NCBI GenBank assembly: GCA_003599335.1
Contig: QZJN01000001.1
Span: forward strand, 6,167-70,166
Length of the DNA stretch: 64,000 bases
Direction: 5' to 3'
Source of the DNA: Candidatus Parcubacteria bacterium
GTDB lineage: Bacteria > Patescibacteriota > Minisyncoccia > SURF-38
Below are positions 1 through 64,000 of this stretch, piece by piece. Under the pieces are notes generated by a model. That model did not search any database and was not told the DNA's origin. It was given only the letters and a program-made list of their open reading frames with translations. Position numbers and translations under genes: made by a program. Each line of letters begins with the position of its first letter. Within the stretch, counting starts at the first letter, position 1.

Positions 1-2
1 GC

Positions 3-2045
3 AATACTTTGGTAATGAATGGAACTTCAAAGACTCTTACCAGCGCCGGCAACACGCTTCAAAATCTTACTTTGTCCGGGAGTATAACTTTGGCCAATGC
101 GACTCATACGATCGCTGGTAATTTAAATATGGCTGGCGGGACTATTACTGCCGGTTCTTCAACGATTTTAATGAGCGGAACTTCTAACAACATTACGGGT
201 GGGAGCGCTACATTGAACAACTTAACAATTGATCCCTCATCAGCCGGAACGATCACTCTGCAGACATCGGGCTTAACTGTTTCAGGGACTCTTGATGTGG
301 CAACTTCTGACATTCTTGCAATTAATTCCGGCTTGACATTAACTCATAGCGGTTCAACTTTGACTTTGAGCGGAACTATTTCTGGAGCCGGACGTTTAAC
401 TTACCGTTCTTCAACGGCATTTCCAACGATAGGCACGATTTCTTCAATTTTAAGATTTGATACGAGCGCGAATAATCAAACCATGTCGGCCAGAACTTAT
501 GGCGGAGCTTTGGAGGTTGATAATTCCAGCGGCACCAATGGTCGCACCGTAACCATGGCTACAAGCAGTGGTCAGACTATAACCGCTTCTAATTCTCTAA
601 CCATTTTATCTTCTGGAGGAGGTTCGGTAGAGCTTACTGGTTCTTCAAACAACCCAACAGTAAATATTGCGGGAGATATTACTTATACTTCTGGTGGGGG
701 TACTAAAACCATCACTACTGGTACCGGTGCTTGGACAGCTTCAGGAAACGTTAATTTTACCAACGGCGTTTTTGCACCAACTTCTGGAAATGTCTTTATA
801 ATGAGTGGCACAAATAAATTCGCTACGAGTTCTTCACAGAGTTTCTATGATTTACAGATTAATGGTTCCGTTACTCTCACAGATAATGCCGATATAAATA
901 ACGATTTTACTATTGGCGGTTCTGGCACGGCAACTTCTTCGGCTAAAGTGTTTATTGCCCGCAATTTCACAAATAGCGGCACATTTAACCATAACTCTGG
1001 AGTCGTTCAGTTTGATACTACGACACCATCCGATATTACAGGAACAACGAGTTGGTACAGCTTGCTTTCAACGACATCAAATAAAATACTTCGTTTTCAG
1101 GCCGGAGTAACCCAAACAATAAACGGAGTTTTGACGATTACGGGGGCTTCTGGTAATGAAATTTCTGTTCAATCATCGGCGACCGGCAGTAAGTGGTTTA
1201 TCAATCATCAGGGAACAGAATCTGTAAGTTTTGTTAGGTTGCGAGATTCCGGATGCCATGCTTCAAGCACAAACATAACCATCACTGATTCAATTGACGA
1301 TGGAAATAACGGTTCTTGCTGGGTTTTTCCGGCGGCTGATTTACAACAAATACATTATCGTTGGCGAAATGACGATGGTAATGAAGCGAGCGCCACGTTT
1401 GCTACAGCAACGGATTCGTCTTTAACAAACCAACCAAAGCGAGTTCTTATTAGATTGAGGGTTCAATTTTCTAACGAAGGAAATGCAACTTCTTCCGGAG
1501 AGCAGTATCGTCTTGAGTACGGAGAAGGAGCAAGTTGCGCAGGTGTTTCTACGTGGACGCCCTTAGTGAATACCGGTTCAGTTTCGGATCAACATTGGTC
1601 TTTGGTTAATACTTCTAACGTTTCCGATGGAACTGTTACTACAGATAACGCAGGTATCGTTAATGAAAACGCAAATTTTGTGGCCGGAGAATTTCGTTCG
1701 CAAACGAATCTTACGGGAAGTATAACTTTGTCTTCAACTCAATTTACGGAGCTTGAATGGGCTTTGTGGGCAGAACAGGCGGCAACTGATAATGGTGATT
1801 ATTGCTTCAGGGCCACAAATAACGGAAACATAACCAACTTCAGTTTCAATGTTTGGCCTCAGATACGAGTAAGGCCTGGCGGTGGTAAAGGGAGTGGGGG
1901 CGCTTCTGAAGGTTCTCCGCCGGCAACAACGGCAACCACAGGAGGTACCGGTCAGGGCGGGGGAGGATCTTCCGAAGGCGGATCTGGTGGCGGCGGTCAG
2001 ACTGGCGGAGGCACTGGACAGGGCGGTGGTGGAGGAGCGCCATAA
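3..2045 (+). CDS. Large Thr/Ser/Gly/Asn-rich surface repeat protein. The 5' end probably lies upstream of the window. Ends in a Gly-rich tail (GGxGQGGGG repeats).
   Basis: The ORF is open from the first in-frame codon of the window. Composition is extremely T/S/G/N-rich, typical of beta-helix or adhesin-like extracellular proteins. The last 60 aa are poly-Gly/Gln low complexity. Confidence 0.55.
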   Translation, partial: NTLVMNGTSKTLTSAGNTLQNLTLSGSITLANATHTIAGNLNMAGGTITAGSSTILMSGTSNNITGGSATLNNLTIDPSSAGTITLQTSGLTVSGTLDVATSDILAINSGLTLTHSGSTLTLSGTISGAGRLTYRSSTAFPTIGTISSILRFDTSANNQTMSARTYGGALEVDNSSGTNGRTVTMATSSGQTITASNSLTILSSGGGSVELTGSSNNPTVNIAGDITYTSGGGTKTITTGTGAWTASGNVNFTNGVFAPTSGNVFIMSGTNKFATSSSQSFYDLQINGSVTLTDNADINNDFTIGGSGTATSSAKVFIARNFTNSGTFNHNSGVVQFDTTTPSDITGTTSWYSLLSTTSNKILRFQAGVTQTINGVLTITGASGNEISVQSSATGSKWFINHQGTESVSFVRLRDSGCHASSTNITITDSIDDGNNGSCWVFPAADLQQIHYRWRNDDGNEASATFATATDSSLTNQPKRVLIRLRVQFSNEGNATSSGEQYRLEYGEGASCAGVSTWTPLVNTGSVSDQHWSLVNTSNVSDGTVTTDNAGIVNENANFVAGEFRSQTNLTGSITLSSTQFTELEWALWAEQAATDNGDYCFRATNNGNITNFSFNVWPQIRVRPGGGKGSGGASEGSPPATTATTGGTGQGGGGSSEGGSGGGGQTGGGTGQGGGGGAP

Positions 2046-2047
2046 AA

Positions 2048-2078
2048 TAGTATTTGGTAGTTAGTATTTTGTATTTAG
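2048..2078 (+). repeat. Tandem imperfect TAGTATTT heptamer/octamer array, intergenic, just upstream of gene 2130.
   Basis: Sequence tagtatttggtagttagtattttgtatttag. Near-identical arrays recur at 3185-3220 and, inverted, at 9777-9809. Confidence 0.5.
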
Positions 2079-2129
2079 GGTAAGATGTGTAAGATATATT
2101 AATAACTAAGAATTAAGAATTTTAAATCT

Positions 2130-2576
2130 ATGGAACAAATGGGACAAGAGGTAAAGCAAAGATGGTGGCAGCGGTTTCAAACCCCTCACAATGAATTTTT
2201 CCATTGGCTCTTTATAGCCGTTGGGGGAGTGTTTGTGCTTTTGTTGGTGTGGAACATTTTGAATGGGTTGCAGCCGCAACCGGACAGAAAAAAGGTTCAG
2301 GCGGTTTTTCTAACAAACGGGCAGGTTTACTTTGGGACTATGCAAGTTGTAAATCGTAATTACATAAAACTAGCAAGCGTTTATTATTTGCAGGTTCAAC
2401 AACCGGTTGAGTTGCAGTCTCAGGAAATTACAAATCAGCCAAACATTAATATAGTCAAATTGGGAGGAGAAATTCACGGGCCTGAAGATGCCATGTTTAT
2501 ACCGCAGGATCGTATTTTATTCTGGGAAAATTTGAGAGAGGACTCTAATATAGTGAAGCTCATTCAGAGACAATAA
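2130..2576 (+). CDS. Hypothetical single-pass membrane protein.
   Basis: 148-aa ORF with one hydrophobic segment (FHWLFIAVGGVFVLLLVWNIL) after a basic N-terminus. No recognisable motif. Confidence 0.45.
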   Translation: MEQMGQEVKQRWWQRFQTPHNEFFHWLFIAVGGVFVLLLVWNILNGLQPQPDRKKVQAVFLTNGQVYFGTMQVVNRNYIKLASVYYLQVQQPVELQSQEITNQPNINIVKLGGEIHGPEDAMFIPQDRILFWENLREDSNIVKLIQRQ

Positions 2577-2637
2577 TTCAAAATTGTATTTCCGAAGTCT
2601 TTAAAGGTTATTTTGGTAAAAATGGGAGGGTGGATAA

Positions 2638-3186
2638 ATGAAACCGGGCTTTATAGGAATAGTCATAATTTGGGTGGTGGTTATTTTTAATTTTTTTACA
2701 CCATTGGTTTTAGCGACAGAGTATACATCGCCGTCATTTAAGATTTTAGATCCGGTTTTGGATACCGGTGGAACCCAAAATTCAACATCAAGTTCGGGAA
2801 TTTTACAACTTGGCTCTGTTGGGGAAGTTTCTATTGGAAGGTCAAATTCTTCCAACTTTGAGTTAAGAGCAGGTTTTTTGTTTTTCCCCTCTCTTGTTGT
2901 TGCCACGCCGTCAGCGACAACAACCATTGTAGTTGGCCCTGGTTCTGGAGGAAGGGTTCCCCCGGGTATTTTAAAAAAGCAATTAAGGAGGCCTTCTTGC
3001 GTTGATTTAAACGACGATGGTGATGTCGGCCTGGCCGACGCATCAATTCAATTTTTTAATTGGCTTCCATCGGAAAAGGCCAGAGCCGGTTTTAAGTTGA
3101 AGGATAAAAGGCCGGATTGCAATAACGATAATTTAGTAAATATTATTGATTTATCAATAATGCTTTTTTGGTGGGATGAGAGGTAG
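2638..3186 (+). CDS. Secreted protein with a C-terminal dockerin-like domain made of two Ca-binding-loop/helix repeats.
   Basis: N-terminal signal/TM segment. C-terminus carries DLNDDGDVGLADASIQF and DCNNDNLVNIIDLSIML, matching the dockerin type I repeat pattern D-x-N-x-D-x-x-V-N-x-x-D-x-x-x-L. A GGGAGGG RBS precedes the ATG. Confidence 0.55.
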   Translation: MKPGFIGIVIIWVVVIFNFFTPLVLATEYTSPSFKILDPVLDTGGTQNSTSSSGILQLGSVGEVSIGRSNSSNFELRAGFLFFPSLVVATPSATTTIVVGPGSGGRVPPGILKKQLRRPSCVDLNDDGDVGLADASIQFFNWLPSEKARAGFKLKDKRPDCNNDNLVNIIDLSIMLFWWDER

Positions 3187-3220
3187 TATTTAGTAGTTAG
3201 TATTTTGTATTTAGTATTTG
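3185..3220 (+). repeat. Second copy of the TAGTATTT tandem array. It overlaps the annotated ATG 3205 of the next ORF.
   Basis: Sequence tagtatttagtagttagtattttgtatttagtatttg. Same core as the array at 2048-2078. Confidence 0.5.
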
Positions 3221-3222
3221 AG

Positions 3223-4359
3223 ATGAGCCAAAAAAACAAACTTTTAATAATCGGCATAATAGTTTTAGGTTTTTGCATTTTAGTTCCGGATGCTTTAGCA
3301 GCAAGGCTCTATTTTAAGAACGCTGCCGATACGGTTGTTGTTGGCTCAAGTAGACTTATTGAACTTAGACTTGATACAGAGGGTGAGTACATTAACGCCG
3401 GCGAAGTTGTTGTAAGTTATCAACCTGATTTTTTTGATGCCGTTGAGCTTTATGAAAGTTCTTCTATATTTGATATCTTTATTACCCGGCCCGTTATTTT
3501 GAACAACGAGAAAGTCTTTTTAAGTGGCGGGGCGACTAATGCCTTTCAAGGAGATGGTCTTATTTTAACAACGGCCTTTGTGGCAAAAAAAGTTGGCCAG
3601 ACTCAAATCAGCGCTTCTCAAGCAGAAATGATTATAGCTGATGGTCAGGGAAGTTTAGCCAACCTGAAAATCGAACCTTTAACAATTGATGTAGTAGAAG
3701 AGGATCCTCAAAATATAACCATATCCGGCAAGATCGCTCTTATCGTGTCTTCTCCAACTCATCCCGTGCAAACAAAATTTTATTCTTCAAACCAGGTTGT
3801 ATTGACTTGGAATTTGGAAGATGCTTACGAATATTCTTACGCTTTTTCCAGACAAATTGAAGAACCGGATGATATTCCAGAAGAGAGGGTTAGTTCTGTC
3901 AGTTTTTTTGATTTAGAAGATGGAATTTATTTTTTCAACCTTAAAGCCGTTGAAAAAGATACTGGCCAAAAAGCCGCATTTACGTCTTTTAGGGTGATGG
4001 TTGATACCGAGCCGCCAGAGGCCATAAAAGTTGCTTTTAGTAGGGTTGATGCGACTACCACGCTCGTTGCGGTTAACCCGCAAGATAAAACGAGCGGTGT
4101 TGATATTATAGAGTACAGGTTTGAAGGTGAGGAAAAATTTGAGAGACTTGATCAGTTTTATTTTGTAGCTCCACAAAGCGAGAAAATTATAATTAGGGTT
4201 TATGATAGAGCCGGCAATTTTACCGAACGAGTCTTTGAAGATAAAAAAGATTTGGTTTTTGGCTTATGGGGCTTGATCGGAGGCTTCCTAATAGGGATTA
4301 TTGTTTATTTTGCTGTTCAACATTTGGTAAGACGTAAGCACAATGTCGGTTTGAGCTAA
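3223..4359 (+). CDS. Membrane-anchored surface protein: signal peptide, cohesin-like domain, Fn3/Ig-like domains and a C-terminal TM anchor.
   Basis: Signal peptide LLIIGIIVLGFCILVPDALA. The N-domain (VVVGSSRLIELRLDTEGEYINAGEVVVSYQPDFFDAV) follows the cohesin pattern. It shares SPTHP...DGIYFFNL...VDTEPP and SGVDIIEYRF blocks with the ORF at 4378. C-terminal TM is GLWGLIGGFLIGIIVYFAV. The start was moved from 3205 to ATG 3223 because 3205 lies inside the intergenic repeat. Confidence 0.55.
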   Translation: MSQKNKLLIIGIIVLGFCILVPDALAARLYFKNAADTVVVGSSRLIELRLDTEGEYINAGEVVVSYQPDFFDAVELYESSSIFDIFITRPVILNNEKVFLSGGATNAFQGDGLILTTAFVAKKVGQTQISASQAEMIIADGQGSLANLKIEPLTIDVVEEDPQNITISGKIALIVSSPTHPVQTKFYSSNQVVLTWNLEDAYEYSYAFSRQIEEPDDIPEERVSSVSFFDLEDGIYFFNLKAVEKDTGQKAAFTSFRVMVDTEPPEAIKVAFSRVDATTTLVAVNPQDKTSGVDIIEYRFEGEEKFERLDQFYFVAPQSEKIIIRVYDRAGNFTERVFEDKKDLVFGLWGLIGGFLIGIIVYFAVQHLVRRKHNVGLS

Positions 4360-4377
4360 AAAGAGTTATAATAGATA

Positions 4378-5778
4378 ATGAAAATTCTGCAAAATAACAT
4401 TAGATATAAACTTAATAATAAGCGTTTGGCAACCGCGCGAGCCTTTATTTTGTGCTTTTTGAGCTTGGTTTTGTTTCTTTTACCGCTTAATGTTTTTGCA
4501 CAGAATTCCGACGCTTCTTTATATGCTCAACCGGCGAGTGGATCTATTACTCTTGGGAGCACTTTTAGAGTTTCAATATTTGTTAATACCGGGGGTAGGG
4601 ATATAAACGCGGTTGATGTTAAAGTAAATTTTCCTCCTGATAAACTTCAGGTTGTTTCTCCAACAGCCGGTCAATCCATAGTTTCTGTCTGGATTTCTCA
4701 ACCATATTTTTCCAATACCGACGGAGTTTTAAGATTTCAGGGTGGTATACCCAATCCTGGAATTAATACATCTTCTGGACTTATTGCTTCAATAGTTTTT
4801 AGAGCTCGTCAGTTTGGAGGAGCCCAAATAACTATTGATGATGATTCTAAAGTTTTGTTGAATGATGGTCTTGGGACCAATATTTTGTCAAAAACAGCCG
4901 GAGCCCAATTTAGTATTGTTTTGCCGCCTCCGGCTGGCCCTGAAGTTGTTTCTCCGACGCATCCGGATCAAACTCAATGGTACAAAAATAGGAACCCTCT
5001 TTTGAGATGGGGTTCTGTCGGGAGCGCGCAGGGATTTAGTTACAGTATTAATAAGGATCCTCTTTCTGAGCCAGATTTTTCATCAGAAGGAACAGGAACC
5101 CAGGTTGGTTTTGAGAATTTAAGTGATGGCATTTGGTATTTTCATTTAAGAGCTCTTGGTCCCTCGGGGCCAGGCCCGACAACTCATTTTGCTATTTTAA
5201 TTGATAGTACGCCGCCGGCCGAGTTTGTCCCAGATGTTAAACCAGAACGAAAAACCACGAGGAAAACTCCGATTATAAATTTTATTACAACCGACGCCGC
5301 TTCGGGGGTTGATCATTACGAGCTTAAGTTTATAGAGCAGGATAATCCACAAAATCCAGAACTGACACCATTTTTTATTGAGGCATCTTCTCCTTTTCAG
5401 GCTCCCGAACTTTCGCCAGGCATTTATGATGTTGTAGTCAGGGCTTTTGATAGGGCCCAAAATATAACAGATTCGGTTGTAAGACTTGAGATAATTGATC
5501 CTTTTATTAAGCCGATTTCGGAACTTGGTCTTACTTTTGGTGGTTATTTCATGCCTTGGTGGTTGGTTTATCTTATAGCCGATATTCTGATAGTTTTACT
5601 CGCTTTATTATTGTGGTTCTTGATCAAAAAACATCAATCTGTTGAACAGGTATTGGCCGATGGTTTGCATTGGATTGAGCATGAGATTGTTCATGATATT
5701 TCGTGGTTGAAGGATAGGTTGAGGGGTCGTAAACATATAGATTTCGATATAAGCGACAAGAAAGAAATTCGGCCATGA
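4378..5778 (+). CDS. Paralogous membrane-anchored surface protein with a cohesin-like domain, Fn3/Ig-like domains and a C-terminal TM anchor.
   Basis: Signal peptide, then SITLGSTFRVSIFVNTGGRDINAVDVKVNFPPDKLQVVS, which is strongly cohesin-like. Blocks SPTHPDQTQWY, DGIWYFHLRA, IDSTPP and SGVDHYELKF are shared with the ORF at 3223. C-terminal TM is WWLVYLIADILIVLLALLLWFLI. Confidence 0.55.
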   Translation: MKILQNNIRYKLNNKRLATARAFILCFLSLVLFLLPLNVFAQNSDASLYAQPASGSITLGSTFRVSIFVNTGGRDINAVDVKVNFPPDKLQVVSPTAGQSIVSVWISQPYFSNTDGVLRFQGGIPNPGINTSSGLIASIVFRARQFGGAQITIDDDSKVLLNDGLGTNILSKTAGAQFSIVLPPPAGPEVVSPTHPDQTQWYKNRNPLLRWGSVGSAQGFSYSINKDPLSEPDFSSEGTGTQVGFENLSDGIWYFHLRALGPSGPGPTTHFAILIDSTPPAEFVPDVKPERKTTRKTPIINFITTDAASGVDHYELKFIEQDNPQNPELTPFFIEASSPFQAPELSPGIYDVVVRAFDRAQNITDSVVRLEIIDPFIKPISELGLTFGGYFMPWWLVYLIADILIVLLALLLWFLIKKHQSVEQVLADGLHWIEHEIVHDISWLKDRLRGRKHIDFDISDKKEIRP

Positions 5779-6563
5779 TCAGAAACGATTTTATACATAA
5801 ATATAAATTTGGTATCGGATTCATTCTTACAATCTTCGTTTTAGGTTTTATTGGATTTTCTTTGGCGAGCGCTCAACAGCCATTGCAAATAAATATTTCT
5901 TTGCCCCAGCAAGAAACCAAAATTCAATCACCGACAATCACCGTTTTTCCTCCATCGTTGAATAACAAAGAAATACTTTATCTTGGCGGCACAACCGAGC
6001 CAGGATATACAGTTTTGGTATTTTTGCAGCGGGGAAAGGAGGCTTTGATAACAGCTCAAGTTCAGGCTGATGAGAGCGGAAGTTGGTTTTATGCCCACAA
6101 AGGATTTTTGGCAGAGGGAAAGTATTCTTTCTGGGTAAGGGCAAGAACCCAGGAGGGAATTTTGAGCGAGCCAACACAATCGGCAGAACTTAATGTTCTT
6201 GGAGAAGCTCTGGAAATAGGTTCTTACAGAATAGGCTTTAAGAGTCTTTATGTTTTTGCGGTAGGAGCCTTGAGTATAATTGTAACGATATTTATCATTG
6301 TTATACTGATTATTCATATAAGGATACAATCCAAAAAACGACGCTTGCAAAAAGAGGTTCTTGAGGTTCATAGTTCCGTAAAGAAGGGTTTTGAGATATT
6401 GAAGGATGATATTCACAAAGAACTTGATGTTTTGAGAGAGCTTGAGAAAAACAAACAACTTTCCCCTGAAGAAAAGGCTCGCCAAGCCAAATTACTCACA
6501 GATCTTGATTTTGCCGCTAGATATATTGAAAAGGAAGTTATTGACGTTGAAAAATTAATCTAA
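5775..6563 (+). CDS. Third related surface protein: signal/TM, Fn3-like domain, TM and a C-terminal coiled-coil.
   Basis: N-terminal hydrophobic segment. Motif SGSWFYAHKGFLAEGKYSFWVRARTQEGILSEP resembles the Fn3-like block of the two upstream genes. Internal TM VFAVGALSIIVTIFIIVILII, then a charged heptad-like tail. Start overlaps the upstream gene by 4 bp (translational coupling). Confidence 0.5.
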   Translation: MIRNDFIHKYKFGIGFILTIFVLGFIGFSLASAQQPLQINISLPQQETKIQSPTITVFPPSLNNKEILYLGGTTEPGYTVLVFLQRGKEALITAQVQADESGSWFYAHKGFLAEGKYSFWVRARTQEGILSEPTQSAELNVLGEALEIGSYRIGFKSLYVFAVGALSIIVTIFIIVILIIHIRIQSKKRRLQKEVLEVHSSVKKGFEILKDDIHKELDVLRELEKNKQLSPEEKARQAKLLTDLDFAARYIEKEVIDVEKLI

Positions 6564-6740
6564 CTTTAAGTGTCTATAACTAATGGCTATTGTTGATAGT
6601 CTTAATTTATGTTAGGATTGGTAGGCTTTATAAGCGATAATGGATAAAAAATCAAAGGGCATCGCTTAAATGCAAAGAATAAACTTTTTTGAAAAAAGTT
6701 TATAAAACAATAAATATTATAATTAATTTTAATAAAATAT

Positions 6741-7499
6741 ATGCCACCATTTGATAGGAGTTTAATATCGGGAGCTTTAATAGTTTTAGTAATTCTGATG
6801 GTAGTTTTAACTTTCGGACAGGTGCAGAAGTTAAGACTTGGGGAGCCGCCATCTAATTTAAAAACTGTTGTCGTTCAGGGTGAAGGTAAAATAACTTTTG
6901 TGCCAAATATTGCTCAGACTTCTTTTTCTGTTGTTTCTGAAGGTCTTACTCCTAAGATTGTTCAAGATGCTAACGCTTCAAAAATAAATAAAGTCATAGC
7001 TTTTTTGAAATCCAACGGAGTGGAGGATAAAGATATTCAGACTTCTGGTTATTATCTTTCCCCGAGATATTTCTATCCAAACGACAGGGGCGGTACTCCT
7101 TATATTGACGGCTATACTCTAACCCAGACCCTTGCCGTTAAAGTAAGGGATATCAATAAAACAGGACAGATTATCTCCGGAGTTGTTGAGGCTGGCGTAA
7201 ATCAGACCGGCGGATTGAATTTTACCCTTGATGATGAAATGCTTGAAAAAGTCAGACAAGATGCCAGAATTAAAGCATTTTCAGATGCTAAAGAAAAAGC
7301 GAGAGCGATGTCTCAAGCTGTTGGAGTTAGGCTCGGTCCGATAGTGAGTTTTAGTGAATCTTTTTGGGGAGCGCCGGTTCCATTCTTGGCCGAAGCTGCA
7401 TTTGGCAAGGGGGGAGGGGGCGGTGGGGTTGCTCCTAATATTGAGCCGGGTTCTCAAGAGATAGCGGTTTCTGTTTCTATAACCTACGAGATTCGTTAA
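6741..7499 (+). CDS. SIMPL/DUF541-family periplasmic protein (26-kDa immunogenic protein family).
   Basis: N-terminal TM, then the two-lobed SIMPL pattern (GYTLTQTLAVKVRDINKTGQIISGVVEAGVNQTGGLNF ... DARIKAFSDAKEKARAMSQAVGVRLGPIVSFSE) and a Gly-rich C-terminus. Confidence 0.6.
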   Translation: MPPFDRSLISGALIVLVILMVVLTFGQVQKLRLGEPPSNLKTVVVQGEGKITFVPNIAQTSFSVVSEGLTPKIVQDANASKINKVIAFLKSNGVEDKDIQTSGYYLSPRYFYPNDRGGTPYIDGYTLTQTLAVKVRDINKTGQIISGVVEAGVNQTGGLNFTLDDEMLEKVRQDARIKAFSDAKEKARAMSQAVGVRLGPIVSFSESFWGAPVPFLAEAAFGKGGGGGGVAPNIEPGSQEIAVSVSITYEIR

Positions 7500-7563
7500 A
7501 GTTTGGCATCAAAATCAATAGATGGTTTAATAACAGAAAGCCTGTTTGTTTATTGAGATTGCT

Positions 7564-8145
7564 ATGAATTCAATAGTTTTGGATTTAGAAACAAAAAAAG
7601 ATTTTCGTGAAATAGGCAGTAAGAGAAAGCCCGGTTTACTTGGGGTTTCTGTCGTCGGTATTTATGATTATACCGACAATAAATACAAAACCTTTGAAGA
7701 ATCTCAGATTTGGGAACTTGAGAATATTTTAGTCAGCTCTCCAATGATCATTGGATTTAATATTAAGGGTTTTGATTTTTTGGTTCTAGAGCCTTATTTG
7801 AAGCAAGTCAAAATCAAGGATATAAATTCAGTTGATATAATGGAAGAAATAGCCCGCTACAGCGGTTTTCGCGTTTCTCTTGATTCTGTTTCTATGGCCA
7901 CGCTTAAGCAATCAAAAACAGCTTCGGGCATGGAAGCCCTAAATTTATACAAGCAAGGGAAAATTGAGGAACTGAAAGACTACTGTCTAAACGATGTCAG
8001 GTTAACAAAAGAGATATACGAATTTGGTCTTAAAAATAAATTTGTTTTTATAAAAAGCCGGGATGGAGTTTTGGATCATAAAATACCCGTTAGCTGGTCT
8101 CCGGTCGTTTCTTCGGAAAGATCTTCTCCTTTAAGTTTATTTTAG
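7564..8145 (+). CDS. DEDDy-type 3'-5' exonuclease-like (RNase H-fold) protein.
   Basis: Exo I-like motif LDLET near the N-terminus. Exo III-like Y-x3-D (YCLND) near residue 145. Start placed at MNSIVLDLET rather than the upstream ATG. Confidence 0.4.
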   Translation: MNSIVLDLETKKDFREIGSKRKPGLLGVSVVGIYDYTDNKYKTFEESQIWELENILVSSPMIIGFNIKGFDFLVLEPYLKQVKIKDINSVDIMEEIARYSGFRVSLDSVSMATLKQSKTASGMEALNLYKQGKIEELKDYCLNDVRLTKEIYEFGLKNKFVFIKSRDGVLDHKIPVSWSPVVSSERSSPLSLF

Positions 8146-8154
8146 TAAACCAAC

Positions 8155-9426
8155 ATGGAAGAAGGGAATAATCAAAATCAAAAGATCTTATTGAAAAGAA
8201 GCGTCGTTGGGATTTTGGTTTTAGTTGGAGGCGCTGTTTTAGTCGCAGGATTGGCTACGTATGGCGGTGGTTTTAAAGCCAGCCTGTTGGATTTTTTCTG
8301 GAAAAAGATATCTTCCCCGGCCATAAATATTCCAGAGCCGGTTGTTTCATATCAGTCGGCCTTGGATATTGAACGGGCAGTTATCTCTGTTGTAAAAGGC
8401 AATTCCGATGCGGTTGTGAGTGTTATTCAGACTAAAGATGTTCCAATTTTGGAGCAATGCGTAAGGAGCGAACCTTTTGGCTTTTCTGACGATCCATTTT
8501 TTAGGCAATTTTTTGGAGATATAAGAATTGAAGTTCCTTATATCTGCGAGAAGGGAACTCAGAAGAAAGAAGTCGGCGGCGGAACCGGTTTTGTGATATC
8601 TTCAGACGGTTTGATTGTTACCAACAAACATGTGGTTGTTGATGGTAAATCACAATATACAATTTTAACCAACAGCGGACAGAAATTAGAAGCTAGGGTT
8701 TTGGCTAAAGATCCTTTTCAGGATTTTGCGATTCTAAAAGTTGAAGCCAGTGGTTTGCCAACAGTTATTTTTGGGAATTCAGATAGTATAGAGATAGGAC
8801 AATTTGTCATTGCTATAGGAAATGCTCTTGGCGAGTTTAGAAATACAGTTTCTTTTGGAGTTGTTTCGGGCATAAGAAGGAATATATCGGCTTTTGGACC
8901 TTCTGGCTTTAGGGAGGTTTTAGAAGAGGTTATCCAGACTGATGCTGCTATAAATCCTGGCAATTCCGGTGGGCCGCTTTTAAATTTAAAGGGAGAAGTC
9001 GTTGGCATTAACACAGCGGTTGCTCAAGATGCTCAGAATATTGGATTTACAATACCGATAAACAGAGTTAAAAGGAGTATAGAATCTTTCAAAATTAACG
9101 GGAAAATTGTTTATCCTTATTTGGGAGTTCGTTATGTAACAATTACTCCTCAAATTCAAAAAGAGAGAAATTTGCCCGTTGATAGGGGTGCTTTGCTTGT
9201 TGGTGGAGATGGAGAGCCGGCGGTTGTTAAAGATTCTCCGGCCGAGAAATCTGGTTTTAAGGCCGGTGATATACTACTTGAGGTTAACGGAGAAAGAATA
9301 GTTGAAGAAAATACTTTGAGCAGGCTCTTACAAAAATATCAACCAAAGGAAGTTGTAAGCATCAAGTTTTTGAGGAACAAGGAAGAGAGGTTTTTGGAAG
9401 TTATCTTGGGGGAGCAAGTCAGTTAG
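8155..9426 (+). CDS. htrA: HtrA/DegP-family periplasmic serine protease with a C-terminal PDZ domain.
   Basis: N-terminal TM. Trypsin-fold catalytic-triad context (His in VTNKHVV, Asp in QDFAILKV, Ser in GNSGGPLLN). C-terminal PDZ-like segment with GDILLEVNG. Confidence 0.85.
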   Translation: MEEGNNQNQKILLKRSVVGILVLVGGAVLVAGLATYGGGFKASLLDFFWKKISSPAINIPEPVVSYQSALDIERAVISVVKGNSDAVVSVIQTKDVPILEQCVRSEPFGFSDDPFFRQFFGDIRIEVPYICEKGTQKKEVGGGTGFVISSDGLIVTNKHVVVDGKSQYTILTNSGQKLEARVLAKDPFQDFAILKVEASGLPTVIFGNSDSIEIGQFVIAIGNALGEFRNTVSFGVVSGIRRNISAFGPSGFREVLEEVIQTDAAINPGNSGGPLLNLKGEVVGINTAVAQDAQNIGFTIPINRVKRSIESFKINGKIVYPYLGVRYVTITPQIQKERNLPVDRGALLVGGDGEPAVVKDSPAEKSGFKAGDILLEVNGERIVEENTLSRLLQKYQPKEVVSIKFLRNKEERFLEVILGEQVS

Positions 9427-9740
9427 CCCCCACACCATAACGAGTTTGCGTTGTGTTTTACGTCTATATTCTAAAGAGTCTTAAAGACAAAGATTTGTAC
9501 ATCGGGTTTACTCCAGACTTGCGGAGCAGGTTTAAAAAACACAACGCTGGTTTAGTTCAATCAACCAAATCAAGAAGACCCTCAAGCTTGTGTATATTAT
9601 GAAGCGTATGCCTCAGAAGAAGAAGCAAAACACCGCGAGGATAACCTCAAGCTGCGAGCCAGAGCCCTAAGGCAGCTTCTCAAAAGAACCAAGAAGTCCA
9701 TTAAAAGCTAATGAAAGCTAAAACTCGTTTGGTGTGGGGG
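9427..9740 (+). mobile_element. 314-bp miniature element bounded by ~20-bp terminal inverted repeats and carrying a disrupted GIY-YIG gene.
   Basis: Left arm cccccacaccataacgagttt (9427-9447). Right arm aaactcgtttggtgtggggg (9721-9740) is its reverse complement apart from one base. The element sits exactly between the htrA stop and the clpB regulatory region. Confidence 0.4.
9453..9711 (+). pseudogene. Frameshifted small GIY-YIG nuclease-family gene (UPF0213/YhbQ-like).
   Basis: Frame 0 (GTG start) gives VFYVYILKSLKDKDLYIGFTPDLRSRFKKHNAGLVQSTKSRRPSSLCIL-stop. Frame +1 continues ACVYYEAYASEEEAKHREDNLKLRARALRQLLKRTKKSIKS-stop. Together these match the canonical family pattern YVYIL..KDGxLYIGxTxDLxxRLxEHN..STKxRRPxKLVYYExY. 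Indels near 9580-9597 break the frame. Confidence 0.55.
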
Positions 9741-9767
9741 TTAGCACTCGACCTTTGACATTGCTAA
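9741..9767 (+). promoter_or_regulatory. CIRCE-like (HrcA operator) inverted repeat upstream of clpB.
   Basis: Sequence TTAGCACTC-N9-CATTGCTAA against the consensus TTAGCACTC-N9-GAGTGCTAA. The left arm is perfect and the right arm matches 7/9. It overlaps the predicted -35 box. Confidence 0.4.
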
Positions 9768-9784
9768 TAGATCTCCTATATACT
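9755..9784 (+). promoter_or_regulatory. Sigma70-like promoter for clpB.
   Basis: -35 TTGACA (9755-9760), 18-bp spacer, -10 TATACT (9779-9784), about 30 bp upstream of the clpB ATG. Confidence 0.35.
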
Positions 9785-9809
9785 AAATACCAAATACTAA
9801 ATAGCAAAT
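9777..9809. repeat. Third TAGTATTT-type heptamer array, inverted relative to the two at 2.0 and 3.2 kb. Lies between the clpB promoter and start codon.
   Basis: The reverse complement reads aatttgctatttagtatttggtatttagtatat. It shares the agtatttggta / tatttagtat core with the arrays at 2048-2078 and 3185-3220. Confidence 0.4.
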
Positions 9810-9813
9810 TATC

Positions 9814-12498
9814 GTGATGCAGTTTAATAAATTTACGCTTAAGGCTCAGGAGGCCCTTAGGCATTCTCAGGAGATTGCTTATATGAGGCGCCATCAACAG
9901 ATTGACTCTTTGCATCTTTTGACAGCGCTTTTGAGCGATGATGCCGGTGTCGTGGCTAGCGTTTTAAAAAAGCTTGAAATTGATCCGGAAGAAATAATAA
10001 TGAAGGCCGAAAGATTGCTTGAAAACCACCCAAAAATGTTGGGCGATATTCCTCTTGGTCAGATTTATTTAACTCAAGAGCTTGCTCAAGTTTTGGAGCA
10101 GGCCGTAGTTGAAGCAAATAATATCAAAGATGAATACGTTTCAACGGAGCATTTATTGCTCGCCCTTTTGGGCACGCCCGGAAAAGCAAGAAATCTTCTT
10201 GAATCATTTAAGCTTGATAGAGAGGAGATGCTTCAGGTTTTGAGCGAAGTCAGGGGAGCTTCCAGGGTGACCGATATGGAGCCCGAAGGTAAGTATCAGG
10301 TTTTGGAAAAATACGCGCGCAATCTAACAGAGTTGGCCAGGCAAAAGAAATTAGATCCGGTTATCGGTAGAGAAAACGAAGTTAGAAGAGTAATGCAGGT
10401 TCTTTCCAGAAGAACCAAAAATAACCCGGTTCTTATAGGCGAGCCGGGTACCGGCAAAACCGCCATTGTTGAGGGTTTGGCTCAAAGAATAGTGGCCGGT
10501 GATGTTCCGGAAAGCCTGAAAGACAAAGAGATTGTCGCGCTTGATCTTGGGGCTTTGGTCGCCGGTACAAAATACAGAGGAGAATTTGAAGATAGGTTAA
10601 AAGCCGTCTTGAAAGAAATAGAGCGTCAGGCTGGCAAAATCATTTTGTTTATTGATGAACTACACACGCTTATAGGGGCGGGTGCTGCCGAGGGTGCCAT
10701 AGACGCCGCTAATATGCTCAAACCGGCCTTGGCCAGAGGGGAGTTGCATGCGATTGGTGCAACCACATTGAAAGAGTATCAAAAGCATATTGAAAAGGAC
10801 CCAGCCTTAGAGCGAAGATTTCAGCCTATTTATGTTTCCGAGCCAAATGTTGACGATGCAATAGCTGTTTTGAGAGGCATAAAGGCTAAGTATGAATTGC
10901 ATCACGGAGTAAGGATAAATGATCCTGCAATTATTGCTGCCGTTAATCTTTCTAACAGGTATATAACCGACAGATTTTTGCCAGATAAAGCCATTGATTT
11001 GGTTGATGAAGCCGCGGCGGCTTTAAGGATGGAAATCGACAGTCTGCCTCAGGAGATTGATCAGTTTAAACGAGATTTGATAAAAGCCGAAATTGAAAGA
11101 GAGGCTTTAAAAAAGGAGAAAGACAAGGCTTCAAAAGAAAGATTAAAACAAATCAACAGAAAGATTGCAGACCTCAAAGAGCGCTTTGAGGGACTTGAAC
11201 TTCAATGGCGTCAGGAGAGAGATGTTATAGCTTCTATCAGAGAAACAAAAAAGAACATAGATAGTTTAAAACAAGAAGCGGATATAGCCGAACGAAAAGG
11301 AGATTTACAGAGAGTTGCCGAAATCCGCTACGGAGAGATACCTTTGTTGGATAAAAAAGTTTTGCAATCAAATAAAAAGCTAATTAATCTTCAGAAAAAG
11401 AGGCAATTTTTGACAGAGGAAGTTACGGAAGAACATATCGCTCAAGTCGTCAGCCGATGGACGGGTATTCCTGTAGCCAGAATGCTTGAGGAAGAGGCTG
11501 TGAAGTTGGGCCGGATGGAGGAAGTTTTGAAAAAAAGAGTTGTGGGGCAGGATCATGCCATTGTTGCTATTGCAAACGCTATCAGGCGATCCAGGGCCGG
11601 GTTGTCAGAGGAAAAAAGACCCATCGGTTCATTTATGTTTCTTGGTCCGACCGGGGTCGGTAAAACAGAGCTTGCTAAGGCCCTTGCCGAATTTATGTTT
11701 TCTTCGGAGAGCGCAATTATAAGGGTAGATATGTCGGAGTTTATGGAAAGACATGCTGTTTCGCGCCTGATAGGTTCTCCCCCCGGATACGTGGGCCATG
11801 AAGAGGGTGGGCAGATTTCCGATATGGTTAGGAGGCGTCCTTACAGCGTTGTGTTGTTTGATGAAATCGAAAAAGCTCATCCTGAAGTTTTCAATGTTTT
11901 GTTACAGATATTAGACGAAGGTCATTTAACCGATGCGAAGGGGAGAAAGGTTAACTTCAAAAATACCATTATTATAATGACTTCAAATATCGGTTCAGAG
12001 ATGATCCAAGAGATTGTCCAGCTTGGTTTTTCAACCGCAAAAGACGGCACCCCCAATGCTGAAGCAGCTCGCAAAGAAGAGGTTATAAGAGAAAGAATTA
12101 CGACAGCCCTAAGGGAACGTTTCAAACCCGAATTTCTTAATAGAGTTGATGAAATTGTTATGTTTAGGTCTTTGGTTCCTGAAGATTTGAGTAAAATTGT
12201 TGATTTACAACTTGGCAAAGTTGAAGAGAGGATAAAGGCCAAAAATGTTAGTTTAAAAATTACCCCTGAAGCCAAAAAGTTTTTGGCCGAAAAAGGATAC
12301 GATCCAAATTTTGGCGCAAGGCCCCTATCCCGTATTATTCAACAATTGATATTAGACCCCTTGGCCAAGCAGGTTATTGAAGGCAAGGTAAAAGAGGGAG
12401 AGGTTATAACAATTGATGCGATCGGGGATAATATAAAAATCAGCTCTAAAGGATTGAGGCTTATTGGATCAACGAGAGAGTCTTTGTTAACTAAATAA
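9814..12498 (+). CDS. clpB: ClpB (Hsp104-type) AAA+ disaggregase chaperone.
   Basis: Clp N-domain repeats. Two AAA+ modules with Walker A GEPGTGKT and GPTGVGKT. A long coiled-coil M-domain lies between them. Sensor-2 GARPLSR is present. The 894-aa length is typical. Confidence 0.95.
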
Positions 12499-12518
12499 TA
12501 AGGAGTTTAGAATTTTCA

Positions 12519-12560
12519 AAAACTAAAGGCGGTCTTATTGCGGCCGCCTTTAGTTTTTTG
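12519..12560 (+). terminator. Rho-independent terminator after clpB.
   Basis: Stem aaactaaaggcggcc / ggccgcctttagttt with a short loop, followed by TTTTT. Confidence 0.7.
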
Positions 12561-12598
12561 ACACTTTTTCCTTATTTCCTTATTATTCCACTATTATT

Positions 12599-13138
12599 AT
12601 GACTAATGAGGTTGTAGGTAAACAACTTAGGGATATAAGAGACGTTTTGGCCCAACTCTCTTTTTCTTATGGGGATTTTTCTTCTGAAATATCAGATTTA
12701 GGCATTTTGATAGAATCTTTGGAGAGCGATTTAGAATCTCAATCTGGTTCGTTCAGCCCAGAGCTAAAAGAAAGTATTTATAAAAGACTGGCTTATTTGA
12801 ATGATCGGTCGAAAATAAAACCCGTTAATTTGTTTATTCTTGAAAGAGAGCTTGATTCCTTTTTCTTAAATTTATCAAAATTTTATGAAGTTAGTTCCAA
12901 CAATGAAAAGATGCATAGATTTAACAAAGAAAAAGGACTTTCAAATCGCCAGCGTGCAATTTTGAATCTTTTTTCAGCAGGAGGCCAAATTCAGCTTAAA
13001 GACATTTCTAAACACTTTCCGGACATTACTGATAGAACTTTAAGGTTTGATTTGGCCGATTTAGTTAGCTCTGGTCATTTAATTCAAAGAGGTTTTGGCA
13101 GGGGCAGCTTTTACGAGCTTAATAATAAGGAAAAATAA
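12599..13138 (+). CDS. Hypothetical protein with a C-terminal winged-HTH-like domain.
   Basis: The C-terminal 60 aa (NRQRAILNLFSAGGQIQLKDISKHFPDITDRTLRFDLADLVSSGHLIQRGFGRGSFYEL) fit the wHTH pattern found at Fic/DeoR-type C-termini. The N-terminal half is acidic and helical. Confidence 0.45.
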   Translation: MTNEVVGKQLRDIRDVLAQLSFSYGDFSSEISDLGILIESLESDLESQSGSFSPELKESIYKRLAYLNDRSKIKPVNLFILERELDSFFLNLSKFYEVSSNNEKMHRFNKEKGLSNRQRAILNLFSAGGQIQLKDISKHFPDITDRTLRFDLADLVSSGHLIQRGFGRGSFYELNNKEK

Positions 13139-13625
13139 GGAAATTTCCTCATTACCCTGTTATAAAATATTTCGTATTTCCTTTTCTTTCTTAGTTTTTT
13201 AGATATTGAATTTTATTTTATTACTGATAATATCTTCTTACTGACAGATTATAGTTATTGTTAAATTGGTTTAGGCCATGTTTCAGATGATTTTAGAGTA
13301 TGTTGTCGGGCTTTATAGTCAATTAAAAAGGCTTTTTTAAGCCTTTTTTGGGGATTTGTAGTAAGTATTTGTTCCAAAATTCGTCATATATATTGATTGT
13401 TTTCAGGACCGTTTCTGTTTGTGGTATTTTTCTTGGCTGTTTAAAATAGGTTAAAGAGAAGATGTTGGGGCATAAACATCTAAAGGGTTATTAGTCAAAT
13501 ATAACTTTTGTTAGTCATCTTAATTGATGAATTTTTTTGTTCTTTCAAAATAAAAACCATTTAGTCGCTTAGTTTGTGATCCAAAAATAGTTTCTCGTTT
13601 TTTAAAGGAAATTATTTTTAGGTCA

Positions 13626-13639
13626 TGAACAATTGTTCA
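13626..13639. promoter_or_regulatory. Perfect 14-bp palindrome TGAACAATTGTTCA (GAAC-N4-GTTC, Cheo/LexA-box-like) in the long leader upstream of the giant surface-protein gene.
   Basis: The exact palindrome is seen in the sequence. GAAC-N4-GTTC is the core of the Gram-positive LexA/DinR operator. Confidence 0.3.
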
Positions 13640-13885
13640 AGGGCCTAAATCCGTTTCGTTTAAGCGATTCGGGTGGGAGAGTTGGTCGTTGTGATCCTTA
13701 ATTAATAATACTCGTGTAAAGGTCGACTGTCGTCGTTTTAAGAACCAACGGTTTTTAAGGCGATAGAAATACATGAGTATTTATCCGCGGGCACTACCCC
13801 GGTTAAAAATAGAGGACTCAATGTCTCTCCTAAAACTTAATATGCCCCAACAAACTATTAACTAATTAATAAAATTAACTAAAAA

Positions 13886-16800
13886 ATGTCTATTGCAAAA
13901 AGCAAAACGAGCCGAAAGGTTATCAATTCAGCCCTTTCAGCCGTTTTAGCACTCACCATAACCGTTTGGTTAGGTGGTTTTGCCTTTGTGGCGCCACGCG
14001 CAGAAGCACAAAGTTTGGCTGATTCAATTGCTGCTATTCAAGCGCAGATTGCCGCCCTGACTGCTCAGCTCAATTCTCTTTTGGCTTCATCTGGTTCAAC
14101 CTCAACTACAGTTGGAGGTTTGACCAAGAATTTAAGCCAAGGAGTAACTGATCCTGAAGTCAGTACACTGCAATCTGGTTTGAAGCAGGATCCTTCGGTT
14201 TATCCTGAAGGATTGGTAACGGGATACTTTGGTGGTTTAACCAGAGCTGCCGTTATCCGCTTCCAAGAAAAGTATGCTTCTGAAGTTTTGGCCCCAGTTG
14301 GTTTGTCGTCCGGAACCGGCTTTGTCGGTTCTTCGACAAGGGCAAAATTCAACGCTTTGTATGCAGGCACTGGCACAGGAACAGGATCTGGCCCGGTTGT
14401 TCCAACTGGCAGCCAAATTTTGGTTTCTTTGGCAGCTAATACACCTGCAGCCGGCGTTGCTCCAAAGCTTGCCTCCAATGTTCAATTTTTGGCAGTCAAT
14501 TTAACAGCTCCGTTATCCGGCGCTGTCAGAGTTGATTCCATTATTGTTCATCGAGCAGGCGCTGGTTCTCCATCAGATTTCGACAACGTTTATCTTTATG
14601 AAGGAGATACTCGTTTGACGACAGGAAGATCAGTAAACTCAAGCACAAACAATGCTGAGTTTCATTCGTTGAACTTAAACATCAATGCTGGTCAAACCCG
14701 AACAATTTGGGTTACAGCTGATTTGGCTACTGGTGCGGGAGCTGGTAACCAGAACTACTTTGAGATTGTTTCAGCCTCTTCGGTGGTTGGTTCAGCCTCT
14801 GTAGCTGGTGCTTTCCCAATCCGCGGCAACGCGGTTTCGGTTGCTAATGCTTCAGCCGGCCAGGTAACACTGGATCAAGCGGTTGATGGCACCAACCCGA
14901 AAGTTGGCGAAAAGAACCGAAGCATCGGTTCATTCCGCGTTACAGCTTCTTCGACTGAAGATGTTGAGTTGAGACGAATTGCGTTATTCCAAGCAGGTTC
15001 AGTAAGCCGATCGGCTTTGCAGAATATGAAGCTGAGATACACAGGAACAGATGTTGCATCGGTTGCGGGAGTAAACGACAAAGACCTTGCGGTTTTCGTC
15101 TTTACAACTCCTTTCTTGATAGAGAAGGGAAATTCACGCACCTTTGAAATCTTTGTTGATGTCGCAGCTGGTGCTAAGAATAACGACACCATTAAATTGT
15201 ATGTTGACGAAAAAACAGATGTTTACGCCGTTGGTCGCACATATGGCCGAGGCGTCGCTGTTGTCAATACAGCACTTGATGGTTCGGTTGCAGACACAGA
15301 TGAAGTGGATGTAACAATTGAGGGTGGTCAATTGACCATTACCTTCAACGGCCCAGCCGCCAAAGATTTGGCGCCGGATGCAGAAGATGTGGAGCTTTAT
15401 AACTTCACATTAGCCGCCGGTGTTAATCTTGAGGTTCGCGATTTGGCCCTTGCTGCAACAAGCAGCGTCAACATTAACGATTTTGATGATTTCAAGATTG
15501 TTAACGTTACAAAGGGTATTGTCGTGATGGGTCCAACAGATACATCTGCTGATGCAAGCGCTGCAAACATTACTTTCACAGATCGTTTCACAATGAATGC
15601 TGGCGAGACCAATGTTTTCTCGGTAAGAGCAGACGTGGCTCCAACAGCAGACGTTATTGACGGTCAAACCGTGAGAGTAACCTTGGGTCAGGGAACCGGT
15701 CCTTTTGGTTCAAATTCGGTCAGGAACTTGGATAACAACCAGTTCATTTCCGACATTGTGCCTTCGGGAGATATCACTGGAAACACCCACACAATTCGTG
15801 CAACAGCCTTGACATTGTCTTTGGCTGGTACACCAACTTCACAGAGCTTTGTTCGCGGAACAGGCAATGTGGATATGGTTGGCTTTAACTTTAAAGCTGG
15901 TGTTGCCCAGGATATAACCCTTACCTCGATCAAGGTAACTGGATATGGCGATGACGATACTTCCGGTATCTTCTCAGCCGGTATCTTGTTTGGCGCTTCA
16001 TCTTCAACAGTCAGCGGTAGGACGAATTCTGTTTGGTTGGTTGACCAATCAAACGGCTCGACAGTTGCTGGCCCAGAAGCTGTAAACAGCACCACAGGCG
16101 AAGCCCAGTTTAGCAGCATGAACTTCACAGTTCCTGCAGGCCAAACCAAGACTTTGGTTGTGAGATCAAATCTTGATGCTTCAGCGTTAGCCAACAGCAA
16201 CACTGACCGCATTAAGTTTGATATCGCCGCAGTTGGCGATGTTGTTGCCCGCGATCCGCAGGGTAACTCTGTTTCTGTCGGTTCGGCTGCTCCAAACAGC
16301 ACCACCGCCGATTCAGGAACTCGCATCAGCGTTGTTGACACAGGCTCTATCAGCGTAGCTTTGGCTCCAGATGACACCGAATCAGAAGCTGGTTTGGTTG
16401 TTGCCGGAAAGAGCAACGTTGTTATTGCCAAGTATCGTTACACAGCGCAAAACGAGGAATTGAAAGTTACCAAAGTGCAATTTTCAGTTGCTTCGGGCGC
16501 GTTGGATGAAGTTACACAGCTTTCAGTTTGGGATGGATCTTCGATGCTTGCGAGCATTACACCGACCCTTTCTGGTTCTTCCGGCTCGGCAGCCTTTACC
16601 AACTTGAACTTTGTTGTGCCTAAGGATGCTTCAAAGACTTTGACCGTCAAGGCCAATTTGAACACCACATCGGCTGGCGCCGATACAGGTGATGAAATTC
16701 AAGCTGTCCATGACCAGGCTAACTTTGAGGCTCGCGGTACAGCGGCTGGTTCAAGCACTGTGCTGACAAGCTCCGGAGTTGCTGCAACCGGTCTTAACGC

Positions 16801-17350
16801 GAATACCAAGTATTTCCGCAAGACCGTTCCAACGATCACTTTTGCGGCAGGCGATGCCTTGCTGACAACCGGCGAGAAATCCTTGATGAAGATCACCATT
16901 GCGGCTGATGCTTCTGAACAGGTTTCAGTCCGATCGTTTGAGTTTACGCTTTCAGTTAGCAACGCGACATTCGACACAACCAACGATAATTTCAAGGTTC
17001 GTGAGAGTGGCAACTTGCTGACAAGCACAAGCACCAACACGCAGGCTGCTGCCAACATTACTTTGACATCTGAATCAACCATTCCGGCAGGCGGTTCCAA
17101 GACTTATGAAATCTTGGGTACTGTTACCGGCGCTGGTACTGGTTCGGCTTCAGTAACAATCAAGATGGAACAATCTACAACAGAGGTTGGTCCTTCTAAC
17201 TGGAGCGCGGTCAATAGTGATGCTGGTACGCTTGATTTGGTCTGGTCTGACAATTCAGCCATTCCACATGGTTTGACTTCTGCAGACTGGTACAACGGCT
17301 TTAAGGTAAAGAACTTACCTTCGGGCACAATGGTGTTGAGCAAGAACTAA
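13886..17350 (+). CDS. Giant (1154-aa) cell-surface protein with an N-terminal peptidoglycan-binding domain and long Ig/Fn3-like T/S/A/G/V-rich repeats.
   Basis: N-terminal signal/TM (VLALTITVWLGGFAFVAPRAEA). PG_binding_1-like motif (VSTLQSGLKQDPSVYPEGLVTGYFGGLTRAAVIRFQEKYA). About 1000 aa of low-complexity beta-rich sequence. Flanked by a 750-bp leader and a strong terminator. Confidence 0.7.
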   Translation: MSIAKSKTSRKVINSALSAVLALTITVWLGGFAFVAPRAEAQSLADSIAAIQAQIAALTAQLNSLLASSGSTSTTVGGLTKNLSQGVTDPEVSTLQSGLKQDPSVYPEGLVTGYFGGLTRAAVIRFQEKYASEVLAPVGLSSGTGFVGSSTRAKFNALYAGTGTGTGSGPVVPTGSQILVSLAANTPAAGVAPKLASNVQFLAVNLTAPLSGAVRVDSIIVHRAGAGSPSDFDNVYLYEGDTRLTTGRSVNSSTNNAEFHSLNLNINAGQTRTIWVTADLATGAGAGNQNYFEIVSASSVVGSASVAGAFPIRGNAVSVANASAGQVTLDQAVDGTNPKVGEKNRSIGSFRVTASSTEDVELRRIALFQAGSVSRSALQNMKLRYTGTDVASVAGVNDKDLAVFVFTTPFLIEKGNSRTFEIFVDVAAGAKNNDTIKLYVDEKTDVYAVGRTYGRGVAVVNTALDGSVADTDEVDVTIEGGQLTITFNGPAAKDLAPDAEDVELYNFTLAAGVNLEVRDLALAATSSVNINDFDDFKIVNVTKGIVVMGPTDTSADASAANITFTDRFTMNAGETNVFSVRADVAPTADVIDGQTVRVTLGQGTGPFGSNSVRNLDNNQFISDIVPSGDITGNTHTIRATALTLSLAGTPTSQSFVRGTGNVDMVGFNFKAGVAQDITLTSIKVTGYGDDDTSGIFSAGILFGASSSTVSGRTNSVWLVDQSNGSTVAGPEAVNSTTGEAQFSSMNFTVPAGQTKTLVVRSNLDASALANSNTDRIKFDIAAVGDVVARDPQGNSVSVGSAAPNSTTADSGTRISVVDTGSISVALAPDDTESEAGLVVAGKSNVVIAKYRYTAQNEELKVTKVQFSVASGALDEVTQLSVWDGSSMLASITPTLSGSSGSAAFTNLNFVVPKDASKTLTVKANLNTTSAGADTGDEIQAVHDQANFEARGTAAGSSTVLTSSGVAATGLNANTKYFRKTVPTITFAAGDALLTTGEKSLMKITIAADASEQVSVRSFEFTLSVSNATFDTTNDNFKVRESGNLLTSTSTNTQAAANITLTSESTIPAGGSKTYEILGTVTGAGTGSASVTIKMEQSTTEVGPSNWSAVNSDAGTLDLVWSDNSAIPHGLTSADWYNGFKVKNLPSGTMVLSKN

Positions 17351-17416
17351 AACTAAATAGACCGGCTATCCTACTTGTGTCCGCCAAGGGGCGGAGGGAG
17401 ATGCGCCGGAAAAATC

Positions 17417-17445
17417 AAAAAGCCGCCTTCGGGCGGCTTTTTGAT
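17417..17445 (+). terminator. Rho-independent terminator after the giant surface-protein gene.
   Basis: Sequence aaaagccgccttcgggcggctttttg. GC stem with a ttcg loop and a T-run. Confidence 0.75.
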
Positions 17446-17497
17446 TTCACAAGATATCCCTTGAGAAAAAGAATTGTTTAGGTAATATATAAGGCAC

Positions 17498-19729
17498 ATG
17501 TACAACCAGCTTTCTTATCAAGGCAAGGTTTTGTTTTGGATAATAACCTCTTTGGTTTGGGCGCTTTTATTTGCGCCTTTTATTATTTCTTCACAGACAC
17601 TTTTTCCTTTTCAGGTCGGCAAGGCAATTTATTACAGGATTTTGGTTGAAATAATATTGTTTTTCTACGTCTGGTTGATATTGATTGAGCCGGCAGCCAG
17701 ACCCAAGATCAGTAAGCTTTTTTGGGCAGTTTTTATTTACCTTGGTATACTTTTGCTTTCAACGTTATTTAGTATTCACCCTTATCGTAGTTTTTGGGGA
17801 GATATTGAAAGGATGGAGGGGGTTTTTGGCATTTTGCACGGCGGAGCTTTGTTTTTAGTCCTTTTCAGTCTTTTCAGAAGAAAAGGCGATTGGCTTAAAT
17901 TTTTCAAAGTTTCTTTGTTTTTCAGTTTTTGGGTGGCTATTTATTCTTTACGTCAGAAATACGGATCCGGAGTTTTTGAGGCCGGTTCGATACAGCCGGG
18001 ATCAACTCTTGGCAATCCGGCTTTTAACGCGACGTATGTTTTGTTTCAGATGTTTTTTGCAGCGATCATTTTTTGGTGGGATCGCAATGTTTGGTGGAGA
18101 CTTTATGCCGTTTCGGCTTTTGTCTTGAATTTTATAGTTTTAATACTCACGGCCATAAGGGGAGCGCAGGTCGGTCTTTTTGCCGCTTTAGTGGTTATGG
18201 TTATTTTACTCGCAATTTATTGCACCCGTTCTGCAAGGGCAAGGGTGGCCACCGCAGCTATTCTTGTTGGTTTGTTTTTGATACCAACCGCATTGTTTTT
18301 AGGGAGAGACTCCGGGTGGATAAAAAGTATGCCGCTTGCTTTTCAGCGTTTAGCCAATATATCTCTTGAAAGAGACGCCACATTGAATACGCGCATTATT
18401 TCTTTAGGAATATCTTGGGATGCATTTAAGGAAAACCCAATTTTAGGTTATGGGCCAGAGCATTTTAGAGTTGGCTATAACAAATATTTCAATCCAAAGC
18501 ATTTAACTTTTGAGCAAGCTTGGTTTGATCGAGCACATAATAAAATTTCCGATGTTTTAGTTATGACGGGGGGACTTGGTCTTATAAGTTATCTTGCAAT
18601 TTTTGCTTTGGGTTTTTTGGGCCTCATTGGGTATATAAGACGCTCAGAACAGCAAAGAGATAGAGTTTTGGGAAGCTTGGTTGTCGGTCTTGGTGTTGCC
18701 TATTTTGTTCAAAATATATTCCTTTTTGATATGCCAATGAGTTACATTCTTTTCTTTTCAAGTTTGGCATTTGTTGGGTATTTAACCGATTCAAATAATT
18801 CCCAAAATCAACAAATTGAAGGCTCCAAAAAAGGACCAACCGGATCGTTAAAATCTGTTCATTATTTAATTTTGATAGTCGTTGGGGCTGGGGTGATTAT
18901 TGCCATAGGTTGGGGCAACTGGAAGCCCTATAACACCTCTTATTGGGGTAGGCAGGGTCTTGGAGCTGCAACGCCACAGCAAAGTTTGGATGGTTATAAA
19001 AAAGCCCTTGAATCTGGGGGTTATCCAGCTTCGGAGGTTTTGAGGGTTATGACGGATACCCTTTTGAATTCCGGTGGGGCGCGTTTAGTCGAGTGGAATG
19101 AATTATTTTATTACACAACCAATGAGATGGAAAAGTTTCTGGCAATAGAGCCCCTTGATCCGAGACAATTTATTCGTTTAGGAAAAGTTTACAACGAACA
19201 TACTGCCTTGGAGCCCCAATACACCAAAGACGCCGAAGAAGCCCTTCTTAAAGCTATTGAGCTTGCTCCAAAGCGCCCAGACGCTTATTACGAGCTTGGG
19301 GTGACTTATCTGCAAAGAAACGAAACCGAAGCCGGCCTTGCTTTGTTTCGTAAAGCTTCAGAATTTAATCCCGATAATGCTAGGGGGCATTGGACTTTAG
19401 GTTTGGCATTGATGATAGTTCAAAGGTTTGACGATGGTGTTAGAGAAATAGAGAAAGCCATTGAACTTGGTTATGAGTGGCGAACGCCGGCTGACATGAA
19501 TAATCTAGCAAGAATTTATGGAGTGGTTGGTCGTTTTGATAAGGTTGCCGAGGTTTATGAAGCGGCGATTGAAATTTATTCAAACGAACCAAGTTATCAC
19601 GCAAATTTAGCGAGTGTTTACAGACAACTTGGCAGGCTTGAAGAGGCAAAAAGAGAAGCTCAAAGAGCAGCCGAGCTTGATCCAAATTTTAAAGCAGAAG
19701 CAGAGAAGTTTATTCAAGAGCTTCAATAA
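17498..19729 (+). CDS. Polytopic O-antigen ligase/polymerase-like (Wzy_C family) membrane protein with C-terminal TPR repeats.
   Basis: Ten or more TM helices in the first ~450 aa, including the Wzy_C-like loop region. The C-terminal ~250 aa hold TPR-like repeats (AYYELGVTYLQRNE, ARGHWTLGLALM, YHANLASVYRQLGRLEEA). Confidence 0.7.
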   Translation: MYNQLSYQGKVLFWIITSLVWALLFAPFIISSQTLFPFQVGKAIYYRILVEIILFFYVWLILIEPAARPKISKLFWAVFIYLGILLLSTLFSIHPYRSFWGDIERMEGVFGILHGGALFLVLFSLFRRKGDWLKFFKVSLFFSFWVAIYSLRQKYGSGVFEAGSIQPGSTLGNPAFNATYVLFQMFFAAIIFWWDRNVWWRLYAVSAFVLNFIVLILTAIRGAQVGLFAALVVMVILLAIYCTRSARARVATAAILVGLFLIPTALFLGRDSGWIKSMPLAFQRLANISLERDATLNTRIISLGISWDAFKENPILGYGPEHFRVGYNKYFNPKHLTFEQAWFDRAHNKISDVLVMTGGLGLISYLAIFALGFLGLIGYIRRSEQQRDRVLGSLVVGLGVAYFVQNIFLFDMPMSYILFFSSLAFVGYLTDSNNSQNQQIEGSKKGPTGSLKSVHYLILIVVGAGVIIAIGWGNWKPYNTSYWGRQGLGAATPQQSLDGYKKALESGGYPASEVLRVMTDTLLNSGGARLVEWNELFYYTTNEMEKFLAIEPLDPRQFIRLGKVYNEHTALEPQYTKDAEEALLKAIELAPKRPDAYYELGVTYLQRNETEAGLALFRKASEFNPDNARGHWTLGLALMIVQRFDDGVREIEKAIELGYEWRTPADMNNLARIYGVVGRFDKVAEVYEAAIEIYSNEPSYHANLASVYRQLGRLEEAKREAQRAAELDPNFKAEAEKFIQELQ

Positions 19730-20897
19730 TAAGCTCGCTGAATTGTTGAACCATCAGTTCAATTGAAAATTGGCTCGTTTTATTGTAAGCCTCTTGGGCC
19801 AACACTTGGCGGTAATTTTTATCGCTCAGCAATGATAACATTGCCTGTTCCAAGGCTTCGTTATCGGCCGGTTCTATAAGCAGGCCATTTTTTTTATCTT
19901 CTATTATTTCGGGAATGCCGCCTACGGCGGTGGCTATTATGGGTAATTTTGCCGCCATTGCTTCTATTATTGTCCAAGGAGAACCTTCTTTTAGGGACGG
20001 AAGAACAAAAACATCAAACGCTTTAAGATAAGAAGCTGCATTTGGGATGGCCCCCTTTAATTCAAAAAGATTGTTCAAATCGCGAACGTTTATTTTGCCC
20101 TCGATAAGTTTTTTTTCGGGGCCATCTCCGATTATGACAAAAAGAAGATTTTCTCTTAAAGCAGGGTTTCGTTCAAGTAGATAAAAAGCAGAGTTAACAA
20201 GATTATCCAGGCCCTTATTTCTATAAAAATTGGCAATGGTTCCTATAACGGTTTTGCCTTTGGTTTTTAAGCCCAATTTATTTCTGGCTTCGTCGCGTTC
20301 GTAAAGTATTTTTTGGAAAGTTTTTAAATCTATTCCGTTGCGCACGAGCCTTAATTTATCGGGGTTGGTTATTTTTTTATCTATAGCCAAATCAAAGTTA
20401 TTTTGAGAATTAACGATGATAATATCTTTCAGCCACGATGTTGATTTTTCTATCCAAAGATAGACTAACTTGCGGAGACGACTTAAATCTTCTGTAAAAG
20501 CGAAACCTCCGATTCTGTAAAAAACCTTTAATTTTTTTCCACCAATAATTTTATGGATAATCGAAGCTAAGGACCCGTAAAATCCAGCCTTGGTGCTTAA
20601 AAGGAAAAATATATCAGGACATTCCGATTTTAATAATTTTATTATTTTCAAAAAGGCCCCAATATCTTTTAGGGGAGAAAAATGGGAAGAGGTAAGGTTT
20701 GGAATATTTACAAAACGTATCCCGTTTTTCTGGAGTTCTCCCATGATGTAGCCTTTACCCCCGGCTGCAACCACAATTTCAATTTCCGGATAGGATTTGA
20801 CAAAACGGGGTAAAAATTCGATCAAAAACCTCTGCGCCCCTCCCCAGTCTGACTCGGTTATTAAAAAAACTATTTTTCCTGTTATTTCAAGCTTCAT
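19710..20897 (-). CDS. Glycosyltransferase, GT-B fold (GT4/GT1 family).
   Basis: C-terminal EX7E-type motif region PSLKEGSPWTIIEAMAAKLPIIATAVGGIPEII. The N-terminal domain is GT4-like. Confidence 0.8.
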   Translation of the reverse strand: MKLEITGKIVFLITESDWGGAQRFLIEFLPRFVKSYPEIEIVVAAGGKGYIMGELQKNGIRFVNIPNLTSSHFSPLKDIGAFLKIIKLLKSECPDIFFLLSTKAGFYGSLASIIHKIIGGKKLKVFYRIGGFAFTEDLSRLRKLVYLWIEKSTSWLKDIIIVNSQNNFDLAIDKKITNPDKLRLVRNGIDLKTFQKILYERDEARNKLGLKTKGKTVIGTIANFYRNKGLDNLVNSAFYLLERNPALRENLLFVIIGDGPEKKLIEGKINVRDLNNLFELKGAIPNAASYLKAFDVFVLPSLKEGSPWTIIEAMAAKLPIIATAVGGIPEIIEDKKNGLLIEPADNEALEQAMLSLLSDKNYRQVLAQEAYNKTSQFSIELMVQQFSELIIEALE

Positions 20898-21072
20898 TTA
20901 ATTGATTCAATAATCATTTATATTGTATAGTGGGACATCATTGAATATACCCAGTAGTAGAGCTTTTAATCAAATCAGAACGCGAACTTAGAAAGCTTAA
21001 TATGAAATTGATTTTCAGAACAGCCAGCATTTATTCACTACCGGGCCGGCAATTAACTCGGGTTTAACAAGG

Positions 21073-22911
21073 ATGTGCGGTATAGCGGGTATTTTTAATA
21101 CATCACAAGAAAAAATCAGCCCAGATATTATTCGGGCGATGATAAAGCCGATTATTCACCGAGGCCCAGATAATCAGGATTTTTTTCATGATGGTAATAT
21201 CGCTCTGGGCAGCGCAAGGCTTTCGATTATAGATCTTAAAACCGGCGACCAGCCGGTGTTTAATGAGGATGGCACGATTGCCATAGTCTTTAATGGGGAG
21301 ATTTATAACTTTCATGAAATAAGAGAACGTTTGTTGAAAAAGAACCATTTCTTTAAAACGGCAAGCGACACAGAGACGATTGTTCATTTATACGAAGAAG
21401 TCGGGACTAATTGCCTTTCTGAATTAAACGGCATGTTCGCTTTTGCACTCTGGGATAAAAATAAAGAGAGGCTTTTTGTAGCAAGGGACAGATTGGGAGT
21501 TAAGCCCCTTTACTGGACTTTTCAAAATGGAACTTTTCTTTGCGGTTCAGAGATAGATGCTTTGTTTGGGGGGCTTAATGTAAAACCCGATTTTAATACT
21601 GATTCTTTAGCTTTTTATTTTACTTATGGATTTATTCCTGCCCCACTTACCATTTATAAAGAGATTTTTAAATTGGAGCCTGGGCATTTTCTGACAATTG
21701 ATAAATTCGGTGTTAAAAAACAAAGGTACTGGCAAGCGCCAAGAGAAATTAATAATAATTTTGAACAAGAAGAAATAGCTCCGACAATTTATAAACTGAC
21801 AAAAGATGCTGTTGAGCGGAGGTTAATTTCCGATGTTTCTTTGGGGGCTTTTTTAAGCGGGGGGTTTGATTCCAGCGTTGTTGTCGGTTTTATGAAAGAG
21901 TTGGCTGGTTCAGCCGAAACTTTCAGCATTGGGTTTGAGGGAGTGGGATTTTTTAACGAATTACCTCAAGCCAAAATGGTCGCAAAATATTTTGGGGTTA
22001 AAAATAACAGCGAAGTAATAAGTCAGAAAACCATAAAGGAATTAATCCCCGAAGTTCTTTCTGAAATTGATGACCCGTTTGCCGATTCTTCAATAATTCC
22101 AACCTTTTTGTTATCCAAAATAACAAGAAAGAAAGTTAAGGTTGCTTTGTCGGGCGATGGGGGAGACGAAATTTTTGTCGGCTACAACAAATATAGAGGG
22201 CATATTTTTGGTAGGAATTCATTAGTTGGTCTTCTTTCAAAGGCTGCATCTTTTTTGCCAGTAAGCAGAGAGAGTCGTTTTGGCGAATTGATTCGTAAGG
22301 CAGAAAAATTCAGGCAGGGATCTTCATCATCTTTGGCAGAGAGGCATTTTATATGGACATCAATTTTTTCAGAAACGGACAAACTTTTAATAGGTTTGAA
22401 ATTACATCCCAAAAAAGAATATCTCTCATTTTTTAAGGAGGAAGGATCTTTGGAAGAAGCTTTGCTTGTCGATTTGGAGTTTTCTTTGCCAAATGACATG
22501 CTCACAAAAGTTGATTTGGCAAGTATGTGGAATTCTCTGGAAGTCAGATCTCCTTTCTTGGATTATAGGCTCTGTGAGTATATGTTTAGGATTCCAGCTT
22601 CAATTCGGTTTAAAAACGGCAAATTGAAAAATCTCGGGAAACTCGCTTTTGAAAGTTTGTTGCCAGATTTCGTTTTAAATTACAGAAAGCAGGGATTTGA
22701 AATCCCCATTGGAGAATGGTTCCGCCAGGATTTGGGGAAAAGTCTTTTGGATTTAATGGGTGGAGCAAAAACACAGTGGGGAGGGATAATTAATTTTAAC
22801 GAGGTGGACAGATTGTTTGCAGAACATAAAAATAAAAAGGCAGATAATTCAAAAATTTTATGGGCTCTTTATACTTTATTTTTTTGGTCCATAAAAAATA
22901 AACACCCATGA
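21073..22911 (+). CDS. asnB: Asparagine synthetase B-type glutamine amidotransferase (copy 1 of 2).
   Basis: N-terminal MCGIAG (Cys2 Ntn nucleophile). GATase-2 domain. PP-loop SGGxDSS (LSGGFDSSVVV) in the synthetase domain. Confidence 0.85.
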   Translation: MCGIAGIFNTSQEKISPDIIRAMIKPIIHRGPDNQDFFHDGNIALGSARLSIIDLKTGDQPVFNEDGTIAIVFNGEIYNFHEIRERLLKKNHFFKTASDTETIVHLYEEVGTNCLSELNGMFAFALWDKNKERLFVARDRLGVKPLYWTFQNGTFLCGSEIDALFGGLNVKPDFNTDSLAFYFTYGFIPAPLTIYKEIFKLEPGHFLTIDKFGVKKQRYWQAPREINNNFEQEEIAPTIYKLTKDAVERRLISDVSLGAFLSGGFDSSVVVGFMKELAGSAETFSIGFEGVGFFNELPQAKMVAKYFGVKNNSEVISQKTIKELIPEVLSEIDDPFADSSIIPTFLLSKITRKKVKVALSGDGGDEIFVGYNKYRGHIFGRNSLVGLLSKAASFLPVSRESRFGELIRKAEKFRQGSSSSLAERHFIWTSIFSETDKLLIGLKLHPKKEYLSFFKEEGSLEEALLVDLEFSLPNDMLTKVDLASMWNSLEVRSPFLDYRLCEYMFRIPASIRFKNGKLKNLGKLAFESLLPDFVLNYRKQGFEIPIGEWFRQDLGKSLLDLMGGAKTQWGGIINFNEVDRLFAEHKNKKADNSKILWALYTLFFWSIKNKHP

Positions 22912-24050
22912 GTTTCAATCAAAAGGGCGAAAAAAAGAGAATTTTGATTGTTTCTACTGCTTATTTACCTCTAATTGGTGGGGCTGAACTTGCGGTTAGA
23001 GAAATTACCGACCGTCTGGGCGACAACTATGATTTTAGTCTAATCTGTGCCAGATTAGACTCAAAACTTCCCTCAAAAGAAAGGATTGGATCGGTCGCAA
23101 TTGAAAGGGTTGGGTTTGGTTCTTCCTTTGATAAGATCATTTTGCCGTTTGCTGTTTTTCTGAAAGCCTTTAGAGAGAAAAGGCCAGATGTTTTATGGGT
23201 TATCATGGCTGTGCAGGGAGCCTTTGGAGCATTATTTTTTAAGATTGTAAGGCCTAAAACAAAAATGTTATTAACGCTGCAGGAGGGAGATCCGGAAGAA
23301 CTTATTTTAAAAAAGATAGGTATATTTTATCCGTTGTGGCGCCAAATTTTCAGACGCGCAGATTACATTCAAGTTATTAGCAGATATCTTAAGAATTTTG
23401 CCATTCGGCATGGCGCCGTAACGACCATTGAGGTTATTCCCAATGGGGTGGATTTTCAAAAAATTAAAAACACTTCTGTCTTCAAAAAATTTAAAGCTAA
23501 AAAGAACGAAGCTTTGATAATTAGCACATCACGCTTGGCCTACAAAAACGGTATGGATACTCTTATTGAGGCTATGGGCATTTTAGTTGCTGATGGGCAT
23601 AGGGATTTGAGACTTGCTATAGCCGGCAGCGGGCCAGACGAGTCCAAATTGCGAGACTTAGCCAAAAGGCTTAAGATTGAAAGTTTTGTTGATTTTCTTG
23701 GTTTAATAGAACCGGATGATGTTGCTTCTTTTCTAAAAGCCGGTGATGTATTTGTCCGTCCTTCCAGAGCCGAGGGTCTTGGGAGTTCTTTTTTAGAGGC
23801 TATGGCGGTAGGATTGCCTGTTATCGGAACAAGGGTTGGCGGGATACCAGATTTTTTGGAAGATCAAAAAACAGGTCTTTTTTGTAAGGTTGATGATCCT
23901 AAAGATTTAGCATCTAAAATAAAGCTCTTGTTATCAAATAAGAAGCTTTATGAAAATATAGCGTTGGGCGGTAAAAATTTAGTTGACTCAAATTATGATT
24001 GGAGTAATATTGCTATGCGAATGAAAAAAATATTCGATTCAATGACATGA
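22908..24050 (+). CDS. Glycosyltransferase, GT4 family.
   Basis: Motif region PSRAEGLGSSFLEAMAVGLPVIGTRVGGIPDFL. Start overlaps the asnB stop (ATGA coupling). Confidence 0.8.
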   Translation: MSFNQKGEKKRILIVSTAYLPLIGGAELAVREITDRLGDNYDFSLICARLDSKLPSKERIGSVAIERVGFGSSFDKIILPFAVFLKAFREKRPDVLWVIMAVQGAFGALFFKIVRPKTKMLLTLQEGDPEELILKKIGIFYPLWRQIFRRADYIQVISRYLKNFAIRHGAVTTIEVIPNGVDFQKIKNTSVFKKFKAKKNEALIISTSRLAYKNGMDTLIEAMGILVADGHRDLRLAIAGSGPDESKLRDLAKRLKIESFVDFLGLIEPDDVASFLKAGDVFVRPSRAEGLGSSFLEAMAVGLPVIGTRVGGIPDFLEDQKTGLFCKVDDPKDLASKIKLLLSNKKLYENIALGGKNLVDSNYDWSNIAMRMKKIFDSMT

Positions 24051-25144
24051 AGATCGCAGTAGTAGGAGCTGGGATTTTTGGCGTTACGGCGGCCACAAGA
24101 TTGGCCAAAAGTGGTCATTCCGTTGATTTATTCGAAAAACACGGCGATATCTTGCAGGCAGCTTCCGGTATAAATCAGTTCAGGCTCCATAGGGGATATC
24201 ATTATCCAAGAAGCCCAGAAACAATAAGAGAATCTTTATCAGCTCAAGAGTCTTTTGCCGGTGAATATAGGCCAGCTATTATTGATGATTTTGATCATCA
24301 TTATTGTATTGCTAAAGAAAAAAGTTTTGTTTCCGGGGACCAATTTATGAAAACATGTTTGGAGTATGGACTTGAACATGAACATTGCGAGTTGGGATTA
24401 GTCAGCGATACGAAGGTTGGCGCTAAGTTAAAGGTTAAAGAGTCTCTCGTTGATTTAGAAAAGTTAAAAGAGCTTTGCTGGAAAAAATTAAACGCATCAA
24501 GAGTTAGAGTTTTATTGAACACCAAGGCTGACGCTCAGTCTATCAAAAAATATGATTTTATTGTTTTGTGCATGTACGCAGATAATAATGAGTTTACAGA
24601 GAGCCTTGGAATACCGTCTCAAGATTATCAATATGAACTTTGTGAGAAAATAGTTATAAAGCTACCCGATCAGTTTAAGAATAAAAGCATAGTTATAATG
24701 GATGGACCATTTATGTGCGTTGATCCTTTTGGAAAGACAAATTTGTTTTTGATGGGCAACGTCGTTCATGCAATTCATCATAGTAATGTCGGTAAGCACC
24801 CGGAAATACCATCTGAATTTATACCCTTGTTAAATCGAGGGGTAATTAAAAATCCACCCATAACGAACTTTTCTTTATTTATAGATTCAGCCGCCGAGTT
24901 TATTCCTGCGATAAAACAAGCCGAGCATGTCGGTTCTATGTATACTGTCAGAACAGTTTTGGCTAACGTTGATAAAACAGATAAAAGACCAACTTTGGTT
25001 GATAGGGTTGCTCCAAATATAGTAAGGGTTTTTTCTGGTAAAATAGGAACTTGCGTTCAGGCAGCCCAAGAAGTTGAAAGAATAATCAACGAAATGGAAG
25101 GGGTTGAAAAGAGGGTGGCTAACGAGAGGGTTGCTTTATCTTAG
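24047..25144 (+). CDS. FAD/NAD(P)-binding Rossmann-fold oxidoreductase.
   Basis: N-terminal dinucleotide-binding motif MKIAVVGAGIFGVTAATRLAKSGHSVDLFEK (GxGxxG). The substrate is not inferable. Confidence 0.5.
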   Translation: MKIAVVGAGIFGVTAATRLAKSGHSVDLFEKHGDILQAASGINQFRLHRGYHYPRSPETIRESLSAQESFAGEYRPAIIDDFDHHYCIAKEKSFVSGDQFMKTCLEYGLEHEHCELGLVSDTKVGAKLKVKESLVDLEKLKELCWKKLNASRVRVLLNTKADAQSIKKYDFIVLCMYADNNEFTESLGIPSQDYQYELCEKIVIKLPDQFKNKSIVIMDGPFMCVDPFGKTNLFLMGNVVHAIHHSNVGKHPEIPSEFIPLLNRGVIKNPPITNFSLFIDSAAEFIPAIKQAEHVGSMYTVRTVLANVDKTDKRPTLVDRVAPNIVRVFSGKIGTCVQAAQEVERIINEMEGVEKRVANERVALS

Positions 25145-26039
25145 CGAGGGTTTCTACAACGGCTAAGCCAAATGCTCCATTTGAAAGAGCATTTTTTTGT
25201 TGTTTAAGAGATTCAACAAAATTGCTGCATTCAAGTTCAAGGGGAGTTTTAGCCGTTTTATATATTTTTTTAATATTTCCGCTTCTGTCTAAACTATAAA
25301 GTTCGTCGTTTTCCCAGATAAAACAATTTTTTTTGGTTATAATCACGGCAGTTTTATTTTTTATGTTGGAAACTCGGTTTATATTGATAAAGAAATTCTT
25401 ATTTTTTCCGGAACTGCCTTTTATTGAAATAATATCGCTTGGACTAATAAACCCATTTGAATTAATAATAGAAAGTTTGGTTGGTCTGCCAAGTAAATAG
25501 GAAATTACGGCAATGTCATGACAGGCAAGGTTCCAAAGAATATCTTCATGGAAGCTTCCGAGCTTATTCCAGTTGAAATAACAACTTATGGCATCTTCAT
25601 TTGCTAGGAGTTTTTTTAACTTTTCAGTTATTTCATGATAAACAAATGTGTGACCGACAAAAAGAAGCCGTTTTTTTGTTTTGGCCAACAGAACAAGCTT
25701 TTTTGCTTTGGATACATCGTTTGTTAGTGGTTTTTCAACAAAAACATTTTTGCCGGCCTCAAGGGCTTTTCTTGCAAGTTCAAAATGGGTTCTTATGGGA
25801 GTGGCTATAACAAGAGCATTTATAGATTTATCTTTCAAAAGGGAAGTATAATCCGTGGTTAATTTTATACCGGGATAATTTTTTTTCATCCATTCGATTT
25901 CTTGTTTATTTCCGCGATTACAACAAGCCGAAATCTTTGTTAATTTATCAAATTCTCTTATTAAATTTTTTCCCCACCTTCCAATTCCAACTATTGCGAC
26001 GGTTGGCTTTGGGGCTTTATTTTTAAGGTTTTGTGGCAT
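25119..26039 (-). CDS. Gfo/Idh/MocA-family NAD(P)-dependent sugar dehydrogenase/oxidoreductase.
   Basis: N-terminal Rossmann motif VAIVGIGRWGKNLIREF, with the family's typical EKP motif (VFVEKPL). Confidence 0.7.
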   Translation of the reverse strand: MPQNLKNKAPKPTVAIVGIGRWGKNLIREFDKLTKISACCNRGNKQEIEWMKKNYPGIKLTTDYTSLLKDKSINALVIATPIRTHFELARKALEAGKNVFVEKPLTNDVSKAKKLVLLAKTKKRLLFVGHTFVYHEITEKLKKLLANEDAISCYFNWNKLGSFHEDILWNLACHDIAVISYLLGRPTKLSIINSNGFISPSDIISIKGSSGKNKNFFININRVSNIKNKTAVIITKKNCFIWENDELYSLDRSGNIKKIYKTAKTPLELECSNFVESLKQQKNALSNGAFGLAVVETLAKIKQPSR

Positions 26040-26070
26040 AGTATTACTTAATATATAAGCACACGAATAT

Positions 26071-27207
26071 ATGTTTAATCAAATGAAGATTGTTTTGGCA
26101 ACGGGGGTTTTTTATCCAGATGTTGGTGGTCCAGCTATACATTGTCGCAAGATTGCAGAGATGCTTACCGAAAGGGGATTCAAAGTTGTTGTGGTGACTT
26201 ATGGAGAAAACCCTGAAGGTGATAATTTTAAATTTTCGGTAAAGAGAATTTCAAGGAAAATATTTAAACCTTTACGTTGGTTTATTTATTCGGTAAAGGT
26301 TTTTTTCTCTTCATTTGATGCTTCGGTCATTTATGCTTTTGATGTGACAGCGGCTGGAATGCCGGCGTTTCTTACGGCCAAACTTTTTGGGAAAAGATTT
26401 ATTGTCCGCATTGGGGGCGATCCGATATGGGAGAGGGTTGTGGAAAAGGGAAAGAGGTTTGTTTCTATTACAAAATATTATAAAGATAAATTTTATCTGG
26501 TGGATAAGCCTTATTTGTTTAGGGCAATTCGGTTTATGCTTGGTAGGACCGATAAAATTGTCACATACTGTTTTTTATTAAGGGATCTTTATGTGAACTA
26601 TTATGAAATATCAAAAGATAAAATTGAGCTTATATTTAACCCTTTTCTGAAAAAAGAATCTTTATCGGCTTCTTTAAAGCGCCAACCTAAAGTTTTATTT
26701 GCCGGCAGGTTTGTTTCTTACAAAAATTTATATTTAGTGATTGGGGTGTTCGAAAGGATTCGTAAAAGTCTTGGGAAGGGCGAGTTGGTCTTGATTGGTG
26801 ATGGCCCCGATGAAGAGATTTTAAAGGGAATGATTAAAAAAAGTAAGTTTTCGCAAGCCATGCGCATATTGCCAAAAATGCCTCAAGAAAAGTTGTTTGA
26901 GCATATTCAATCGTCGTTGGTGTGCGTTGGTCCGGCACTGACAGAGTTTAATCCAAATTTCATTCTTGAGAGCTTATCTTTAGGAAAGCCGGTCTTGCTA
27001 AGCAAAGAAAATGGGTTAACGGTTAAACTTCCCGAAGAATTTTTATTTGATCCGAATAATGAAGATGAGTTTAAGATGAAGCTTGAAAGATTTTTTGACG
27101 ATAATTTTTATAAAGAGGCGGTTGGGAAGGTTAAAAGTTTATCCATGGATCAGACTTGGGAAGAGGTATTAGATATGCATTGGAAATTAATAAATAAGCT
27201 TCTATGA
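26071..27207 (+). CDS. Glycosyltransferase, GT-B fold (GT4-like).
   Basis: The N-terminus MKIVLATGVFYPDVGGPAIH is typical of GT4. The C-terminal domain carries a nucleotide-sugar-binding region. Confidence 0.65.
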   Translation: MFNQMKIVLATGVFYPDVGGPAIHCRKIAEMLTERGFKVVVVTYGENPEGDNFKFSVKRISRKIFKPLRWFIYSVKVFFSSFDASVIYAFDVTAAGMPAFLTAKLFGKRFIVRIGGDPIWERVVEKGKRFVSITKYYKDKFYLVDKPYLFRAIRFMLGRTDKIVTYCFLLRDLYVNYYEISKDKIELIFNPFLKKESLSASLKRQPKVLFAGRFVSYKNLYLVIGVFERIRKSLGKGELVLIGDGPDEEILKGMIKKSKFSQAMRILPKMPQEKLFEHIQSSLVCVGPALTEFNPNFILESLSLGKPVLLSKENGLTVKLPEEFLFDPNNEDEFKMKLERFFDDNFYKEAVGKVKSLSMDQTWEEVLDMHWKLINKLL

Positions 27208-27935
27208 ACCCGAAAGTTTTGGTTGTGCAAAAAATAGAGACTTTTATAACCCCAAATAAGCCATTCAGAATTCTTGAGCTTGGAGTTGGCTCAACAACCC
27301 CATTTGAATATTTAGTTAAAAAATATCCTCTTGTCGAATACGTTGGAGTTGAGCCGATTGGATTTGGCCCAAAAGACAGCCTTAAGGATTTTAGGAAATT
27401 AGCGAATGTAAAGTTTTTTAATCAATTTGGGGAGGAAAGACTTAGGGCGTATACAGCTGGTTATTTTGATGTTTGCGCTTCTTTTAGCGTTTTAGAACAT
27501 GTTAAAAATCTTGAAGCTTTTTTAAAAAACAGCATTGATTATGTTAAAACCAATGGTCGTATTGTTCATTTTTATGATCGCGGTCATTCAATGAGGCCGT
27601 CTTCTTTTAGAGAAAGGCTTCATGTTTTTTTTGGAAATTATTTGCCGTTTTTGCTTCCGGCCAAAAAGTTTGTGCGTCATCTTGATGAAAAAAAAGTTGA
27701 TAATTTGATCAGAAAATACGGGACGGAAATTGAAGAAATCACTTATCATAATATGCCAGATCATAAGCAGTTTATTAAGAATTTGGATAGAAATGACAGT
27801 TTATCTAAGAAACTTGCGGCCGATTTGTCGAGTTGGGAATTTTTAGTTTCAAAATATGTCAGGGCAATGCCAGACGATATTCGAGAAAGATTCTTTTTAA
27901 GCGTTTGTTTTTGGGCTAAAAAGAAAATCACATGA
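27204..27935 (+). CDS. Class I SAM-dependent methyltransferase.
   Basis: Motif I-like ILELGVGSTTP. Motif FDVCASFSVLEHV is typical of Methyltransf_11/23. Coupled by ATGA overlap. Confidence 0.6.
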   Translation: MNPKVLVVQKIETFITPNKPFRILELGVGSTTPFEYLVKKYPLVEYVGVEPIGFGPKDSLKDFRKLANVKFFNQFGEERLRAYTAGYFDVCASFSVLEHVKNLEAFLKNSIDYVKTNGRIVHFYDRGHSMRPSSFRERLHVFFGNYLPFLLPAKKFVRHLDEKKVDNLIRKYGTEIEEITYHNMPDHKQFIKNLDRNDSLSKKLAADLSSWEFLVSKYVRAMPDDIRERFFLSVCFWAKKKIT

Positions 27936-29062
27936 GGGTTTTAGTTGTAAGTTCGGATATTGGTTTTTTTAATCCTCAAGGCGGTGGAGATGTTTTGGAT
28001 CGTCATATTGCCTATGCCAATGGTTGCGAAAAGTTGATTGTTTTGGTAAAGGCCCCAAAAAATAAATACTCATTTAAAATTATCGGAAATCTAATTATAA
28101 TTCCTTCGGGAGGTTCTGGATCATTGAGTATTTTTTTAAGCTTACTCAAAAAAGCTATTAAAGCGGTTCTGGATTACAAAATTGACGTTGTAAATACCCA
28201 GGACCCGATGATATATGGGATTGTCGGTTATTTTTTGAAATTACGTTTTGGCGTTCCTTTGATTGTAAATTGGCATGGAGATTTTTTAAACAATAATTAT
28301 TGGATAAATGAAAGGCTTATAAACAGGCCTTTATTGATTATTGGCAAATTTATTTCAAGAAGAGCTGATTGCGTCAGGGTTGTTAGTCCGGTTATAAAAG
28401 AAAAGCTTAAAACAATAGGAGTTGATGAGGAGAAGGTTTTTGTCATTCCTACGCCGGTTGATTTAGAAAAATTTAAGATCAAAAATAAAGAATCTAAAAA
28501 ATCAAATCCCAACGAGAAAAAGATAATTTTTGTAGGGAGATTGGTTAAATTAAAAAATATTGATTTTCTCTTGAGGGTTATAAAAAAATTAGCAAATGAT
28601 ATAGATAAAGTCCGTTTGGTTATTGTCGGAGACGGCCCGGAAACTAATAGTCTGAAAGAATATTCTAAAAAGTTAGATATACAAAAACTAATTTCGTTTG
28701 TAGGTTTGGTGCCTCATGGGGTTTTGATGGATTATTATTCAACGGCTTTGATTGCTGTTTTGCCTTCTTTGCATGAGAGTTTTGGTAAGGTGATTATAGA
28801 AGCCGCGATGGCTGGCGTGCCGACCTTGGCGTCCCGCACAACCGGCGCCGTTTCTATAATTAAAGACGAGAGGCTTTTATTTGATATTAACGACGAAGCT
28901 ACTTGCGTTTCAAAGTTAAAAACACTCTTGGAGAATGAAACTTTAAGAACAACATTGCTAAAAGATTTGATTAAAAACATAGAAGACAAATTTGGGTGGG
29001 ATAAAAGCGTTAATACAATTATTAATATGTGGCAAAGAGCCGTTATTAAAAATAGAAGGTAG
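27932..29062 (+). CDS. Glycosyltransferase, GT4 family.
   Basis: Motif region PSLHESFGKVIIEAAMAGVPTLASRTTGA. Confidence 0.8.
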   Translation: MRVLVVSSDIGFFNPQGGGDVLDRHIAYANGCEKLIVLVKAPKNKYSFKIIGNLIIIPSGGSGSLSIFLSLLKKAIKAVLDYKIDVVNTQDPMIYGIVGYFLKLRFGVPLIVNWHGDFLNNNYWINERLINRPLLIIGKFISRRADCVRVVSPVIKEKLKTIGVDEEKVFVIPTPVDLEKFKIKNKESKKSNPNEKKIIFVGRLVKLKNIDFLLRVIKKLANDIDKVRLVIVGDGPETNSLKEYSKKLDIQKLISFVGLVPHGVLMDYYSTALIAVLPSLHESFGKVIIEAAMAGVPTLASRTTGAVSIIKDERLLFDINDEATCVSKLKTLLENETLRTTLLKDLIKNIEDKFGWDKSVNTIINMWQRAVIKNRR

Positions 29063-29064
29063 AT

Positions 29065-30966
29065 ATGTGCGGGATTGCGGGACAATTTAGGTTTGATTCT
29101 TTACCTGATCGTTCCCTGGTTGAGAAGATGGCCAAGGCTTTAATTCATCGCGGTCCGGACAGCGACGGTTTTTATTTTTCTGATAGGGTTGGACTCGGCA
29201 TTAGGCGTTTAAAGATTATTGATTTAAAAACCGGAGATCAACCCATACACAACGAAGATAAAACAATTTGGGTTGTTTTTAACGGAGAGATATACAATTT
29301 CAAAGAATTAAGAGATTTACTGGAAAAAAGAGGGCATTCTTTTTACACAAGATCCGATACGGAAACCATTGTTCATTTATACGAGGAATATAAGGAAGAT
29401 TTTGTTTCTTATTTGAATGGTATGTTTGCGATAGCTTTATGGGATGATAAAAACAAGAAATTGATTCTTGCCAGAGATAGAGTTGGCGAAAAACCTTTGT
29501 ATTATTTCCACAATAAAAAAGAGATAATCTTTGCTTCTGAGATGAAAGCTCTTCTTGAAAATAAAACGGTCAGTCGTGATATTAATCCAGAAGCACTACA
29601 TTATTATCTTGTCCTTGGCAGAGTTCCGGCTCCATATGCAATTATAAACGGCATTCAGAAGCTGGAGCCTGCACATATAGTGGTTGTAAATAAAGAAGGG
29701 GTGGTCGGTATTAAAAAATACTGGGAACTTTCTTTTAAACCAAAAGCCAATTTTAGCGAAGAAGAAGCAAAGGCTAAGCTTAGAGAAAAACTTGAAGAAT
29801 CTGTCGTTTCTCGGATGGTGGCCGACGTGCCTTTAGGAGCTTTTCTTTCTGGCGGAGTTGATTCAAGCGCTGTGGTTGCAATGATGGCTCAAAATTCTTC
29901 TAAGCCTGTTGAAACTTTTTCCGTCGGTTTTGACGAAAAAGATTTTTCAGAACTTGCCTACGCTTCTATTGTCGCAAAAAGATTTTCAACCAATCATCAC
30001 GAGTTTATTATAAAGCCGGATGTTTTTAAGATTTTACCTAAATTAGTTTGGTATCTTGATGAGCCATTTGCCGATGCTTCAATAATTCCAACGTATTATG
30101 TTGCCCAAGCAACCCGTAGTCATGTTACAGCTGCCCTTACCGGAGACGGGGGAGACGAACTTTTCGCTGGGTATGAGTGGTATAAGGCTTTAAAACTTGC
30201 GCGTCTTTATGTTGCGATGCCAAAGATTTTGCGTGGTTTTTTATCCGCTTTAAGCAGTTTTATTCCAAACATCGATGAAAGGGAAAGTTCCATTCGATAC
30301 CTTCATAAGTTAAAGAGGTTTTTTGAAACTCAAGCCAAAACCAATAAATCGCCACTTGATATTTTTATGAGTATGACCGGCGGTTTTACAGAAGAAATTT
30401 TACATTCTTTTATTTACGACAAGAACTTCAGTAAATCTATAAAAAATATAAGCGCTAGGAATCTGCGTCAAGAAAAAATAGACGAATATGATGGGGATGA
30501 TCCTTTGGAGGCCTTATCGTTTGAACAGTTTTCTTCATTGCTGCCGGATATGTTTTTTACGAAAGTTGATAGATGCACAATGAGCGTTTCGCTTGAATCC
30601 AGGGCTCCGTTAGTTGATTACAAATTCGTTGAGTTTATTGCCAAACTGCCTTTTTCTTACAAGCTTCGTGGTTTTAAGACGAAATACATATTTAAAGAAG
30701 CCATGAGGGGCATTTTGCCCGAAGAGATTTTATTTAGGCCAAAAAAGGGTTTTGCAATTCCTTTACATAGATGGATAAAAGAAGATCCCTTAAAAAAAGA
30801 GATAACCAGAGTTCTTTTAGACGAGGGTTTTATCAAACTCGGTTATTTTAATAAAAGCGCGGTCTCAAATCTTGTTTTAGAGCATATGGATGGCAAAAAA
30901 AACAATTTTGAGAAGATTTGGAGACTTTATGTGTTCGCTTTATGGTATAAGCAATTTTGTATTTAA
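29065..30966 (+). CDS. asnB: Asparagine synthetase B-type glutamine amidotransferase (copy 2 of 2).
   Basis: Motifs MCGIAGQF, the GATase-2 domain and LSGGVDSSAVVA. A paralog of the gene at 21073. Confidence 0.85.
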   Translation: MCGIAGQFRFDSLPDRSLVEKMAKALIHRGPDSDGFYFSDRVGLGIRRLKIIDLKTGDQPIHNEDKTIWVVFNGEIYNFKELRDLLEKRGHSFYTRSDTETIVHLYEEYKEDFVSYLNGMFAIALWDDKNKKLILARDRVGEKPLYYFHNKKEIIFASEMKALLENKTVSRDINPEALHYYLVLGRVPAPYAIINGIQKLEPAHIVVVNKEGVVGIKKYWELSFKPKANFSEEEAKAKLREKLEESVVSRMVADVPLGAFLSGGVDSSAVVAMMAQNSSKPVETFSVGFDEKDFSELAYASIVAKRFSTNHHEFIIKPDVFKILPKLVWYLDEPFADASIIPTYYVAQATRSHVTAALTGDGGDELFAGYEWYKALKLARLYVAMPKILRGFLSALSSFIPNIDERESSIRYLHKLKRFFETQAKTNKSPLDIFMSMTGGFTEEILHSFIYDKNFSKSIKNISARNLRQEKIDEYDGDDPLEALSFEQFSSLLPDMFFTKVDRCTMSVSLESRAPLVDYKFVEFIAKLPFSYKLRGFKTKYIFKEAMRGILPEEILFRPKKGFAIPLHRWIKEDPLKKEITRVLLDEGFIKLGYFNKSAVSNLVLEHMDGKKNNFEKIWRLYVFALWYKQFCI

Positions 30967-30970
30967 AAAG

Positions 30971-32008
30971 ATGCGTTTGCTTATTCTTACACAGACGATT
31001 CATAAGGATGACAATTTGTTGGGTTTTTTTCACTCCTGGCTTGAGAGATTTTCAACAAAATTTTCTTCGCTTGTTGCCATTTGTTTATTTATGGGTAGGG
31101 TAGAGCTTCCAAATAATGTTAAAGTTCTTTCTTTAGGAAAAGAGCATCGTTCTTCAAAGTTGTCGCGCATACTCAAATTTTATAAATATATTTGGGAAGA
31201 AAGAAAAAATTACGACGCCGTTTTCGTTCATATGAACCAGATTTATGTTTTGCTGGGAGGTTTGCTTTGGAAAGTTTTGGGTAAAAGAATCTACTTATGG
31301 AGAAACCATACTGAGGGTAATATTTTGACAAATATCGCGGTTATTCTTTCGGATAAAGTTTTTTGTACATCACCTTTTTCCTACACCGCTCGTTTTAAGA
31401 AAACACAGATAATGCCTGCTGGGGTTGACACGGCTGTATTTAAAAAAGATTTTAAGGCAGATAAATTTAAAAATTCGGTGCTTTGTTTTGGAAGAATTAG
31501 TCCTGTAAAGAAGATTGAGGTTTTGATTGAAGCGGCAAAAGAACTTAAAGAAAGGGCAGTTTTATTTGAAGCTCATATTATTGGCGACACTCTTTTGAGA
31601 GATAAAAAATATCTTAAATTTTTGAAGGAGATGGTTAAGATTTACAAACTTTCAGAGAGGGTTTTCTTTAGGGATGGCGTGCCGTATTCAAAGGCAAATG
31701 CCTTATACAATGGATACAAGATATATGTTAATTTTACGGCCTCGGGCTCTCTTGATAAGACAATTTTGGAGGCTATGAGTTGTGAGATGCCGGTGCTTGT
31801 TTCTAATAAATCCTTTGAGGGGGTTATAGACGAGCGATGCATTTTTTCGGAAGGAGATAGTCATGATTTAGCTTTAAAACTAGAAAGACTTTTTGATTTA
31901 AACAAGGAAGAGGAAGAGCTGCTTGGGGAAAAACTCCGTGATTATGTTATTAAAAACCACAGTTTAGACGCTCTTATAGATCGTCTGACACCAATACTCA
32001 ATGGATAA
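30971..32008 (+). CDS. Glycosyltransferase (GT4/GT1-like).
   Basis: C-terminal KTILEAMSCEMPVLVSN motif region. Start moved to MRLLILTQ, after the asnB stop. Confidence 0.6.
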   Translation: MRLLILTQTIHKDDNLLGFFHSWLERFSTKFSSLVAICLFMGRVELPNNVKVLSLGKEHRSSKLSRILKFYKYIWEERKNYDAVFVHMNQIYVLLGGLLWKVLGKRIYLWRNHTEGNILTNIAVILSDKVFCTSPFSYTARFKKTQIMPAGVDTAVFKKDFKADKFKNSVLCFGRISPVKKIEVLIEAAKELKERAVLFEAHIIGDTLLRDKKYLKFLKEMVKIYKLSERVFFRDGVPYSKANALYNGYKIYVNFTASGSLDKTILEAMSCEMPVLVSNKSFEGVIDERCIFSEGDSHDLALKLERLFDLNKEEEELLGEKLRDYVIKNHSLDALIDRLTPILNG

Positions 32009-32921
32009 CAATTCAAGCTCATTTCATAATTTAAACGCTGATAAGGGTTTGAAAATATGGCAAAAGCCAATTTATCTTTTAGTTAATGTGATTAATAATT
32101 TGTTGCCAAATTTGAATGGCGATCCAAGGTTGAAGCCAATTTCGTTTAGGCCAAAGGTTTCAAAAGAAGATTGGTTCTCCATAGAAAAAACTGCGTCTAT
32201 GGCCCGAAAATGGTCTCATTTATTTTGGATGAGTTTGCCTTGGGACAAATTCTCTAAAAAAATAGGCAGTTTGAATATTCTTGATATCGGGTGTGGCCCG
32301 GGTGGTTATGGGCCACGCTTTCTTAAATGGGGAGGCAAAAACATATCTTCTTACCTTGGGGTTGATCCTTTGCCAAAAAGACAAGATAGATGGAATTTGC
32401 TTATGAAGCAAGATCCTCGCTTAAAATATAAAGTCGGTACGGCCGGAGATATAGAGAGCCTGCTTGAAGGTCAAATAAATATGGTTGTTTCTCAATCGGC
32501 CCTGGAACATATTGATTACGATATTTTGTTTTTCCGGCGCATAGCGGAATCTTTAAAGAAAAATCCAAAGCCGTTTTTGCAAATTCATCTTATCCCAGCT
32601 GCTTCAACTTTGGCTTTGTATCTTTTTCACGGCATTCGTCAGTATACGCCAAGCACAATATCAAAGATTACCAAATTGTTTCCAGATGCGGATGTGAAGC
32701 TTTATGGCCTTGGCGGTTGGTCAAGCTGGTTTTTACACTGGAAGGTTTTGACTTGGCCTTTGCTTATAAAGCGTAAGGAAAATCTTACAAACCGAGCAGA
32801 TTATCCCGGAAGATCGTGGTCGGCTTTTTCTGAAGATGTAAAGAAAAGTTCTGGGCCGGCATTATTTTATGCCTTGGTAATAGCTTCTGGTATTAATAAA
32901 AGTATTTTTAACCAAAAATAG
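32001..32921 (+). CDS. Class I SAM-dependent methyltransferase.
   Basis: Motif I ILDIGCGPGGYG. Downstream acidic motif II. Confidence 0.65.
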   Translation: MDNNSSSFHNLNADKGLKIWQKPIYLLVNVINNLLPNLNGDPRLKPISFRPKVSKEDWFSIEKTASMARKWSHLFWMSLPWDKFSKKIGSLNILDIGCGPGGYGPRFLKWGGKNISSYLGVDPLPKRQDRWNLLMKQDPRLKYKVGTAGDIESLLEGQINMVVSQSALEHIDYDILFFRRIAESLKKNPKPFLQIHLIPAASTLALYLFHGIRQYTPSTISKITKLFPDADVKLYGLGGWSSWFLHWKVLTWPLLIKRKENLTNRADYPGRSWSAFSEDVKKSSGPALFYALVIASGINKSIFNQK

Positions 32922-33849
32922 ATCTTTTGGCGGTTCTGAAGATTAACGAAGCCACGATACGCAGGAGTGTTGGGGCTTCTTTAAGATTGACAGTCTCTTT
33001 GCGATAAAATTCAAAGAAAAGTTTCAGGCAAAGAATGAAAAAAATAAACCATTGGTCAAGCGAGAGGGGATAACCGCTTCGGTATTTTTTAACGGTGTCA
33101 ATCTCTTGCTCGGAAAGTTTGGTGTACCTTTGCATATTTTGGAGAGTGATATTTGAAACGGTATCAAGATTTGTTTTGCCGGCTTTCTTGGTAAAAGATT
33201 CTTTATGAATTTTGTATGTTAGAAGCGGTTGGTGCAGATTTGTAATTTTTAATCCATCGGCAAGCATTCTGCTCCAGATATCATAATCTTCAGATCGTGG
33301 CAAAGATTCATTATAGCCGTATCTTTTTATGATTTCCGAGCGGCACATTGCCGTTGGATGAAATATTGGCGTTTCAAATAATGAAATAAATTTTGTTGCA
33401 ACCGGAGTTTTTGGTCTCCAGGAAATTTTAGAAACGTTTTTATCATCAAATACGGCAATTATTCTAGTGCCGACGCAGGAAATTAGGGGATTGTTATCCA
33501 AAAATTCTTTCTGAAGTTTTAGGCGTTCTGGCAGGCTTTCATCGTCTGCATCCATTCTGGCTATATAAAGCCCATTGCTTTCTTTAAGACCAATATTAAG
33601 AGTTTTTTGTAAACCAAGGTGTTGGTTTCTGATGAGTTTGATTCTTTTATCCTTAAATTGATTTATGACATCTACAGTATTGTCGGTTGAGCCATCGTCG
33701 ACAATAACAAACTCAAAATCTTTGTAGCTTTGATTGAGGATGCTCTTGATAGCATTTCCAACAAATTTAGCTCCGTTGTAGACGGGCATCATTACGCTTA
33801 TTTGAGGCGCGTTAGTTGGTTTTGAGGACACGTTTGAAGATTTCCTCAT
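32908..33849 (-). CDS. Glycosyltransferase family 2 (GT-A fold).
   Basis: ISVMMPVYNGAKFVGNAIKSILNQSY...FEFVIVDDGSTDNT (DxD/DDG) is typical of GT2. The start is uncertain (33906, 33849 or 33792). Confidence 0.75.
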   Translation of the reverse strand: MRKSSNVSSKPTNAPQISVMMPVYNGAKFVGNAIKSILNQSYKDFEFVIVDDGSTDNTVDVINQFKDKRIKLIRNQHLGLQKTLNIGLKESNGLYIARMDADDESLPERLKLQKEFLDNNPLISCVGTRIIAVFDDKNVSKISWRPKTPVATKFISLFETPIFHPTAMCRSEIIKRYGYNESLPRSEDYDIWSRMLADGLKITNLHQPLLTYKIHKESFTKKAGKTNLDTVSNITLQNMQRYTKLSEQEIDTVKKYRSGYPLSLDQWFIFFILCLKLFFEFYRKETVNLKEAPTLLRIVASLIFRTAKRSIFG

Positions 33850-34942
33850 GTTTATCAACCCATTGGATAGAGTCAAAGTTTGCGACAGCATGTTTTCTTG
33901 CGCCAATACTCCATTTTTGCAAATCTTTTGAGATTAACTCAACCGCATCGGCCACGGCTTCCGGTTTTGGATAATAAAGTTTTTCCCAAGATAAAGGCAC
34001 GTCTAATAAAATGCCGGCTGTTGGGGCGATCCATTCTGCGACGCCACCGCTTTTTGATCCTATAACTGGCAGACCCGAACTCATGGCTTCAAGTATCGCC
34101 GTTGGCGATGAATCCATATGTTTTAGATGGATAAAAATATGTGATGTTCTGTAAAGCTCTGGAGCTTCATGTTGAAGGAATTTTCCGCGTCTCAAAACTT
34201 TATTTTCTAGTCTCAATTCCGATATTTTTTTGGTTATGTCATTTTCTGCATCTTTCCACTCGGAAGGCCCTATTATTGCAAGGGTTGCTTCCAAACCCCG
34301 ATTTAAAAGGATTCTTAACGTTTCAAGAGGTATAAAAACTTTTTCTTTTGTCATGTGGGTGCCCATTATGAGCAGTTTGATTGGTTTTTGAGGTAAATTA
34401 TTTTCTGGCGGTCTGAAAAGTTTTGTATCTACACAGTTTGTTACTATGTCATAAGGACTTTTAGTTTGTATTACCCATTCATCCGCGCATTTTTTTGCAA
34501 AGCGGCTTTGGTATGCCACGAAATCTGCCTGGGCTAAAGGTTTCATTGTTTCGTTAATGCTTTGCCAAGTTTTTGGGGCCCATGCCGGATAACCAATTCC
34601 GTTTTGATTCCATACGATTTTTACACCGGCTTTTTTTGCTTCAGAAACCCAAATGTCAGGAAATCCAGGCAGGGTGCTTGACACTAAATATAAAATATTG
34701 AAGTTTCTTTGATATTCACCAAACCTTTTTCGCAGATGAGTTAGTTTTACCTTACCCCCTCTTATAAACGAACCCTCTTTTGGAAGTATGCCAGCAAAGC
34801 TGATGCGGGGGGTGTCTTTCTTGCCAGGGCAGTCTCGCATTATTAATTTCAAGTATAGATGCAAGCCGGCTCTTTTTAGTTTTTTCGGCATCAATACGCG
34901 TATAAATCTTGGAATTTTGTTTATTATCATTGATTTTGGCAT
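33812..34942 (-). CDS. Glycosyltransferase, GT4 family.
   Basis: Motif region SPTAILEAMSSGLPVIGSKSGGVAEWI. Confidence 0.75.
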   Translation of the reverse strand: MPKSMIINKIPRFIRVLMPKKLKRAGLHLYLKLIMRDCPGKKDTPRISFAGILPKEGSFIRGGKVKLTHLRKRFGEYQRNFNILYLVSSTLPGFPDIWVSEAKKAGVKIVWNQNGIGYPAWAPKTWQSINETMKPLAQADFVAYQSRFAKKCADEWVIQTKSPYDIVTNCVDTKLFRPPENNLPQKPIKLLIMGTHMTKEKVFIPLETLRILLNRGLEATLAIIGPSEWKDAENDITKKISELRLENKVLRRGKFLQHEAPELYRTSHIFIHLKHMDSSPTAILEAMSSGLPVIGSKSGGVAEWIAPTAGILLDVPLSWEKLYYPKPEAVADAVELISKDLQKWSIGARKHAVANFDSIQWVDKHEEIFKRVLKTN

Positions 34943-35877
34943 AAAATCTCTAAATATTTTTTTGCAGTCTCCGATAAGTTGGAAAGATTTATTTTGTTCC
35001 TATACGAGTCAATTTTTTTAGATATTTTTTCTACGGCTTCTAAAAGGCTTGGCCCGTCATTAAAGGCAACTCCGGCTTCTTTAACTATCTCGGGATGTCC
35101 GCCGGAAGAGCGGTATGCGGCAGGTAATCCGCAGGCCAAAGCTTCCAAGAGAGCATTGCTGCAAGGGTCGTCTTCGCTTGCAGCTATATAGATATCGTGT
35201 TGCTTTAGTATATTTGCAACTTCTTCGGATGGCACCGGCGGCAAGACTTTAGCCTGGCGGAAAGCGGCTTTTGTACGGCCGACAAATGTAAGCTCGTATC
35301 GGTTTTGGTTTAAATTTTTATCTAACCATTCAAGAATCGGTCCGCCCTTTTTTGGATTATCTGACCAAGCCGTGGCTATAAGCTTAATTTTTCTTTTGCC
35401 ATCGGGCGCGGTAATTCGTTCTTTTTGATTAAAAATTTCAGGATCAATGGTGTTTATAATTACTCTTGGATTTTTGAATTTGAGACCAATCTCCATATAC
35501 TTGTTTGCGCTAAAATTTGAAATAAAAATAGTTGCATCTGCAAATTCGCTGTTAATTTTTTGAGTTTGTTTATCTATTTTTATGTCTGTTCCTCTATAAA
35601 TCCCTATTGGACCGCCGAGTCTGTGAACTATATGTAGGTTTGGGAATACTTTCTTCCATCTTTTTGGCAGCGACTGGTCAAAATTAAAAGAGTTCATTAA
35701 AACAGCTTTGGTTTTCGAGCCTGGAGAGCTGCCGATAGAATAGCCTTGTTTTATTATTTCTTTTCTCAATGCTAAAAGAAATTGATTGCCACCCCCATAA
35801 GGCGGTTTGTGGAACTCGTATAAAAAGACAATATCTGGCCCTGATTTTAATTTTAGAAAATAATCAAAAAACGACAT
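34927..35877 (-). CDS. Glycosyltransferase (GT4-like).
   Basis: Motif region CSNALLEALACGLPAAYRSSGGHPEIV. Confidence 0.65.
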   Translation of the reverse strand: MSFFDYFLKLKSGPDIVFLYEFHKPPYGGGNQFLLALRKEIIKQGYSIGSSPGSKTKAVLMNSFNFDQSLPKRWKKVFPNLHIVHRLGGPIGIYRGTDIKIDKQTQKINSEFADATIFISNFSANKYMEIGLKFKNPRVIINTIDPEIFNQKERITAPDGKRKIKLIATAWSDNPKKGGPILEWLDKNLNQNRYELTFVGRTKAAFRQAKVLPPVPSEEVANILKQHDIYIAASEDDPCSNALLEALACGLPAAYRSSGGHPEIVKEAGVAFNDGPSLLEAVEKISKKIDSYRNKINLSNLSETAKKYLEILCQNQ

Positions 35878-36946
35878 GTTCGTTGAAAATTTTTCTCCAT
35901 AAATTGTCCAAGTTTTCGTGGGTGTATTTTTCTGCTATAAAGCGGCCTTCTGCGATTAAACTTATTTTTTCAGACTCGTTCATCTGCGATACTAAAATAA
36001 GATTTTCATTTAGGGTTGCTATATCTTCCGGATCTGACAAAAGAGCATTTTTGCCGTGGGTTGCCAGATCAAAGACTTGCCCCACACGTGTTGAAACCAG
36101 TGGTATGCCAGAAGCTAGGGATTCTAAAAAGGCCTTTGGCCCGCCTTCATCCCGAGAAGAAATTAAGTAAGCATCCAGGGCTTGGTAGAGCCTGCTAATA
36201 TCCTTGTATTTTGAAGGATAAGAATGTTTAAAGGGAATATTTATCTTTCTTAATCCGTTTTTAATATAACCCCTTGCTGGTCCCGATAAAAGCACAAATA
36301 GGTTCGGAATATATTTTTTTGCTTTGGATAGGGTTTCTAAAAAAACATCCGGCCCTTTGATCATTTTTGGCTCAAGGCCCTCGTTCCAACCTATGCCGTC
36401 TTTTTGAAATGATCCGACAACAAAAGAATCTTCTGGGATATCTAGTTCTTTTCGCGATTTTTGACGCATAAGCATGGTTGTAAGAGGAAACCACTCTATC
36501 CTAATTCCAATCGGTATCCGATAAATAATATTTTTTGAAGCTCCAGCGTTTAGAATCCATTGTTCTGTTAGAGAATTGGATACGCGCACGCGTAAAGATT
36601 CTCCGGGAAAATTTAGCAAAGCCTCCAGGGGTTTTTCAAAATTTTCCTGTAATCCCGAATAGCCATGGAAAAAATCAACAGACATTCTTTTGCTCATGGT
36701 TGTAAAAGCTGGGTAGGAAAACAAAAATTGCGATGTTATATGCACGCATTGTTTTGTTTTCCATGGTCTTGGTTCAACAACATAAGACCCAATACCAATT
36801 CTTTTTGCCGCGTCAGCTGTTTCCTTGGCGTCTATGTCAAGGCTCCAGCCAGAGCCTTCTGACATAACCATTAGCCTTGAGTAGGGTTTTTCGAGGCCGG
36901 CCCGCAAGTGAGAAATAATTGTTTTGGAGAGTTTAAAAATATTCAT
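35864..36946 (-). CDS. Glycosyltransferase, GT4 family.
   Basis: Motif region GGPKAFLESLASGIPLVSTRVGQVFDL. Confidence 0.7.
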   Translation of the reverse strand: MNIFKLSKTIISHLRAGLEKPYSRLMVMSEGSGWSLDIDAKETADAAKRIGIGSYVVEPRPWKTKQCVHITSQFLFSYPAFTTMSKRMSVDFFHGYSGLQENFEKPLEALLNFPGESLRVRVSNSLTEQWILNAGASKNIIYRIPIGIRIEWFPLTTMLMRQKSRKELDIPEDSFVVGSFQKDGIGWNEGLEPKMIKGPDVFLETLSKAKKYIPNLFVLLSGPARGYIKNGLRKINIPFKHSYPSKYKDISRLYQALDAYLISSRDEGGPKAFLESLASGIPLVSTRVGQVFDLATHGKNALLSDPEDIATLNENLILVSQMNESEKISLIAEGRFIAEKYTHENLDNLWRKIFNEHVVF

Positions 36947-37711
36947 TTATTTTGGGATGGCTTCACACCAAAATTCACCCCACCTAGATTCAACATATTT
37001 AATTTTAAGGCCCGCTTGGCTTAATTCGGCCTCAAGGGTTTCTGGCGTGTATTCAATGAAGTGAGTATTATCGAGCCTGGAATCAATACCAAGTTCGTCC
37101 ATTAGAGGTACAAGCCATTCTCTGTCGTATCTTGGTATTCGTAAGAGCCAGCGCTTGGGCCTTAGTTGCGCCTGGGCTTTTTTGAGAAAACCAACTCTAT
37201 CTTTAAAATGTTCAAGGACATTGGACATAACCGCGGTATCAAAGGTTTCGTTGGGGAGGCTTTTTAGGGCATCCCCAAGAATATAAGTTACCAAAGGATG
37301 TGAAAATTCTTTTTCCGCCTGTTTTAGATTTTTAGGAGAAAGTTCCATGCCAACAACCCTAGCCTTGCCATGTTTGGCCATATCATATGCTAAAGCGCCT
37401 ATGCCAGAACCGATATCTATTACTCGTTCTTCTGGTTTTAGTCTGGAATAAAAAAAACGATGATAATCCATCAGGCGATGTTTTGGATGAACCCCTTTGT
37501 TATAGCGGGTTGCCTGGAAGCTTATTTGTTCCTGTAAAAATTTATACATCATTGTTAAGAGATGTACTCCATCCTTTGGTTTTAGGCCCCAGGAGATTTC
37601 TTTCCAAAGAATCAATGATAGTTTTGCTATTCGTTCCGCAACCGGCAGTTTGATTACTCTTGAGGCTGCAGAGGCGGATTTTCTGATTAAAAATTGTATG
37701 ATTCTTTTCAT
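36947..37711 (-). CDS. Class I SAM-dependent methyltransferase.
   Basis: Motif I VIDIGSGIGALAYDMAKHG. Motif DTAVMSNVLEHF. Confidence 0.7.
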   Translation of the reverse strand: MKRIIQFLIRKSASAASRVIKLPVAERIAKLSLILWKEISWGLKPKDGVHLLTMMYKFLQEQISFQATRYNKGVHPKHRLMDYHRFFYSRLKPEERVIDIGSGIGALAYDMAKHGKARVVGMELSPKNLKQAEKEFSHPLVTYILGDALKSLPNETFDTAVMSNVLEHFKDRVGFLKKAQAQLRPKRWLLRIPRYDREWLVPLMDELGIDSRLDNTHFIEYTPETLEAELSQAGLKIKYVESRWGEFWCEAIPK

Positions 37712-37717
37712 TTTTGC

Positions 37718-39499
37718 TTATATTTTATTTAAAAGCTTTTCGTTGCCAGGAGCAACAAACAATTCATTATTGATCAAAACCATATCCAGTTTTGTTTTTG
37801 TCAACATTTCCAACCCCACGGAGCAATAATTTAGTATTGGCTCTCCGGCCGGGTTGAAGGATGTATTTAACAAAATTGGAACGCCGGCTATTTTTTCAAA
37901 AGCCTTTAGGGTGTCGTACAAGAATTGATTATGAGGTCGTCTTACTGTTTGTATCCGAGCCGAGCCGTCAACGTGGGTTATGGATGGTAATTTTTTCTGC
38001 CACTCCGGTTTTGTATAACATATGACAGACATATAAGGCACATCATTTTGAGCCGTAAAATATTTATGAGAATCTTCGGCGGTTACAACCGGAGCAAAAG
38101 GACGATACCATTCTCTATGCTTCACTTTATCGTTTAAAATATCACGCATATCCGGATTTAACGGATTGCATAAAATAGAGCGATTCCCTAAGGCTCTTGG
38201 CCCGACTTCGTAGCGGCCTCTTATAACTCCGACAATGATGTCTTGCGATAACAGTTTGGCAAGAATATCTGGGAGATTTTTTTCATCAATAATCTTGCTT
38301 GGGTATTGGTTTTTTAGCTTTGGCAGTTCTGCTAAATCAAAAGCTTCAAGACCAAGGTAGGGAGAAAAATACTCCCCGTAGCCATTGAATTTTTCGCCGG
38401 AAATTTTCCAATAGGTGTGAAGCGCGGCTCCTGAAGCAAGGCCACAATCTGTTGGATTTGGCAGAAAGTGAATATTTTTAAACATCCCAGATTGTTCTAT
38501 CGCATAATTTGTTATTCCGTTTAGAGCACATCCTCCTATAACACAAAGGTTTTCGGAGACTCCTTCACATTTTTTTAGGAGTTTAAGAACTTCATCTGTC
38601 CAGGCGTGCTGGACGGTTTGGGCTAAATCCTGGGCATCTTTATTGTCTAGGTTCGGGAATTCAAAATTTTTATTTGAAACTCTTCCTAAAAATTGATAAG
38701 AGAACCATTTAAACCAACTAAGTGAATCTGGTTTTGAGGTTGGCCTTGTGTATTTAGAAAGTTCAGGAATATCCGCAAGGGCGACGGCATTTGAACGGAA
38801 AAATTTTCCATAACTATTTAATTCTTTATTTGGATTATCAAGGTAGGGTAGTTTAAGGTATTTTTCGATGTATTTTTTGGCGTAGGGCAGCCATTCTTTT
38901 CGTACTTGGCCATAAGAACAAAGCCCCATTGTCTTGCCGGAAGTTGTGCCGCAAATTTCAGGTTTTATTCCCAGGAGATATCCAAGATTGTTGTAATTCT
39001 TTCCAAATTCAATTGAATTATTTTCCAAATATTTTAATCCCGAAGCGTTGTCTGCAGAAAATACAATTGTGTGGCCGTCATTGCCCGAGCCGTCATAGCT
39101 TAGTATAAGAGCCTTGGTAAATGGCGACGTATAGAAAGCAAGAGAGCCGTGGCTTAGATGATGATCAATGTGGTTAAAATTTAACCATGAGAAGCCCAAT
39201 TTCTTTAAAATTATCTTAAAATTTTCAAATTCTTCTTTTCTGCCTTGGTTTTGTACTGCTATAGCATCAAAGTTTTTACCCCACCTTGGCGTAAGCTCGT
39301 TTTTTAAAAAGGACTCAAGCTCGGCTGTATCTACATACTGAAAGGTGCTTTGGATTTTTTTTGGTTCAAGTGTAAGACAATTTAGTTTATAACGTTTTCT
39401 CCTAAAATATCTTTCGGCTTCTATTGCGGCTTTTACCTTACCATCTTCAACGATGGCAAAATTTGTATCATGTCCAAGCGATATGCCAAGAACTTTCAT
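37718..39499 (-). CDS. Carbamoyltransferase of the NodU/CmcH/TobZ family.
   Basis: N-terminus MKVLGISLGHDTNFAIVEDGKVKAAIEAERYFRRKRYK matches the family N-terminal ASKHA-fold signature (ILGIS..HD.aAaLv.DG.iv.A..EER..R.K). The ~590-aa length is typical. Confidence 0.8.
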   Translation of the reverse strand: MKVLGISLGHDTNFAIVEDGKVKAAIEAERYFRRKRYKLNCLTLEPKKIQSTFQYVDTAELESFLKNELTPRWGKNFDAIAVQNQGRKEEFENFKIILKKLGFSWLNFNHIDHHLSHGSLAFYTSPFTKALILSYDGSGNDGHTIVFSADNASGLKYLENNSIEFGKNYNNLGYLLGIKPEICGTTSGKTMGLCSYGQVRKEWLPYAKKYIEKYLKLPYLDNPNKELNSYGKFFRSNAVALADIPELSKYTRPTSKPDSLSWFKWFSYQFLGRVSNKNFEFPNLDNKDAQDLAQTVQHAWTDEVLKLLKKCEGVSENLCVIGGCALNGITNYAIEQSGMFKNIHFLPNPTDCGLASGAALHTYWKISGEKFNGYGEYFSPYLGLEAFDLAELPKLKNQYPSKIIDEKNLPDILAKLLSQDIIVGVIRGRYEVGPRALGNRSILCNPLNPDMRDILNDKVKHREWYRPFAPVVTAEDSHKYFTAQNDVPYMSVICYTKPEWQKKLPSITHVDGSARIQTVRRPHNQFLYDTLKAFEKIAGVPILLNTSFNPAGEPILNYCSVGLEMLTKTKLDMVLINNELFVAPGNEKLLNKI

Positions 39500-39500
39500 T

Positions 39501-40322
39501 TTATTTGAAGCAATGGTAAACGACGTGCGGGACGTCTGTGTTGGTTTTGAAATTTTTCAGATTGAATCTCGAAACAATTTCAACCTTTGAAAACCCGCTT
39601 GCCAACGCGAGTTTTTTGAAAGCCTCTGGGGAAAAGTGAAAGAAAGTTCCACCCCTGTCTCCCCAATAAGTTACAATCCTATCTTTAAAAGAAGGGCTTA
39701 GATTTAAAAGTTTGAGCCACCAATTGGCTTTTTTTGATCCCGACAATGTTGCAAGGGTTATTATGCAAAGTTTTTTTGTTGCAAGATACAACTGCTCCGT
39801 TGCTTCTACGGGGTTTTTTAGGTGTTCAATCAGGTCTCCGCAAAAAACAAGGTCAAATGATCGTTTTAAGTTAACGAGATCGTATATTGAGTAATTTTGA
39901 TAATTTATAGAAGAGTTAAGAAGTTTTTTGGCCATTAAAATGAGGTGGACTTCTTTAAGGCCAAGTCTTTTTGCTAAGCCTAAAAATTTTGAATTTTGAT
40001 TCTGTCGAGAGAGATACTTTTCATCAAACGACTTTATTTGTCCTAAAGAAGGGGATATTGCCGTTGTGCCATCAGATTTGTTTGTATCAACCGCCAATAC
40101 TTCTTTGGCGCCTTTTTTTTCAAATTCAAACGAAAAGAATCCATCGGCACATCCAACGTCCAAAACACTCATTTCTTTAAGGGATTGGGGTATTTTATAA
40201 AAGCGAAGATGTTCCCTGTGGTCATAAACCCCTTTTGAGGTTAGGCCCTTTGGAAATTCTAAGGTGTGGTACCACGTTGCGTTTTCCAAGAAACTTTTTA
40301 TTTCGTCTTCTTTTATATCCAT
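39501..40322 (-). CDS. Class I SAM-dependent methyltransferase.
   Basis: Motif I VLDVGCADGFFSFEFEKKGAKEVLAVD. Motif DLVFCGDLIEHL. Confidence 0.65.
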   Translation of the reverse strand: MDIKEDEIKSFLENATWYHTLEFPKGLTSKGVYDHREHLRFYKIPQSLKEMSVLDVGCADGFFSFEFEKKGAKEVLAVDTNKSDGTTAISPSLGQIKSFDEKYLSRQNQNSKFLGLAKRLGLKEVHLILMAKKLLNSSINYQNYSIYDLVNLKRSFDLVFCGDLIEHLKNPVEATEQLYLATKKLCIITLATLSGSKKANWWLKLLNLSPSFKDRIVTYWGDRGGTFFHFSPEAFKKLALASGFSKVEIVSRFNLKNFKTNTDVPHVVYHCFK

Positions 40323-40325
40323 AAT

Positions 40326-41006
40326 TTATTTTAAAAAGGTAAGGCCGTATCCGGTAGTCCAGGCTTGCAGAGATTCTGCTTTACATTTTTTATCAAGCCA
40401 CATAAGTATTTTCAGGAAAGGATTTTCAAATATGCGGCGGATTATTTTTTTAAAAATAATACCAATTGAACTTGTTGTTGGCGCGAGGAATAAGTGCTGC
40501 ATTGCAAGGGCTAAAACGGCAAAGATTGTGCCTTGTTTTTCTATTTCAGCTTTGGAAAATCCAGTTTTTAGGGCAGCCTCTAGCCAGTAATTTTCTGTAT
40601 AGCGTCCAAAGTCATAAGGATCGGCGTGTATAGGATACATAAAGGGGGTGGTGGCTAGCAATACTCCTCCTTTTTTTAGTAATCTGTTAGCTTCTTTCAA
40701 AACCTCCATTGGCTCTGCTACGTGTTCTAAAAGTTCTCCCATAATGGCAATGTCACAGGACTCATCTGCTAAGGGTATGTTCGAAGCATCGGCGACAATA
40801 TCCGGCTTTGATCTTGGATCAAGGTTCACATAAATAACTTTTGCTCCGTAAGAATCTATGTTAAATAATCCGCGCTTTTTATCACGCTTGCCGCCAATGT
40901 CAATTATCTGGGAAGTTTTGTTTATAAAACCTCTTTTTGCGAAGAAAAATTCATCAATGAAATGTCTTCGGACGGAAAAAGATAAAGAAGTTCTTTGTTT
41001 TCTCAT
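40326..41006 (-). CDS. Class I SAM-dependent methyltransferase.
   Basis: Motifs IIDIGG, IAIMGELLEHV and GGVLLATTPF. Start moved to MRKQRTS (41006), which abuts the flippase stop. Confidence 0.6.
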   Translation of the reverse strand: MRKQRTSLSFSVRRHFIDEFFFAKRGFINKTSQIIDIGGKRDKKRGLFNIDSYGAKVIYVNLDPRSKPDIVADASNIPLADESCDIAIMGELLEHVAEPMEVLKEANRLLKKGGVLLATTPFMYPIHADPYDFGRYTENYWLEAALKTGFSKAEIEKQGTIFAVLALAMQHLFLAPTTSSIGIIFKKIIRRIFENPFLKILMWLDKKCKAESLQAWTTGYGLTFLK

Positions 41007-42337
41007 TCTTTGTTTGAAGAAATTAAACGTCGAGATTCTATTTCCCAAATAATAATATTGGAAATGGCGGTTATAATATAAGAGGCAATAGAAGCTACAA
41101 CCAGCCCCCATATATGCCATCGCCATCCAAGGATTATAAAAAGTAAGATTCTTAAAGCCTGACTAATGATGCCATTGGCATAAAGAGCCCGCAGCATATT
41201 TTGTCCGTAAAAAACATTTCCTATGAAGATCGATGCAGGAACTACAATCAGTCCCAAGGCATAAACTTGAGAATATATAACGGCTTCAAGATATTGAGGT
41301 AAAAGCAGGTTGAATAGCAAGGGGCTTAAAATAATATACCCCAAAGCGAGGATGACCCCGACGAGTAAAGAGAAAGCAATGCGACGATAAAAAACAGAAC
41401 GGATTTCACCGATATTCTTTTCGGTTAAGCGGGGTAAAGATATGCTGGCCCAATTTTTTGCAAGACCCTTTAATCTTTCCGGTCCGGCAATAGCAAAACC
41501 ATAAATGGCCAGAGAAACAGGGCCCGCCGCTTGAAACAGAACTATTTTATCAAGGTATTGAGCCAAGGCTCCTATTATTCCAACGGCTGTAATATGAAAA
41601 CCGGTTCTTTTTAATTCGGAGATTGACTCTTGGTCCGGTTCTCCTTTTGTGAGAAATTTTTTTGTGTACAGATAAGCAATGATATTTGGTACAAGATTTA
41701 CCAGTGAGTATATCGAGATGATGGTAATGATATTTTTTGTATAAAAAAGAGCAATGATTGTTATTACTGCCGCTACAAAAGAGGAAATACCCCCAACCAA
41801 ACTTAAAAGATCAAAACGTTTTTTTCCTATAAAGACTGATTCGTATGTATGGTAAACGGCGCTTATCGGAACGGCAATTGCAAGCAATCCCAGAGATATC
41901 GCAAAAATTGCATTACCTTTAATTGCGTAATAGGCAGCTATGCCCCCAATGGCCACAACGGTAAATAAGTTATAGCGGAGTTGAAGTTTTATGGAGTAGG
42001 GCACAACGCTGTCTCTGCCCAAAGCAACAGCCCTTATCACGCTTGTGCCCATCCCGGTGAGGGTTAAAAAACCCAAAGAGCCGGCCAGTGAAAGAAGATA
42101 ATTGTATATGCCGTAGGTTTCTTTTGGAAGAAGATTACCGAAAGCTATCCCGGTTCCTATTGCCGCTATTATTCCTATTGTAAATCTTAGGGTTGTCCAA
42201 AATCCGCCCTTGGCTAGGTAGATGTTATCCATGCCGGTGTATCTTTGGGCGTCTATAAGTTTTTCCTTTAACCATCTCTTGACACCAGTACCCATAGTTG
42301 ATTTAAGATAGCATAGCGCTTGGTATTTTTCCAACAA
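41003..42337 (-). CDS. Wzx-type polysaccharide flippase (MOP/PST superfamily).
   Basis: 444 aa with about 12 TM helices throughout. Located in the glycan locus next to the priming transferase. Confidence 0.75.
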   Translation of the reverse strand: MLEKYQALCYLKSTMGTGVKRWLKEKLIDAQRYTGMDNIYLAKGGFWTTLRFTIGIIAAIGTGIAFGNLLPKETYGIYNYLLSLAGSLGFLTLTGMGTSVIRAVALGRDSVVPYSIKLQLRYNLFTVVAIGGIAAYYAIKGNAIFAISLGLLAIAVPISAVYHTYESVFIGKKRFDLLSLVGGISSFVAAVITIIALFYTKNIITIISIYSLVNLVPNIIAYLYTKKFLTKGEPDQESISELKRTGFHITAVGIIGALAQYLDKIVLFQAAGPVSLAIYGFAIAGPERLKGLAKNWASISLPRLTEKNIGEIRSVFYRRIAFSLLVGVILALGYIILSPLLFNLLLPQYLEAVIYSQVYALGLIVVPASIFIGNVFYGQNMLRALYANGIISQALRILLFIILGWRWHIWGLVVASIASYIITAISNIIIWEIESRRLISSNKE

Positions 42338-42363
42338 CTAAGCGCATTAATATTGATTGTTTT

Positions 42364-43281
42364 ATGTTAAATAAAAAACAAAAAGTTCTGGTAACGGGAG
42401 GGGCTGGATTCATTGGCTCTCATTTGGTTGATGCCCTCGTAAAAGAAGGTCATAAGGTTGTTGTGCTTGATAGTATGATAGGAGGTAAAAAAGACCATAT
42501 AAATCCAAAAGTTAAGTTTTATAAAGCGGATATCAGAAATCTAAATAAAATCAAACCGCTATTTAAAGGGATTGACTGCGTTTTTCACGTTGCTGCCGTG
42601 CCTAGGGTTCCTGTTTCTGTTAAATATCCAGAAATGACTCATCAGCATAATGCGGTCGGCACCCTGAATGTTTTAATTGCTGCCAGAGATGCCAAGGTGA
42701 AAAGGCTTGTTTATTCTTCTTCCTCGTCTGTTTACGGAGAACAAAATTCACTACCATTACATGAAGAAATGCCAACAAGGCCGATAAGTCCTTATGGTCA
42801 TCAGAAGTTAATAGGAGAACACTATTCCCGTATTTTCAGCCGTCTGTATGGTCTTGAAACGGTTATGCTGCGGTATTTCAATGTTTATGGTCCAAGACTT
42901 GATCCCAACGGCGCATACGCAATGGCAATCGGTAAGTTTTTAAAGCAGGCAAAAGAAAATCAACCACTAACTATTTTTGGTAATGGCAAACAAAGCAGAG
43001 ATTTTACCCACGTTAGAGATGTGGTTGGGGCAAATATATTAGCGATGAAATCAAAGCAGGTTGGAAAAGGAGAGGCTATAAATATAGGGGGAGGAAATAA
43101 CCATACGATTTTGGCTGTTGCAAAAATGATAAGCCCAAATTTAAAATTTTTGCCGCCCCGTCTTGGCGATCCGCTTCACACTTTAGCTTCCATAAAAAAA
43201 GCAAAAAAGCTTTTAGGTTGGCAACCCGAAGTTAAGTTAAGCGATGGTATAGAGGAGCTAAAGCAAATTATGCTTTCTTAG
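42364..43281 (+). CDS. NAD-dependent nucleotide-sugar epimerase/dehydratase (SDR, GalE/WbpP-like).
   Basis: Motif VLVTGGAGFIGSHLVDAL (GxxGxxG). Catalytic YxxxK (YGHQK). Confidence 0.85.
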   Translation: MLNKKQKVLVTGGAGFIGSHLVDALVKEGHKVVVLDSMIGGKKDHINPKVKFYKADIRNLNKIKPLFKGIDCVFHVAAVPRVPVSVKYPEMTHQHNAVGTLNVLIAARDAKVKRLVYSSSSSVYGEQNSLPLHEEMPTRPISPYGHQKLIGEHYSRIFSRLYGLETVMLRYFNVYGPRLDPNGAYAMAIGKFLKQAKENQPLTIFGNGKQSRDFTHVRDVVGANILAMKSKQVGKGEAINIGGGNNHTILAVAKMISPNLKFLPPRLGDPLHTLASIKKAKKLLGWQPEVKLSDGIEELKQIMLS

Positions 43282-44630
43282 CGTCCGGCTTGAGAGAGAA
43301 TTGTTTTTATAGTTTTTAATATAATCGCTAAATCAAGAATAAAAGATCTGTTCTTGATGTAATAAATTTCATATTGAAGTTTTTTGTAAGCTTCTTCAAG
43401 GGATGTACCAAAGATGTTGTTAATCTGGGCCCAGCCGCTTAAACCGGGCTTGATAAGATGGCGCGTTGAGTAATATTGTATCTGACTTTCAAATTGCGCA
43501 ACAAATTCTGGCCTTTCTGGTCTTGGTCCAACCAATGACAAATCTCCTTTAAGAAGTGACCAAAGTTGGGGTAATTCGTCTAATCTTGTTTTTCTTAACC
43601 AGCCTCCAATTCTTGTAACTCTGGGATCGTTTTCATCCGCAAATTGAGGGCCATTTTTCTCGGCGTCAACTTTCATGGTTCTGAATTTTTTTATTTCGAT
43701 GATTTTGTTGTTTTGTCCAACGCGTCTTTGCCTATAAAAAATTGGCCCGCCATCGTCTAATTTAATCGCAAGTATTATTAGGGGGTAAAAGATAAGAGAA
43801 ATAATGCCCCCAATAAGACCGGCAATAATATCTATGGTTCTTTTCATAAAATCATAAGGGCTTTTTATTTGGGTTGATATGTGTTGTAAGAACCATGCCT
43901 GTTTGACTATTGAGATTGGTATTTTGCCGGTTGTTGTTTCATAAAACTGCGCAGTGTCGTAGAATTTCACCCCCTTAAAGATGTGGCTAAAAAGCTTTGA
44001 GGTTTGTTTATCGTTGCTAAGATGGGCGACTATAGCGTCTACTTCGTTATTATTTATTAAATCCTCAAGTTTATTTAGCTTGTGAACTGTCATTTCTTTA
44101 ACTTCCGCCGGTTTGTTCGTAAAAATACCGACAATTTCATACCCAAATTGCGGATTGTTTTTAAAGCTTTTGATCAACTCTTTCGTCTCCTCGTTTATAT
44201 CTGTGAAAGCCAGTTTTTCTTTTAGCCAGCCACCGCCAACAATGGATCGGGTAAAAAGTCGCCAGAAGAAAAGTATAATGGTGGAAATGCCAAGAACAAG
44301 GAGTAGATTTGTTTTTGGGGTGATTATAAAGATTGGAAAAATATAAAACACCGTTATTGATATAAGGCCGTTTATTGCCTGGAGTCTGAAGAGTCTTTGG
44401 AGTATGCCGATTTTATTGCTCAAGGTGAGAGGGCTGTAAAGATCTCCTATATAAAAAGTTATGAGCCAGATAGAAAAAATAATTGTGAATGGCAAAAGAT
44501 GTATATTCCAAACCTCTTCATTTGGTTGAGATAAATAACGAAGCAATAAAGCAAGCCACAAAGAGACATATAGCAAAAATATATCCCCAGCGAACATTAA
44601 AAAGTTTTGAAAACGAGCCCTTGTTCTCAT
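43278..44630 (-). CDS. Polyprenyl-phosphate sugar-1-phosphate transferase (WbaP/CpsE-type 'bacterial sugar transferase').
   Basis: Four N-terminal TM helices. The C-terminal catalytic domain carries PIFYRQRRVGQNNKIIEIKKFRTM and DELPQLWSLLKGDLSLVGPRP, hallmarks of the family. Confidence 0.85.
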   Translation of the reverse strand: MRTRARFQNFLMFAGDIFLLYVSLWLALLLRYLSQPNEEVWNIHLLPFTIIFSIWLITFYIGDLYSPLTLSNKIGILQRLFRLQAINGLISITVFYIFPIFIITPKTNLLLVLGISTIILFFWRLFTRSIVGGGWLKEKLAFTDINEETKELIKSFKNNPQFGYEIVGIFTNKPAEVKEMTVHKLNKLEDLINNNEVDAIVAHLSNDKQTSKLFSHIFKGVKFYDTAQFYETTTGKIPISIVKQAWFLQHISTQIKSPYDFMKRTIDIIAGLIGGIISLIFYPLIILAIKLDDGGPIFYRQRRVGQNNKIIEIKKFRTMKVDAEKNGPQFADENDPRVTRIGGWLRKTRLDELPQLWSLLKGDLSLVGPRPERPEFVAQFESQIQYYSTRHLIKPGLSGWAQINNIFGTSLEEAYKKLQYEIYYIKNRSFILDLAIILKTIKTILSQAGR

Positions 44631-44734
44631 TTTATTTTTCTGTATTTCTAATATAGTCTATACTATAGGTCGGAGGATTATTTAAGCAAATCCTCCTTGA
44701 TTTTTAATTAGTTTGTGTTATATTATTCACCACG

Positions 44735-45418
44735 ATGAAAAATATAATTGAAGTTATAAAGGCTGACAAGCGCATTATAGTTTTTATTGGCATTGCCGTT
44801 GTTATTATTCTGGGCGGCTCTATTTATGCTTACTATAATTCCGAGGAAAAGGTTATAGAAAGGCTTGTTAAGGAAAATCCGCGCGGTGAAGAGTTTGCTA
44901 AGATAATTGCCGATTCTCAAAGTAAATTAAATGAATCCGGTTTAAGTCTAAAGGAAAAAATTGACGCCTTGCTTTCAAGCGCCGTGGCAAAAGAAGCCCT
45001 TGGTGACAGGAAAGGCGCCATAGAAGATTATAAAGCCGTGCTTGAATTAAACACCGCTCATCCGATAGCCCGTAATAATCTTGCCGGTTTGTATACGCTT
45101 ATGGGCCGCTACGAAGATGCCGAGTATCAGTATTTGGCTATTATTGCGACTCAGCCAAAAATTTTTGAGGGTTATATAAAATTAGCAGAACTTTACAGCG
45201 GATATTTTAAAGAGAAAGAAAGTTTGGTTCCAGCTGTTTTGAGTTATGCTATTGAACAGAATGGAACTCAACCGGCTTTTGTAGAAAAGTTAGCTCAATA
45301 TTATTATGATAAGCAACTTTACGTTCAGGCTCTCGAGCAGGTTGAGAGGCTTCTTCAAATTGATCCTTCAAGCGAATTCGGGAAAGCCATGATAGAAGAT
45401 ATACGTCAAAAAAGCTAA
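44735..45418 (+). CDS. TPR-repeat protein with an N-terminal TM anchor.
   Basis: TM segment IIVFIGIAVVIILGGSIYAYY. TPR-like repeats (AIEDYKAVLELNTAHPIARNNLAGLYTLMGRYEDAEYQY). Confidence 0.6.
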   Translation: MKNIIEVIKADKRIIVFIGIAVVIILGGSIYAYYNSEEKVIERLVKENPRGEEFAKIIADSQSKLNESGLSLKEKIDALLSSAVAKEALGDRKGAIEDYKAVLELNTAHPIARNNLAGLYTLMGRYEDAEYQYLAIIATQPKIFEGYIKLAELYSGYFKEKESLVPAVLSYAIEQNGTQPAFVEKLAQYYYDKQLYVQALEQVERLLQIDPSSEFGKAMIEDIRQKS

Positions 45419-45505
45419 TCCCTTGACTTTTTAATAACCAAGTGCTAAGCTTATAAAAGATGGGTTTTTCCTTTCACTAGGAAACCTCTTCCATTGTCGG
45501 CAACA

Positions 45506-45540
45506 GACCTCGTGGTTTTCCCGAGGTCTTTTGCTTTTTG
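45506..45540 (+). terminator. Rho-independent terminator after the TPR gene.
   Basis: Stem gacctcg...cgaggtc, followed by ttttgcttttt. Confidence 0.5.
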
Positions 45541-45716
45541 GAGAGTTTATTTTTTGGAGTTTTTTAAGATTTTGGAACTTATATTATTGTCGTTATATAC
45601 TACAAGTGGGTCGGGGATACCCATCTAAAGACTTTGGAATTGGGGTACATCTCCCCGGCCCGTTTTTAACTGCCGCCTTGCTGGGGCGGTTTTTTGTTGG
45701 ATGCTACAATAATCGT

Positions 45717-46673
45717 GTGAAGCTGATAAATATCCAACAAAAAACTAAATTGGCGCCCCTTACTTCATTTAGGGTTGGGGGAGATGCCAAATTTTTCTTT
45801 GAAGCTAAAACCAACGAAGAAGTTGGTTTGGCTATGATGTATGCATATGAGGAGAGTCTGCCTCTGTTTATACTCGGCGGGGGGACCAATATTTTGGTTT
45901 CAGATGGGGGTTTTGATGGGATTGCGATAAAACCCAACATTAAAAATATTAAGCCCGGTGAAGATTTCTTGAGTGTTGGCTCCGGAGCTTCTATGGAGAG
46001 TGTTCTAGATTATTGTCTTGAAAGGGGATTTTCTGGTCTGGAGTGGTCCGGTGGTTTGCCGGGAACAATCGGGGGAGCGGTCAGGGGCAATGCCGGAGCT
46101 TTTGGCGGGGAAATTTCAAATATAATCTCTGAAGTTTTGAGCATAAATGTTATTGGGGTTCAACCAAAGTTGATTCGTCGTTCGAGCAAAGATTGTAATT
46201 TTAGTTATCGTTCAAGCCTTTTTAAAACAAAAGAAGAAAAAGAAATTATTACCGAGGTTGTTTTGAGGTTTGATCACAAAAATAAAGATGAGCTTCGTAG
46301 GGTTGCTCAAGAAAAAATTCAATATCGGGCGGCAAATCATCCGCTTGAGTATCCAAACGCCGGCAGTATTTTTAAAAATATAAAAGCCCAAGATGCCCCG
46401 GAAGAGCTTTTCGAGCGAGCCCAAAAACTCGGTAAATTAAAAGGCAGGCCGGAAAGGATGATGATGCCAACAGCCTTCGTGATCGAAGAAACTGATCTTA
46501 AGGGTTTTAGTATTGGCGGGGCAGAAATTTCAACCAAGCATGCGAATTTTATAGTAAATAAAGGAAGGGCCACTGCCAAAGACATTTTTTCTTTGATAAA
46601 TCTTGTTAAGGAAAAAGTTGCCAAAAAATGGAAACTTGACTTAGAGGAAGAAATTCAGTATTTGGGTTTTTGA
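45717..46673 (+). CDS. murB: UDP-N-acetylenolpyruvoylglucosamine reductase MurB.
   Basis: FAD-binding domain (LTSFRVGGDAKFFFEAKTNEE ... LFILGGGTNILVSD). The C-terminal MurB_C shows KWKLDLEEEIQYLG. Start placed at GTG 45717. The 186 bp upstream, in the longer ORF 45531, contain terminator-like hairpins and no MurB homology. Confidence 0.75.
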   Translation: MKLINIQQKTKLAPLTSFRVGGDAKFFFEAKTNEEVGLAMMYAYEESLPLFILGGGTNILVSDGGFDGIAIKPNIKNIKPGEDFLSVGSGASMESVLDYCLERGFSGLEWSGGLPGTIGGAVRGNAGAFGGEISNIISEVLSINVIGVQPKLIRRSSKDCNFSYRSSLFKTKEEKEIITEVVLRFDHKNKDELRRVAQEKIQYRAANHPLEYPNAGSIFKNIKAQDAPEELFERAQKLGKLKGRPERMMMPTAFVIEETDLKGFSIGGAEISTKHANFIVNKGRATAKDIFSLINLVKEKVAKKWKLDLEEEIQYLGF

Positions 46674-47014
46674 AAAAACTTTGACACTTATCAGACTTTG
46701 TTTTCTAAATCAATCAATGGTCATCGGTTTTAGAGGGAGCTTTAATTTTTCTTGACCATCTTTATTATTGGTATGCCCGGCGCCACAACCTTATGTTGGG
46801 CGGTTATGACACCGGGTGGTTAAAGGTCAAGAGCCAAAGCATTCCTCAAAAAAAATAATGAAGAATGCATATACATGCCACGCAGAAAGAAGGCCGGCAG
46901 CGAAGAGATGAAATAAGAAATACCTCGGTATTTCTTGAATTTCCGTCGTTCGCCCACAACGAAAAATATATTTTCGTTTGGGTTCGCTCGGAAATATAAT
47001 CGCTGCATGAAGCA

Positions 47015-47044
47015 AAAGCCCCGTCATAACGGGGCTTTTGTTAT
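47015..47044 (+). terminator. Terminator-like hairpin closing the 340-bp gene-free interval between murB and hpf.
   Basis: Sequence aaagccccgtcataacggggcttttgtt. A T-run follows on the + strand. Confidence 0.4.
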
Positions 47045-47049
47045 TCAAA

Positions 47050-47078
47050 TTGCGCTCTTTGTGGTAAAAATGTAGAAT
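47050..47078 (+). promoter_or_regulatory. Sigma70-like promoter with an extended -10, serving hpf-secA.
   Basis: -35 TTGCGC (47050-47055), 17-bp spacer, TG-TAGAAT (47071-47078), 15 bp upstream of the hpf ATG. Confidence 0.5.
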
Positions 47079-47092
47079 GATTCATTGCCATT

Positions 47093-47515
47093 ATGAAAGT
47101 TATAATTTCAACGAGAAATCTTTCTTTAACCAAAGCATTGCAGGATTATATTGATAAAAAAATCAATAGCCTTGAGCATTTTATTGAAGCTTCTGCCAAG
47201 TTTAACTCGCAAGCTTTAGCCAGAGTTGAGATTGAAAAAATGACCCAACATCATAAAAAGGGAGATTATTTTAAAGCTTCAGCGATTTTAACTTTATCAA
47301 GTTATCGTTTCAGGGCAGAGAGTTTAGGCCCGGATCTTTACGCGGCTGTAGATGAGTTAAAAGATGAACTTGCTCGGCAGCTGAAGCACGATCGCGGTAA
47401 AAAAACAGCCAAGTACTTAAGAGGCGCAAGGTTTTTCAAGCACATAGTTAAATTTTCTCCCTTAGCTTGGTTTAAAAACAAAAAAGGCCATCGCGAACGA
47501 GAGGAGGGTTTTTAA
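47093..47515 (+). CDS. hpf: Ribosome hibernation-promoting factor (HPF/RaiA family).
   Basis: The N-terminus MKVIISTRNLSLTKALQDYIDKKINSLEHF... is the conserved HPF start. Sits in the conserved hpf-secA gene pair. Confidence 0.8.
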   Translation: MKVIISTRNLSLTKALQDYIDKKINSLEHFIEASAKFNSQALARVEIEKMTQHHKKGDYFKASAILTLSSYRFRAESLGPDLYAAVDELKDELARQLKHDRGKKTAKYLRGARFFKHIVKFSPLAWFKNKKGHREREEGF

Positions 47516-47523
47516 ATCAATCA

Positions 47524-50166
47524 ATGCTGAATTTTTTATTCGGAGATTCAAACGAGAGGGTGATAAAAAGACTCCGTCCAATTGCCGAACGTATTGGGGA
47601 GTTTGAACAAAAAACCGAAAAGTTATCTAATGAAGAATTAAAACAAAAAACTCAAACCTTTAAGGGAAGTTTGAGTTCGGGGATATCTTTGGAAGATATT
47701 TTGCCAGAGGCTTTTGCTCTTGTTAGAGAAGCCGCTAAAAGAACTTTGAAACAAAGACACTTTGATGTCCAGCTTATGGGCGGGGTGGTTTTGCATGAAG
47801 GTAATATAGCCGAGATGAAAACCGGCGAAGGCAAGACTTTGGTTGCGACTTTATCTGCCTATCTGAATTCTTTATCGGGAGAAGGAGTTCATGTTGTGAC
47901 GGTCAATGACTATTTGGCCAGACGCGATAGCGTTTGGATGGGACAGATTTATCATATGCTCGGCCTTAAGGTTGCATGCATAAATCATGACGCCTCATAT
48001 CTTTATGATCCGACACATATTGAAAAACAAGAAGAAAAAGACAAAGAACGCGATATTTTAGGCAGCTTCAAGGTTATATATGAATTTTTAAAGCCGATAT
48101 CGCGCAAGGAGGCCTATGAGGCTGATATTGTTTATGGAACAAATTCGGAATTCGGATTTGATTATTTAAGAGATAATTTAAGTTATGATAAAAACCAAGT
48201 CGTTCAACGGGGACACCATTACGCAATTGTTGATGAAATTGACTCAATTTTAATTGATGAGGCGCGAACACCCCTTATTATTTCAGCGCCAGACGAAGAG
48301 GCCGGCGAGCTTTATCGTAAATTTGCACAAGTGGCTAAGTATCTTAAACCGGGGACCCATTATCTCGTTGATGAAAAACGTCGGGCGACAACAATTACCG
48401 ACGAAGGCATAGAGGAGGCCCAAAGAAGAGCAGGAATTGGAAATATCTATGAAGCTGGGAATATTCGCTATGCCCACCATTTGGAGCAGGCGGTTCGGGC
48501 TGAAGCTTTATTTAAGCGTGATAAGGATTATGTGGTAAGAGATGGCGATATAGTGATAGTTGATGAATTCACTGGTAGGCTTTTGCCGGGCAGGCGTTAT
48601 TCAGAGGGGCTTCATCAGGCTATTGAAGCAAAAGAGGGTGTTAAAGTGCAAAGAGAATCAAAAACAGTAGCAACAATAACTTTTCAGAATTATTTCAGAT
48701 TATATAAGAAACTTTCCGGAATGACGGGTACGGCTTTAACCAGCGCCCAGGAATTTCATAAAGTTTACAATATTGAAGTTGTGGTAATACCTCCAAATAA
48801 GGCCTTGGCGCGCAAGGATTTGTCAGATGTTATTTATAAAACAGAACAGGCTAAATGGCGTGCCGTTGTAGAAGAGATAAAGTTGCGTCAGCAAACGGGT
48901 CAACCTGTTTTGTGCGGTACAACTTCAATTGAAAAAAACGAAAAATTGAGTGCCATGCTTAAAGTTGCCGGTGTGCAGCACAAAGTTTTAAACGCAAAAA
49001 ATCACGAACAGGATGGTGAAATTATTGCTCAAGCTGGCAAAGCCGGCGCGGTGACTGTCGCGACAAATATCGCTGGAAGAGGAGTTGATATTATCCTTGG
49101 GGGAAATCCGGCTTCGGCCGAGGAAGCCGAGCTGGTGAAAGCCGCAGGCGGCCTACATGTTATTGGAACTGAAAGGCACGAAGCCAGGCGTATTGATAAC
49201 CAACTTCGCGGGCGGGCCGGCAGGCAAGGAGACCCAGGTTCATCGCAATTTTTTGTTTCTTTGGAAGACGATGTTATTAGGGTTTTTGGCGGTGAACGCA
49301 TTAAGGGGTTTATGGAGACGCTGGGTCTGCCAGAAGATGTTCCGATTACTCATGGCATGGTTAGTAAGGCAATTGAATCAGCTCAAGCCAAAATAGAATC
49401 TTTTAATTTTGACGCCCGAAAATATGTTCTTGAGTTTGACGACGTAATGAACAAGCAGCGTCAGTATCTTTATAAATTACGTAGAGATATCGTTGAATCA
49501 GCATCGCAAAACCCTCAAAAAATAAAAGAGCTTGTTTTGGAATATATAAAATCTCAAACAAGAAAGTTGGTTGAATTTCACTTTTCTCAAGAGGGAGGGT
49601 TAAACAAAGACGAATTTAATAAGGTTTTGGTTGCTTGGGCAGGAGATCGGGGCTGGCAGAATATAGTTGAGAAAAATAATAGTGATTTAGAAGCGATCAT
49701 AGAAAGACTAACGGAAAAGTTTAATATCTTATATGAACAAAAAGAAAAAGAAGCCGGAAAAGATATTTTTTTTCAAACACAGAAAAACCTTTTGTTGCAG
49801 GTTATAGACACTTTATGGACCGAGCATATAAATAATATGGAGCATTTAAGAGATTCGGTGCGCTTGAGAGCTTACGGGCAAAGAGATCCCCTTGTTGAAT
49901 ACAAAAAAGAAGGACTAGAATTGTTTAAGCAATTAAAAGAAGCAATTCCGGGATTATTTGTGGCAAATATATTTAAAGTAGGAATGGCGAGTGGAACACA
50001 GAAAGCACAACAACAAGCCGTAGGCTATAAACCTGTAAGCCATAAGAGTTCTACGGCTTACGGCTCGACGTCTGTTAAGGCTGGGGACAAAAAAGTTGGT
50101 CGGAATGATCCGTGCTGGTGCGGTAGTGGTAAAAAGTTCAAGAAGTGTCACGGCAAGGGGAACTAG
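47524..50166 (+). CDS. secA: Preprotein translocase ATPase SecA.
   Basis: DEAD-like motor (KTGEGKTLVATL, DEID). PPXD and helical scaffold domains. C-terminal zinc-binding tail CWCGSGKKFKKCHG. Confidence 0.95.
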   Translation: MLNFLFGDSNERVIKRLRPIAERIGEFEQKTEKLSNEELKQKTQTFKGSLSSGISLEDILPEAFALVREAAKRTLKQRHFDVQLMGGVVLHEGNIAEMKTGEGKTLVATLSAYLNSLSGEGVHVVTVNDYLARRDSVWMGQIYHMLGLKVACINHDASYLYDPTHIEKQEEKDKERDILGSFKVIYEFLKPISRKEAYEADIVYGTNSEFGFDYLRDNLSYDKNQVVQRGHHYAIVDEIDSILIDEARTPLIISAPDEEAGELYRKFAQVAKYLKPGTHYLVDEKRRATTITDEGIEEAQRRAGIGNIYEAGNIRYAHHLEQAVRAEALFKRDKDYVVRDGDIVIVDEFTGRLLPGRRYSEGLHQAIEAKEGVKVQRESKTVATITFQNYFRLYKKLSGMTGTALTSAQEFHKVYNIEVVVIPPNKALARKDLSDVIYKTEQAKWRAVVEEIKLRQQTGQPVLCGTTSIEKNEKLSAMLKVAGVQHKVLNAKNHEQDGEIIAQAGKAGAVTVATNIAGRGVDIILGGNPASAEEAELVKAAGGLHVIGTERHEARRIDNQLRGRAGRQGDPGSSQFFVSLEDDVIRVFGGERIKGFMETLGLPEDVPITHGMVSKAIESAQAKIESFNFDARKYVLEFDDVMNKQRQYLYKLRRDIVESASQNPQKIKELVLEYIKSQTRKLVEFHFSQEGGLNKDEFNKVLVAWAGDRGWQNIVEKNNSDLEAIIERLTEKFNILYEQKEKEAGKDIFFQTQKNLLLQVIDTLWTEHINNMEHLRDSVRLRAYGQRDPLVEYKKEGLELFKQLKEAIPGLFVANIFKVGMASGTQKAQQQAVGYKPVSHKSSTAYGSTSVKAGDKKVGRNDPCWCGSGKKFKKCHGKGN

Positions 50167-51755
50167 AGGATAAAGTCGATCTCCACACGGCCTTCTCCTG
50201 CGCGAATTTCCTTGATAATACTGCGTAGAATCAACTTTCGCTCATCCAGCTCCATAGCCGCCCAAGCAGTATCAAAATCTCTCATCGAAGCCACCAGTTT
50301 TTGGATAGAGGCACCTTTTTGTGCGGTCAGGGACGATAGTGTCGCCAAGCGATCCCGCTCCGTGCGGCTTTTCCCAGTTTCCTCTCGAATTTTCTCAATT
50401 CGCGCTTGGTATTCCTCGATCGTGGAAATACCTCTTTCGTAGGCATCGTGTTGGCGCTGTATCTTGATTGGTTCGAGTGCTATCTCTCGCTCTAAGCGTA
50501 CAATCTCTTTTTCTCGATCCTGCTCGTCTTGCCCCTTTTCCTCGTAGACGATCTTTTCCTGAACTTTAGGATGCGAGTATAGGTTTTTTATGTGATCGAG
50601 TACATCAGCTTCCAATCTCGTGGCGCTCATTACTCGTTGTGAGCAAATGCCTTTGTATTTGTAGCCAGTGCAGATGTACTCAAATGTGATCGTGTTTTTC
50701 CAATTTGGATTTTTCTTTGATCTTGAATGGTATCGTTTTTGGTATCCCACGCCATTTCCGCATCGGATGCATTTAGCGAGGCCTGTAAGGAGCCCGTGTG
50801 ATCGTGCAGCTGCCCCGCGTGCGCTTCTTGTGCGACCGTTACGGATCTCTTGAACTTTATTAAATAGAGGCGGATCGATTATTGGTGTGTGGTTTCCATC
50901 GCCAATGTATCCGAGTTTGCCTCTGCGTCGCCACTCTTTTGTTTTCCTATATTCAGCGTGTCGCCAGCCCCACCACACTTTGCCCATGTAGGTTGGATTG
51001 CACAAAATGTATCGAAGAGCGGCTTTTGACCAGTCGCCACCTCTGCGAGCTTTCCAGCCCTTGCGATTCATTTCAATGACTATCTTCCTGTCTCCTATGC
51101 CTCGTGCGTATTCGTTGAAGATATATTTCACCCGCGTGGCTTCTTCTTCGTTCACAACCACTGTTCTCTTGATTCGTGCGCCGTCTAGTTCTCGTTTAAC
51201 CTCGTAACCATAGGGAACTCGGTTTGGAATGCTTCCAGCTTTTGCTTTTCCCAGCTTTCCCATTTTCATACGCTGGATAATTGCCTTACGCTCCATGTCC
51301 GATCTTAGGTCGGACATTGCCTCAACCATTGTTCCCATTTGGTCTTCGTCGGGTTCATACTCACCAGTTGATTTTGGTTCAAAGGGCGTATTGAGGGCGT
51401 AAGTTTGAATGCTTAATTCTTTGAGTTCGCCTCTTATAACGCCAGCGGCATCTTTGTTTCTGGCAAAGCGATCATAATCTTTGACCACGATGAGATCGAA
51501 TTTGTGTTCACGCGCATCTCGCAACATTGACTGAAGACCGTTTCGCTCCTCGGTAAGGTGACCGCTGATGCCCTCGTCTTTGTATTCTTGGATAAACGAC
51601 CATCCCTTTTCGTTGATGCTTTTGTGACAGCGTTCCAGCTGATCGGGAATGGACGCTTTGCCCTGGGCCTGTTCTTGGGTGCTTACGCGAACGTAAATGA
51701 CCGCTCGTAAGACTTGGGGCTTCTTGTCGATATTCGGTTGGGTCAGATTAAGCAT
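50163..51755 (-). CDS. Large serine recombinase (resolvase/invertase catalytic domain, recombinase domain and zinc ribbon).
   Basis: N-terminus AVIYVRVSTQEQ (catalytic Ser). The ~530-aa length, the central recombinase domain, and Cys clusters (CIRCGNGVGY ... CTGYKYKGICS) are typical of phage/ICE serine integrases. Confidence 0.85.
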   Translation of the reverse strand: MLNLTQPNIDKKPQVLRAVIYVRVSTQEQAQGKASIPDQLERCHKSINEKGWSFIQEYKDEGISGHLTEERNGLQSMLRDAREHKFDLIVVKDYDRFARNKDAAGVIRGELKELSIQTYALNTPFEPKSTGEYEPDEDQMGTMVEAMSDLRSDMERKAIIQRMKMGKLGKAKAGSIPNRVPYGYEVKRELDGARIKRTVVVNEEEATRVKYIFNEYARGIGDRKIVIEMNRKGWKARRGGDWSKAALRYILCNPTYMGKVWWGWRHAEYRKTKEWRRRGKLGYIGDGNHTPIIDPPLFNKVQEIRNGRTRSARGAAARSHGLLTGLAKCIRCGNGVGYQKRYHSRSKKNPNWKNTITFEYICTGYKYKGICSQRVMSATRLEADVLDHIKNLYSHPKVQEKIVYEEKGQDEQDREKEIVRLEREIALEPIKIQRQHDAYERGISTIEEYQARIEKIREETGKSRTERDRLATLSSLTAQKGASIQKLVASMRDFDTAWAAMELDERKLILRSIIKEIRAGEGRVEIDFIL

Positions 51756-51846
51756 GGAATTGTGAGATTTTGTCGGGCAACGAACATTATGGCGTTAACG
51801 TCGGGTAAGCCAAGCTCGAGATGTCCACATTGGGAAAACGTTATAA

Positions 51847-52278
51847 TCATTGGCTCCAGCGCGACAGCTTCCTTTGGTTATATGGAGACTTGGTATATGG
51901 GAGTCGATAACACTTTCGACACATGGGCGATTCGAGGTAGGTATGAAAATAGAGGAATTTAACTCGTCGTCCGCAACTGTTGCAGATGAAGTAAAAGAGG
52001 TATCCTCGGCTTCTGCCAAGATTCGATGGAATGCAGTCGACCTTTTGGTGCTTCCAGTAAGGTTGTTCATTGCGAATGTCCTCCAATGACTTGAAAGTCG
52101 TGTTCGCTGGTATGTTCATCAGATCTCTTACTCGTAAGGCATCGAGCTCTGTTTTGATTTCGGTTTGCTTTTCTTCTTTGTTCGATAATTCACGCAAAAA
52201 AGTTCTCAGATAGTCATAGATATCTATCCGTTCGATTAGGCGTTCCTCGTCTGGTATCTGTATTTGCTTAATAGGCAT
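51847..52278 (-). CDS. Hypothetical zinc-ribbon protein co-oriented upstream of the recombinase (possible recombination directionality or accessory factor).
   Basis: 143 aa. Pattern CNSCGRRV...CRKCYR (C-x2-C ... C-x2-C). Lies 91 bp upstream of the recombinase start. Confidence 0.4.
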   Translation of the reverse strand: MPIKQIQIPDEERLIERIDIYDYLRTFLRELSNKEEKQTEIKTELDALRVRDLMNIPANTTFKSLEDIRNEQPYWKHQKVDCIPSNLGRSRGYLFYFICNSCGRRVKFLYFHTYLESPMCRKCYRLPYTKSPYNQRKLSRWSQ

Positions 52279-52818
52279 AATCTCTAATAATTTCTATTGT
52301 TTTCTTTTGCTTTGCTCATAGCTTTCCTAAAAGCCCGTTTGTGAACGTGTCAGGCTGGCTCGCAGTCTTTGGTCGGTTGTTTCTCCGAGACCGCTACCTC
52401 TCACTGTCGGACGGAGTCCCGCTCGGGCTCGCCGCTGATGTTATATCGCCAAGAGGATTAGCCCAACGATATAAGTGATCCCCATAGTGTTTTCTTTTGC
52501 TTACGCTCAAGGAGATTTCCACGGCGTCTCCTCACGCCGAACCTATGAAGTCCGCGCTTTTAATGGCATCCAGAGGGAGGTATATCGCGCGGTTCGCCCA
52601 CCTTCCCCTCCAGCTTTTGTTTTTGATCCCGAGCTTGAACAATCCTTTCCTTTTCTCTTTTCATTACTGCAGGCAAAACGGTCGAGATTGCTTCGGCCAG
52701 TTTGTCTGCAAGGATTGTTTTCTGATCTTGGGACATGGATTAAACAAATAACCACCAGCGCGATGACGTGACGCTGGCGGTTATTTGTTGACGACGTCAT
52801 CGCCGATCGCAATAAAAA

Positions 52819-52845
52819 ACTACGATCTTGTTTTGATCGTAGCTT
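52819..52845 (-). terminator. Rho-independent terminator for the minus-strand gene 52895-53575.
   Basis: On the minus strand: ctacgatcaaaacaagatcgtag followed by TTTTTT. Confidence 0.45.
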
Positions 52846-52894
52846 TCTGTGAAGCGCCCGTCGTATTCCTTTTAGTCGCGACTTACGAGAAACA

Positions 52895-53575
52895 TTATTC
52901 TTTTTGATTGGCTACTTTACGGATGTACCCGCCGCTTAATTCTTTTGTAGTTAGGCCGCGTTTGACGAGAATCCTTGAGACTAGCAAATCTCTTTCTTTG
53001 GTGGTGGACCCAGCTTCTTTTTGGAGTACCCCAAGGTTGGTGCGCCATAGTTCACGAATCGTGCGGTTTTGTTCTTTGTGGGTTGTTTTGCGAACGCGAT
53101 GAGTTTTGTTAATGTTTTTGTTTAGTGTGAGCTCGATCTCTCTCCAGTTCTTTTTTATGAATTCCAGCACCTTTTCTTGTGTGGCATTTCCAAAAAGAAG
53201 CAGTTTTGCTGTGGGTTCGTACATGCCATCGTAAAGATCCTCAAGCTCTTTCGTGGGGGAAAGAAGGGCTACTGGAGACTTCTTCTTCGGCGCGTTTACT
53301 GGCTTTCCGAAGAAAATGTAATCATCAATGAATTCGAAATAGGGCGTAGGCACTTTGTATTTTGTTTTTAAATGTAGTTCTGTTCCGAGGAGTTCAATGA
53401 CGTTTGCTTTCTTATATTCAATCCAGAGTTTTTCTCTGGTTTGGGGATCCATATAACCAGAAGGGGTAATTCCAAGATGTTTCCTCGCCTCGGCAAGATC
53501 GTTTTGGAATTCAGGCTTGAGCGAGAGTTTATAAAAAAACTCCACGCCTGAGTTTATTTCGTCATCTTTCGTCAT
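52895..53575 (-). CDS. Hypothetical protein (element cargo).
   Basis: 226-aa ORF with normal amino-acid composition and no recognisable motif. Has its own terminator. Confidence 0.45.
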   Translation of the reverse strand: MTKDDEINSGVEFFYKLSLKPEFQNDLAEARKHLGITPSGYMDPQTREKLWIEYKKANVIELLGTELHLKTKYKVPTPYFEFIDDYIFFGKPVNAPKKKSPVALLSPTKELEDLYDGMYEPTAKLLLFGNATQEKVLEFIKKNWREIELTLNKNINKTHRVRKTTHKEQNRTIRELWRTNLGVLQKEAGSTTKERDLLVSRILVKRGLTTKELSGGYIRKVANQKE

Positions 53576-53819
53576 ACTTTCACATTCTGCGTAAAATACT
53601 CGTTTTATTCAAGTTTGCCGAGCGGCCGCCTACGCATTTCCATCAAGTTATGGTATTATTTTTACGACAATTGAATATTCGCCTAAACTCGTCGATTTCT
53701 CGGCGGGCATGGTATCAAGACCGATAAAGCATAAAAAACCCGTCATGGGGTTGCTTTATCGGCCGTATGGGGAAACCTGTACGTCTTGCGCAAGCGAGAG
53801 ACCCGTGGCGGGCTTTTTG

Positions 53820-53964
53820 TATGAACATAATAATTTTACTTGTAGCACTAATAGCAATCGCGATCATATTTGGTCGACGACCAGCGCAAGCTATCGTATT
53901 GTGGGGTGGCGGGATTATTCTTGCAGTCATACTGATATATTTTTTCTGGTACTTCTTCTTGTGA
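53820..53964 (+). CDS. Small two-TM membrane protein (speculative).
   Basis: MNIIILLVALIAIAIIFGRRPAQAIVLWGGGIILAVILIYFFWYFFL. Two hydrophobic helices. Confidence 0.25.
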
Positions 53965-54068
53965 TTTTTTGTTTTAGTGATGGAAATGTGGGCATGACAA
54001 AACATGCCATTTTTTGACATGGCGAAATTTTATTGCTATGCTGAAATAACTTTAATCATTTTAAAAGC

Positions 54069-54257
54069 ATGTCAGAGGAAAAACTTCTAACAATCGAAGA
54101 GGTGGCAGAGAAGCTCCGTGTTAGTACACGGACGATTATTCGCTATATCGAATCAGGTCGACTTAAGGCATCAAAAATCGGTGTGTGGCGCATTAAGGAA
54201 TCTGATCTAGCCCACTTCCTTGAGGAGTCGAGCAACGTTAAGCGCAAGAAGAAATAA
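54069..54257 (+). CDS. Excisionase/MerR-type HTH DNA-binding protein.
   Basis: LLTIEEVAEKLRVSTRTIIRYIESGRLKASKIGVWRIKESDL matches the HTH_17 / excisionase-family helix-turn-helix. Confidence 0.65.
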   Translation: MSEEKLLTIEEVAEKLRVSTRTIIRYIESGRLKASKIGVWRIKESDLAHFLEESSNVKRKKK

Positions 54258-54258
54258 T

Positions 54259-56613
54259 ATGCCTGACAAATCCTTATCAGAACGAGATATTTGCACCAAA
54301 TTCATCACACCCGCGATCACGAAAGCAGGATGGGATTTGCAGCACCAGATTCGAGAAGAGGTATCTTTTACCGCTGGACGTATTAATGTCCGCGGAAAGA
54401 CTATTTCGAGGGGAGAGAGGAAGCGTGCCGATTATATTTTGTATTATAAAAACAATCTTCCGATCGCTCTTATTGAGGCAAAAGACGCAAGTCATTCCGT
54501 CGGCGATGGTATGCAGCAGGCTCTCGGGTATGGGCAGGTGCTTGATATCCCGTTTGTATATAGCTCAAATGGTTCGGGGTTTCTTGAGCACGATTTTTTT
54601 AGTGGTTCTGAAAAGGAGATTTCTATTGATGCCTTTCCTGATCCCGCCGAGCTTTATCGCAGATATCGAGAGCAAAAGAAGCTAACCCCAGAAATAGAAG
54701 AGGCGGTTCTTCAGGATTATTATCAGGGTTTAACATCGCATGAGCCGCGATATTACCAGCGCGTAGCAATAAATCGCGCTGTTGAGGCGGTAGCACGGAA
54801 TCAGAAGCGGATTTTGTTGGTAATGGCTACTGGAACTGGAAAGACCTATACCGCCTTTCAGATAATCTGGCGGCTTTGGAAAGCACGGAAGAAAAAGCGA
54901 ATACTTTTCCTTGTTGATCGCACAGCTCTCGCAACGCAGACCATGCAGGGCGATTTTCGCCACTTTGGCGATAAGATGACGAAGATTGAAGGGCGAATCG
55001 CCGATCCCTCCTATGAGGTCTACATTGCTTTATATCAGGGACTCACAAGCCATGAAGAGCAGAATAAGCTTTTTAAACAATTTTCTTCCGATTTTTTTGA
55101 TCTCGTTGTCGTTGATGAGTGTCACAGGGGAAGCGCAAAAGAGAATTCTGTGTGGCGTGAAATTCTCGAATACTATTCCGACGCAACTCAAATTGGTCTG
55201 ACTGCTACGCCAAAAGAGACGAAGGATATCAGCACGCAAGACTACTTTGGGGATGCGGTATACACCTATTCTTTAAAACAGGGAATCGAGGATGGATTCT
55301 TGGCTCCCTACAAAGTTATTCGTTATGTTCTCGATAAAGATATTGAGTGGCGGCCGAATGAATTAGTGCGCGATCAGCACGGAAATCCGATTGAGGATCG
55401 TGTATATAATGCTTCCGATTACGATCGCAACATTGTTATCAAGAATCGAACTAAGCTCGTTGCGCAAAAGATTACCGAATTTGTGCGGGATACTGATCCG
55501 ATGCAAAAGGCGATTATTTTTTGCGTTGATATTGATCATGCCGAACGAATGCGGGAAGAACTGGTAAACGCCAACAGCGAATACGTATCCAAGAATCATC
55601 GCTATGTGGTACGCATCACGGGCGATAATGACGAGGGTAAAAAGGAGATTGAGAATTTCATCAACCCCGAGTCGCCATACCCAGTATTGGTTACAACTTC
55701 CAAGCTTCTAACTACTGGTGTCGATGCTCAAACATGTAAACTCATTGTTCTCGATGCTCCCATAAATTCGATGAGCGAATTCAAGCAGATTATTGGTCGT
55801 GGGACTCGCGTGAACGAGGATTACGGCAAGTTTTATTTCACGATCATGGATTTTCGAGGCGTAACGCGGCTGTTCGCTGATCCTAACTTTGATGGAGAGC
55901 CTGTAAAGATCTACGAACCAGATGATAAGACGACCATCGGGCAACACATTGAGGAAGAAACAGTTGATCCGAGTGAAATTAAAGAAGAGAATCCGCAGGA
56001 GGAAATTTTGATTGACCCTACTCTTGAGGAAGGAGAGAAGAAGGAGAAGGTGGTAGTCACGCGAGGAGTTGAATTCGATGTGGCGACAAAAATGATTCAG
56101 TATATTGACCCTGCCACGGGCAAACTTATTGCAGAGAATCTTACGGATTACTCCAAGAAGCAGATTTTAGGTACGTTGCCATCGCTCGATGCATTTATTA
56201 AAGAGTGGTCTGCCGCGGAGCGCAAAGATGCGATTATTCAGGAGTTAGAAAGCAGAGGTGTGCCGCTGGAAGAACTGCGAAAGGAGATAGGGTTAAATGT
56301 CGATGTTTTTGATTTGGTGCTACACGTGGCTTATAACCGAAAGCCGCTCACACGCTCAGAACGGGTGGCAAACGTGCGCAAAGGGGATTATTTTGCCAAA
56401 TACGAGGGTAGGGCGCGGCAGGTTATCGAGGCATTACTTGATAAGTACGCTGACCAAGGTAGTATCGCCATCGACGATATTGGCGATCTTGAAGTTTCGC
56501 CATTTGCAGAAATAGGGACTCCTGTTGAGATAGTTAATGATATTTTTGGTGGCCGAGAGCAATACTTTGGAGTTTTGAAAACTTTACAAGAAAAACTCTA
56601 CGCACTTAACTAG
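54259..56613 (+). CDS. hsdR: Type I restriction enzyme R subunit (HsdR).
   Basis: N-terminal PD-(D/E)xK nuclease (ICTKFITPAI...GW; IALIEAKD). SF2 helicase motifs I LLVMATGTGKT and II DECHR. The hsdM and hsdS genes lie immediately downstream. Start placed at MPDKS. Confidence 0.8.
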   Translation: MPDKSLSERDICTKFITPAITKAGWDLQHQIREEVSFTAGRINVRGKTISRGERKRADYILYYKNNLPIALIEAKDASHSVGDGMQQALGYGQVLDIPFVYSSNGSGFLEHDFFSGSEKEISIDAFPDPAELYRRYREQKKLTPEIEEAVLQDYYQGLTSHEPRYYQRVAINRAVEAVARNQKRILLVMATGTGKTYTAFQIIWRLWKARKKKRILFLVDRTALATQTMQGDFRHFGDKMTKIEGRIADPSYEVYIALYQGLTSHEEQNKLFKQFSSDFFDLVVVDECHRGSAKENSVWREILEYYSDATQIGLTATPKETKDISTQDYFGDAVYTYSLKQGIEDGFLAPYKVIRYVLDKDIEWRPNELVRDQHGNPIEDRVYNASDYDRNIVIKNRTKLVAQKITEFVRDTDPMQKAIIFCVDIDHAERMREELVNANSEYVSKNHRYVVRITGDNDEGKKEIENFINPESPYPVLVTTSKLLTTGVDAQTCKLIVLDAPINSMSEFKQIIGRGTRVNEDYGKFYFTIMDFRGVTRLFADPNFDGEPVKIYEPDDKTTIGQHIEEETVDPSEIKEENPQEEILIDPTLEEGEKKEKVVVTRGVEFDVATKMIQYIDPATGKLIAENLTDYSKKQILGTLPSLDAFIKEWSAAERKDAIIQELESRGVPLEELRKEIGLNVDVFDLVLHVAYNRKPLTRSERVANVRKGDYFAKYEGRARQVIEALLDKYADQGSIAIDDIGDLEVSPFAEIGTPVEIVNDIFGGREQYFGVLKTLQEKLYALN

Positions 56614-56621
56614 ACTAACTT

Positions 56622-58046
56622 ATGCCGATCGAAAATCTTATCAAAACAATCCAAAATATAATGCGCAAAGACCAGGGCGTTGCTGGTGATGGTCAGCGCA
56701 TTGAGCAGATAGTGTGGATGTTATTTCTGAAGATTTTTGATGATCAGGAAAAGTATTACGAGCTTCGAGATCAGAAGTATCGTTCTCCAATACCCGAGAA
56801 GCTTCGTTGGAGAAATTGGGCGGCAAACCCCGAAGGAATCACAGGCGATGAGTTATTGGAATTTGTAAACCAAAAGCTCTTTCCAGGTCTCAAGAATCTC
56901 TCAGTTGATTCCAGTGATAGGCGCGGCCTTCTTGTTCGTACCGCTTTTGAGGATGCCTATAACTACATGAAATCAGGGACGCTGATTCGACAGGTGGTAA
57001 ACAGGATCAATGAGATTGATTTCAACAAGAAGTCAGACCGTCACTTACTTAATGATATCTACGAGAAGCTTCTGAAAGAACTTCAGGGTGCGGGTAATTA
57101 CGGCGAGTTTTATACGCCTCGGCCGCTTACAAAGTTTATTGTTGAGATGATCGACCCGAAGCTTGGTGAAAAGGTGCTCGACCCCTCGTGTGGTACTGGC
57201 GGTTTCTTGGTGAATACGATTGAGTATGTCCGTGAGAATTATGTAAAGAGCCATGCAGATGAAAAGAAACTCCATGATTCGATTCATGGTGTTGAGCTCA
57301 AGTCATTGCCACATCTTCTAGCACTTACAAACATGATTCTTCATGGGATTGAGTTGCCCGACAATGTTCGTCGCGATGATATGCTTTCTCGGCCACTAAC
57401 GGAATATGGCCCTAAGGATCGTGTCGATGTAATTGTGGCGAATCCTCCCTTTGGTGCTTCGGTTAAGGACGGAACTGAGAAGAATTTTCCAAGTGAAATG
57501 CGCACCAAAGAAACTGCCGATCTCTTTTTGATTTTATTCATTCATCTTTTGAAAGATGGTGGCCGAGCGGGCATCGTATTGCCCGACGGATCGCTTTCTG
57601 GTGAAGGTGTTAAGGCTCGGATTAAAGAAAAATTGCTTGCAGAATGTAATGTACACACAATTGTTCGGTTGCCACAGGGTGTGTTTAGTCCCTATGCTGG
57701 TGTAAACACCAACCTCGTCTTTTTTGAGAAGGGGAAACCGACTAAGGAAATTTGGTACTACCAGTTGCCGCTTCCAGAAGGAATTAAGCAATACACAAAG
57801 GGGCGTGGCATTACGCACGATGAATTTGATTCTGTTCGAAAATGGTGGAAGAAGCGCGTTACGAACGAGAACGCTTGGAAAGTCTCAATAGATAAAATAA
57901 AAGAACGCAATTACAACATTGACATTAAAAATCCCAATGGTGGTACTTCGGTTAACTTCGGAGACCCTGTGGATGTTCTTGAAAAAATCGTTAACTCCGA
58001 GAAAGAAATCATTGCGCTTTTGAATGAAATTAAGAAAGAATTATGA
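56622..58046 (+). CDS. hsdM: Type I R-M N6-adenine DNA methyltransferase (HsdM).
   Basis: Motif I DPSCGTGGFL. Motif IV NPPFG. N-terminal HsdM_N region. Confidence 0.9.
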   Translation: MPIENLIKTIQNIMRKDQGVAGDGQRIEQIVWMLFLKIFDDQEKYYELRDQKYRSPIPEKLRWRNWAANPEGITGDELLEFVNQKLFPGLKNLSVDSSDRRGLLVRTAFEDAYNYMKSGTLIRQVVNRINEIDFNKKSDRHLLNDIYEKLLKELQGAGNYGEFYTPRPLTKFIVEMIDPKLGEKVLDPSCGTGGFLVNTIEYVRENYVKSHADEKKLHDSIHGVELKSLPHLLALTNMILHGIELPDNVRRDDMLSRPLTEYGPKDRVDVIVANPPFGASVKDGTEKNFPSEMRTKETADLFLILFIHLLKDGGRAGIVLPDGSLSGEGVKARIKEKLLAECNVHTIVRLPQGVFSPYAGVNTNLVFFEKGKPTKEIWYYQLPLPEGIKQYTKGRGITHDEFDSVRKWWKKRVTNENAWKVSIDKIKERNYNIDIKNPNGGTSVNFGDPVDVLEKIVNSEKEIIALLNEIKKEL

Positions 58047-59236
58047 ATCATTGGCCGCTTAAAAAATTAGGTGATGAATCGATCCTCATGATGACTAGCG
58101 GTGGAACTCCATCTCGCTCTAAATCTGAATTTTATGGAGGTAAGATTCTTTGGCTAAAATCTGGTGAATTGAATGATAATCAAAAGATTTCCGATTCAGA
58201 AGAAAAGATCACTGATCAAGCGGTTAAGAACTCTAGTGCCAAACTTTTCCCGCCTCATACAGTGCTTTTTGCAATGTATGGAGCTACCGCAGGAAAATTA
58301 GGCATATTAGATGTAGAAGCAACCACAAATCAAGCAGTTGCAGGAATGATTTGTAACGACAGCGTTCTATTTTATAAGTACCTTTTTTATTTTTTGCTAT
58401 ACACACGAGAAAAAATCATTGCTAATGCTTGGGGAGGAGCGCAACCAAATTTAAGCCAGACAATAATCAAGAAGTTTGAAATACCTGTTCCGTCTATTTC
58501 AGAACAAAAGAAAATAGTTACGAAACTTGAAAGTTTACTCGCGAAGGAAAATCAGGTAAAGCAACTACGAGAACAAACACAAGTCGATACGGACAGTTTA
58601 ATTTTCGCAGAACTACATAAGATTTTTAAGGAAGGCAAAGCAAAAGGATGGGAAGAAAAAGATTTGGGCAATGTGCTAGAAAAGATTGTTGGTGGTGGAA
58701 CTCCGTCAAAGGCTAACCCCTTATATTGGGACGGAGATATTCCCTGGGCAAGCGTGAAGGATATTAAAGAGGGCCAGTACACATTAGCCGAAACACAAGA
58801 TTTTATAACCAAGGAGGGACTGCAAAATAGTGCTTCAAATATTGTCCCCGCTGGATCACTGATTATTTCAACAAGAATGGGACTTGGTCGTATTGTTAAA
58901 ACAGAGATTGATGTTGCTATAAATCAAGATCTAAAGGCCTTATACCCAAAAAAAGAATTAAACAATGATTACCTGCTTTGGTTCTATATTAGCAAGGCCC
59001 AGGAAGTAATCGCTAGTGGAACTGGGGCAACCGTTTCTGGTGTTCGTTTGGACGACATTAAGAGCATAAAAATTCTATTACCATCTCTGACGGATCAAAA
59101 GAAAATTGTTGATCATCTCACCCTGCTTTTGGAGAAAATTAAAAACACCAAGTCTTTACAGGATGTAACTTATAGTGAGATTGGTATTTTAGAACAATCA
59201 ATTTTATCAAAAGCATTTAGCGGAAGCTTTGTTTAA
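58043..59236 (+). CDS. hsdS: Type I R-M specificity subunit (HsdS) with two target-recognition domains.
   Basis: Duplicated TRD pattern (…SGGTPSRSKSEFYGGKILWLKSGEL… and …GGGTPSKANPLYWDGDIPWASVKDI…) separated by conserved helical spacers. Start overlaps the hsdM stop (ATGA). Confidence 0.8.
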   Translation: MNHWPLKKLGDESILMMTSGGTPSRSKSEFYGGKILWLKSGELNDNQKISDSEEKITDQAVKNSSAKLFPPHTVLFAMYGATAGKLGILDVEATTNQAVAGMICNDSVLFYKYLFYFLLYTREKIIANAWGGAQPNLSQTIIKKFEIPVPSISEQKKIVTKLESLLAKENQVKQLREQTQVDTDSLIFAELHKIFKEGKAKGWEEKDLGNVLEKIVGGGTPSKANPLYWDGDIPWASVKDIKEGQYTLAETQDFITKEGLQNSASNIVPAGSLIISTRMGLGRIVKTEIDVAINQDLKALYPKKELNNDYLLWFYISKAQEVIASGTGATVSGVRLDDIKSIKILLPSLTDQKKIVDHLTLLLEKIKNTKSLQDVTYSEIGILEQSILSKAFSGSFV

Positions 59237-59240
59237 TTTC

Positions 59241-59402
59241 ATGGAACTTTCTAAGAAAACAGTTGAAGAATTCAGAGAGATATTCAAGAAAGAATACGGC
59301 GTTGAGTATTCGGATCAGGAAGCTTGGGAAGCAGCGCATAATCTTGTAGGCTTTTTTGATTTGCTCTTAAAAATTGATCACAGGCAGAAAGAGGGTCAAT
59401 AA
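59241..59402 (+). CDS. Small 53-aa hypothetical ORF between hsdS and the 967-aa gene.
   Basis: MELSKKTVEEFREIFKKEYGVEYSDQEAWEAAHNLVGFFDLLLKIDHRQKEGQ. Tightly packed (4 bp after the hsdS stop, 14 bp before the next gene). No motif. Confidence 0.3.
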   Translation: MELSKKTVEEFREIFKKEYGVEYSDQEAWEAAHNLVGFFDLLLKIDHRQKEGQ

Positions 59403-59416
59403 TAATCATTTTCGAT

Positions 59417-62320
59417 ATGTCTTCGTTACGACAATTAAAGCAACAAATAAAATTCAGTTTAAACAATTTGAAAGCTGAAAACTCCCATCATGATTTTGAG
59501 GCTATTTGTCGACATTTTGCACGAAAACGATTAGGCCTGAATATAATTCCCGCTACAGGGCCCGTTTCAGCTGGAGGAGACCAGGGGAGAGATTTCGAAA
59601 CTTATGAAATATTACCAGAGGCAGTTCCAGAACTTCGAGGAACAAGACAGGTTATAGACAAGAAAGCCGCTTTTGCTTGCACTACGCAGGCCGAAGGTCT
59701 TTTATCCAAGATAAAAGCGGATGTTAATAAAATTATTACTCAAGGTAATAGGGTTGATATAGTTTATTTTTTTTCAGTGCAGGATCTACCTGTGTCCGAG
59801 CGGCACGATCTGCAAAAGTGGGCACTAGAAACACATAAAATTACCTTAGAAGTTTTTGATGGCGAAGCGCTTTCTGAAGACCTGACTGAGAGAGACTTAT
59901 TTTGGGTAGCCCAGGAATATTTACATATTCCTGCCGAGTTATTCCCACCCGTTGATAATATTGATTACTTGAAGCTGAAAGAAAAGTGGGAAACGAGAGA
60001 GTTGTCAGTTCCCAATTACGCCGAATTCGACGAGATAAAAAGCTTAGCTAGGAAATCATTATTCGATAAATCCCTGAATCAAGATATTCCATTTTGGTTA
60101 GATAAGTTGGCAAAGTTCGCAGCAATTAAAGATATTTCCTCGGAATTTAAGAGGAAAGCTCTTTATGAGTTAATAGCCATTCGCATGAGGGGCATGCGCG
60201 ACATGGTTGGTTGGGAGCATTACACGCACGAATACTTTGCAGCTCATGAGAGTTTTAACCATCAAGTTGAAGCGCAAGAGGCCACGGTTGTTTTAGGGTA
60301 TGCCTTCGGGGCATCAGTAAGAGGGGCGGCAAATTTTGAAGAGAGTCAATTAAAGACGTGGATCAAGCTTATCGAGGATTATACGGATCACGAGCTAAGT
60401 AAAGATTATCCCGTTGCAATAAGGGCAGTTTTATACGAATTAAAAGGTCATCAACTACTTACTAATCCGTACAATAGGAAAATTGATGAAGGGTTGGATT
60501 GGTGGCTCAAGCTTGTTGATCTTATTGAGCAATCACCATTATTCCCACTTGAAAGATTTTCTGATGTTCTGACCGTTCTCATTCCGCTTATAGGTGACCA
60601 TCCAAAATTTGAAGAATTGAAAATCAAAACCGATGCTCTTATCGCACAACGAATAGGTGGTTTTGCGGTTGCTGATAAATGCAGAGATAGAGCAATTGAG
60701 TATAGAAAAAACGATGAATTGTTAAAAGCCCTTCGAGAATTTCATAGTGCCAAGATAAATTGGTTTGCAAACGAAACTCTATATGGATCATTGCTTTCAA
60801 TGATGATCATATCGGAGACCTACTTTGAGCTAGGTCTTTTATTTGCGGCAAAATACTACGCTATGGCAGTTACTTTTGTTGCGAGTCGTTCTCCAGATGA
60901 CAAAATAAAGCCATTCATTACCAGAGGGCTTTCACAGGTTGCGGAAATCGAATACGGCAATGGCGAATGGGGTCATTTTATGGAACACGCCGATCTAAGC
61001 CTGAGGTCTTTAGGTGTACACTCGAAGACCATTGAAGATCCAATTTCTGAAAAGATTTATGAGAAAACACTGTTTTACTCTTCAATGGTTTATGTTTTTG
61101 CGAAGGTACTTGATGGTAAGAAACTTTTTAATTATGTGGCAGATAGAGTTAAGAAATGGAATATTTCTGAGCTTAACGATGATTTGATTCCGATAGCAGA
61201 GAAAACCTGGGCAGAGGTTAAAGCAGAAAATATGCTTGAGAAAATCAAAGCCTCGCTTGAGGGCAGACCGTTTAATGATGTTGGATCTACCCGATCTGTT
61301 TTGTGGGAAGCATGCGGGATTAGTTGGAAGTGTTCTTGGAACAATACGTTAAGGGGATGCGCGAGAGCAGAACATTTTATATCGCTAGTCCAAATAATTC
61401 TTGCGGATATCGCAGATAGAGATTTTTACTTATTAAAAACAGACGCACAAATAAAGTTCATTTTCACAGATAAGTTTCATATCGAGCGGGTGCCTACAAA
61501 TGATTATGTCGCGTGGGATATATATCTTCCAACGCATAATCCAGATGGAAGGAGGGAAATTGAGGAATATCATGCGCAAATTCTAAGTATGGCAGCTGCA
61601 GTCATTGCTGATTTGTCTTTGTTACCATCCGAACAGACACTAGAGAAAATCAAGGATTTATATAAGCAAGGTCTTGTGTCGAAAGCGCTGTCAGGAAATT
61701 CTTATGAAGTTTTGTACATCGACTTGAACCCCGAAGAGTTATTTAATGAACTGATCTCATTACCACAATTAGACTATTTGCAGTCTATGGAGATAGGGAA
61801 TAAGCCCCATAAATTACTAAACTGGGAGAGCTCTTTATTAAAAGGATACAGCCCAAAAGAAGAGCGTGAGAAGATTGAAAATAGGTATACGCGATCAATA
61901 TTGCCAATAAGGAAGACTATTGAAAAATTAAAGAAGGACCCAAAATTTCAAGAGATGGTAAAGAGATTAAGGTCGGATGGATGGAAAGATTGGCACATTC
62001 TTATGTCATTGGGGATGATTGCTGTAAATTTTCGCGTTAATAAGATAGGCTACAAGTCGTTTGAATCCATGCGAGAACTATTTGTTAAGGAGATGAACAC
62101 TGAAGAAACGAATGATTCAACCCCAGTTCCCCTTGAAGAATTCAACGAAAAAGCACTTAGACTGTCACTGTTCATGAGTATGCCGTCGACTCTCAAAATC
62201 TTTGGGCTTGAGATTAAGACTCAAACACCAAATTCCAAGGCACTTGAGCATTTTTTGGCAAAGAGGCTTAATTATTGGAATAACGATATCGAGCACAAAG
62301 ATATCCTTGCTGTTTCTTAG
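59417..62320 (+). CDS. Uncharacterised 967-aa protein with an N-terminal Mrr-like PD-(D/E)xK restriction-endonuclease-type motif. Candidate defence gene.
   Basis: The N-terminal ~150 aa contain HDFE...GGDQGRDFE...(FACTTQ), resembling the Mrr_cat D...GDxGxD...(Q)xK arrangement. The remaining ~800 aa are largely helical with no P-loop and no recognisable motif. Sits directly 3' of a complete Type I R-M operon. Confidence 0.6.
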   Translation: MSSLRQLKQQIKFSLNNLKAENSHHDFEAICRHFARKRLGLNIIPATGPVSAGGDQGRDFETYEILPEAVPELRGTRQVIDKKAAFACTTQAEGLLSKIKADVNKIITQGNRVDIVYFFSVQDLPVSERHDLQKWALETHKITLEVFDGEALSEDLTERDLFWVAQEYLHIPAELFPPVDNIDYLKLKEKWETRELSVPNYAEFDEIKSLARKSLFDKSLNQDIPFWLDKLAKFAAIKDISSEFKRKALYELIAIRMRGMRDMVGWEHYTHEYFAAHESFNHQVEAQEATVVLGYAFGASVRGAANFEESQLKTWIKLIEDYTDHELSKDYPVAIRAVLYELKGHQLLTNPYNRKIDEGLDWWLKLVDLIEQSPLFPLERFSDVLTVLIPLIGDHPKFEELKIKTDALIAQRIGGFAVADKCRDRAIEYRKNDELLKALREFHSAKINWFANETLYGSLLSMMIISETYFELGLLFAAKYYAMAVTFVASRSPDDKIKPFITRGLSQVAEIEYGNGEWGHFMEHADLSLRSLGVHSKTIEDPISEKIYEKTLFYSSMVYVFAKVLDGKKLFNYVADRVKKWNISELNDDLIPIAEKTWAEVKAENMLEKIKASLEGRPFNDVGSTRSVLWEACGISWKCSWNNTLRGCARAEHFISLVQIILADIADRDFYLLKTDAQIKFIFTDKFHIERVPTNDYVAWDIYLPTHNPDGRREIEEYHAQILSMAAAVIADLSLLPSEQTLEKIKDLYKQGLVSKALSGNSYEVLYIDLNPEELFNELISLPQLDYLQSMEIGNKPHKLLNWESSLLKGYSPKEEREKIENRYTRSILPIRKTIEKLKKDPKFQEMVKRLRSDGWKDWHILMSLGMIAVNFRVNKIGYKSFESMRELFVKEMNTEETNDSTPVPLEEFNEKALRLSLFMSMPSTLKIFGLEIKTQTPNSKALEHFLAKRLNYWNNDIEHKDILAVS

Positions 62321-62329
62321 AATATTCAA

Positions 62330-62521
62330 ATGAGTAGACGATCATTTCATGGCAACTTAGGTTCATTACTCAACAAGCTGTTTACGCTGGTCATTTTTCT
62401 GATTCTGTTCAAGCTTTTTGGAGATTCGGTTTTAGATGCCGCTGTGATAGGATTGATATCATTAGCGGTTTATCCTTTAGTCGGAATGCTTTTAAGAGCC
62501 GTCGGGATATGGCGTTACTAA
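62330..62521 (+). CDS. Small two-TM membrane protein (speculative).
   Basis: 63 aa: LFTLVIFLILFKLF ... VIGLISLAVYPLVGMLL. Confidence 0.3.
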   Translation: MSRRSFHGNLGSLLNKLFTLVIFLILFKLFGDSVLDAAVIGLISLAVYPLVGMLLRAVGIWRY

Positions 62522-62537
62522 CGGCAAAGATACAAAT

Positions 62538-62702
62538 ATGGGTATAATGGCACCAAAAATTGAAAGCGCGGAAGCTCTTAAGGCTATAGCAAAAGAGGCT
62601 AGTAAGGCTTGGTATTTGAAGCCTGAAATTTGGATAGGAATTGTGGCCAATGTAATTGCCATCGGTGCGCTGGTCGTTGCCGTAATTGCCTTGCAGAAAT
62701 GA
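62538..62702 (+). CDS. Small membrane protein (speculative).
   Basis: 54 aa: amphipathic N-terminus then IWIGIVANVIAIGALVVAVIAL. Below the ORF-track cutoff. Confidence 0.25.
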   Translation: MGIMAPKIESAEALKAIAKEASKAWYLKPEIWIGIVANVIAIGALVVAVIALQK

Positions 62703-62750
62703 CCTTCCCATTGGTATCGCATATCAAAAAATGCCATGGGAAATGATCAT

Positions 62751-62900
62751 ATGAGATGTCCAAAATGTAGCCAAGAAATGTTTATAAAACGAGAAGATAC
62801 AAGTTCTGATTCCAGAAATAATAAGCAATACGACCGTAAAGTGTACTGGTGTAAAAAGGATGATGTATGGGTCAGCATCGAGATTCCGAAAGAAGTATAA
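62751..62900 (+). CDS. Small zinc-ribbon protein (speculative).
   Basis: MRCPKCSQEM...VYWCKKDD: C-x2-C ... C pattern. Shares the upstream motif aaaaat(g/a)ccatgggaaat with the SET gene. Confidence 0.35.
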   Translation: MRCPKCSQEMFIKREDTSSDSRNNKQYDRKVYWCKKDDVWVSIEIPKEV

Positions 62901-62908
62901 AAAATACC

Positions 62909-63397
62909 ATGGGAAATAGAGAACTTTTAGTAGTAAAGAAGAATAAGAAAGGTTATGGAGTGTACGCTGGTAGGATGTATAAAAAGGGAGAGGTAATTTG
63001 TGTAATGCATGGTAAAAAGAAAACACCTCATACACTTCATTACCATGGGGCAAGTTTTCGTGAAGCCCAAATAAACCCTCTCCAGATTGGCCCAAAAACA
63101 TACTTGGAGCTGCGAGCGCCTTATCGGTATTTCAATCATTCTTGCCAGCCCAATGCTGGAGTACAAGATTCTTCAAAACTTTTTGCATTAAAGCCCATTA
63201 AGAAGGGTGAAGAAGTTACTTTTGACTACTCTACAACAATTGATGAAAGTTTCTTCTGTAAATGCGGTTCTAAAAGATGTCGTGGAGTTATTGCCGACTT
63301 TTTTGCTCTTCCGTTAAAATTACAGAAGTTTTACATTCGGCAGAAAGCAGTGCCGGCGTTTATTGAAAAGAAATACAAAGTTCGTTATGGAAAGTAA
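62909..63397 (+). CDS. SET-domain protein (putative protein-lysine methyltransferase).
   Basis: Core SET motifs RYFNHSCQPN and EEVTFDY. Post-SET Cys cluster CKCGSKRCRG. Start placed at MGNRELL (62909); the ORF track begins at 62867. Confidence 0.8.
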   Translation: MGNRELLVVKKNKKGYGVYAGRMYKKGEVICVMHGKKKTPHTLHYHGASFREAQINPLQIGPKTYLELRAPYRYFNHSCQPNAGVQDSSKLFALKPIKKGEEVTFDYSTTIDESFFCKCGSKRCRGVIADFFALPLKLQKFYIRQKAVPAFIEKKYKVRYGK

Positions 63398-63737
63398 AAA
63401 ATACACCCTAAGATTTCGGAGGGTAAATCGGGATACTTTTTTGCAAATAAAGAAAGGCACGAAAAAAGTTGAAACTCGGGCCGCAACCAAAAAGTATAAA
63501 GATATTAAGGTTGGCGATACATTAGTTTTTGCATGCGAAAAAGAAAGGTTTCAACGAAAAGCAAAGAGGGTTAATTATTTTAAATCGGTTTTGGCAATGC
63601 TGAAAAAATACAAGGTTAAAGACGTAGAGCCTAAGCTTTCAAAAAAAGATGATTTGGAGGAGAAATATAATAGCTACCCCAAATATAAAGAAAAAATTAA
63701 GAAGTTCGGCTTAGTAGCTTTAGAGTTAAAAAAATAA
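63387..63737 (+). CDS. ASCH-domain (PUA-like beta-barrel) protein.
   Basis: Carries the ASCH signature GxKxxExR (IKKGTKKVETR). About 115 aa, typical of stand-alone ASCH proteins. Overlaps the SET gene end by 11 bp (translational coupling). Confidence 0.7.
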   Translation: MESKKYTLRFRRVNRDTFLQIKKGTKKVETRAATKKYKDIKVGDTLVFACEKERFQRKAKRVNYFKSVLAMLKKYKVKDVEPKLSKKDDLEEKYNSYPKYKEKIKKFGLVALELKK

Positions 63738-63749
63738 CAAAGGGCCAGT

Positions 63750-63998
63750 ATGAAACATATCAAGAGTATAATTATTTTGGTTTTATTACAGGTTGGATTA
63801 GATGTTTTGTTTGTAAAACTATACCCCTCAGTGAATCCTATACGGGCGACTTTTATTGGCATTAGTGCGTTTTTGGTCTTATGGATTTTTAGACGATACA
63901 ATTTTGTAAATCCATTGGTTGGGTTTGCCTCAATATACTCTTCGGCATTGTTCGGTGCACTTTTGGTTCAAGCTGGAGTGTTAATTTCAAAATCTTTT
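63750..63998 (+). CDS. Membrane protein, 3'-truncated by the window end.
   Basis: MKHIKSIIILVLLQVGLDVLFVKLY..., with at least three hydrophobic helices before the window ends. Confidence 0.3.
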   Translation, partial: MKHIKSIIILVLLQVGLDVLFVKLYPSVNPIRATFIGISAFLVLWIFRRYNFVNPLVGFASIYSSALFGALLVQAGVLISKSF

Positions 63999-64000
63999 TT

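Follow-up and report, generated by a model that had tools for sequence, protein, structure and literature searches.

A probable 12.6-kb integrative genomic island within the 3′ coding end of secA in a Candidatus Parcubacteria bacterium

Overview

The chromosomal secA gene of this Candidatus Parcubacteria bacterium (CPR/Patescibacteria) very probably carries, within its 3′ end, a 12.6-kb integrative genomic island that a large serine recombinase (LSR) mobilizes. Judged from its junction sequences, the element spans positions 50140-62727 (12,586 bp), with both ends inside the window, i.e., the whole 64,000-nucleotide stretch of DNA that was analysed (Table 1). This reading draws on what is observed: the genes present, the sequences of the two junctions, the association of the whole family with secA and the attP symmetry. 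It also supports the preliminary description of this DNA, which had proposed an LSR-driven integrative element with the secA 3′ end as attB and with a helix-turn-helix (HTH) gene and restriction-modification (R-M) genes as cargo.

In the proposed mechanism, the 3′ coding end of secA would act as attB, with which the element's own LSR would recombine attP, the strands most likely being exchanged at the AA dinucleotide that opens the SEC-C Lys-Lys-Cys-His codons. The P′ arm of attP would imitate the secA tail at the coding level. Once the element is in place, secA would read into it and regain its last two zinc ligands (Cys and His), a GKGN tail and a stop codon, the latter overlapping in CTAG with that of the convergently transcribed recombinase gene. 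Integration would push the native tail, KKCHGK*, 12.6 kb downstream to attR, and excision would restore it. The backbone would comprise the recombinase, a zinc-ribbon protein, 58-aa and 226-aa proteins and the LOOT small RNA; the cargo would consist of an HTH_17 protein, a type I R-M system and a 53-aa and 967-aa gene pair.

Table 1. Features of the integrated element and its flanks (window positions)
Feature	Position	Strand	Basis or remark
secA as now read	47524..50166	+	880 aa; all SecA Pfam domains, including SEC-C
attL	50115..50166		site alignment and reconstruction; dyad-symmetry centre; nucleotide identity with L082
Large serine recombinase (integrase)	50163..51755	-	530 aa, intact; Resolvase PF00239, Recombinase PF07508, Zn_ribbon_recom PF13408
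143-aa zinc-ribbon protein (CxxC...CxxC)	51847..52278	-	translation; directly upstream of integrase gene
58-aa backbone protein	52560..52736	-	homologues in elements L172, L083, L082
Palindrome	52743..52789		18-nt arms, 94% complementary; between 226-aa and 58-aa genes
226-aa protein	52895..53575	-	divergent from LOOT RNA
LOOT RNA (Rfam RF03000), stand-alone small RNA	53680..53799	+	87.9 bits vs gathering score 46.4, full model
Putative hydrophobic ORF, 47 aa	53821..53964	+	directly 3′ of LOOT RNA
62-aa HTH_17/excisionase-family DNA-binding protein	54069..54257	+	heads R-M operon; PF12728, 2.4e-17
Type I R-M system	54259..59236	+	Pfam, PADLOC
hsdR	54259..56613	+	PADLOC REase_I, 1048 bits
hsdM	56622..58046	+	PADLOC MTase_I, 668 bits
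hsdS	58043..59236	+	PADLOC Specificity_I, 271 bits
53-aa ORF	59241..59402	+	L172 homologue, likewise ahead of a large unknown protein
967-aa protein	59417..62320	+	family present in bacteria and archaea
Two small ORFs	62330..62521, 62538..62702	+	second with hydrophobic tail, its stop abutting the P arm
attR	62701..62752		pattern matches; symmetry scan; P-arm alignment
Degenerate second secA-tail copy, AAAAAATACCATGGGAAATAG (KKYHGK*)	62899..62919	+	overlaps start of host SET-domain gene

The Recombinase and Its Family

All three Pfam domains of the LSR exceed their cut-offs, and the protein matches a PHROG integrase family (2e-101). Its RVST motif aligns with the catalytic domain of the TP901-1 integrase and its C-terminal half with the A118 integrase, and its C-terminus (...VEIDFIL*) is kept across the family, whose native end it represents. 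About 100 homologous LSRs make up a separate clade (42-96% identity, the next matches being at about 30%), and the named sources of this clade are CPR without exception. Eleven independent homologues, 44-96% identical and all from CPR, were sampled. In nine of the 11 loci (the window, L082, L083, L085, L169, L170, L171, L172 and L175), the LSR and secA genes converge tail to tail, either overlapping by 4 nt or standing 9-126 nt apart; in the window, as the preliminary description had stated, the secA TAG (50164-50166) and the recombinase stop share the tetranucleotide CTAG (50163-50166). The other two, L168 and L173, are devoid of secA and lie in plasmid-like contexts, next to TrwB/Replic_Relax or DUF87 genes. 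There, the secA-tail mimics FKKCHLNRN* and FKRCHGNGN* adjoin the LSR stop, and attP is dyad-symmetric.

The convergent secA-LSR layout is kept down to 44% LSR identity, as would be expected if the LSR were not the integrase of a mobile element but a domesticated gene, fixed beside secA and passed on vertically in some of the CPR. Such domestication is nevertheless extremely unlikely, given that LSRs of this family are missing from all of about 160 other secA loci, CPR ones included, that LSRs at least 90% identical occur in three hosts with differing secA sequences, near-identical ones being found where the SecA proteins are only about 40-50% identical, and that the cargo differs at every locus. 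The attR sites with displaced secA tails and the attP-type copies in plasmid-like contexts also speak against it.

The Left Junction

The attL site consists of a B arm (50115-50139, the secA codons for CGSGKKF) and a P′ arm (50142-50166), the latter bearing the distal motif AAGGGGAA at 50155-50162 just ahead of the shared stops. The preliminary description had the element inserted right at the stop codon of secA, which would make this gene host DNA throughout and put the right end beyond the window. The overlap of the two stops in CTAG and a full-length SecA with a normal SEC-C motif agree with that placement, but it is highly improbable, being already contradicted on three counts. Every close LSR-linked SecA has a tail ending in GN* (GGGAAC followed by TAG or TAA), which is absent from all of about 150 others (about 150-160 LSR-free SecAs or secA loci were compared); the same tail adjoins the LSR in un-integrated, attP-type contigs without any secA; and a displaced native tail with an attP-type arm is found at 62705-62746. 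Since the GN* tail is restricted to LSR-linked SecAs and also present in secA-free attP-type copies, the present last codons and stop of secA appear to be element DNA. Host DNA in secA most likely extends over 47524-50139, with the element supplying the last eight codons and the stop (50140/2-50166, KKCHGKGN*). The junction would most likely lie about 24 nt inside the gene, at the AA of 50140-50141 where the SEC-C Lys-Lys-Cys-His codons start, and nucleotide identity between the window and L082 begins at this core, though their hosts differ. The peptide encoded is the same in attL and attR, so that, formally, any of several dinucleotides common to both within 50138-50161 could be the crossover; we infer the exact dinucleotide and give the junction as that range.

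Strand exchange could instead have taken place in the GGGAA common to attL (50157-50161) and attR (62738-62742), so that only the last one or two secA codons and the stop would derive from the element and the KKCHG-like stretch at attR would be part of the P arm. The attL of L175 argues in this direction: it differs from that of the window at +7 to +16, as if these positions were host DNA, despite LSRs at least 90% identical and LSR 3′ ends about 93% identical. This divergence counts against the AA crossover, and exchange at that locus could have been nearer the shared GGGAA. However, all six attP dyads centre on the upstream AA and not on GGGAA, attL and attR of L171 share only AA[A/G]AAGTGTCAT and diverge beyond it, and 15 of 16 positions of the stretch are shared by the window and L082 in spite of their different hosts. 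Exchange within GGGAA would, moreover, make the native tail KKCHGKGK*, never seen among the SecAs compared. It is therefore considered unlikely, and the upstream AA is retained as the proposed crossover.

The Right Junction and the Reconstructed Sites

At the other end, the P arm of attR (62701-62725, with the distal motif TTCCCATT at 62705-62712) is followed by the proposed crossover AA (62726-62727), with which the displaced native secA tail opens in the B′ arm (AAAAAATGCCATGGGAAATGA, encoding KKCHGK*, 62726-62746). This site is the sole match in the window to each of two patterns taken from other loci (0 of 100 shuffles matched), ranks first when sites symmetric to the P′ arm of the element itself are sought, and has a P arm that aligns with those of L173, L168 and L172. 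The secA 3′-end repeat that had been expected past the right edge of the window is found inside it, and the LSR is complete; the preliminary description had also considered the opposite case, in which there is no att-like repeat or the recombinase is an inactive fragment. The degenerate second tail copy, 173 bp past attR, is not accounted for by the proposed integration and counts against it.

When the outer arms are rejoined, SecA ends in ...CGSGKKFKKCHGK*, the tail of LSR-free CPR SecAs, with a close match at the nucleotide level (e.g., 15 of 17 positions in L094). The empty site is reconstructed, not observed, because no close relative of the host was found, the best SecA match being 62% identical; nor was an excised circle seen. 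In all six real or reconstructed attP sites, the best centre of dyad symmetry is the same AA, with 12-18 of 25 positions complementary. Pairs of attL and attR were also recognized in L169, L171 and L172, defining elements of 10.1-11.1 kb. Recombinase, att sites and displaced native tail have all been preserved intact, as would suit an element that can still excise and may be active today.

Composition

The preliminary description had noted a GC-rich block of about 50% ending near 54.0 kb. The shift is real, with 45.6% GC over 50140-54050 against 39.3% in the host (1-50139), but the value was overstated (only individual 500-nt intervals reach 0.50) and the high-GC stretch runs to about 57.7 kb, through hsdM. 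GC by itself is not diagnostic, since host 3.9-kb intervals (mean 0.391, sd 0.024) reach 0.469. Nonetheless, the GC content of the whole element (42.7%) exceeds that of every host 12.6-kb interval (maximum 0.419), and the tetranucleotide check that had been suggested also sets the element apart, its correlation to the host being 0.865 vs. 0.94-0.98 for host segments of equal size. That hsdS and the 967-aa gene are lower in GC is consistent with cargo having been exchanged inside a single element. The nested acquisition proposed earlier was not borne out: the element has a single recombinase and a single pair of attL and attR, and its interior holds no att-like site.

Backbone Genes and the LOOT RNA

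The zinc-ribbon ORF, the 226-aa hypothetical protein and the palindrome reported earlier were all confirmed. The 143-aa zinc-ribbon protein gave no match in family searches; a 60% identical homologue occupies the same position in L082, and ORFs of matching size (145 aa) stand there in L082 and L175. No family matched the 226-aa protein either. A gene of 239-289 aa holds the equivalent divergent position in L082, L083, L172 and L175, and sequence similarity is weak and confined to the L083 gene. The palindrome is likely a terminator or an operator.

The LOOT RNA, which is followed by a hairpin and a U-run, was detected in six of the nine secA-integrated elements sampled (the window, L082, L083, L169, L172 and L175). 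This orphan Rfam family is a recurrent backbone component of the element family, in which its role is something that we infer. LOOT is listed in Rfam as a metagenome-derived RNA (PMC7779021), and no statement on its genomic context was found in the accessible papers; the present comparison links it to CPR hosts and to one defined family of mobile elements.

Cargo

An excisionase-type HTH protein followed by R-M genes had been described, and both assignments hold. The 62-aa HTH_17 protein scores 43.3 bits against TIGR01764 "excise" (cut-off 28.8), matches PHROG excisionase families and PADLOC mad1, and is preceded by a promoter-like TTGACA-17-TATGCT at 54014-54042; it may act as a regulator or is a candidate recombination directionality factor. 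The 967-aa protein has no match in Pfam, PHROG, PADLOC or NCBIfam. Its AlphaFold model (pLDDT 86.8) predicts an alpha/beta domain at the N-terminus and, after it, a long TPR-like helical solenoid, the fold matches being to generic TPR only.

No conjugation genes or phage structural genes were found in the element. A prophage or phage satellite, as opposed to a plain genomic island, is suggested by the match of the integrase to a PHROG integrase family and by the distant member L171, which has a primase, a P4 cII-like gene and a small-terminase-like gene. Yet such an origin is very improbable, as Pfam and PHROGs revealed no capsid, tail, terminase, portal or lysis gene in 50140-62727, relatives of the LSR are absent among 2.9 million viral contigs, and the R-M system and one large unknown gene fill most of the 12.6 kb.

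Comparison with Known Systems

In staphylococci, SCC elements (SCCmec) are inserted into the 3′ end of rlmH/orfX by Ccr large serine recombinases. The secA element resembles them in that an LSR would place a cargo island in the 3′ coding end of a conserved housekeeping gene with the reading frame kept, and in repeated downstream tail copies (at 62899 here; two attR-like sites in L169), which hint that the site has been used more than once. In NCBIfam, the LSR matches CcrB best, at 187 bits vs. a cut-off of 900, so it is not a Ccr protein. A single recombinase replaces the CcrAB pair, the target is secA in a CPR bacterium, and the element would rewrite eight codons, including those of two zinc ligands.

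The lambdoid phage 21 and e14 enter the 3′ end of icd and bring a near-copy of what they displace, so that this essential gene stays functional; other elements likewise supply a substitute 3′ end for their target gene. The principle is the same as that proposed here. Phage 21 and e14 use tyrosine integrases and a long identical core, whereas here the integrase is a serine recombinase and the mimic itself would be the P′ half-site, abutting the integrase stop codon.

The serine integrases of phages (A118/LI, TP901-1, Bxb1, phiC31, SPbeta SprA) have the same architecture of catalytic domain, recombinase domain and zinc ribbon, the sequence of the LSR matching the TP901-1 and A118 integrase structures, and their attP is likewise a pseudo-palindrome of about 50 bp with a 2-bp crossover at its centre. 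In the sites compared here, the distal arm motif lies about 14-21 bp from the centre in attP and about 6 bp closer in the B′ arm, much like the 5-bp shift of the zinc-ribbon-domain motif of the LI integrase (PMC3783163), although here it is shifted in the B′ arm only and not in the B arm. Phage serine integrases usually split and inactivate their target (comK, spsM) or use a non-essential site, whereas secA is essential and would be repaired by an element that is free of phage genes. Relatives of this element across the CPR share the secA tail as their target.

The recombinase at the end of secA

The window is part of the JGI contig Ga0104756_1000164 (82.9 kb), and locus L001 continues it to window-equivalent position 72320 (adding 49416 to an L001 coordinate gives that of the window). 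SecA (NCBI RJQ14869.1) and the large serine recombinase (LSR; RJQ14870.1, “hypothetical protein”) come from one Candidatus Parcubacteria MAG. As the preliminary description had it, secA and the 530-aa ORF on the opposite strand overlap at their stop codons in CTAG, and this ORF is a complete LSR with Resolvase, Recombinase and Zn_ribbon_recom domains, every one scoring over its Pfam cut-off (catalytic domain PF00239, 89.6 bits vs. a cut-off of 23.3; recombinase domain PF07508, 71 bits; zinc ribbon PF13408, 30.7 bits). Its y-v-R-V-S-T-q-e-Q motif, which contains Ser25 and is invariant across the family, aligns with the catalytic domain of the TP901-1 integrase, residues 286–529 align with the C-terminal domains of the A118 integrase, and C329, C332, C362, and C371 are likewise invariant. 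The protein matches a PHROG integrase family at 2e-101. Since it ends at the conserved C-terminus of its family (...VEIDFIL*), the gene has lost nothing at the junction. Judged by its sequence and its site, the LSR is a large serine integrase. The coordinates of all features are collected in the table below.

Coordinates of the features in the window and in related loci (window coordinates unless a locus is named)
Feature	Position	Strand
Host gene of high GC content	13886-17350	
secA	47524-50166	+
attL	50115-50166	
Proposed element	50140-62727	
Putative crossover in attL (AA)	50140-50141	
Recombinase block	50140-54050	
GGGAA shared by attL and attR	50157-50161	
LSR gene (530 aa)	50163-51755	-
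GC-rich non-coding stretch	52285-52560	
Palindrome	52743-52789	
LOOT RNA	53680-53799	+
47-aa ORF	53821-53964	+
53-aa ORF	59241-59402	
967-aa gene	59417-62320	
Stop codon of the last small ORF	62700-62702	
attR	62701-62752	
Match to L168/L173 left arm plus core	62707-62737	
Native secA tail (KKCHGK*)	62726-62746	
Putative crossover in attR (AA)	62726-62727	
19-nt direct repeat, two copies	62726-62744; 62899-62917	
54-aa zinc-ribbon ORF	62736-62900	
GC-rich spacer before secD	64994-65251 (L001 15578-15835)	
DUF8128 and TrwB/TraG-like pair	L001 19358-22435	
LSR gene of L168	L168 10001-11665	
Two attR-like sites of L169	L169 reverse-complement 20072; 21244	
LOOT RNA of L082	879-995	- (locus orientation)
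LOOT RNA of L083	7479-7593	- (locus orientation)
LOOT RNA of L169	4768-4891	- (locus orientation)
LOOT RNA of L172	7246-7364	- (locus orientation)
LOOT RNA of L175	6501-6617	- (locus orientation)

A recombinase family with a fixed target

A protein search returned about 100 full-length homologues of the LSR at 42–96% identity, beyond which identity falls sharply to about 30%; the named sources are Patescibacteria, Woesebacteria, Daviesbacteria, and Microgenomates. The DNA around ten homologues was fetched, and in eight of these loci the gene lies against or close to secA.

LSR homologues, their position relative to secA, and the tail encoded beside them
Locus	LSR identity to window	Position relative to secA	Tail
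Window		4-nt stop overlap	KKCHGKGN*
L082	96%	4-nt stop overlap	KKCHGNGN*
L175	≥90%	against secA; contig stops 45 nt beyond LSR stop	KKCCGYGN*
L172	71%	4-nt stop overlap	KKCHMKGN*
L083	70%	4-nt stop overlap	KKCCMKGN*
L085	67%	4-nt stop overlap	KKCHMNGN*
L169	52%	126-nt gap	
L170	46%	20-nt gap	KKCHLNREPQG*
L171	44%	9-nt gap	
L168	70%	not at secA	FKKCHLNRN* (no secA)
L173/L174	70%	not at secA	FKRCHGNGN* (no secA)

The cargo is different in each locus and includes, for example, an AAA_25 ATPase, DUF5659, a tyrosine integrase, AbiEii, methyltransferases, a primase, and a KAP NTPase. No member of the LSR family occurs in the approximately 160 secA loci gathered with SecA as query. Moreover, one LSR cluster at 90% identity spans three hosts that differ from one another at many synonymous positions near the 3′ end of secA, and the SecA of L082 upstream of the junction is only about 40–50% identical to that of the window. 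The varied cargo, the LSR-free secA loci and the near-identical LSRs in differing hosts are what one would see of a mobile element with a fixed target, and not of a secA-LSR gene pair inherited vertically.

The LSR genes that are not at secA, in L168 and L173/L174, stand among TrwB-like, Replic_Relax or DUF87 genes, in contexts that appear plasmid- or ICE-like. These contigs, from forest-soil assemblies, have a dyad-symmetric attP and may represent CPR plasmids or conjugative elements in excised form. The host chromosome itself, outside the window and downstream of secDF and a sigma-70 gene, carries a DUF8128 and TrwB/TraG-like pair of the coupling-protein type; this pair is 27% identical to the TrwB-like gene of L168.

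The SecA tail as element DNA

The six SecA tails beside the closer LSRs all end in GGGAAC followed by TAG or TAA, an ending found in none of about 150 LSR-free SecAs, which typically end in KKCHGK*, KKCHGA* or KKCCGKAA*. Between the window and L082, nucleotide identity is low across the GSGKKF/Y codons and near-perfect from AAGAAGTG on. Similar sequence lies beside the LSR stop where there is no secA, namely TTCAAAAAGTGTCATCTAAATAGGAATTAA in L168 and TTCAAGAGGTGTCACGGAAATGGGAACTAA in L173/L174. The L168 mimic has an in-frame stop just upstream and matches the true SecA tail of L170. L168 and L173/L174 are best read as un-integrated attP sites, the right arm of which would be a coding mimic of the secA tail.

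The insertion had been described as lying exactly at the secA stop codon, which does not hold: whichever crossover applies, the stop and at least the last codon of secA are element DNA. The element would supply to secA a Cys and a His, which we take, from the CxCx8C[HC] motif, to be the last two SEC-C zinc ligands, together with a short tail, so that SecA would be kept intact after integration.

The right end and the reconstructed empty target

The preliminary description proposed to look for a direct repeat of the secA 3′ end past the right edge of the window; it was found inside. A search with the core AARAARTGY led to AAAAAATGCCATGGGAAATGA, which encodes KKCHGK* and occupies the spacer that follows the element's final small ORF. 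The pattern YCCAT-N14-AARARRTGYCAY, i.e., the left arms of L168 and L173 plus the core, has a single match in the 64-kb window and none in 100 shuffles, and the same is true of the native-tail pattern AARAARTGYCAYGGNAARTRR. The left 25 nt of attR carry TTCCCATT at −21 to −14, the mirror of AAGGGGAA at +14 to +21 in attL, and align with the attP left arms of L173 and L168. When sites were ranked by their symmetry to the P′ arm of the element itself, position 62726 also came out on top. This symmetry scan also found two attR sites in L169 (10.2 and 11.4 kb from attL) and one each in L171 (11.1 kb) and L172 (10.1 kb); that of L172, CGCTTTCCCATTCGTATCACACATC-AA-AAGGTGCCACGGGAGATAA, encodes KRCHGR* and has a left arm closely like GACCTTCCCATTGGTATCGCATATC of the window. 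The reconstructed attP junction reads ...GACCTTCCCATTGGTATCGCATATC-AA-GAAGTGTCACGGCAAGGGGAACTAGAGG... and the empty attB junction ...GGTAGTGGTAAAAAGTTC-AA-AAAATGCCATGGGAAATGATCATATG.... Rejoining the outer arms yields a SecA of 877 aa with a normal native tail, ...CGSGKKFKKCHGK*, and the rebuilt secA end is near-identical in nucleotides to unoccupied ones (e.g., 15 of 17 positions in the secA locus L094). These several independent checks support the assignment of this region as the putative attR.

A long-repeat scan gave only chance-level matches for a direct or inverted 62-nt copy of attL, because serine-integrase sites share too little sequence, and the 15-mer of the attL core, searched exactly and with up to three mismatches, matched attL alone, because the native tail uses other synonymous codons; attR was located only once the core motif had been derived from other loci. 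Genome and metagenome scans with SecA returned nothing above 62% identity (the SecA 90% cluster has one member), and no synteny of downstream genes was seen in the loci from these scans. Boundaries of the putative island were identified; about 160 other secA loci lack the element, some of them close matches to the reconstructed attB, and the collections contain no close relative of this host.

Two duplications were seen around such sites. In the window, a 19-nt direct repeat (AAAAAATGCCATGGGAAAT and AAAAAATACCATGGGAAAT, 173 bp apart) brackets the 54-aa zinc-ribbon ORF; this ORF and a SET-domain gene both begin ATGGGAAAT within the repeat. The second copy, which reads KKYHGK*, is a degenerate version of the secA tail and overlaps the start of the SET-domain gene; its left flank is unlike a P arm. 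An earlier insertion may have left the repeat behind, or it may have arisen by local duplication. In L169, two attR-like sites lie 1.17 kb apart, each combining an arm of P type (TAACACTTY) with a remnant of the secA tail (KKCHGNV* and KKCHGV*), which suggests tandem or successive insertions at one secA site; the tail copy of this element includes a near-copy of the host terminator.

Position of the crossover

Serine-integrase attP sites are pseudo-palindromes in which 25-bp half-sites flank a 2-bp crossover (PMC3783163). The six attP sites compared, real or reconstructed (L168, L173, the window, two from L169, and L171), all have their best dyad centre at the same AA, with which the first Lys codon begins, and 12–18 of 25 positions are complementary. 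Taken with the attP rule, this symmetry would place the crossover at that AA at both ends, the putative cleavage positions giving an element of 12,586 bp. In L171, attL and attR have in common only AA[A/G]AAGTGTCAT and then diverge. Strand exchange in the shared GGGAA instead of AA is hinted at by L175, where the stretch from +7 to +16 diverges from that of the window, yet with the dyad centred on AA in every site we hold it to be improbable. Around the AA crossover, the distal motif ATGGGAA lies at +15 to +21 in P′ arms and at +9 to +15 in the B′ arm of the window. The motif bound by the zinc-ribbon domain of the LI integrase lies 5 bp nearer the centre in attB (PMC3783163), whereas the shift here is 6 bp and confined to a single arm, which makes the parallel no more than suggestive. 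With the common dyad centre and with attL and attR identified, the element shows the sites expected of a serine integrase, a pseudo-palindromic attP and the hybrid attL and attR at its flanks.

Composition and gene content

A GC contrast of about 50% in the recombinase block with about 40% in the host had been proposed. The difference is real but smaller, 45.6% against 39.3% for the host (1-50139), where the highest 3.9-kb window reaches 46.9%; the whole element has 42.7%, and the highest host 12.6-kb window 41.9%. The high-GC block is present as well, but it does not end at about 54.0 kb and extends through hsdR and hsdM to about 57.7 kb, while hsdS and the 967-aa gene are host-like in GC. 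Tetranucleotide usage correlates with the host at 0.865, vs. 0.94–0.98 for equal-size host chunks. Composition and cargo thus differ from the host and between copies, as in a genomic island. One host gene (47.9% GC) is as high as the LSR gene and would be flagged as foreign on GC alone.

From left to right, the element comprises attL, the LSR gene (−), a 143-aa zinc-ribbon ORF, a 58-aa ORF, the palindrome, a 226-aa ORF, the LOOT RNA (+), a 47-aa ORF, a promoter-like site, an HTH_17 gene, hsdRMS, a pair of genes for 53 and 967 aa, two small ORFs, and attR. The zinc-ribbon ORF, 226-aa ORF, palindrome, HTH_17/excisionase-family protein and type I restriction-modification (R-M) genes of the preliminary description were all recovered. 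The 143-aa protein is kept beside the LSR in L082, and the 58-aa protein has homologues in three other elements. The HTH_17 protein passes an excisionase-family model; its gene comes first in the R-M or methylase operon, both here and in L175, and directly precedes the LSR in L170, so that the protein is a candidate regulator or directionality factor. HsdR, HsdM and HsdS occur together (Pfam ResIII, EcoEI_R_C and HSDR_N; N6_Mtase and HsdM_N; Methylase_S twice), and PADLOC names them REase_I, MTase_I, and Specificity_I. The GC-rich non-coding stretch shows no unusual degree of structure (z = −1.0) and matches no Rfam family.

Pfam found no virion structural, packaging or lysis genes in the element, PHROGs matches are limited to the integrase and excisionase-type proteins, and no relative of the LSR occurs in viral contigs; the element is not a prophage. 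Nor is this copy an integrative conjugative element: Pfam found no relaxase, coupling-protein or mating-pore genes within 50140-62727, unlike in the attP-type L168 and L173 with their TrwB-like, Replic_Relax or DUF87 genes. Without phage structural and conjugation genes, this copy is a plain integrative island, which may be mobilisable in trans.

The 967-aa protein has no match in Pfam, PHROGs, PADLOC, NCBIfam or PDB sequences. Its AlphaFold model (pLDDT 86.8) predicts an alpha/beta domain and a TPR-like solenoid and matches generic TPR repeats only. The family is conserved in length (about 960–1030 aa), lacks a Pfam domain, has an invariant N-terminal motif …PxTGPVxxxGDQGxDFE…, and is scattered in CPR, Chloroflexota, Bacteroidota, Methanobacterium, and Bathyarchaeota; a Methanobacterium homologue is not beside R-M genes. 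A 967-aa protein of L168 is unrelated, its length being a coincidence. The 53-aa ORF has a strong homologue in L172, likewise ahead of a large uncharacterised protein, and the pair is a possible defence module. A short way past the right edge of the window, secD is preceded by a GC-rich spacer of 250 nt that matches no Rfam family and whose fold is much more stable than that of shuffled sequences (z = −7.3), possibly a structured RNA or leader of an undescribed type.

The LOOT RNA

LOOT (Rfam RF03000), a metagenome-derived RNA (PMC7779021), scores 87.9 bits in the element against a gathering threshold of 46.4, over model positions 1–121. It is present in six of the nine secA-integrated copies sampled (window, L082, L083, L169, L172, and L175), always on the strand opposite to the LSR and, in five of the six, divergent from a backbone gene of 226–289 aa. 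In four loci with compared flanks, a conserved, promoter-like GACAATT(T/G)AAT box lies just upstream in three, with a variant in L083, and a terminator-like hairpin and U-run lies just downstream. A sequence profile from the six copies found no further LOOT in 2.8 Mb of fetched loci, and no published genomic context was found, including in the text and supplements of the discovery paper. Directly after the hairpin, the 47-aa ORF of the window is very hydrophobic; at this place L083 has an ORF of 62 aa whose C-terminus is hydrophobic, and none is present in L082 and L169.

Known systems and significance

SCC elements, which use serine recombinases to enter rlmH at its 3′ end and leave the ORF preserved, are the closest in lifestyle, as here too a serine recombinase enters the 3′ end of a gene and the ORF is preserved. 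The LSR is not a Ccr, because its NCBIfam scores are far under the cut-offs (CcrB, 187 bits vs. 900; CcrC, 119 vs. 900; CcrA, 52 vs. 700). Like phage 21 at icd, which brings a replacement gene end, the element brings one to secA, and is itself neither prophage nor ICE. Islands that restore their target gene are already familiar, and the mechanism is that of standard serine integrases; the element extends known biology and is not a new principle. Nothing relevant was found in the literature on secA as an integration target, on serine recombinases in CPR or on this LSR family.

Tentatively, with a likelihood we put somewhat short of even, we propose that a CPR integrase clade lands near-universally at the zinc-finger-coding end of secA, that its attP half-site is the replacement tail of an essential protein, that the integrase gene runs up to the very edge of the site its product binds, and that LOOT belongs to the conserved backbone and lies in the divergent promoter region that separates the integrase-side operon from the cargo, perhaps as a regulatory RNA (e.g., for maintenance vs. 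excision, or cargo expression). The design is unusually tight: within one half-site lie the codons for two zinc ligands and the stop codon of an essential gene, and this half-site overlaps the integrase stop. Its noteworthy points are this half-site doubling as an essential-gene tail, a target motif conserved in most bacterial SecA proteins, the CPR-wide spread and the link to LOOT, an Rfam family known only from metagenomes and here placed in a concrete genomic and taxonomic setting. To our knowledge, mobile elements of CPR/Patescibacteria are poorly charted and genetic tools almost non-existent. The element offers a defined CPR mobile system, of which the integrase, attP, attB, attL, and attR can all be written from sequence; if the proposal is true, LOOT would gain its first biological context, and CPR bacteria a natural integrase/att pair for genetic work.

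Follow-up and report, generated by a model that had tools for sequence, protein, structure and literature searches.

What does the 967-aa protein encoded downstream of this Type I restriction-modification (R-M) operon do, and does it act with its neighbours or alone? The first-pass annotation had read it, together with a 53-aa ORF, as a nuclease-like defence candidate attached to the operon; the defence candidate is retained below, and the functional attachment to the 53-aa ORF and to the Type I R-M genes is not. Within the window, meaning the whole stretch of 64,000 nucleotides that was analysed, the relevant features are as follows.

50163..51755, minus strand: large serine recombinase (Pfam Resolvase/Recombinase/Zn_ribbon_recom), at the left island end and abutting the 3' end of secA
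54069..54257, plus strand: excisionase/MerR-like HTH_17 gene that opens the gene string (Pfam HTH_17, 2.4e-17)
54220..59236, plus strand: Type I R-M operon hsdR-hsdM-hsdS, a neighbouring, separate defence module
54220-56613, plus strand: hsdR (Pfam HSDR_N/ResIII/Helicase_C/EcoEI_R_C)
56622-58046, plus strand: hsdM (Pfam HsdM_N/N6_Mtase)
58043-59236, plus strand: hsdS (Pfam Methylase_S, twice)
59241..59402, plus strand: 53-aa ORF, with its ATG at 59241 and 43 homologous clusters
59417..62320, plus strand: standalone 967-aa nuclease-TPR protein (from ORF, homologues and AF2 model)
59417..59956, plus strand: its N-terminal domain, residues 1-180, of Mrr-like PD-(D/E)xK fold, presumed to be the nuclease effector
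59558..59599, plus strand: signature motif GPVSAGGDQGRDFE, residues 48-61 (from the family alignment)
59960..61255, plus strand: TPR-like alpha-solenoid, residues 182-613, presumed to act as sensor or scaffold
61259..62317, plus strand: conserved C-terminal domain, residues 615-967 (from AF2 secondary structure and conservation)

The coordinates and ORFs first annotated were confirmed, including a complete hsdR-hsdM-hsdS set with the expected Pfam domains. A gap of 4 bp separates the hsdS stop from the 53-aa ORF, and one of 14 bp separates the 53-aa ORF from the 967-aa ORF; both ORFs are real genes, with 43 and more than 1,600 homologous clusters, respectively. The best promoter-like site lies at 54014-54042, near the HTH_17 gene.

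These tight gaps in one transcriptional direction, and the retention of the hsdS-to-large-gene adjacency in the closest relative (L088), would fit a PrrC- or RloC-like two-gene module (toxin/antitoxin or sensor/effector) functionally appended to Type I R-M. We consider such a module extremely improbable, and the comparative sequence data already contradict it. L088 lacks the small ORF, with a clean indel of ~175 bp between hsdS and the large gene, and none of 80 genomic homologues of the large gene has a small-ORF homologue beside it. The 53-aa family, known only from Patescibacteria/metagenome records, has other neighbours, namely Type III R-M, a KAP NTPase, an unrelated 1132-aa protein and a serine recombinase. 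On these grounds the role of partner, which had been proposed for the 53-aa ORF, was rejected, as no comparison reveals a conserved adjacency to the large gene. As for the operon, hsdS adjoins the large gene only in the window and L088, homologues at 58% identity or less are not adjacent to Type I R-M, and the ABC-ATPase and anticodon-nuclease domains expected of a PrrC/RloC-like module are absent. One integrative island carries the 967-aa gene and, as separate modules beside it, the Type I R-M operon and the 53-aa ORF. The 53-aa ORF is, as far as sequence comparison can tell, an independent junction gene, an unrelated passenger and not a partner of the 967-aa protein. Its family may be of use in CPR genomes for marking where defence cassettes join.

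The 967-aa gene is a member of a large unannotated family, which combines a restriction-enzyme-like nuclease domain with a long repeat body. The protein is identical to C4553_00255 of Candidatus Parcubacteria (100% match to P0001), and we identified 1,633 clusters (50% identity) in its family, with at least 656 full-length homologues. Members are found in both Bacteria and Archaea, with CPR bacteria, methanogens and Streptomyces among their hosts, in a sparse and patchy distribution, and nine plasmids carry the gene. Scans of the full-length protein against Pfam, NCBIfam, PADLOC and PHROGs returned zero matches, none of the PADLOC models matches the main clade of the family, and PDB sequence searches with the full protein, the N-domain profile and the C-domain profile were empty. 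Pfam scans of individual members (52 N-domains and 60 C-domains) gave scattered chance matches only. A phage origin of the gene was rejected, as the phage collection, IMG/VR and PHROGs all lacked a match to the family.

The N-domain of the AF2 model (pLDDT 89, pTM 0.81 for the whole protein) has a restriction-endonuclease-like alpha-beta-beta-beta-alpha-beta core fold. In structural comparison it comes closest to AspBHI and MspJI, both modification-dependent enzymes, a Type ISP nuclease domain matches as well, and the same fold forms the effector of the protein-sensing Avs4. The Mrr-type PD-(D/E)xK N-terminus first suggested is thus upheld in the modelled fold, and has no counterpart in significant profile matches: Mrr_cat (PF04471) gave no Pfam match to the full protein or to any of 52 N-domains (E up to 10), alignment of the N-domain profile with E. 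coli Mrr by hhalign was not significant (probability 0.35), and none of the sequence methods used (Pfam scans, PDB profile search and hhalign) links the domain to Mrr_cat. The GGDQGRDFE motif that had drawn attention is present, and nowhere is the family more conserved; the GPVSAGGDQGRDFE stretch, within the best-conserved 30 residues of the family (mean identity 0.82), is collinear with the E. coli Mrr hairpin GDGGID. In both models pLDDT is below 50 across residues 44-80, the putative catalytic hairpin.

Residues E28, D55 and D59 are invariant in the N-domain alignment, as are K98 and D102 on the helix after beta-3, and five acidic residues together with K98 are near-absolutely conserved across Bacteria and Archaea. 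Beta-3 itself follows the pattern F86-A-C88-(T/S)89-x-Q91-K92, in which C88 is invariant and positions 91 and 92 vary across the family, being Q-A in the window's protein; a Cohnella relative retains the canonical SAK. Because the canonical (D/E/Q)xK lysine of beta-3 is not conserved, catalysis is unproven, and the domain is best described as a putative nuclease.

Between the N- and C-domains only helical repeats are modelled, and this middle region is TPR-like. TPR-like folds usually bind proteins or peptides. The C-domain consists, in AF2 secondary structure, of a beta-beta-alpha-beta-beta-beta unit and a helical bundle, with the conserved motifs NRYxR, LRxxGW(L/K)DWH and RYNYWxDDIEH; it has no known relative in PDB or Pfam, either by profile or per member. 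The absence of a P-loop and of helicase motifs, noted at first pass, was borne out by pattern search (no Walker A), and we detected neither NTPase families (Pfam, NCBIfam, PADLOC) nor SRA, winged-helix or other DNA-reader domains (Pfam) in the protein. A HEPN RNase was likewise rejected: RREIEEYH, noted earlier as a possible Rx5-6H too weak to call HEPN, lies where the alignment is gappy and not conserved, and all four Rx4-6H matches of the window's protein (at 261, 530, 646 and 712) lack conservation among 246 homologues.

We additionally identified a sister clade of 19 clusters, in which the Lamassu LmuA / CBASS Cap4 nuclease domain (PF14130) replaces the Mrr-like domain, at the same position and on the same sensor body. 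The neighbour comparison revealed no LmuB/SMC or CD-NTase partner associated with the family. A nuclease swap of this kind is typical of effector modules, and the family displays an exchangeable N-terminal effector joined to a C-terminal TPR-like sensor.

The structural matches to AspBHI, MspJI and the Type ISP nuclease domain would also suit a Type IV-like (modification- or structure-dependent) endonuclease, in which the helical body binds DNA and not a protein ligand, and the Mrr-like domain attacks foreign DNA directly, without abortive infection; the recurrence of the family gene beside R-M genes and its organisation as a single-gene system, as in Mrr, point the same way. We nonetheless regard this as unlikely, given the lack of any detected DNA-reader domain, a TPR-like body of the kind that usually binds proteins or peptides, the use of the same N-domain fold by Avs4 to act on protein sensing, and the Cap4 exchange. 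A catalytically dead nuclease-like fold that, as in Rpb5, serves binding or oligomerisation, within a TPR scaffold or regulator that has no defence role, is very unlikely: the conservation of the acidic residues and K98 is hard to explain without chemistry, the bona fide Cap4 nuclease of the sister clade argues for an equivalent enzymatic role, and the patchy distribution is unlike that of a housekeeping gene.

Defence genes and mobile elements abound in the genomic contexts of the family, this neighbourhood evidence being qualitative. In the window, a GC step at 50 kb coincides with the left end of the island, and neither att-site repeats within the window nor a tRNA were found for it. Recombinases homologous to the window's serine recombinase adjoin family members in four other loci (L089, L091, L040 and L085), and in L089/L090 the large-gene homologue has a 68%-identical homologue of the HTH_17 gene as its immediate neighbour (tblastn and gene map). 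An R-M-type methyltransferase gene lies directly upstream in only three other loci, and an all-vs-all BLAST of 682 neighbours from about 80 genomes revealed no conserved operon partner of any kind. The defence-related setting that had been anticipated is only part of the picture, as some loci lie among housekeeping genes: a Methanobacterium copy sits between nrdD and a nitroreductase gene, and the neighbour census includes GcpE, PDH and urocanase.

Close relatives are carried by elements that also encode a TraG/TrwB coupling protein and a large serine recombinase, and integrases and transposases are frequent neighbours; together with the nine plasmids, this could indicate a service to the mobile element itself (plasmid/ICE maintenance, entry exclusion or addiction), with the nuclease striking competing or lost elements. 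This appears quite unlikely, as the position and neighbours of the gene vary inside elements, a pattern that matches cargo and not the backbone, no mobile-element gene lies within 10 kb of several chromosomal copies, and defence cargo on mobile elements would explain the same data.

On balance, the 967-aa protein is probably, if only by a modest degree of confidence, a self-contained, NTPase-free immune sensor-effector that acts alone. The analysis establishes the N-domain fold, its invariant cluster of acidic residues and lysine, the TPR-like middle, the standalone nature of the gene, the Cap4 exchange and the genomic contexts, whereas nuclease activity, ligand sensing, a mode of activation and a defence phenotype are inferred. 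The N-domain would be a DNA-cutting effector that the remaining domains hold in check, and the solenoid and C-domain would detect a ligand derived from an invader, in all likelihood a protein. The nuclease domains would then be released or assembled, and the ensuing DNA cutting would amount to abortive infection or direct restriction. Weighing against this reading are the unconserved beta-3 lysine, the low pLDDT of the putative catalytic hairpin, the lack of a sequence link to Mrr_cat and of a PADLOC match to the main clade, and the loci among housekeeping genes. More tentatively, the family may represent unrecognised pan-prokaryotic, NTPase-independent pattern-recognition nucleases, with Cys88/Lys98 replacing the canonical (D/E)xK. 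Here, the TPR solenoid and fold-novel C-domain might sense a conserved invader component and thereby switch on this atypical Mrr-like site with its invariant Cys88 and helix-borne Lys98, and the 53-aa family might be a junction element that travels between the defence cassettes of CPR genomes.

If confirmed, the sensor-effector would be a large single-gene immune system of at least 1,600 clusters (50% identity) missed entirely by Pfam, NCBIfam and PADLOC v2. The family occurs in Archaea and in CPR bacteria, about whose defences little is known, and the natural swap of Mrr-like and Cap4 effectors offers a ready experimental handle on the family.

Several known systems resemble the 967-aa protein in part. 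PrrC and RloC combine an ABC-ATPase with an anticodon nuclease and have a conserved Type I R-M linkage, whereas our protein has no P-loop or matching family and its linkage is limited to the window and L088. It differs from MspJI/AspBHI Type IV enzymes, in which an SRA-like modified-base reader is fused to the nuclease, and from E. coli Mrr in having neither an SRA-like nor a winged-helix reader and in not conserving the QxK/ExK lysine. The Lamassu LmuA / CBASS Cap4 domain is carried by the sister clade and not by the window's protein. Avs (antiviral STAND) proteins whose effector is an Mrr-like nuclease, such as Avs4 (PDB 8dgf), are among the closest known systems; Avs/STAND proteins have a central NACHT/NB-ARC-like NTPase with Walker A and B, whereas the 967-aa protein has neither an NTPase nor Walker A.

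In Upx, which is widespread in bacteria and archaea, one large protein holds both a PD-(D/E)xK nuclease and a sizeable sensor that lacks annotation, and a STAND NTPase is absent (PMC13601566). The 967-aa family shares this single-protein design of nuclease-like domain and large sensor without a STAND NTPase, in reversed order and with an alpha-helical sensor, the divergent Upx nuclease being C-terminal and its beta-rich sensor N-terminal (PMC13601566); no PADLOC model, any Upx model in PADLOC included, matched the family. Dsr1 and its kin have an Avs7-type sensor without an NTPase (PMC13581612). We set this sensor beside the 967-aa family by design and PADLOC sequence models, and the DSR1/DSR2 models matched none of 45 family members (E up to 1). 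The Dsr1 effector is SIR2, whereas that of our family is a putative nuclease; both directly fuse an N-terminal enzymatic effector to a large TPR-like sensor, NTPase-free and in a single gene (PMC13581612). If confirmed, the 967-aa family would extend the design of effector and TPR sensor without NTPase, seen in Dsr1 and Upx, to a new sensor body, and would add to it an unusual nuclease active site.

The ORF map reproduced the gene order described in the first-pass annotation, in which an hsdR-hsdM-hsdS operon ending at 59236 is followed by ORFs of 53 and 967 aa (the small ORF and the large gene). The features of the locus are as follows.

50163-51755, minus strand: large serine recombinase, at the left start of the island
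54069-54257: HTH_17 (excisionase/MerR-like) gene, at the head of the R-M operon
54220-56613: hsdR (Pfam HSDR_N, ResIII, Helicase_C, EcoEI_R_C)
56622-58046: hsdM (Pfam HsdM_N, N6_Mtase)
58043-59236: hsdS (Pfam Methylase_S, twice)
59241-59402, plus strand: small ORF, 53 aa, ATG start at 59241
59417-62320, plus strand: large gene, 967 aa
62867-63397: SET-domain protein, 3' of the large gene
63363-63737: ASCH-domain protein, 3' of the SET-domain gene, their ends overlapping

The recombinase gene and secA (stop at 50166) are convergent, with a 4-bp overlap at the secA 3' end. GC content is 0.44-0.48 across 50-58 kb versus approximately 0.38 on both sides, and is host-like in hsdS, the small ORF and the large gene, which makes the island a compositional mosaic. 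Within the window, neither att repeats nor a tRNA was found. An 18-nt direct repeat, TATTGTTTTCTTTTGCTT (52295-52312 and 52485-52502; copies 94% identical, 190 bp apart), lies upstream of a 143-aa ORF adjoining the recombinase. The hsdR ORF as mechanically called has a TTG start at 54220 and overlaps the HTH_17 gene; its true start looks to be an ATG (MPDKSL...) near 54259, just past the HTH_17 stop. Three ORFs of 54-63 aa precede the SET and ASCH genes in the region 3' of the large gene (62330-63737), the first of which (62330-62521) is 72% identical at the locus of the closest relative.

A Candidatus Parcubacteria MAG encodes a hypothetical protein that matches the large protein at 100% identity. 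Searches of Pfam, PADLOC, NCBIfam, PHROGs and PDB sequences gave no match for the large protein. A word-indexed search returned over 656 relatives; of the 120 best hits listed, nearly all were 960-1,030 aa long with 99-100% query coverage. An exhaustive search identified 1,633 clusters (50% identity), of which 626 lay below 1e-30. The family is encoded in 269 of 185,579 species-representative genomes, in bacteria including CPR phyla, Acidobacteriota, Chloroflexota, Actinomycetota (Streptomyces), Bacteroidota and Proteobacteria, and in archaea including Methanobacterium, Methanosarcina and Bathyarchaeia, and was absent from 50,697 phage genomes, IMG/VR and PHROGs. The fixed architecture and the sparse, patchy distribution across both domains of life indicate that a single functional unit has spread horizontally.

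An AlphaFold2 model built on a 59-sequence alignment (pLDDT 89, pTM 0.81) resolves into three parts: an N-domain (residues 1-180) of two helices, a badly modelled stretch (46-80) and a beta-alpha-beta-alpha-beta-alpha unit; an all-helical, TPR-like solenoid (182-613); and a C-domain (615-967) of beta-beta-alpha-beta-beta-beta followed by helices. As previously noted, the protein lacks Walker A, DEAD and similar motifs. The possible HEPN motif RREIEEYH, previously judged too weak to call, was not borne out; it is one of four Rx4-6H matches, all of which fall at non-conserved columns.

The proposed Mrr-type PD-(D/E)xK N-terminus stood at the level of fold, but not of sequence models, as no HMM method recovered Mrr_cat for the N-domain. 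Aligned by eye, the N-domain is collinear with E. coli Mrr, pairing FE(28) with FE, GD55-Q-G-R-D59 with GDGGID, the beta-3 strand F-A-C88-T with Y-V-Q-A-K, YFFS with ITTSGF, and D148-G-E with VDGE; hhalign aligned only this last segment, without significance. Across a 246-sequence alignment, no other stretch of the protein is as well conserved as residues 31-60, and E28, D55, D59, E61, C88, K98, D102 and D148 are each present in 240-246 sequences. Positions 91 and 92 are variable (Q-A in the window protein), so that the canonical (D/E/Q)xK lysine is not conserved; the beta-3 strand carries an invariant Cys, and the next helix an invariant Lys98/Asp102 pair. A distant relative in Cohnella retains the canonical S-A-K at this place. 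We infer a putatively active nuclease site of atypical make-up; that the protein is instead a non-catalytic scaffold is quite unlikely given these near-invariant residues.

The N-domain and the remainder of the protein are separable. A tblastn search of plasmids identified nine full-length homologues, and three Bacteroidota proteins matching residues 184-960 only (BLASTP 5e-55 over 822 columns). Two of the latter, from Hymenobacter, have N-termini matching Pfam Cap4_nuclease (PF14130; 4.9e-8, and 2.2e-5, just under the gathering score), and the third, from Fibrella, has no Pfam match. PF14130 is annotated in 12 of the 19 clusters of this sister clade. Lamassu LmuA models matched 4 of 45 scanned family members, and the N-domain alone sits on other bodies in Cohnella, Pseudosulfitobacter and Rhodococcus plasmids. 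Since nuclease modules are replaced on the same body, these data support the N-domain as effector and the remainder as sensor or regulator. A DNA-sensing restriction enzyme resembling Type IV systems, to which the Mrr-like fold would also lend itself, is a rather unlikely reading. In two Hymenobacter plasmids, a 416-aa Pfam-less hypothetical gene (L093:5909-7159; L096:3804-5054), which could be a partner specific to the Cap4 sister clade, lies directly 5' of the Cap4-nuclease gene, and an HTH-HipA pair lies 3'. Three of 45 family members weakly matched the PADLOC model Aga_REase-TIR-PNTD1-PNTD2 (E about 1e-3), for which the Mrr-like N-domain may be the source.

The small ORF is, on the evidence of its homologues, a real gene, of a Pfam-less family of 43 homologous clusters (42-88 aa), found so far in Patescibacteria and metagenome records only. 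It had been proposed as partner of the large protein, but is not. In P0002, the closest relative at 81% identity, the large gene begins 7 bp after hsdS, the small ORF and spacer being missing in a clean indel of approximately 175 bp, and no small-ORF homologue lies next to any of 80 genomic homologues of the large gene. Its homologues occur instead at the following loci.

L102-L105 (L102:6001-6189): 7 bp after Type III mod-res operons
L101:6001-6189: overlapping a KAP NTPase start
L106:6001-6186: 2 bp before an unrelated Pfam-less 1132-aa protein
L099:4420-4599: after a ResIII helicase and RE_endonuc protein
L108:6001-6177: within a DUF2726/zeta-toxin cluster
L091:15947-16078, minus strand: in front of a serine recombinase

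The small ORF behaves as a promiscuous junction gene of CPR defence and mobile islands. The 1132-aa protein (L106:6188-9586), without Pfam or PHROG match or similarity to the window's large protein, lies in an element with a serine recombinase, recovered in the same groundwater study, and may be another uncharacterised defence candidate.

The large gene is standalone: when 682 neighbours from about 80 genomes were compared all-vs-all, no conserved partner emerged. Mobile elements or defence genes often surround it (X, the homologue).

Streptomyces plasmid: CHAT protein, X, HEPN protein, restriction endonuclease
Mycobacterium plasmid: restriction endonuclease, Shedu, X, three IS elements
Blastomonas plasmid: ABC-three-component system, X, reverse transcriptase
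Agrobacterium plasmid: Tn3 transposase, recombinase, X, integrase, DUF4433 and macro domain
Metagenome loci: TIR_2 and TniQ; AAA_15/21 and integrase; integrase and TraG
CPR relatives: UvrD/PLD helicases, serine recombinase, TraG, Type ISP, SMC-like ATPase, Cas4-like nuclease, SocA_Panacea

Among 148 neighbours taken from about 29 genomes were integrases, resolvases, Lamassu, Type I/IIG R-M, NERD-UvrD and DrmD, as well as housekeeping enzymes. The Methanobacterium homologue, between nrdD and a nitroreductase gene and with PolD DP2 also nearby, lies in an apparently housekeeping neighbourhood, an exception to this context; a 256-aa Pfam-less gene (L001:9154-9924) is directly upstream. A function serving the mobile element itself would suit the integrase-rich loci; we consider it unlikely.

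Seven further loci have R-M-type methyltransferases within 10 kb, and three have them directly upstream; hsdS adjacency is common only to the window and the 81% relative. At two loci with homologues 58% identical (L089, L090), an HTH_17 gene directly precedes the large-gene homologue, overlapping its start; that of L089 (6792-6968) is 68% identical to the window ORF 54069-54257. This suggests that the Type I system and small ORF were inserted as cargo, separating the HTH_17 gene from the large gene. The limited hsdS adjacency, the HTH_17 comparison and the island makeup therefore argue against functional coupling to R-M of the PrrC or RloC kind. The fused-module aspect that made the locus look exceptional does not hold, and a two-gene, R-M-coupled module, which the gene order alone would favour, is highly improbable.

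The fold, conserved residues, modularity, standalone genetics and context are best accounted for by an NTPase-free sensor-effector, with putative catalysis, ligand, activation step and phenotype. The TPR solenoid and C-domain would hold back the Mrr-like nuclease; binding of an invader-derived ligand would lift the inhibition, and the released nuclease would cut DNA. On comparative grounds, the large protein is a strong, testable candidate. The architecture type is already known; the family, its C-domain and the variant active site are undescribed in the libraries searched. Known systems of like sensor-effector design include none detectably homologous to the large protein (PADLOC), and the replacement of one nuclease module by another on the same body follows the effector-domain pattern of Avs, Dsr and CBASS proteins.

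Follow-up and report, generated by a model that had tools for sequence, protein, structure and literature searches.

A SET methyltransferase gene and an ASCH gene downstream of secA in a Candidatus Parcubacteria genome are probably independent neighbours of an inserted restriction-modification island

A contig from a Candidatus Parcubacteria metagenome-assembled genome carries two adjoining intact genes, one for a SET-domain protein (62909-63397) and the other for a stand-alone ASCH protein (63387-63737), downstream of a type I restriction-modification (R-M) operon. All positions refer to the window, that is, the whole stretch of 64,000 nucleotides that was analysed. The two genes are probably functionally independent members of a string of small genes, variable in content, that follows secA in Parcubacteria, and their adjacency is probably specific to this lineage. 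The pair is a neighbour of an inserted R-M island and is probably no part of a defence system. Reading the sequence alone had suggested a dedicated regulatory or defence module within a defence island. That suggestion was not supported by comparison: the pair is not conserved, it has no convincing PADLOC match, and the R-M genes belong to an inserted block.

The inserted island behind secA

In its native setting, the gene string holding SET and ASCH is anchored by secA (47524..50166, + strand; Pfam SecA_DEAD 2e-124, SEC-C 1.8e-10), which ends with an intact SEC-C motif (CWCGSGKKFKKCHGKGN-stop). The murB-hpf-secA synteny of the window is common to loci L162, L170 and L177. A gene for a large serine recombinase (50163..51755, - strand; Pfam Resolvase, Recombinase and Zn_ribbon_recom) is convergent with secA, overlaps it by 4 nt and forms the left edge of the inserted block. 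GC content is 0.44-0.48 over 50-58 kb, versus 0.37-0.40 around it. After the recombinase gene the block, about 12.6 kb in all, contains a LOOT RNA, an HTH gene, the R-M operon and a gene for a 967-aa protein; its right border lies within 62320-62730.

The type I R-M operon (54220..59236, + strand) is made up of contiguous genes for all three subunits: hsdR (54220-56613; Pfam ResIII/EcoEI_R_C/HSDR_N), hsdM (56622-58046; Pfam N6_Mtase/HsdM_N) and hsdS (58043-59236; two Pfam Methylase_S domains). The presence of type I R-M genes upstream of the pair was thus borne out. The 967-aa protein, encoded by the last large gene of the block (59417..62320, + strand), had no match in Pfam, NCBIfam or PADLOC; its 656 homologues are scattered across bacteria and archaea, and the one at L173 is encoded near a serine recombinase and SocA_Panacea. 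NCBIfam also returned no match for the SET, ASCH or zinc-ribbon proteins.

Locus L162 has the order murB-hpf-secA-(77 aa)-SET, with a gap of just 445 bp between secA and SET. This locus, which has no R-M genes, is collinear with 44.2-50.15 kb plus 62.9-63.4 kb of the window. Since a SET orthologue occupies the same synteny free of the island, and since ASCH typically lies just downstream of secA (the end of SecA precedes ASCH by a median of ~1 kb), the ~12.6-kb block has probably been inserted between secA and the SET/ASCH gene string.

Conservation of the SET-ASCH neighbourhood

SET and ASCH loci were compared as stretches of ~12 kb. None of 80 ASCH loci from other species had an adjacent SET gene. 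A SET gene was present within 3 kb in a single, non-adjacent case, and the nearest SET distances were 1.8 kb and 5.7 kb. Within the same 3 kb, SecA was found at 31 loci, NUDIX at 18 and SecDF at 11; the identified recurrent neighbours of ASCH were SecA, NUDIX, SecDF, cytidylyltransferase and HPF. From the side of SET, there was no ASCH among 123 immediate neighbours scanned with Pfam (~85 non-viral SET loci), and family-profile and octapeptide scans of ~115 SET loci found no ASCH ORF except at L082. On this short contig, a SET gene that is 54% identical is preceded, at a distance of 1 nt, by a different ASCH-like gene scoring below threshold, so that the order is reversed. No SET-ASCH fusion occurred among the best 100 homologues of either protein (97-190 aa for the ASCH set and 148-217 aa for the SET set). 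The conserved neighbourhood by which the sequence-only reading had proposed to judge its module is essentially lacking.

The nearest SET orthologues have other neighbours. The closest, at 75% identity, lies in an NTP_transferase-SET-HD arrangement (L174); others lie in secA-209aa-SET-GNAT (L170), SET-MazG-like-adk (L163) and UDG-SET-YbaK (L164) arrangements, and SET has different neighbours again at L169 and L165. Overall, these neighbourhoods consist of housekeeping genes and small accessory genes. However sparse the pairing, an ASCH or ASCH-like gene occurs in 2 of the ~9 SET contexts of the Patescibacteria clade, which is more than would be expected of random neighbours, so some functional affinity between SET and ASCH is possible. 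Our literature search found no paper tying SET to ASCH functionally.

In the proposed module, ASCH would act as the reader of a modified base or of RNA, and SET would methylate a partner protein, with or alongside the R-M system. We consider such a dedicated module decidedly unlikely, given the missing neighbours and fusions described above and the L162 orthologue, which lies in secA synteny without R-M genes. The 11-nt overlap of SET and ASCH, which implies co-transcription and possibly translational coupling, would speak for a module, and so would the fact that they follow hsdS by 3.7 kb and share the strand of hsdRMS; but the overlap has the architecture of a generic secA junction (see below), and neither the identified recurrent neighbours of ASCH nor the SET locus L162 points to a recurrent location in defence islands. 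L082 provides a second, independent adjacency, and some bacteria have DNA methyltransferases with fused or linked ASCH/PUA-like domains (PMC4738411). Against these points, PADLOC gave no match for SET or the 967-aa protein and only HamC/DUF3223 for ASCH (E=0.0025, 16 bits), which is not credible, and the ASCH family had no match in 2.9 million viral contigs. The SET family had 20 distant matches in viral contigs, none with an ASCH neighbour. Thus, overlap and R-M proximity alone are poor grounds for cataloguing SET-ASCH as a defence or epigenetic module, and a false lead is removed.

Gene junctions derived from the secA terminus

The stop codon of SET (TAA, 63395-63397) lies beyond the start codon of ASCH (ATG, 63387), which confirms the 11-nt overlap noted earlier. 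Such an overlap is unremarkable here, as overlaps occur at 11 of the window's 33 same-strand gene junctions. Upstream, a 19-nt repeat was identified by sequence match, with copy 1 (AAAAAATGCCATGGGAAAT) at 62726-62744 and copy 2 (AAAAAATACCATGGGAAAT) at 62899-62917, both on the + strand. In the whole window no other two sites within 300 nt of each other match at 18/19 or more positions, and no such pair was found in 30 shuffles. Both copies resemble the end of a SEC-C motif when read in the appropriate frame. The first relic (62726..62746, + strand) reads KKCHGK-stop, one frame off from the ATG at 62736; the second, with its flank (62890..62919, + strand), reads KKYKKYHGK-stop over 10 codons, one frame off from the SET start. 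The SET start codon (62909) is the ATG embedded in the H-G codons of the second relic, and the ASCH start codon falls within the codons for Y-G at the end of SET. In the window, a degenerate 30-nt SEC-C-end pattern matched only the true secA end and the SET start, with a chance expectation of 0.00.

The same arrangement is found at secA genes themselves. The SEC-C end of SecA reads KKYKKCHGK-stop, and an ATG is embedded in its codons TGY-CAT-GGN. At 12 of 31 secA genes this ATG is the start of the following ORF, with an 11-nt overlap, and at L030 that ORF is ASCH itself. Proteins started in this way would have the N-terminus MG(N/S).. or MEN... A SEC-C-end relic also covers the SET start in the orthologues at L174 and L162. 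Over the ASCH start, the strict pattern [CY][HRY]Gx-stop was found in four loci, one of them being the live secA end of L030, and looser GK/EK-stop endings occurred in a dozen more. The C-terminus of the window SET consists of a family-specific helical tail followed by a degenerate SEC-C end (KKYKVRYGK-stop); the homologue P0092 ends in KKYKKCHGK-stop, and P0100, P0106, P0110 and P0124 carry a complete CPCGSGKKYKKCHGK (Pfam PF02810). Since the SET C-terminus is itself SEC-C-derived, the SET/ASCH overlap is a generic secA-type junction.

We suggest one origin, a junction at the SEC-C terminus of SecA, for both the 11-nt overlap and the MGN motif of the repeat. Judging from the sequence relics, each insertion at a secA junction would have to duplicate the junction to keep both genes intact, and three such junctions would stand in a row here: relic 1 with the zinc-ribbon gene, relic 2 with SET, and the degenerate SEC-C-type SET terminus with ASCH. 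Tentatively, and at somewhat less than even chances, the secA stop-codon region may be a recurrent site of gene insertion and translational coupling in Patescibacteria, where insertions leave KCHGK-stop fossils and some genes gain a SEC-C tail. If so, TGY-CAT-GGN would supply a ready start codon to any gene landing downstream of secA, and duplication of the junction would account for the out-of-frame fossils. Inserted genes reading into the duplicated copy would acquire a SEC-C zinc tail, which would account for those SET methyltransferases that have a SEC-C tail and would be a hint that these act at the ribosome or translocon. All three consecutive genes, zinc-ribbon, SET and ASCH, would then begin at such a junction. 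If general, the secA-terminus junction would illustrate, on a small but tangible scale, how a translation unit takes up new genes. In this way the compact genomes of Patescibacteria can give a false impression of operon organisation, because a start/stop overlap may be inherited junction architecture without functional coupling.

The repeat had previously been read as a sign of local duplication or of shared regulation. The former stands and the latter does not. As a shared regulatory site the 19-mer was rejected, because one frame off it encodes KK(C/Y)HGK-stop, the relic of a SEC-C terminus, and because its copies differ in position, the first preceding the zinc-ribbon start (62751) by 15 nt and the second spanning the SET start. 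A scan for promoter and terminator consensus sequences around the genes gave no excess over shuffles. The 19-mer pair was also rejected as the ends of the island, since there is no third copy at the recombinase end.

The first gene of the three (62751..62900, + strand; alternative start MGN at 62736) encodes a small zinc-ribbon-like protein (CxxC...C...D) of a conserved family with 189 representative clusters at E<=1e-3. Residues C3, C6, C34 and D38 are invariant. The gene is missing from the annotation of the source record, to which this conserved protein of ~50 aa is an addition. It was found travelling with SET or ASCH in none of ~178 other loci. Relic 2 partly overlaps the conserved C-terminus (IPKEV) of this protein, which may add to its SEC-C resemblance. 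The earlier statement that the zinc-ribbon and SET genes can both start with MGN fits SET. Homologues of the zinc-ribbon protein start with MxCPxC, which favours the MRCP start at 62751, and a start at 62736 is possible. For SET, the ATG at 62909 (162 aa, MGN...) is most likely the start, since the resulting length agrees with the 157-161 aa of its orthologues; the 176-aa version in the database, called from 62867, probably starts too far upstream.

The SET and ASCH proteins and their known relatives

The assignment of the 162-aa SET protein (62909..63397, + strand) rests on Pfam, a homologue alignment and the predicted fold, and agrees with the earlier reading. Its match to Pfam SET (PF00856; E=1.2e-13, 51.9 bits) is above the curated cutoff of 22.4. 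The ORF contains CKCGSKRC as well as RYFNHSCQPN, EEVTFDY and the SAM-binding GxG motif GYGVYA, and the latter three align with the same motifs of MLL1. Residues G15, G17, N76, H77, C79, D106, Y107, C117 and C119 are invariant among 25 aligned homologues. In the post-SET zinc site, formed by CxCx4C together with the Cys of NHSC, two of these invariant residues, C117 and C119, are joined by C124, which is at least 90% conserved. The AF2 model (pLDDT 88.4, pTM 0.84) matched MLL1, ASH1L, NSD1/2 and BurB in Foldseek (E 2e-9 to 1e-7). The protein is most likely a catalytically competent SAM-dependent methyltransferase whose target would be a lysine on an endogenous protein. Since several orthologues have kept the complete SEC-C zinc motif, a ribosome- or translocon-associated target is possible. 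SET domains had been described as rare in bacteria; for the family of this SET protein, this is contradicted by one metagenome scan, in which at least 585 relatives were confirmed among the 600 pattern matches listed. A literature search found no paper on SET proteins of Patescibacteria.

SET could also be a small-molecule methyltransferase like BurB, a methionine S-methyltransferase, with the ASCH gene unrelated to it. BurB is likewise a stand-alone bacterial SET protein of about this size (~160 aa), the SET family profile matches it (9l4t) at E=2.4e-15, and the SET model matches BurB-SMM-SAM (9l4v) at E=4e-9 and TM 0.64, equal to the histone methyltransferase matches. Sequence scores, however, favour the MLL/NSD/ASH1L lysine methyltransferases (75 versus 59 bits), the full post-SET zinc cluster and FDY motif are typical of these enzymes, the SEC-C tail of the orthologues suggests binding to a macromolecule, and no biosynthetic genes lie near SET in the window or at orthologue loci. 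We therefore consider a BurB-like role unlikely.

Still less likely, and in our view very improbable, is a role of SET as an effector that an episymbiotic Parcubacterium directs at its bacterial or archaeal host, where it would methylate chromatin or other proteins; the SET effectors of Chlamydia and Legionella act in this manner on eukaryotic hosts. Bacterial SET effectors with host histones as methylation targets are established (PMC2904774, PMC3980110), the organism's group is known for episymbiosis, and TrwB/TraG-like and DUF8128 genes lie a few kb downstream on the contig. No genes of a host-interaction locus adjoin SET, however; its neighbourhood is one of housekeeping and small accessory genes, and free-living cyanobacteria and proteobacteria have members of the family as well.

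The ASCH protein (63387..63737, + strand; 116 aa, PH0355/PF0455 type) was assigned from its profile, octapeptide and predicted fold. Its octapeptide GTKKVETR fits GxKxxExR exactly, as had been noted. The single sequence scored 19.0 bits against Pfam ASCH (PF04266), just under the cutoff of 21.2; many family members have a precomputed PF04266 match, and the family profile matches the ASCH structures PH0355 and PF0455 at 1e-14 and 1e-13. K26, E29, T30 and R31 are invariant among 22 homologues, and G24 is at least 90% conserved. The AF2 model (pLDDT 90) superposes on PH0355 (2z0t) with TM 0.80/0.85 and an rmsd of 2.0 A in Foldseek, as a PUA-like beta-barrel; 1s04, 1xne and 3iuw were further matches. 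In a recent study, 19 of 19 tested ASCH proteins, archaeal ones of the GKER type included, stripped N4-acetylcytidine (ac4C) from bacterial tRNA in vitro, and the octapeptide Lys and Glu were essential (bioRxiv 10.64898/2026.02.27.708502). By extension from these assayed proteins, the window ASCH, a GKER-type protein, would most likely bind RNA and hydrolyse ac4C in tRNA or as the free nucleoside. Such a role would fit nucleoside salvage, and NUDIX genes recur near ASCH.

Two well-populated Patescibacteria families with intact catalytic residues are thus defined, a SET family of ~160 aa, with a SEC-C tail in some members, and a GKER-type ASCH family of ~115 aa. Both are easy targets for biochemistry, namely methyl-lysine substrates and ac4C deacetylation.

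Among known systems, the window SET resembles the SET lysine methyltransferases (PF00856; MLL1/ASH1L/NSD and stand-alone prokaryotic SET proteins) in its SAM-binding GxG motif, NHSC pseudoknot, catalytic (T)FDY tyrosine and CxCx4C zinc site, and its predicted fold matches MLL1/ASH1L/NSD at E~1e-9. Unlike these enzymes, it has no pre-SET/AWS or partner-binding domains, and it has a tail of the form DFxxLPxxxQxxYxxxGAVPxFI followed by the SEC-C-derived end. The position that we take to be the Phe/Tyr switch, aligned to MLL1 Y3942, is Phe. With BurB it shares the stand-alone bacterial SET architecture of ~160-180 aa, but identity is only ~24% and no biosynthetic gene cluster surrounds the window SET. 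Both the 19-nt repeat and the SET terminus code for the closing residues of the SEC-C motif (PF02810; KKYKKCHGK-stop), and several SET orthologues carry a full CxCGSGKKYKKCHG. Unlike SEC-C, the copies that the window has beyond secA either are relics out of frame or lack the Cys/His ligands (KVRYGK), and they cannot bind metal.

The window ASCH is like PH0355 (2z0t), PF0455 (1s04) and PF0470 (1xne) in its length of ~110 aa, its GxKxxExR motif and its PUA-like barrel. It differs from the solved ASCH structures in being only 25-28% identical and in belonging to a clade specific to Patescibacteria, which has a conserved Y-(K/R)-E-K-I motif of its own close to the C-terminus. It shares the ASCH fold and the octapeptide Lys with the E. 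coli N4-acylcytidine amidohydrolase YqfB, the type for which a role in ac4C catabolism or salvage was proposed (PMC6972931). However, the Thr of YqfB is Glu in the window ASCH (GKTR versus GKER), and YqfB was absent from the ASCH sequence and fold matches. With the GKER-type ASCH tRNA ac4C deacetylases (TthASCH and those of Pyrococcus and Archaeoglobus), the window ASCH has in common an octapeptide with invariant Lys, Glu and Arg.

Conservation of the SET-ASCH pair

The stand-alone ASCH gene (63387-63737) comes from an 82.9-kb contig of JGI metagenome 3300007352, labelled Candidatus Parcubacteria bacterium by NCBI. The stop codon of the SET gene (62909-63397) lies at 63395-63397 and the ASCH ATG at 63387, giving the 11-nt overlap that a sequence-only reading had reported. 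Same-strand overlaps are common in the window (11/33 junctions). All the sequence features listed in that reading are present in the window. It had suggested that the two coupled genes could be a regulatory or defence module inside a defence island. One genome per GTDB species was scanned for ASCH relatives, and the best 80 of 131, almost all from Patescibacteria, were examined with 6-kb flanks. Only one of the 80 loci (L078) contained a solid SET gene by SET profile, 1.8 kb off and non-adjacent, and a second (L009) had a SET fragment 5.7 kb from ASCH. No member of the window ASCH family was found in 80 metagenomic SET loci, and in a Pfam scan of 123 immediate SET neighbours the families matched were led by EamA, LysM and GGDEF/EAL, with ASCH not listed. 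The top 100 homologues of each query included no SET-ASCH fusion protein, the ASCH family had zero matches in 2.9 million viral contigs, 20 distant viral SET loci had no ASCH neighbour, and PADLOC gave no credible match for the pair.

The only other SET-ASCH neighbourhood among the loci examined was on a 1.2-kb metagenomic contig (L082), where a 154-aa protein with the octapeptide GQKKIELR (240-704) lies 1 nt upstream of a SET gene (706-1182) 54% identical to that of the window. Pfam ASCH gives this protein a sub-threshold score of 16 bits, and hhalign to the window family gives 65% probability; the contig thus has a different ASCH subtype in reversed gene order. The neighbour sets of close Patescibacteria SET orthologues (L162-L170 and L174) all differ: SET lies between an NTP-transferase and an HD-domain protein in L174 (75% identity), after a racemase and before MazG-like and adk genes in L163 (71%), behind murB, hpf, secA and a 77-aa gene in L162 (65%), between UDG and YbaK in L164, between DUF1653 and DUF5652 in L169, and among genes without family assignment in L165-L168; in L170 the order is secA, a 209-aa gene, SET, GNAT and cytidylyltransferase. 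House-cleaning genes (UDG, MazG-like, HD) recur in this set. From these results, the pair is essentially not maintained as neighbours elsewhere, an outcome that the sequence-only reading had itself named as refuting its proposal. As a defence system the pair has no model match, conserved neighbourhood or defence-island link beyond this contig, and its interpretation as a coupled regulatory or defence module is not supported.

A probable inserted block behind secA

Clustering of neighbours in the best 80 of the 131 loci placed SecA within 3 kb of ASCH in 31, NUDIX in 18, SecD/F in 11 and cytidylyltransferase in 8. secA was inside the locus in 35/80, its end a median of ~1 kb upstream of ASCH; four loci had ASCH directly after secA. 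HPF lay upstream of secA in several of the 80 loci. SET orthologues lie close behind secA in L162 and L170 as well.

In the window, murB (45531-46673), hpf (47093-47515) and secA (47524-50166) are followed by a large minus-strand serine recombinase (50163-51755), several unnamed ORFs, a LOOT RNA, an HTH gene, and hsdR (54220-56613), hsdM (56622-58046) and hsdS (58043-59236), the R-M genes that had been placed upstream of the pair. A ~55-aa ORF then precedes the gene for a 967-aa protein without assigned function (59417-62320), two small membrane ORFs (62330-62521 and 62538-62702), a zinc-ribbon-like ORF (62751-62900, or from 62736), SET and ASCH. Past the window, the contig continues with genes for a 106-aa membrane protein, a NUDIX hydrolase and a 131-aa protein, and with secD and secF. 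L001 is a 20-kb piece of this contig around ASCH, in which position x corresponds to window position x + 53386. A ~240-nt GC-rich, apparently structured intergenic stretch between the 131-aa gene and secD (L001:11610-11850, equivalent to 64996-65236, just outside the window) opens with a strong hairpin and then a T-run; an Rfam scan of it returned no family at its gathering score.

Translated comparison showed that L162 is collinear with the window over 44.2-50.15 kb (transferase, murB, hpf, secA) and then over 62.9-63.4 kb (SET), with no counterpart of 50.16-62.9 kb and a secA-SET gap of only 445 bp. The extra segment is opened by the serine recombinase, whose gene runs towards secA and overlaps its stop-codon end by 4 nt, and its first 8 kb (50-58 kb) have a GC content of 0.44-0.48 versus 0.37-0.40 elsewhere. 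From this collinearity, the position of the recombinase and the raised GC, we infer that a ~12.6-kb block (serine recombinase, type I R-M, 967-aa protein) entered behind secA and split it from small genes already strung there, SET and ASCH among them. The pair would therefore adjoin the island rather than belong to it.

This serine-recombinase element may use the 3' end of secA as its attachment site. The LOOT RNA (Rfam RF03000, 87.9 bits; gathering score 46.4) is full-length and lies at ~53680-53799 (L001:294-413), immediately before the HTH gene and hsdR. Searches of Pfam, NCBIfam and PADLOC matched nothing to the 967-aa protein; its 656 homologues are very uniform in length (~965-985 aa), with a scattered distribution across Patescibacteria, Chloroflexota, Bacteroidota, Methanobacterium and Bathyarchaeota. 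One of them (L173) again stands behind a ~53-aa ORF, near SocA_Panacea and a serine recombinase. The protein looks like a horizontally mobile single-gene system, possibly defence-related.

SEC-C termini at gene starts

The repeated motif noted before the zinc-ribbon and SET genes is a 19-mer with exactly two copies, at 62726-62744 and 62899-62917, one mismatch apart. It is the sole pair matching at 18/19 or better within 300 nt across the whole window, and 30 shuffles yielded none. Read one frame off its embedded ATG, copy 1 is AAA AAA TGC CAT GGG AAA TGA (K K C H G K stop), and copy 2, extended by its flank, is AAG AAG TAT AAA AAA TAC CAT GGG AAA TAG (K K Y K K Y H G K stop). Both read as the last residues of SEC-C, the motif with which SecA finishes (CPCGSGKKYKKCHGK-stop), and are relics of that terminus; the sequence-only reading was right to suspect a local duplication. 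A caveat is that a portion of relic 2 doubles, in another frame, as coding sequence for the conserved C-terminus of the zinc-ribbon protein. A degenerate 30-nt SEC-C-end pattern, allowing up to three mismatches, hit the window at two sites only, 50131-50160, where secA really ends, and 62890-62919, over the SET start, against a chance expectation of 0.00.

The ATG is embedded in the SEC-C codons TGY-CAT-GGN. Among 31 Patescibacteria secA 3' ends (from loci L002-L081, L162, L170 and L177), the following ORF (minimum 60 aa) begins exactly at this ATG in 12; the overlap is always 11 nt, the N-termini are such as MGN, MGS and MEN, and the downstream proteins are mutually unrelated. ASCH itself is the gene that overlaps secA in L030. 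Out-of-frame relics cross the SET start in L174 (..NYKKCHGK-stop) and L162 (..KKQKCHGK-stop), and by a strict pattern such a terminus crosses the ASCH start in four loci, as relics in L012, L014 and L028 and as the live secA end in L030; looser versions occur at the ASCH start in about a dozen more, e.g., L002 (NKYKKRYGK-stop), L047, L068 and L075.

The C-terminus of SET is also SEC-C-derived. Homologue P0092 ends in KKYKKCHGK, and P0100, P0106, P0110 and P0124 have the whole motif, CxCGSGKKYKKCHG (Pfam PF02810); the window SET ends in KKYKVRYGK, with the ASCH ATG within its Y-G codons. A complete SEC-C zinc motif also ends homologue P0120 and the SET genes L164:6001-6531 and L170:4168-4707, and in L164 the YbaK-like next gene again overlaps such a terminus by 11 nt. 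Judged from these junctions, zinc-ribbon, SET and ASCH each start, in series, at an ATG within a SEC-C terminus, live or fossil. The region of the secA stop would be a favoured landing site for genes; an insertion splitting two overlapping genes would have to duplicate their junction, and such duplicates would be retained, as they overlap the region where the gene behind them starts. With such a process, no SET-ASCH coupling would be needed to explain the 11-nt overlap, the repeat or the shared MGN. SET and ASCH are new members of known families. The only element that may be new is evolutionary, namely that the SEC-C terminus of SecA would be repeatedly used, duplicated and captured as a start site for downstream genes; literature searches, not aimed specifically at this topic, returned no description of it.

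Gene calls and predicted functions

The zinc-ribbon-like ORF (~50 aa, MxCPxC...YWCxxDDVW..E.P) is a genuine gene absent from the source annotation. Its family comprises 189 representative clusters at E <= 1e-3, nearly all starting MxCPxC, which corresponds to ATG 62751; the domain is fused to a NUDIX domain in P0448 and to a PIN domain in P0373. The SET gene most likely starts at ATG 62909 (MGN; 162 aa), since its closest homologues are 157-161 aa long and begin MGS, MPK or MEN. The database call (176 aa, from 62867) is probably 14 codons too long; it overlaps and hides the zinc-ribbon gene.

The ASCH ATG fits homologue N-termini (M..KKYTLRFR), and the ORF contains the claimed GxKxxExR signature as GTKKVETR, an octapeptide of the GKER type with invariant Lys, Glu and Arg. 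As a single sequence it scores 19.0 bits against Pfam ASCH (cutoff 21.2), while many of its 90 homologues (42-64% identity) have a precomputed PF04266 match. The family profile matches the stand-alone ASCH structures PH0355, PF0455 and PF0470 (chain 1xne, labelled PF0469 in the sequence file) at E = 1e-14 to 1e-9, and the AlphaFold model (pLDDT 90) matches PH0355 with a TM of 0.80-0.85. A 2026 preprint reports that all 19 assayed ASCH proteins, small archaeal GKER-type ones included, strip N4-acetylcytidine (ac4C) from bacterial tRNA in vitro, with Lys and Glu essential (bioRxiv 10.64898/2026.02.27.708502). Because NUDIX recurs near ASCH and house-cleaning genes near SET orthologues, ASCH would most likely deacetylate ac4C in RNA or in nucleosides, perhaps for salvage.

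The SET ORF has the reported motifs (RYFNHSCQPN, EEVTFDY, CKCGSKRC) and scores 51.9 bits against Pfam SET (cutoff 22.4). GxG, NHSC, FDY and the four zinc-site cysteines are kept in 25 homologues from Patescibacteria, cyanobacteria and proteobacteria, and since all catalytic hallmarks of the domain are conserved, an active SAM-dependent methyltransferase is expected. Binding partners of SecA-like metal-binding domains include SecB and the ribosome. As several SET orthologues keep the complete SEC-C zinc motif, a SET target at the ribosome or translocon is a speculative possibility. The AlphaFold model (pLDDT 88) matches MLL1, ASH1L, NSD and BurB at E~1e-9. The best sequence matches of SET are lysine methyltransferases, whereas BurB, a bacterial methionine S-methyltransferase, is about as good a structural match as they are, which makes a small molecule rather than protein lysine a real alternative as the substrate.
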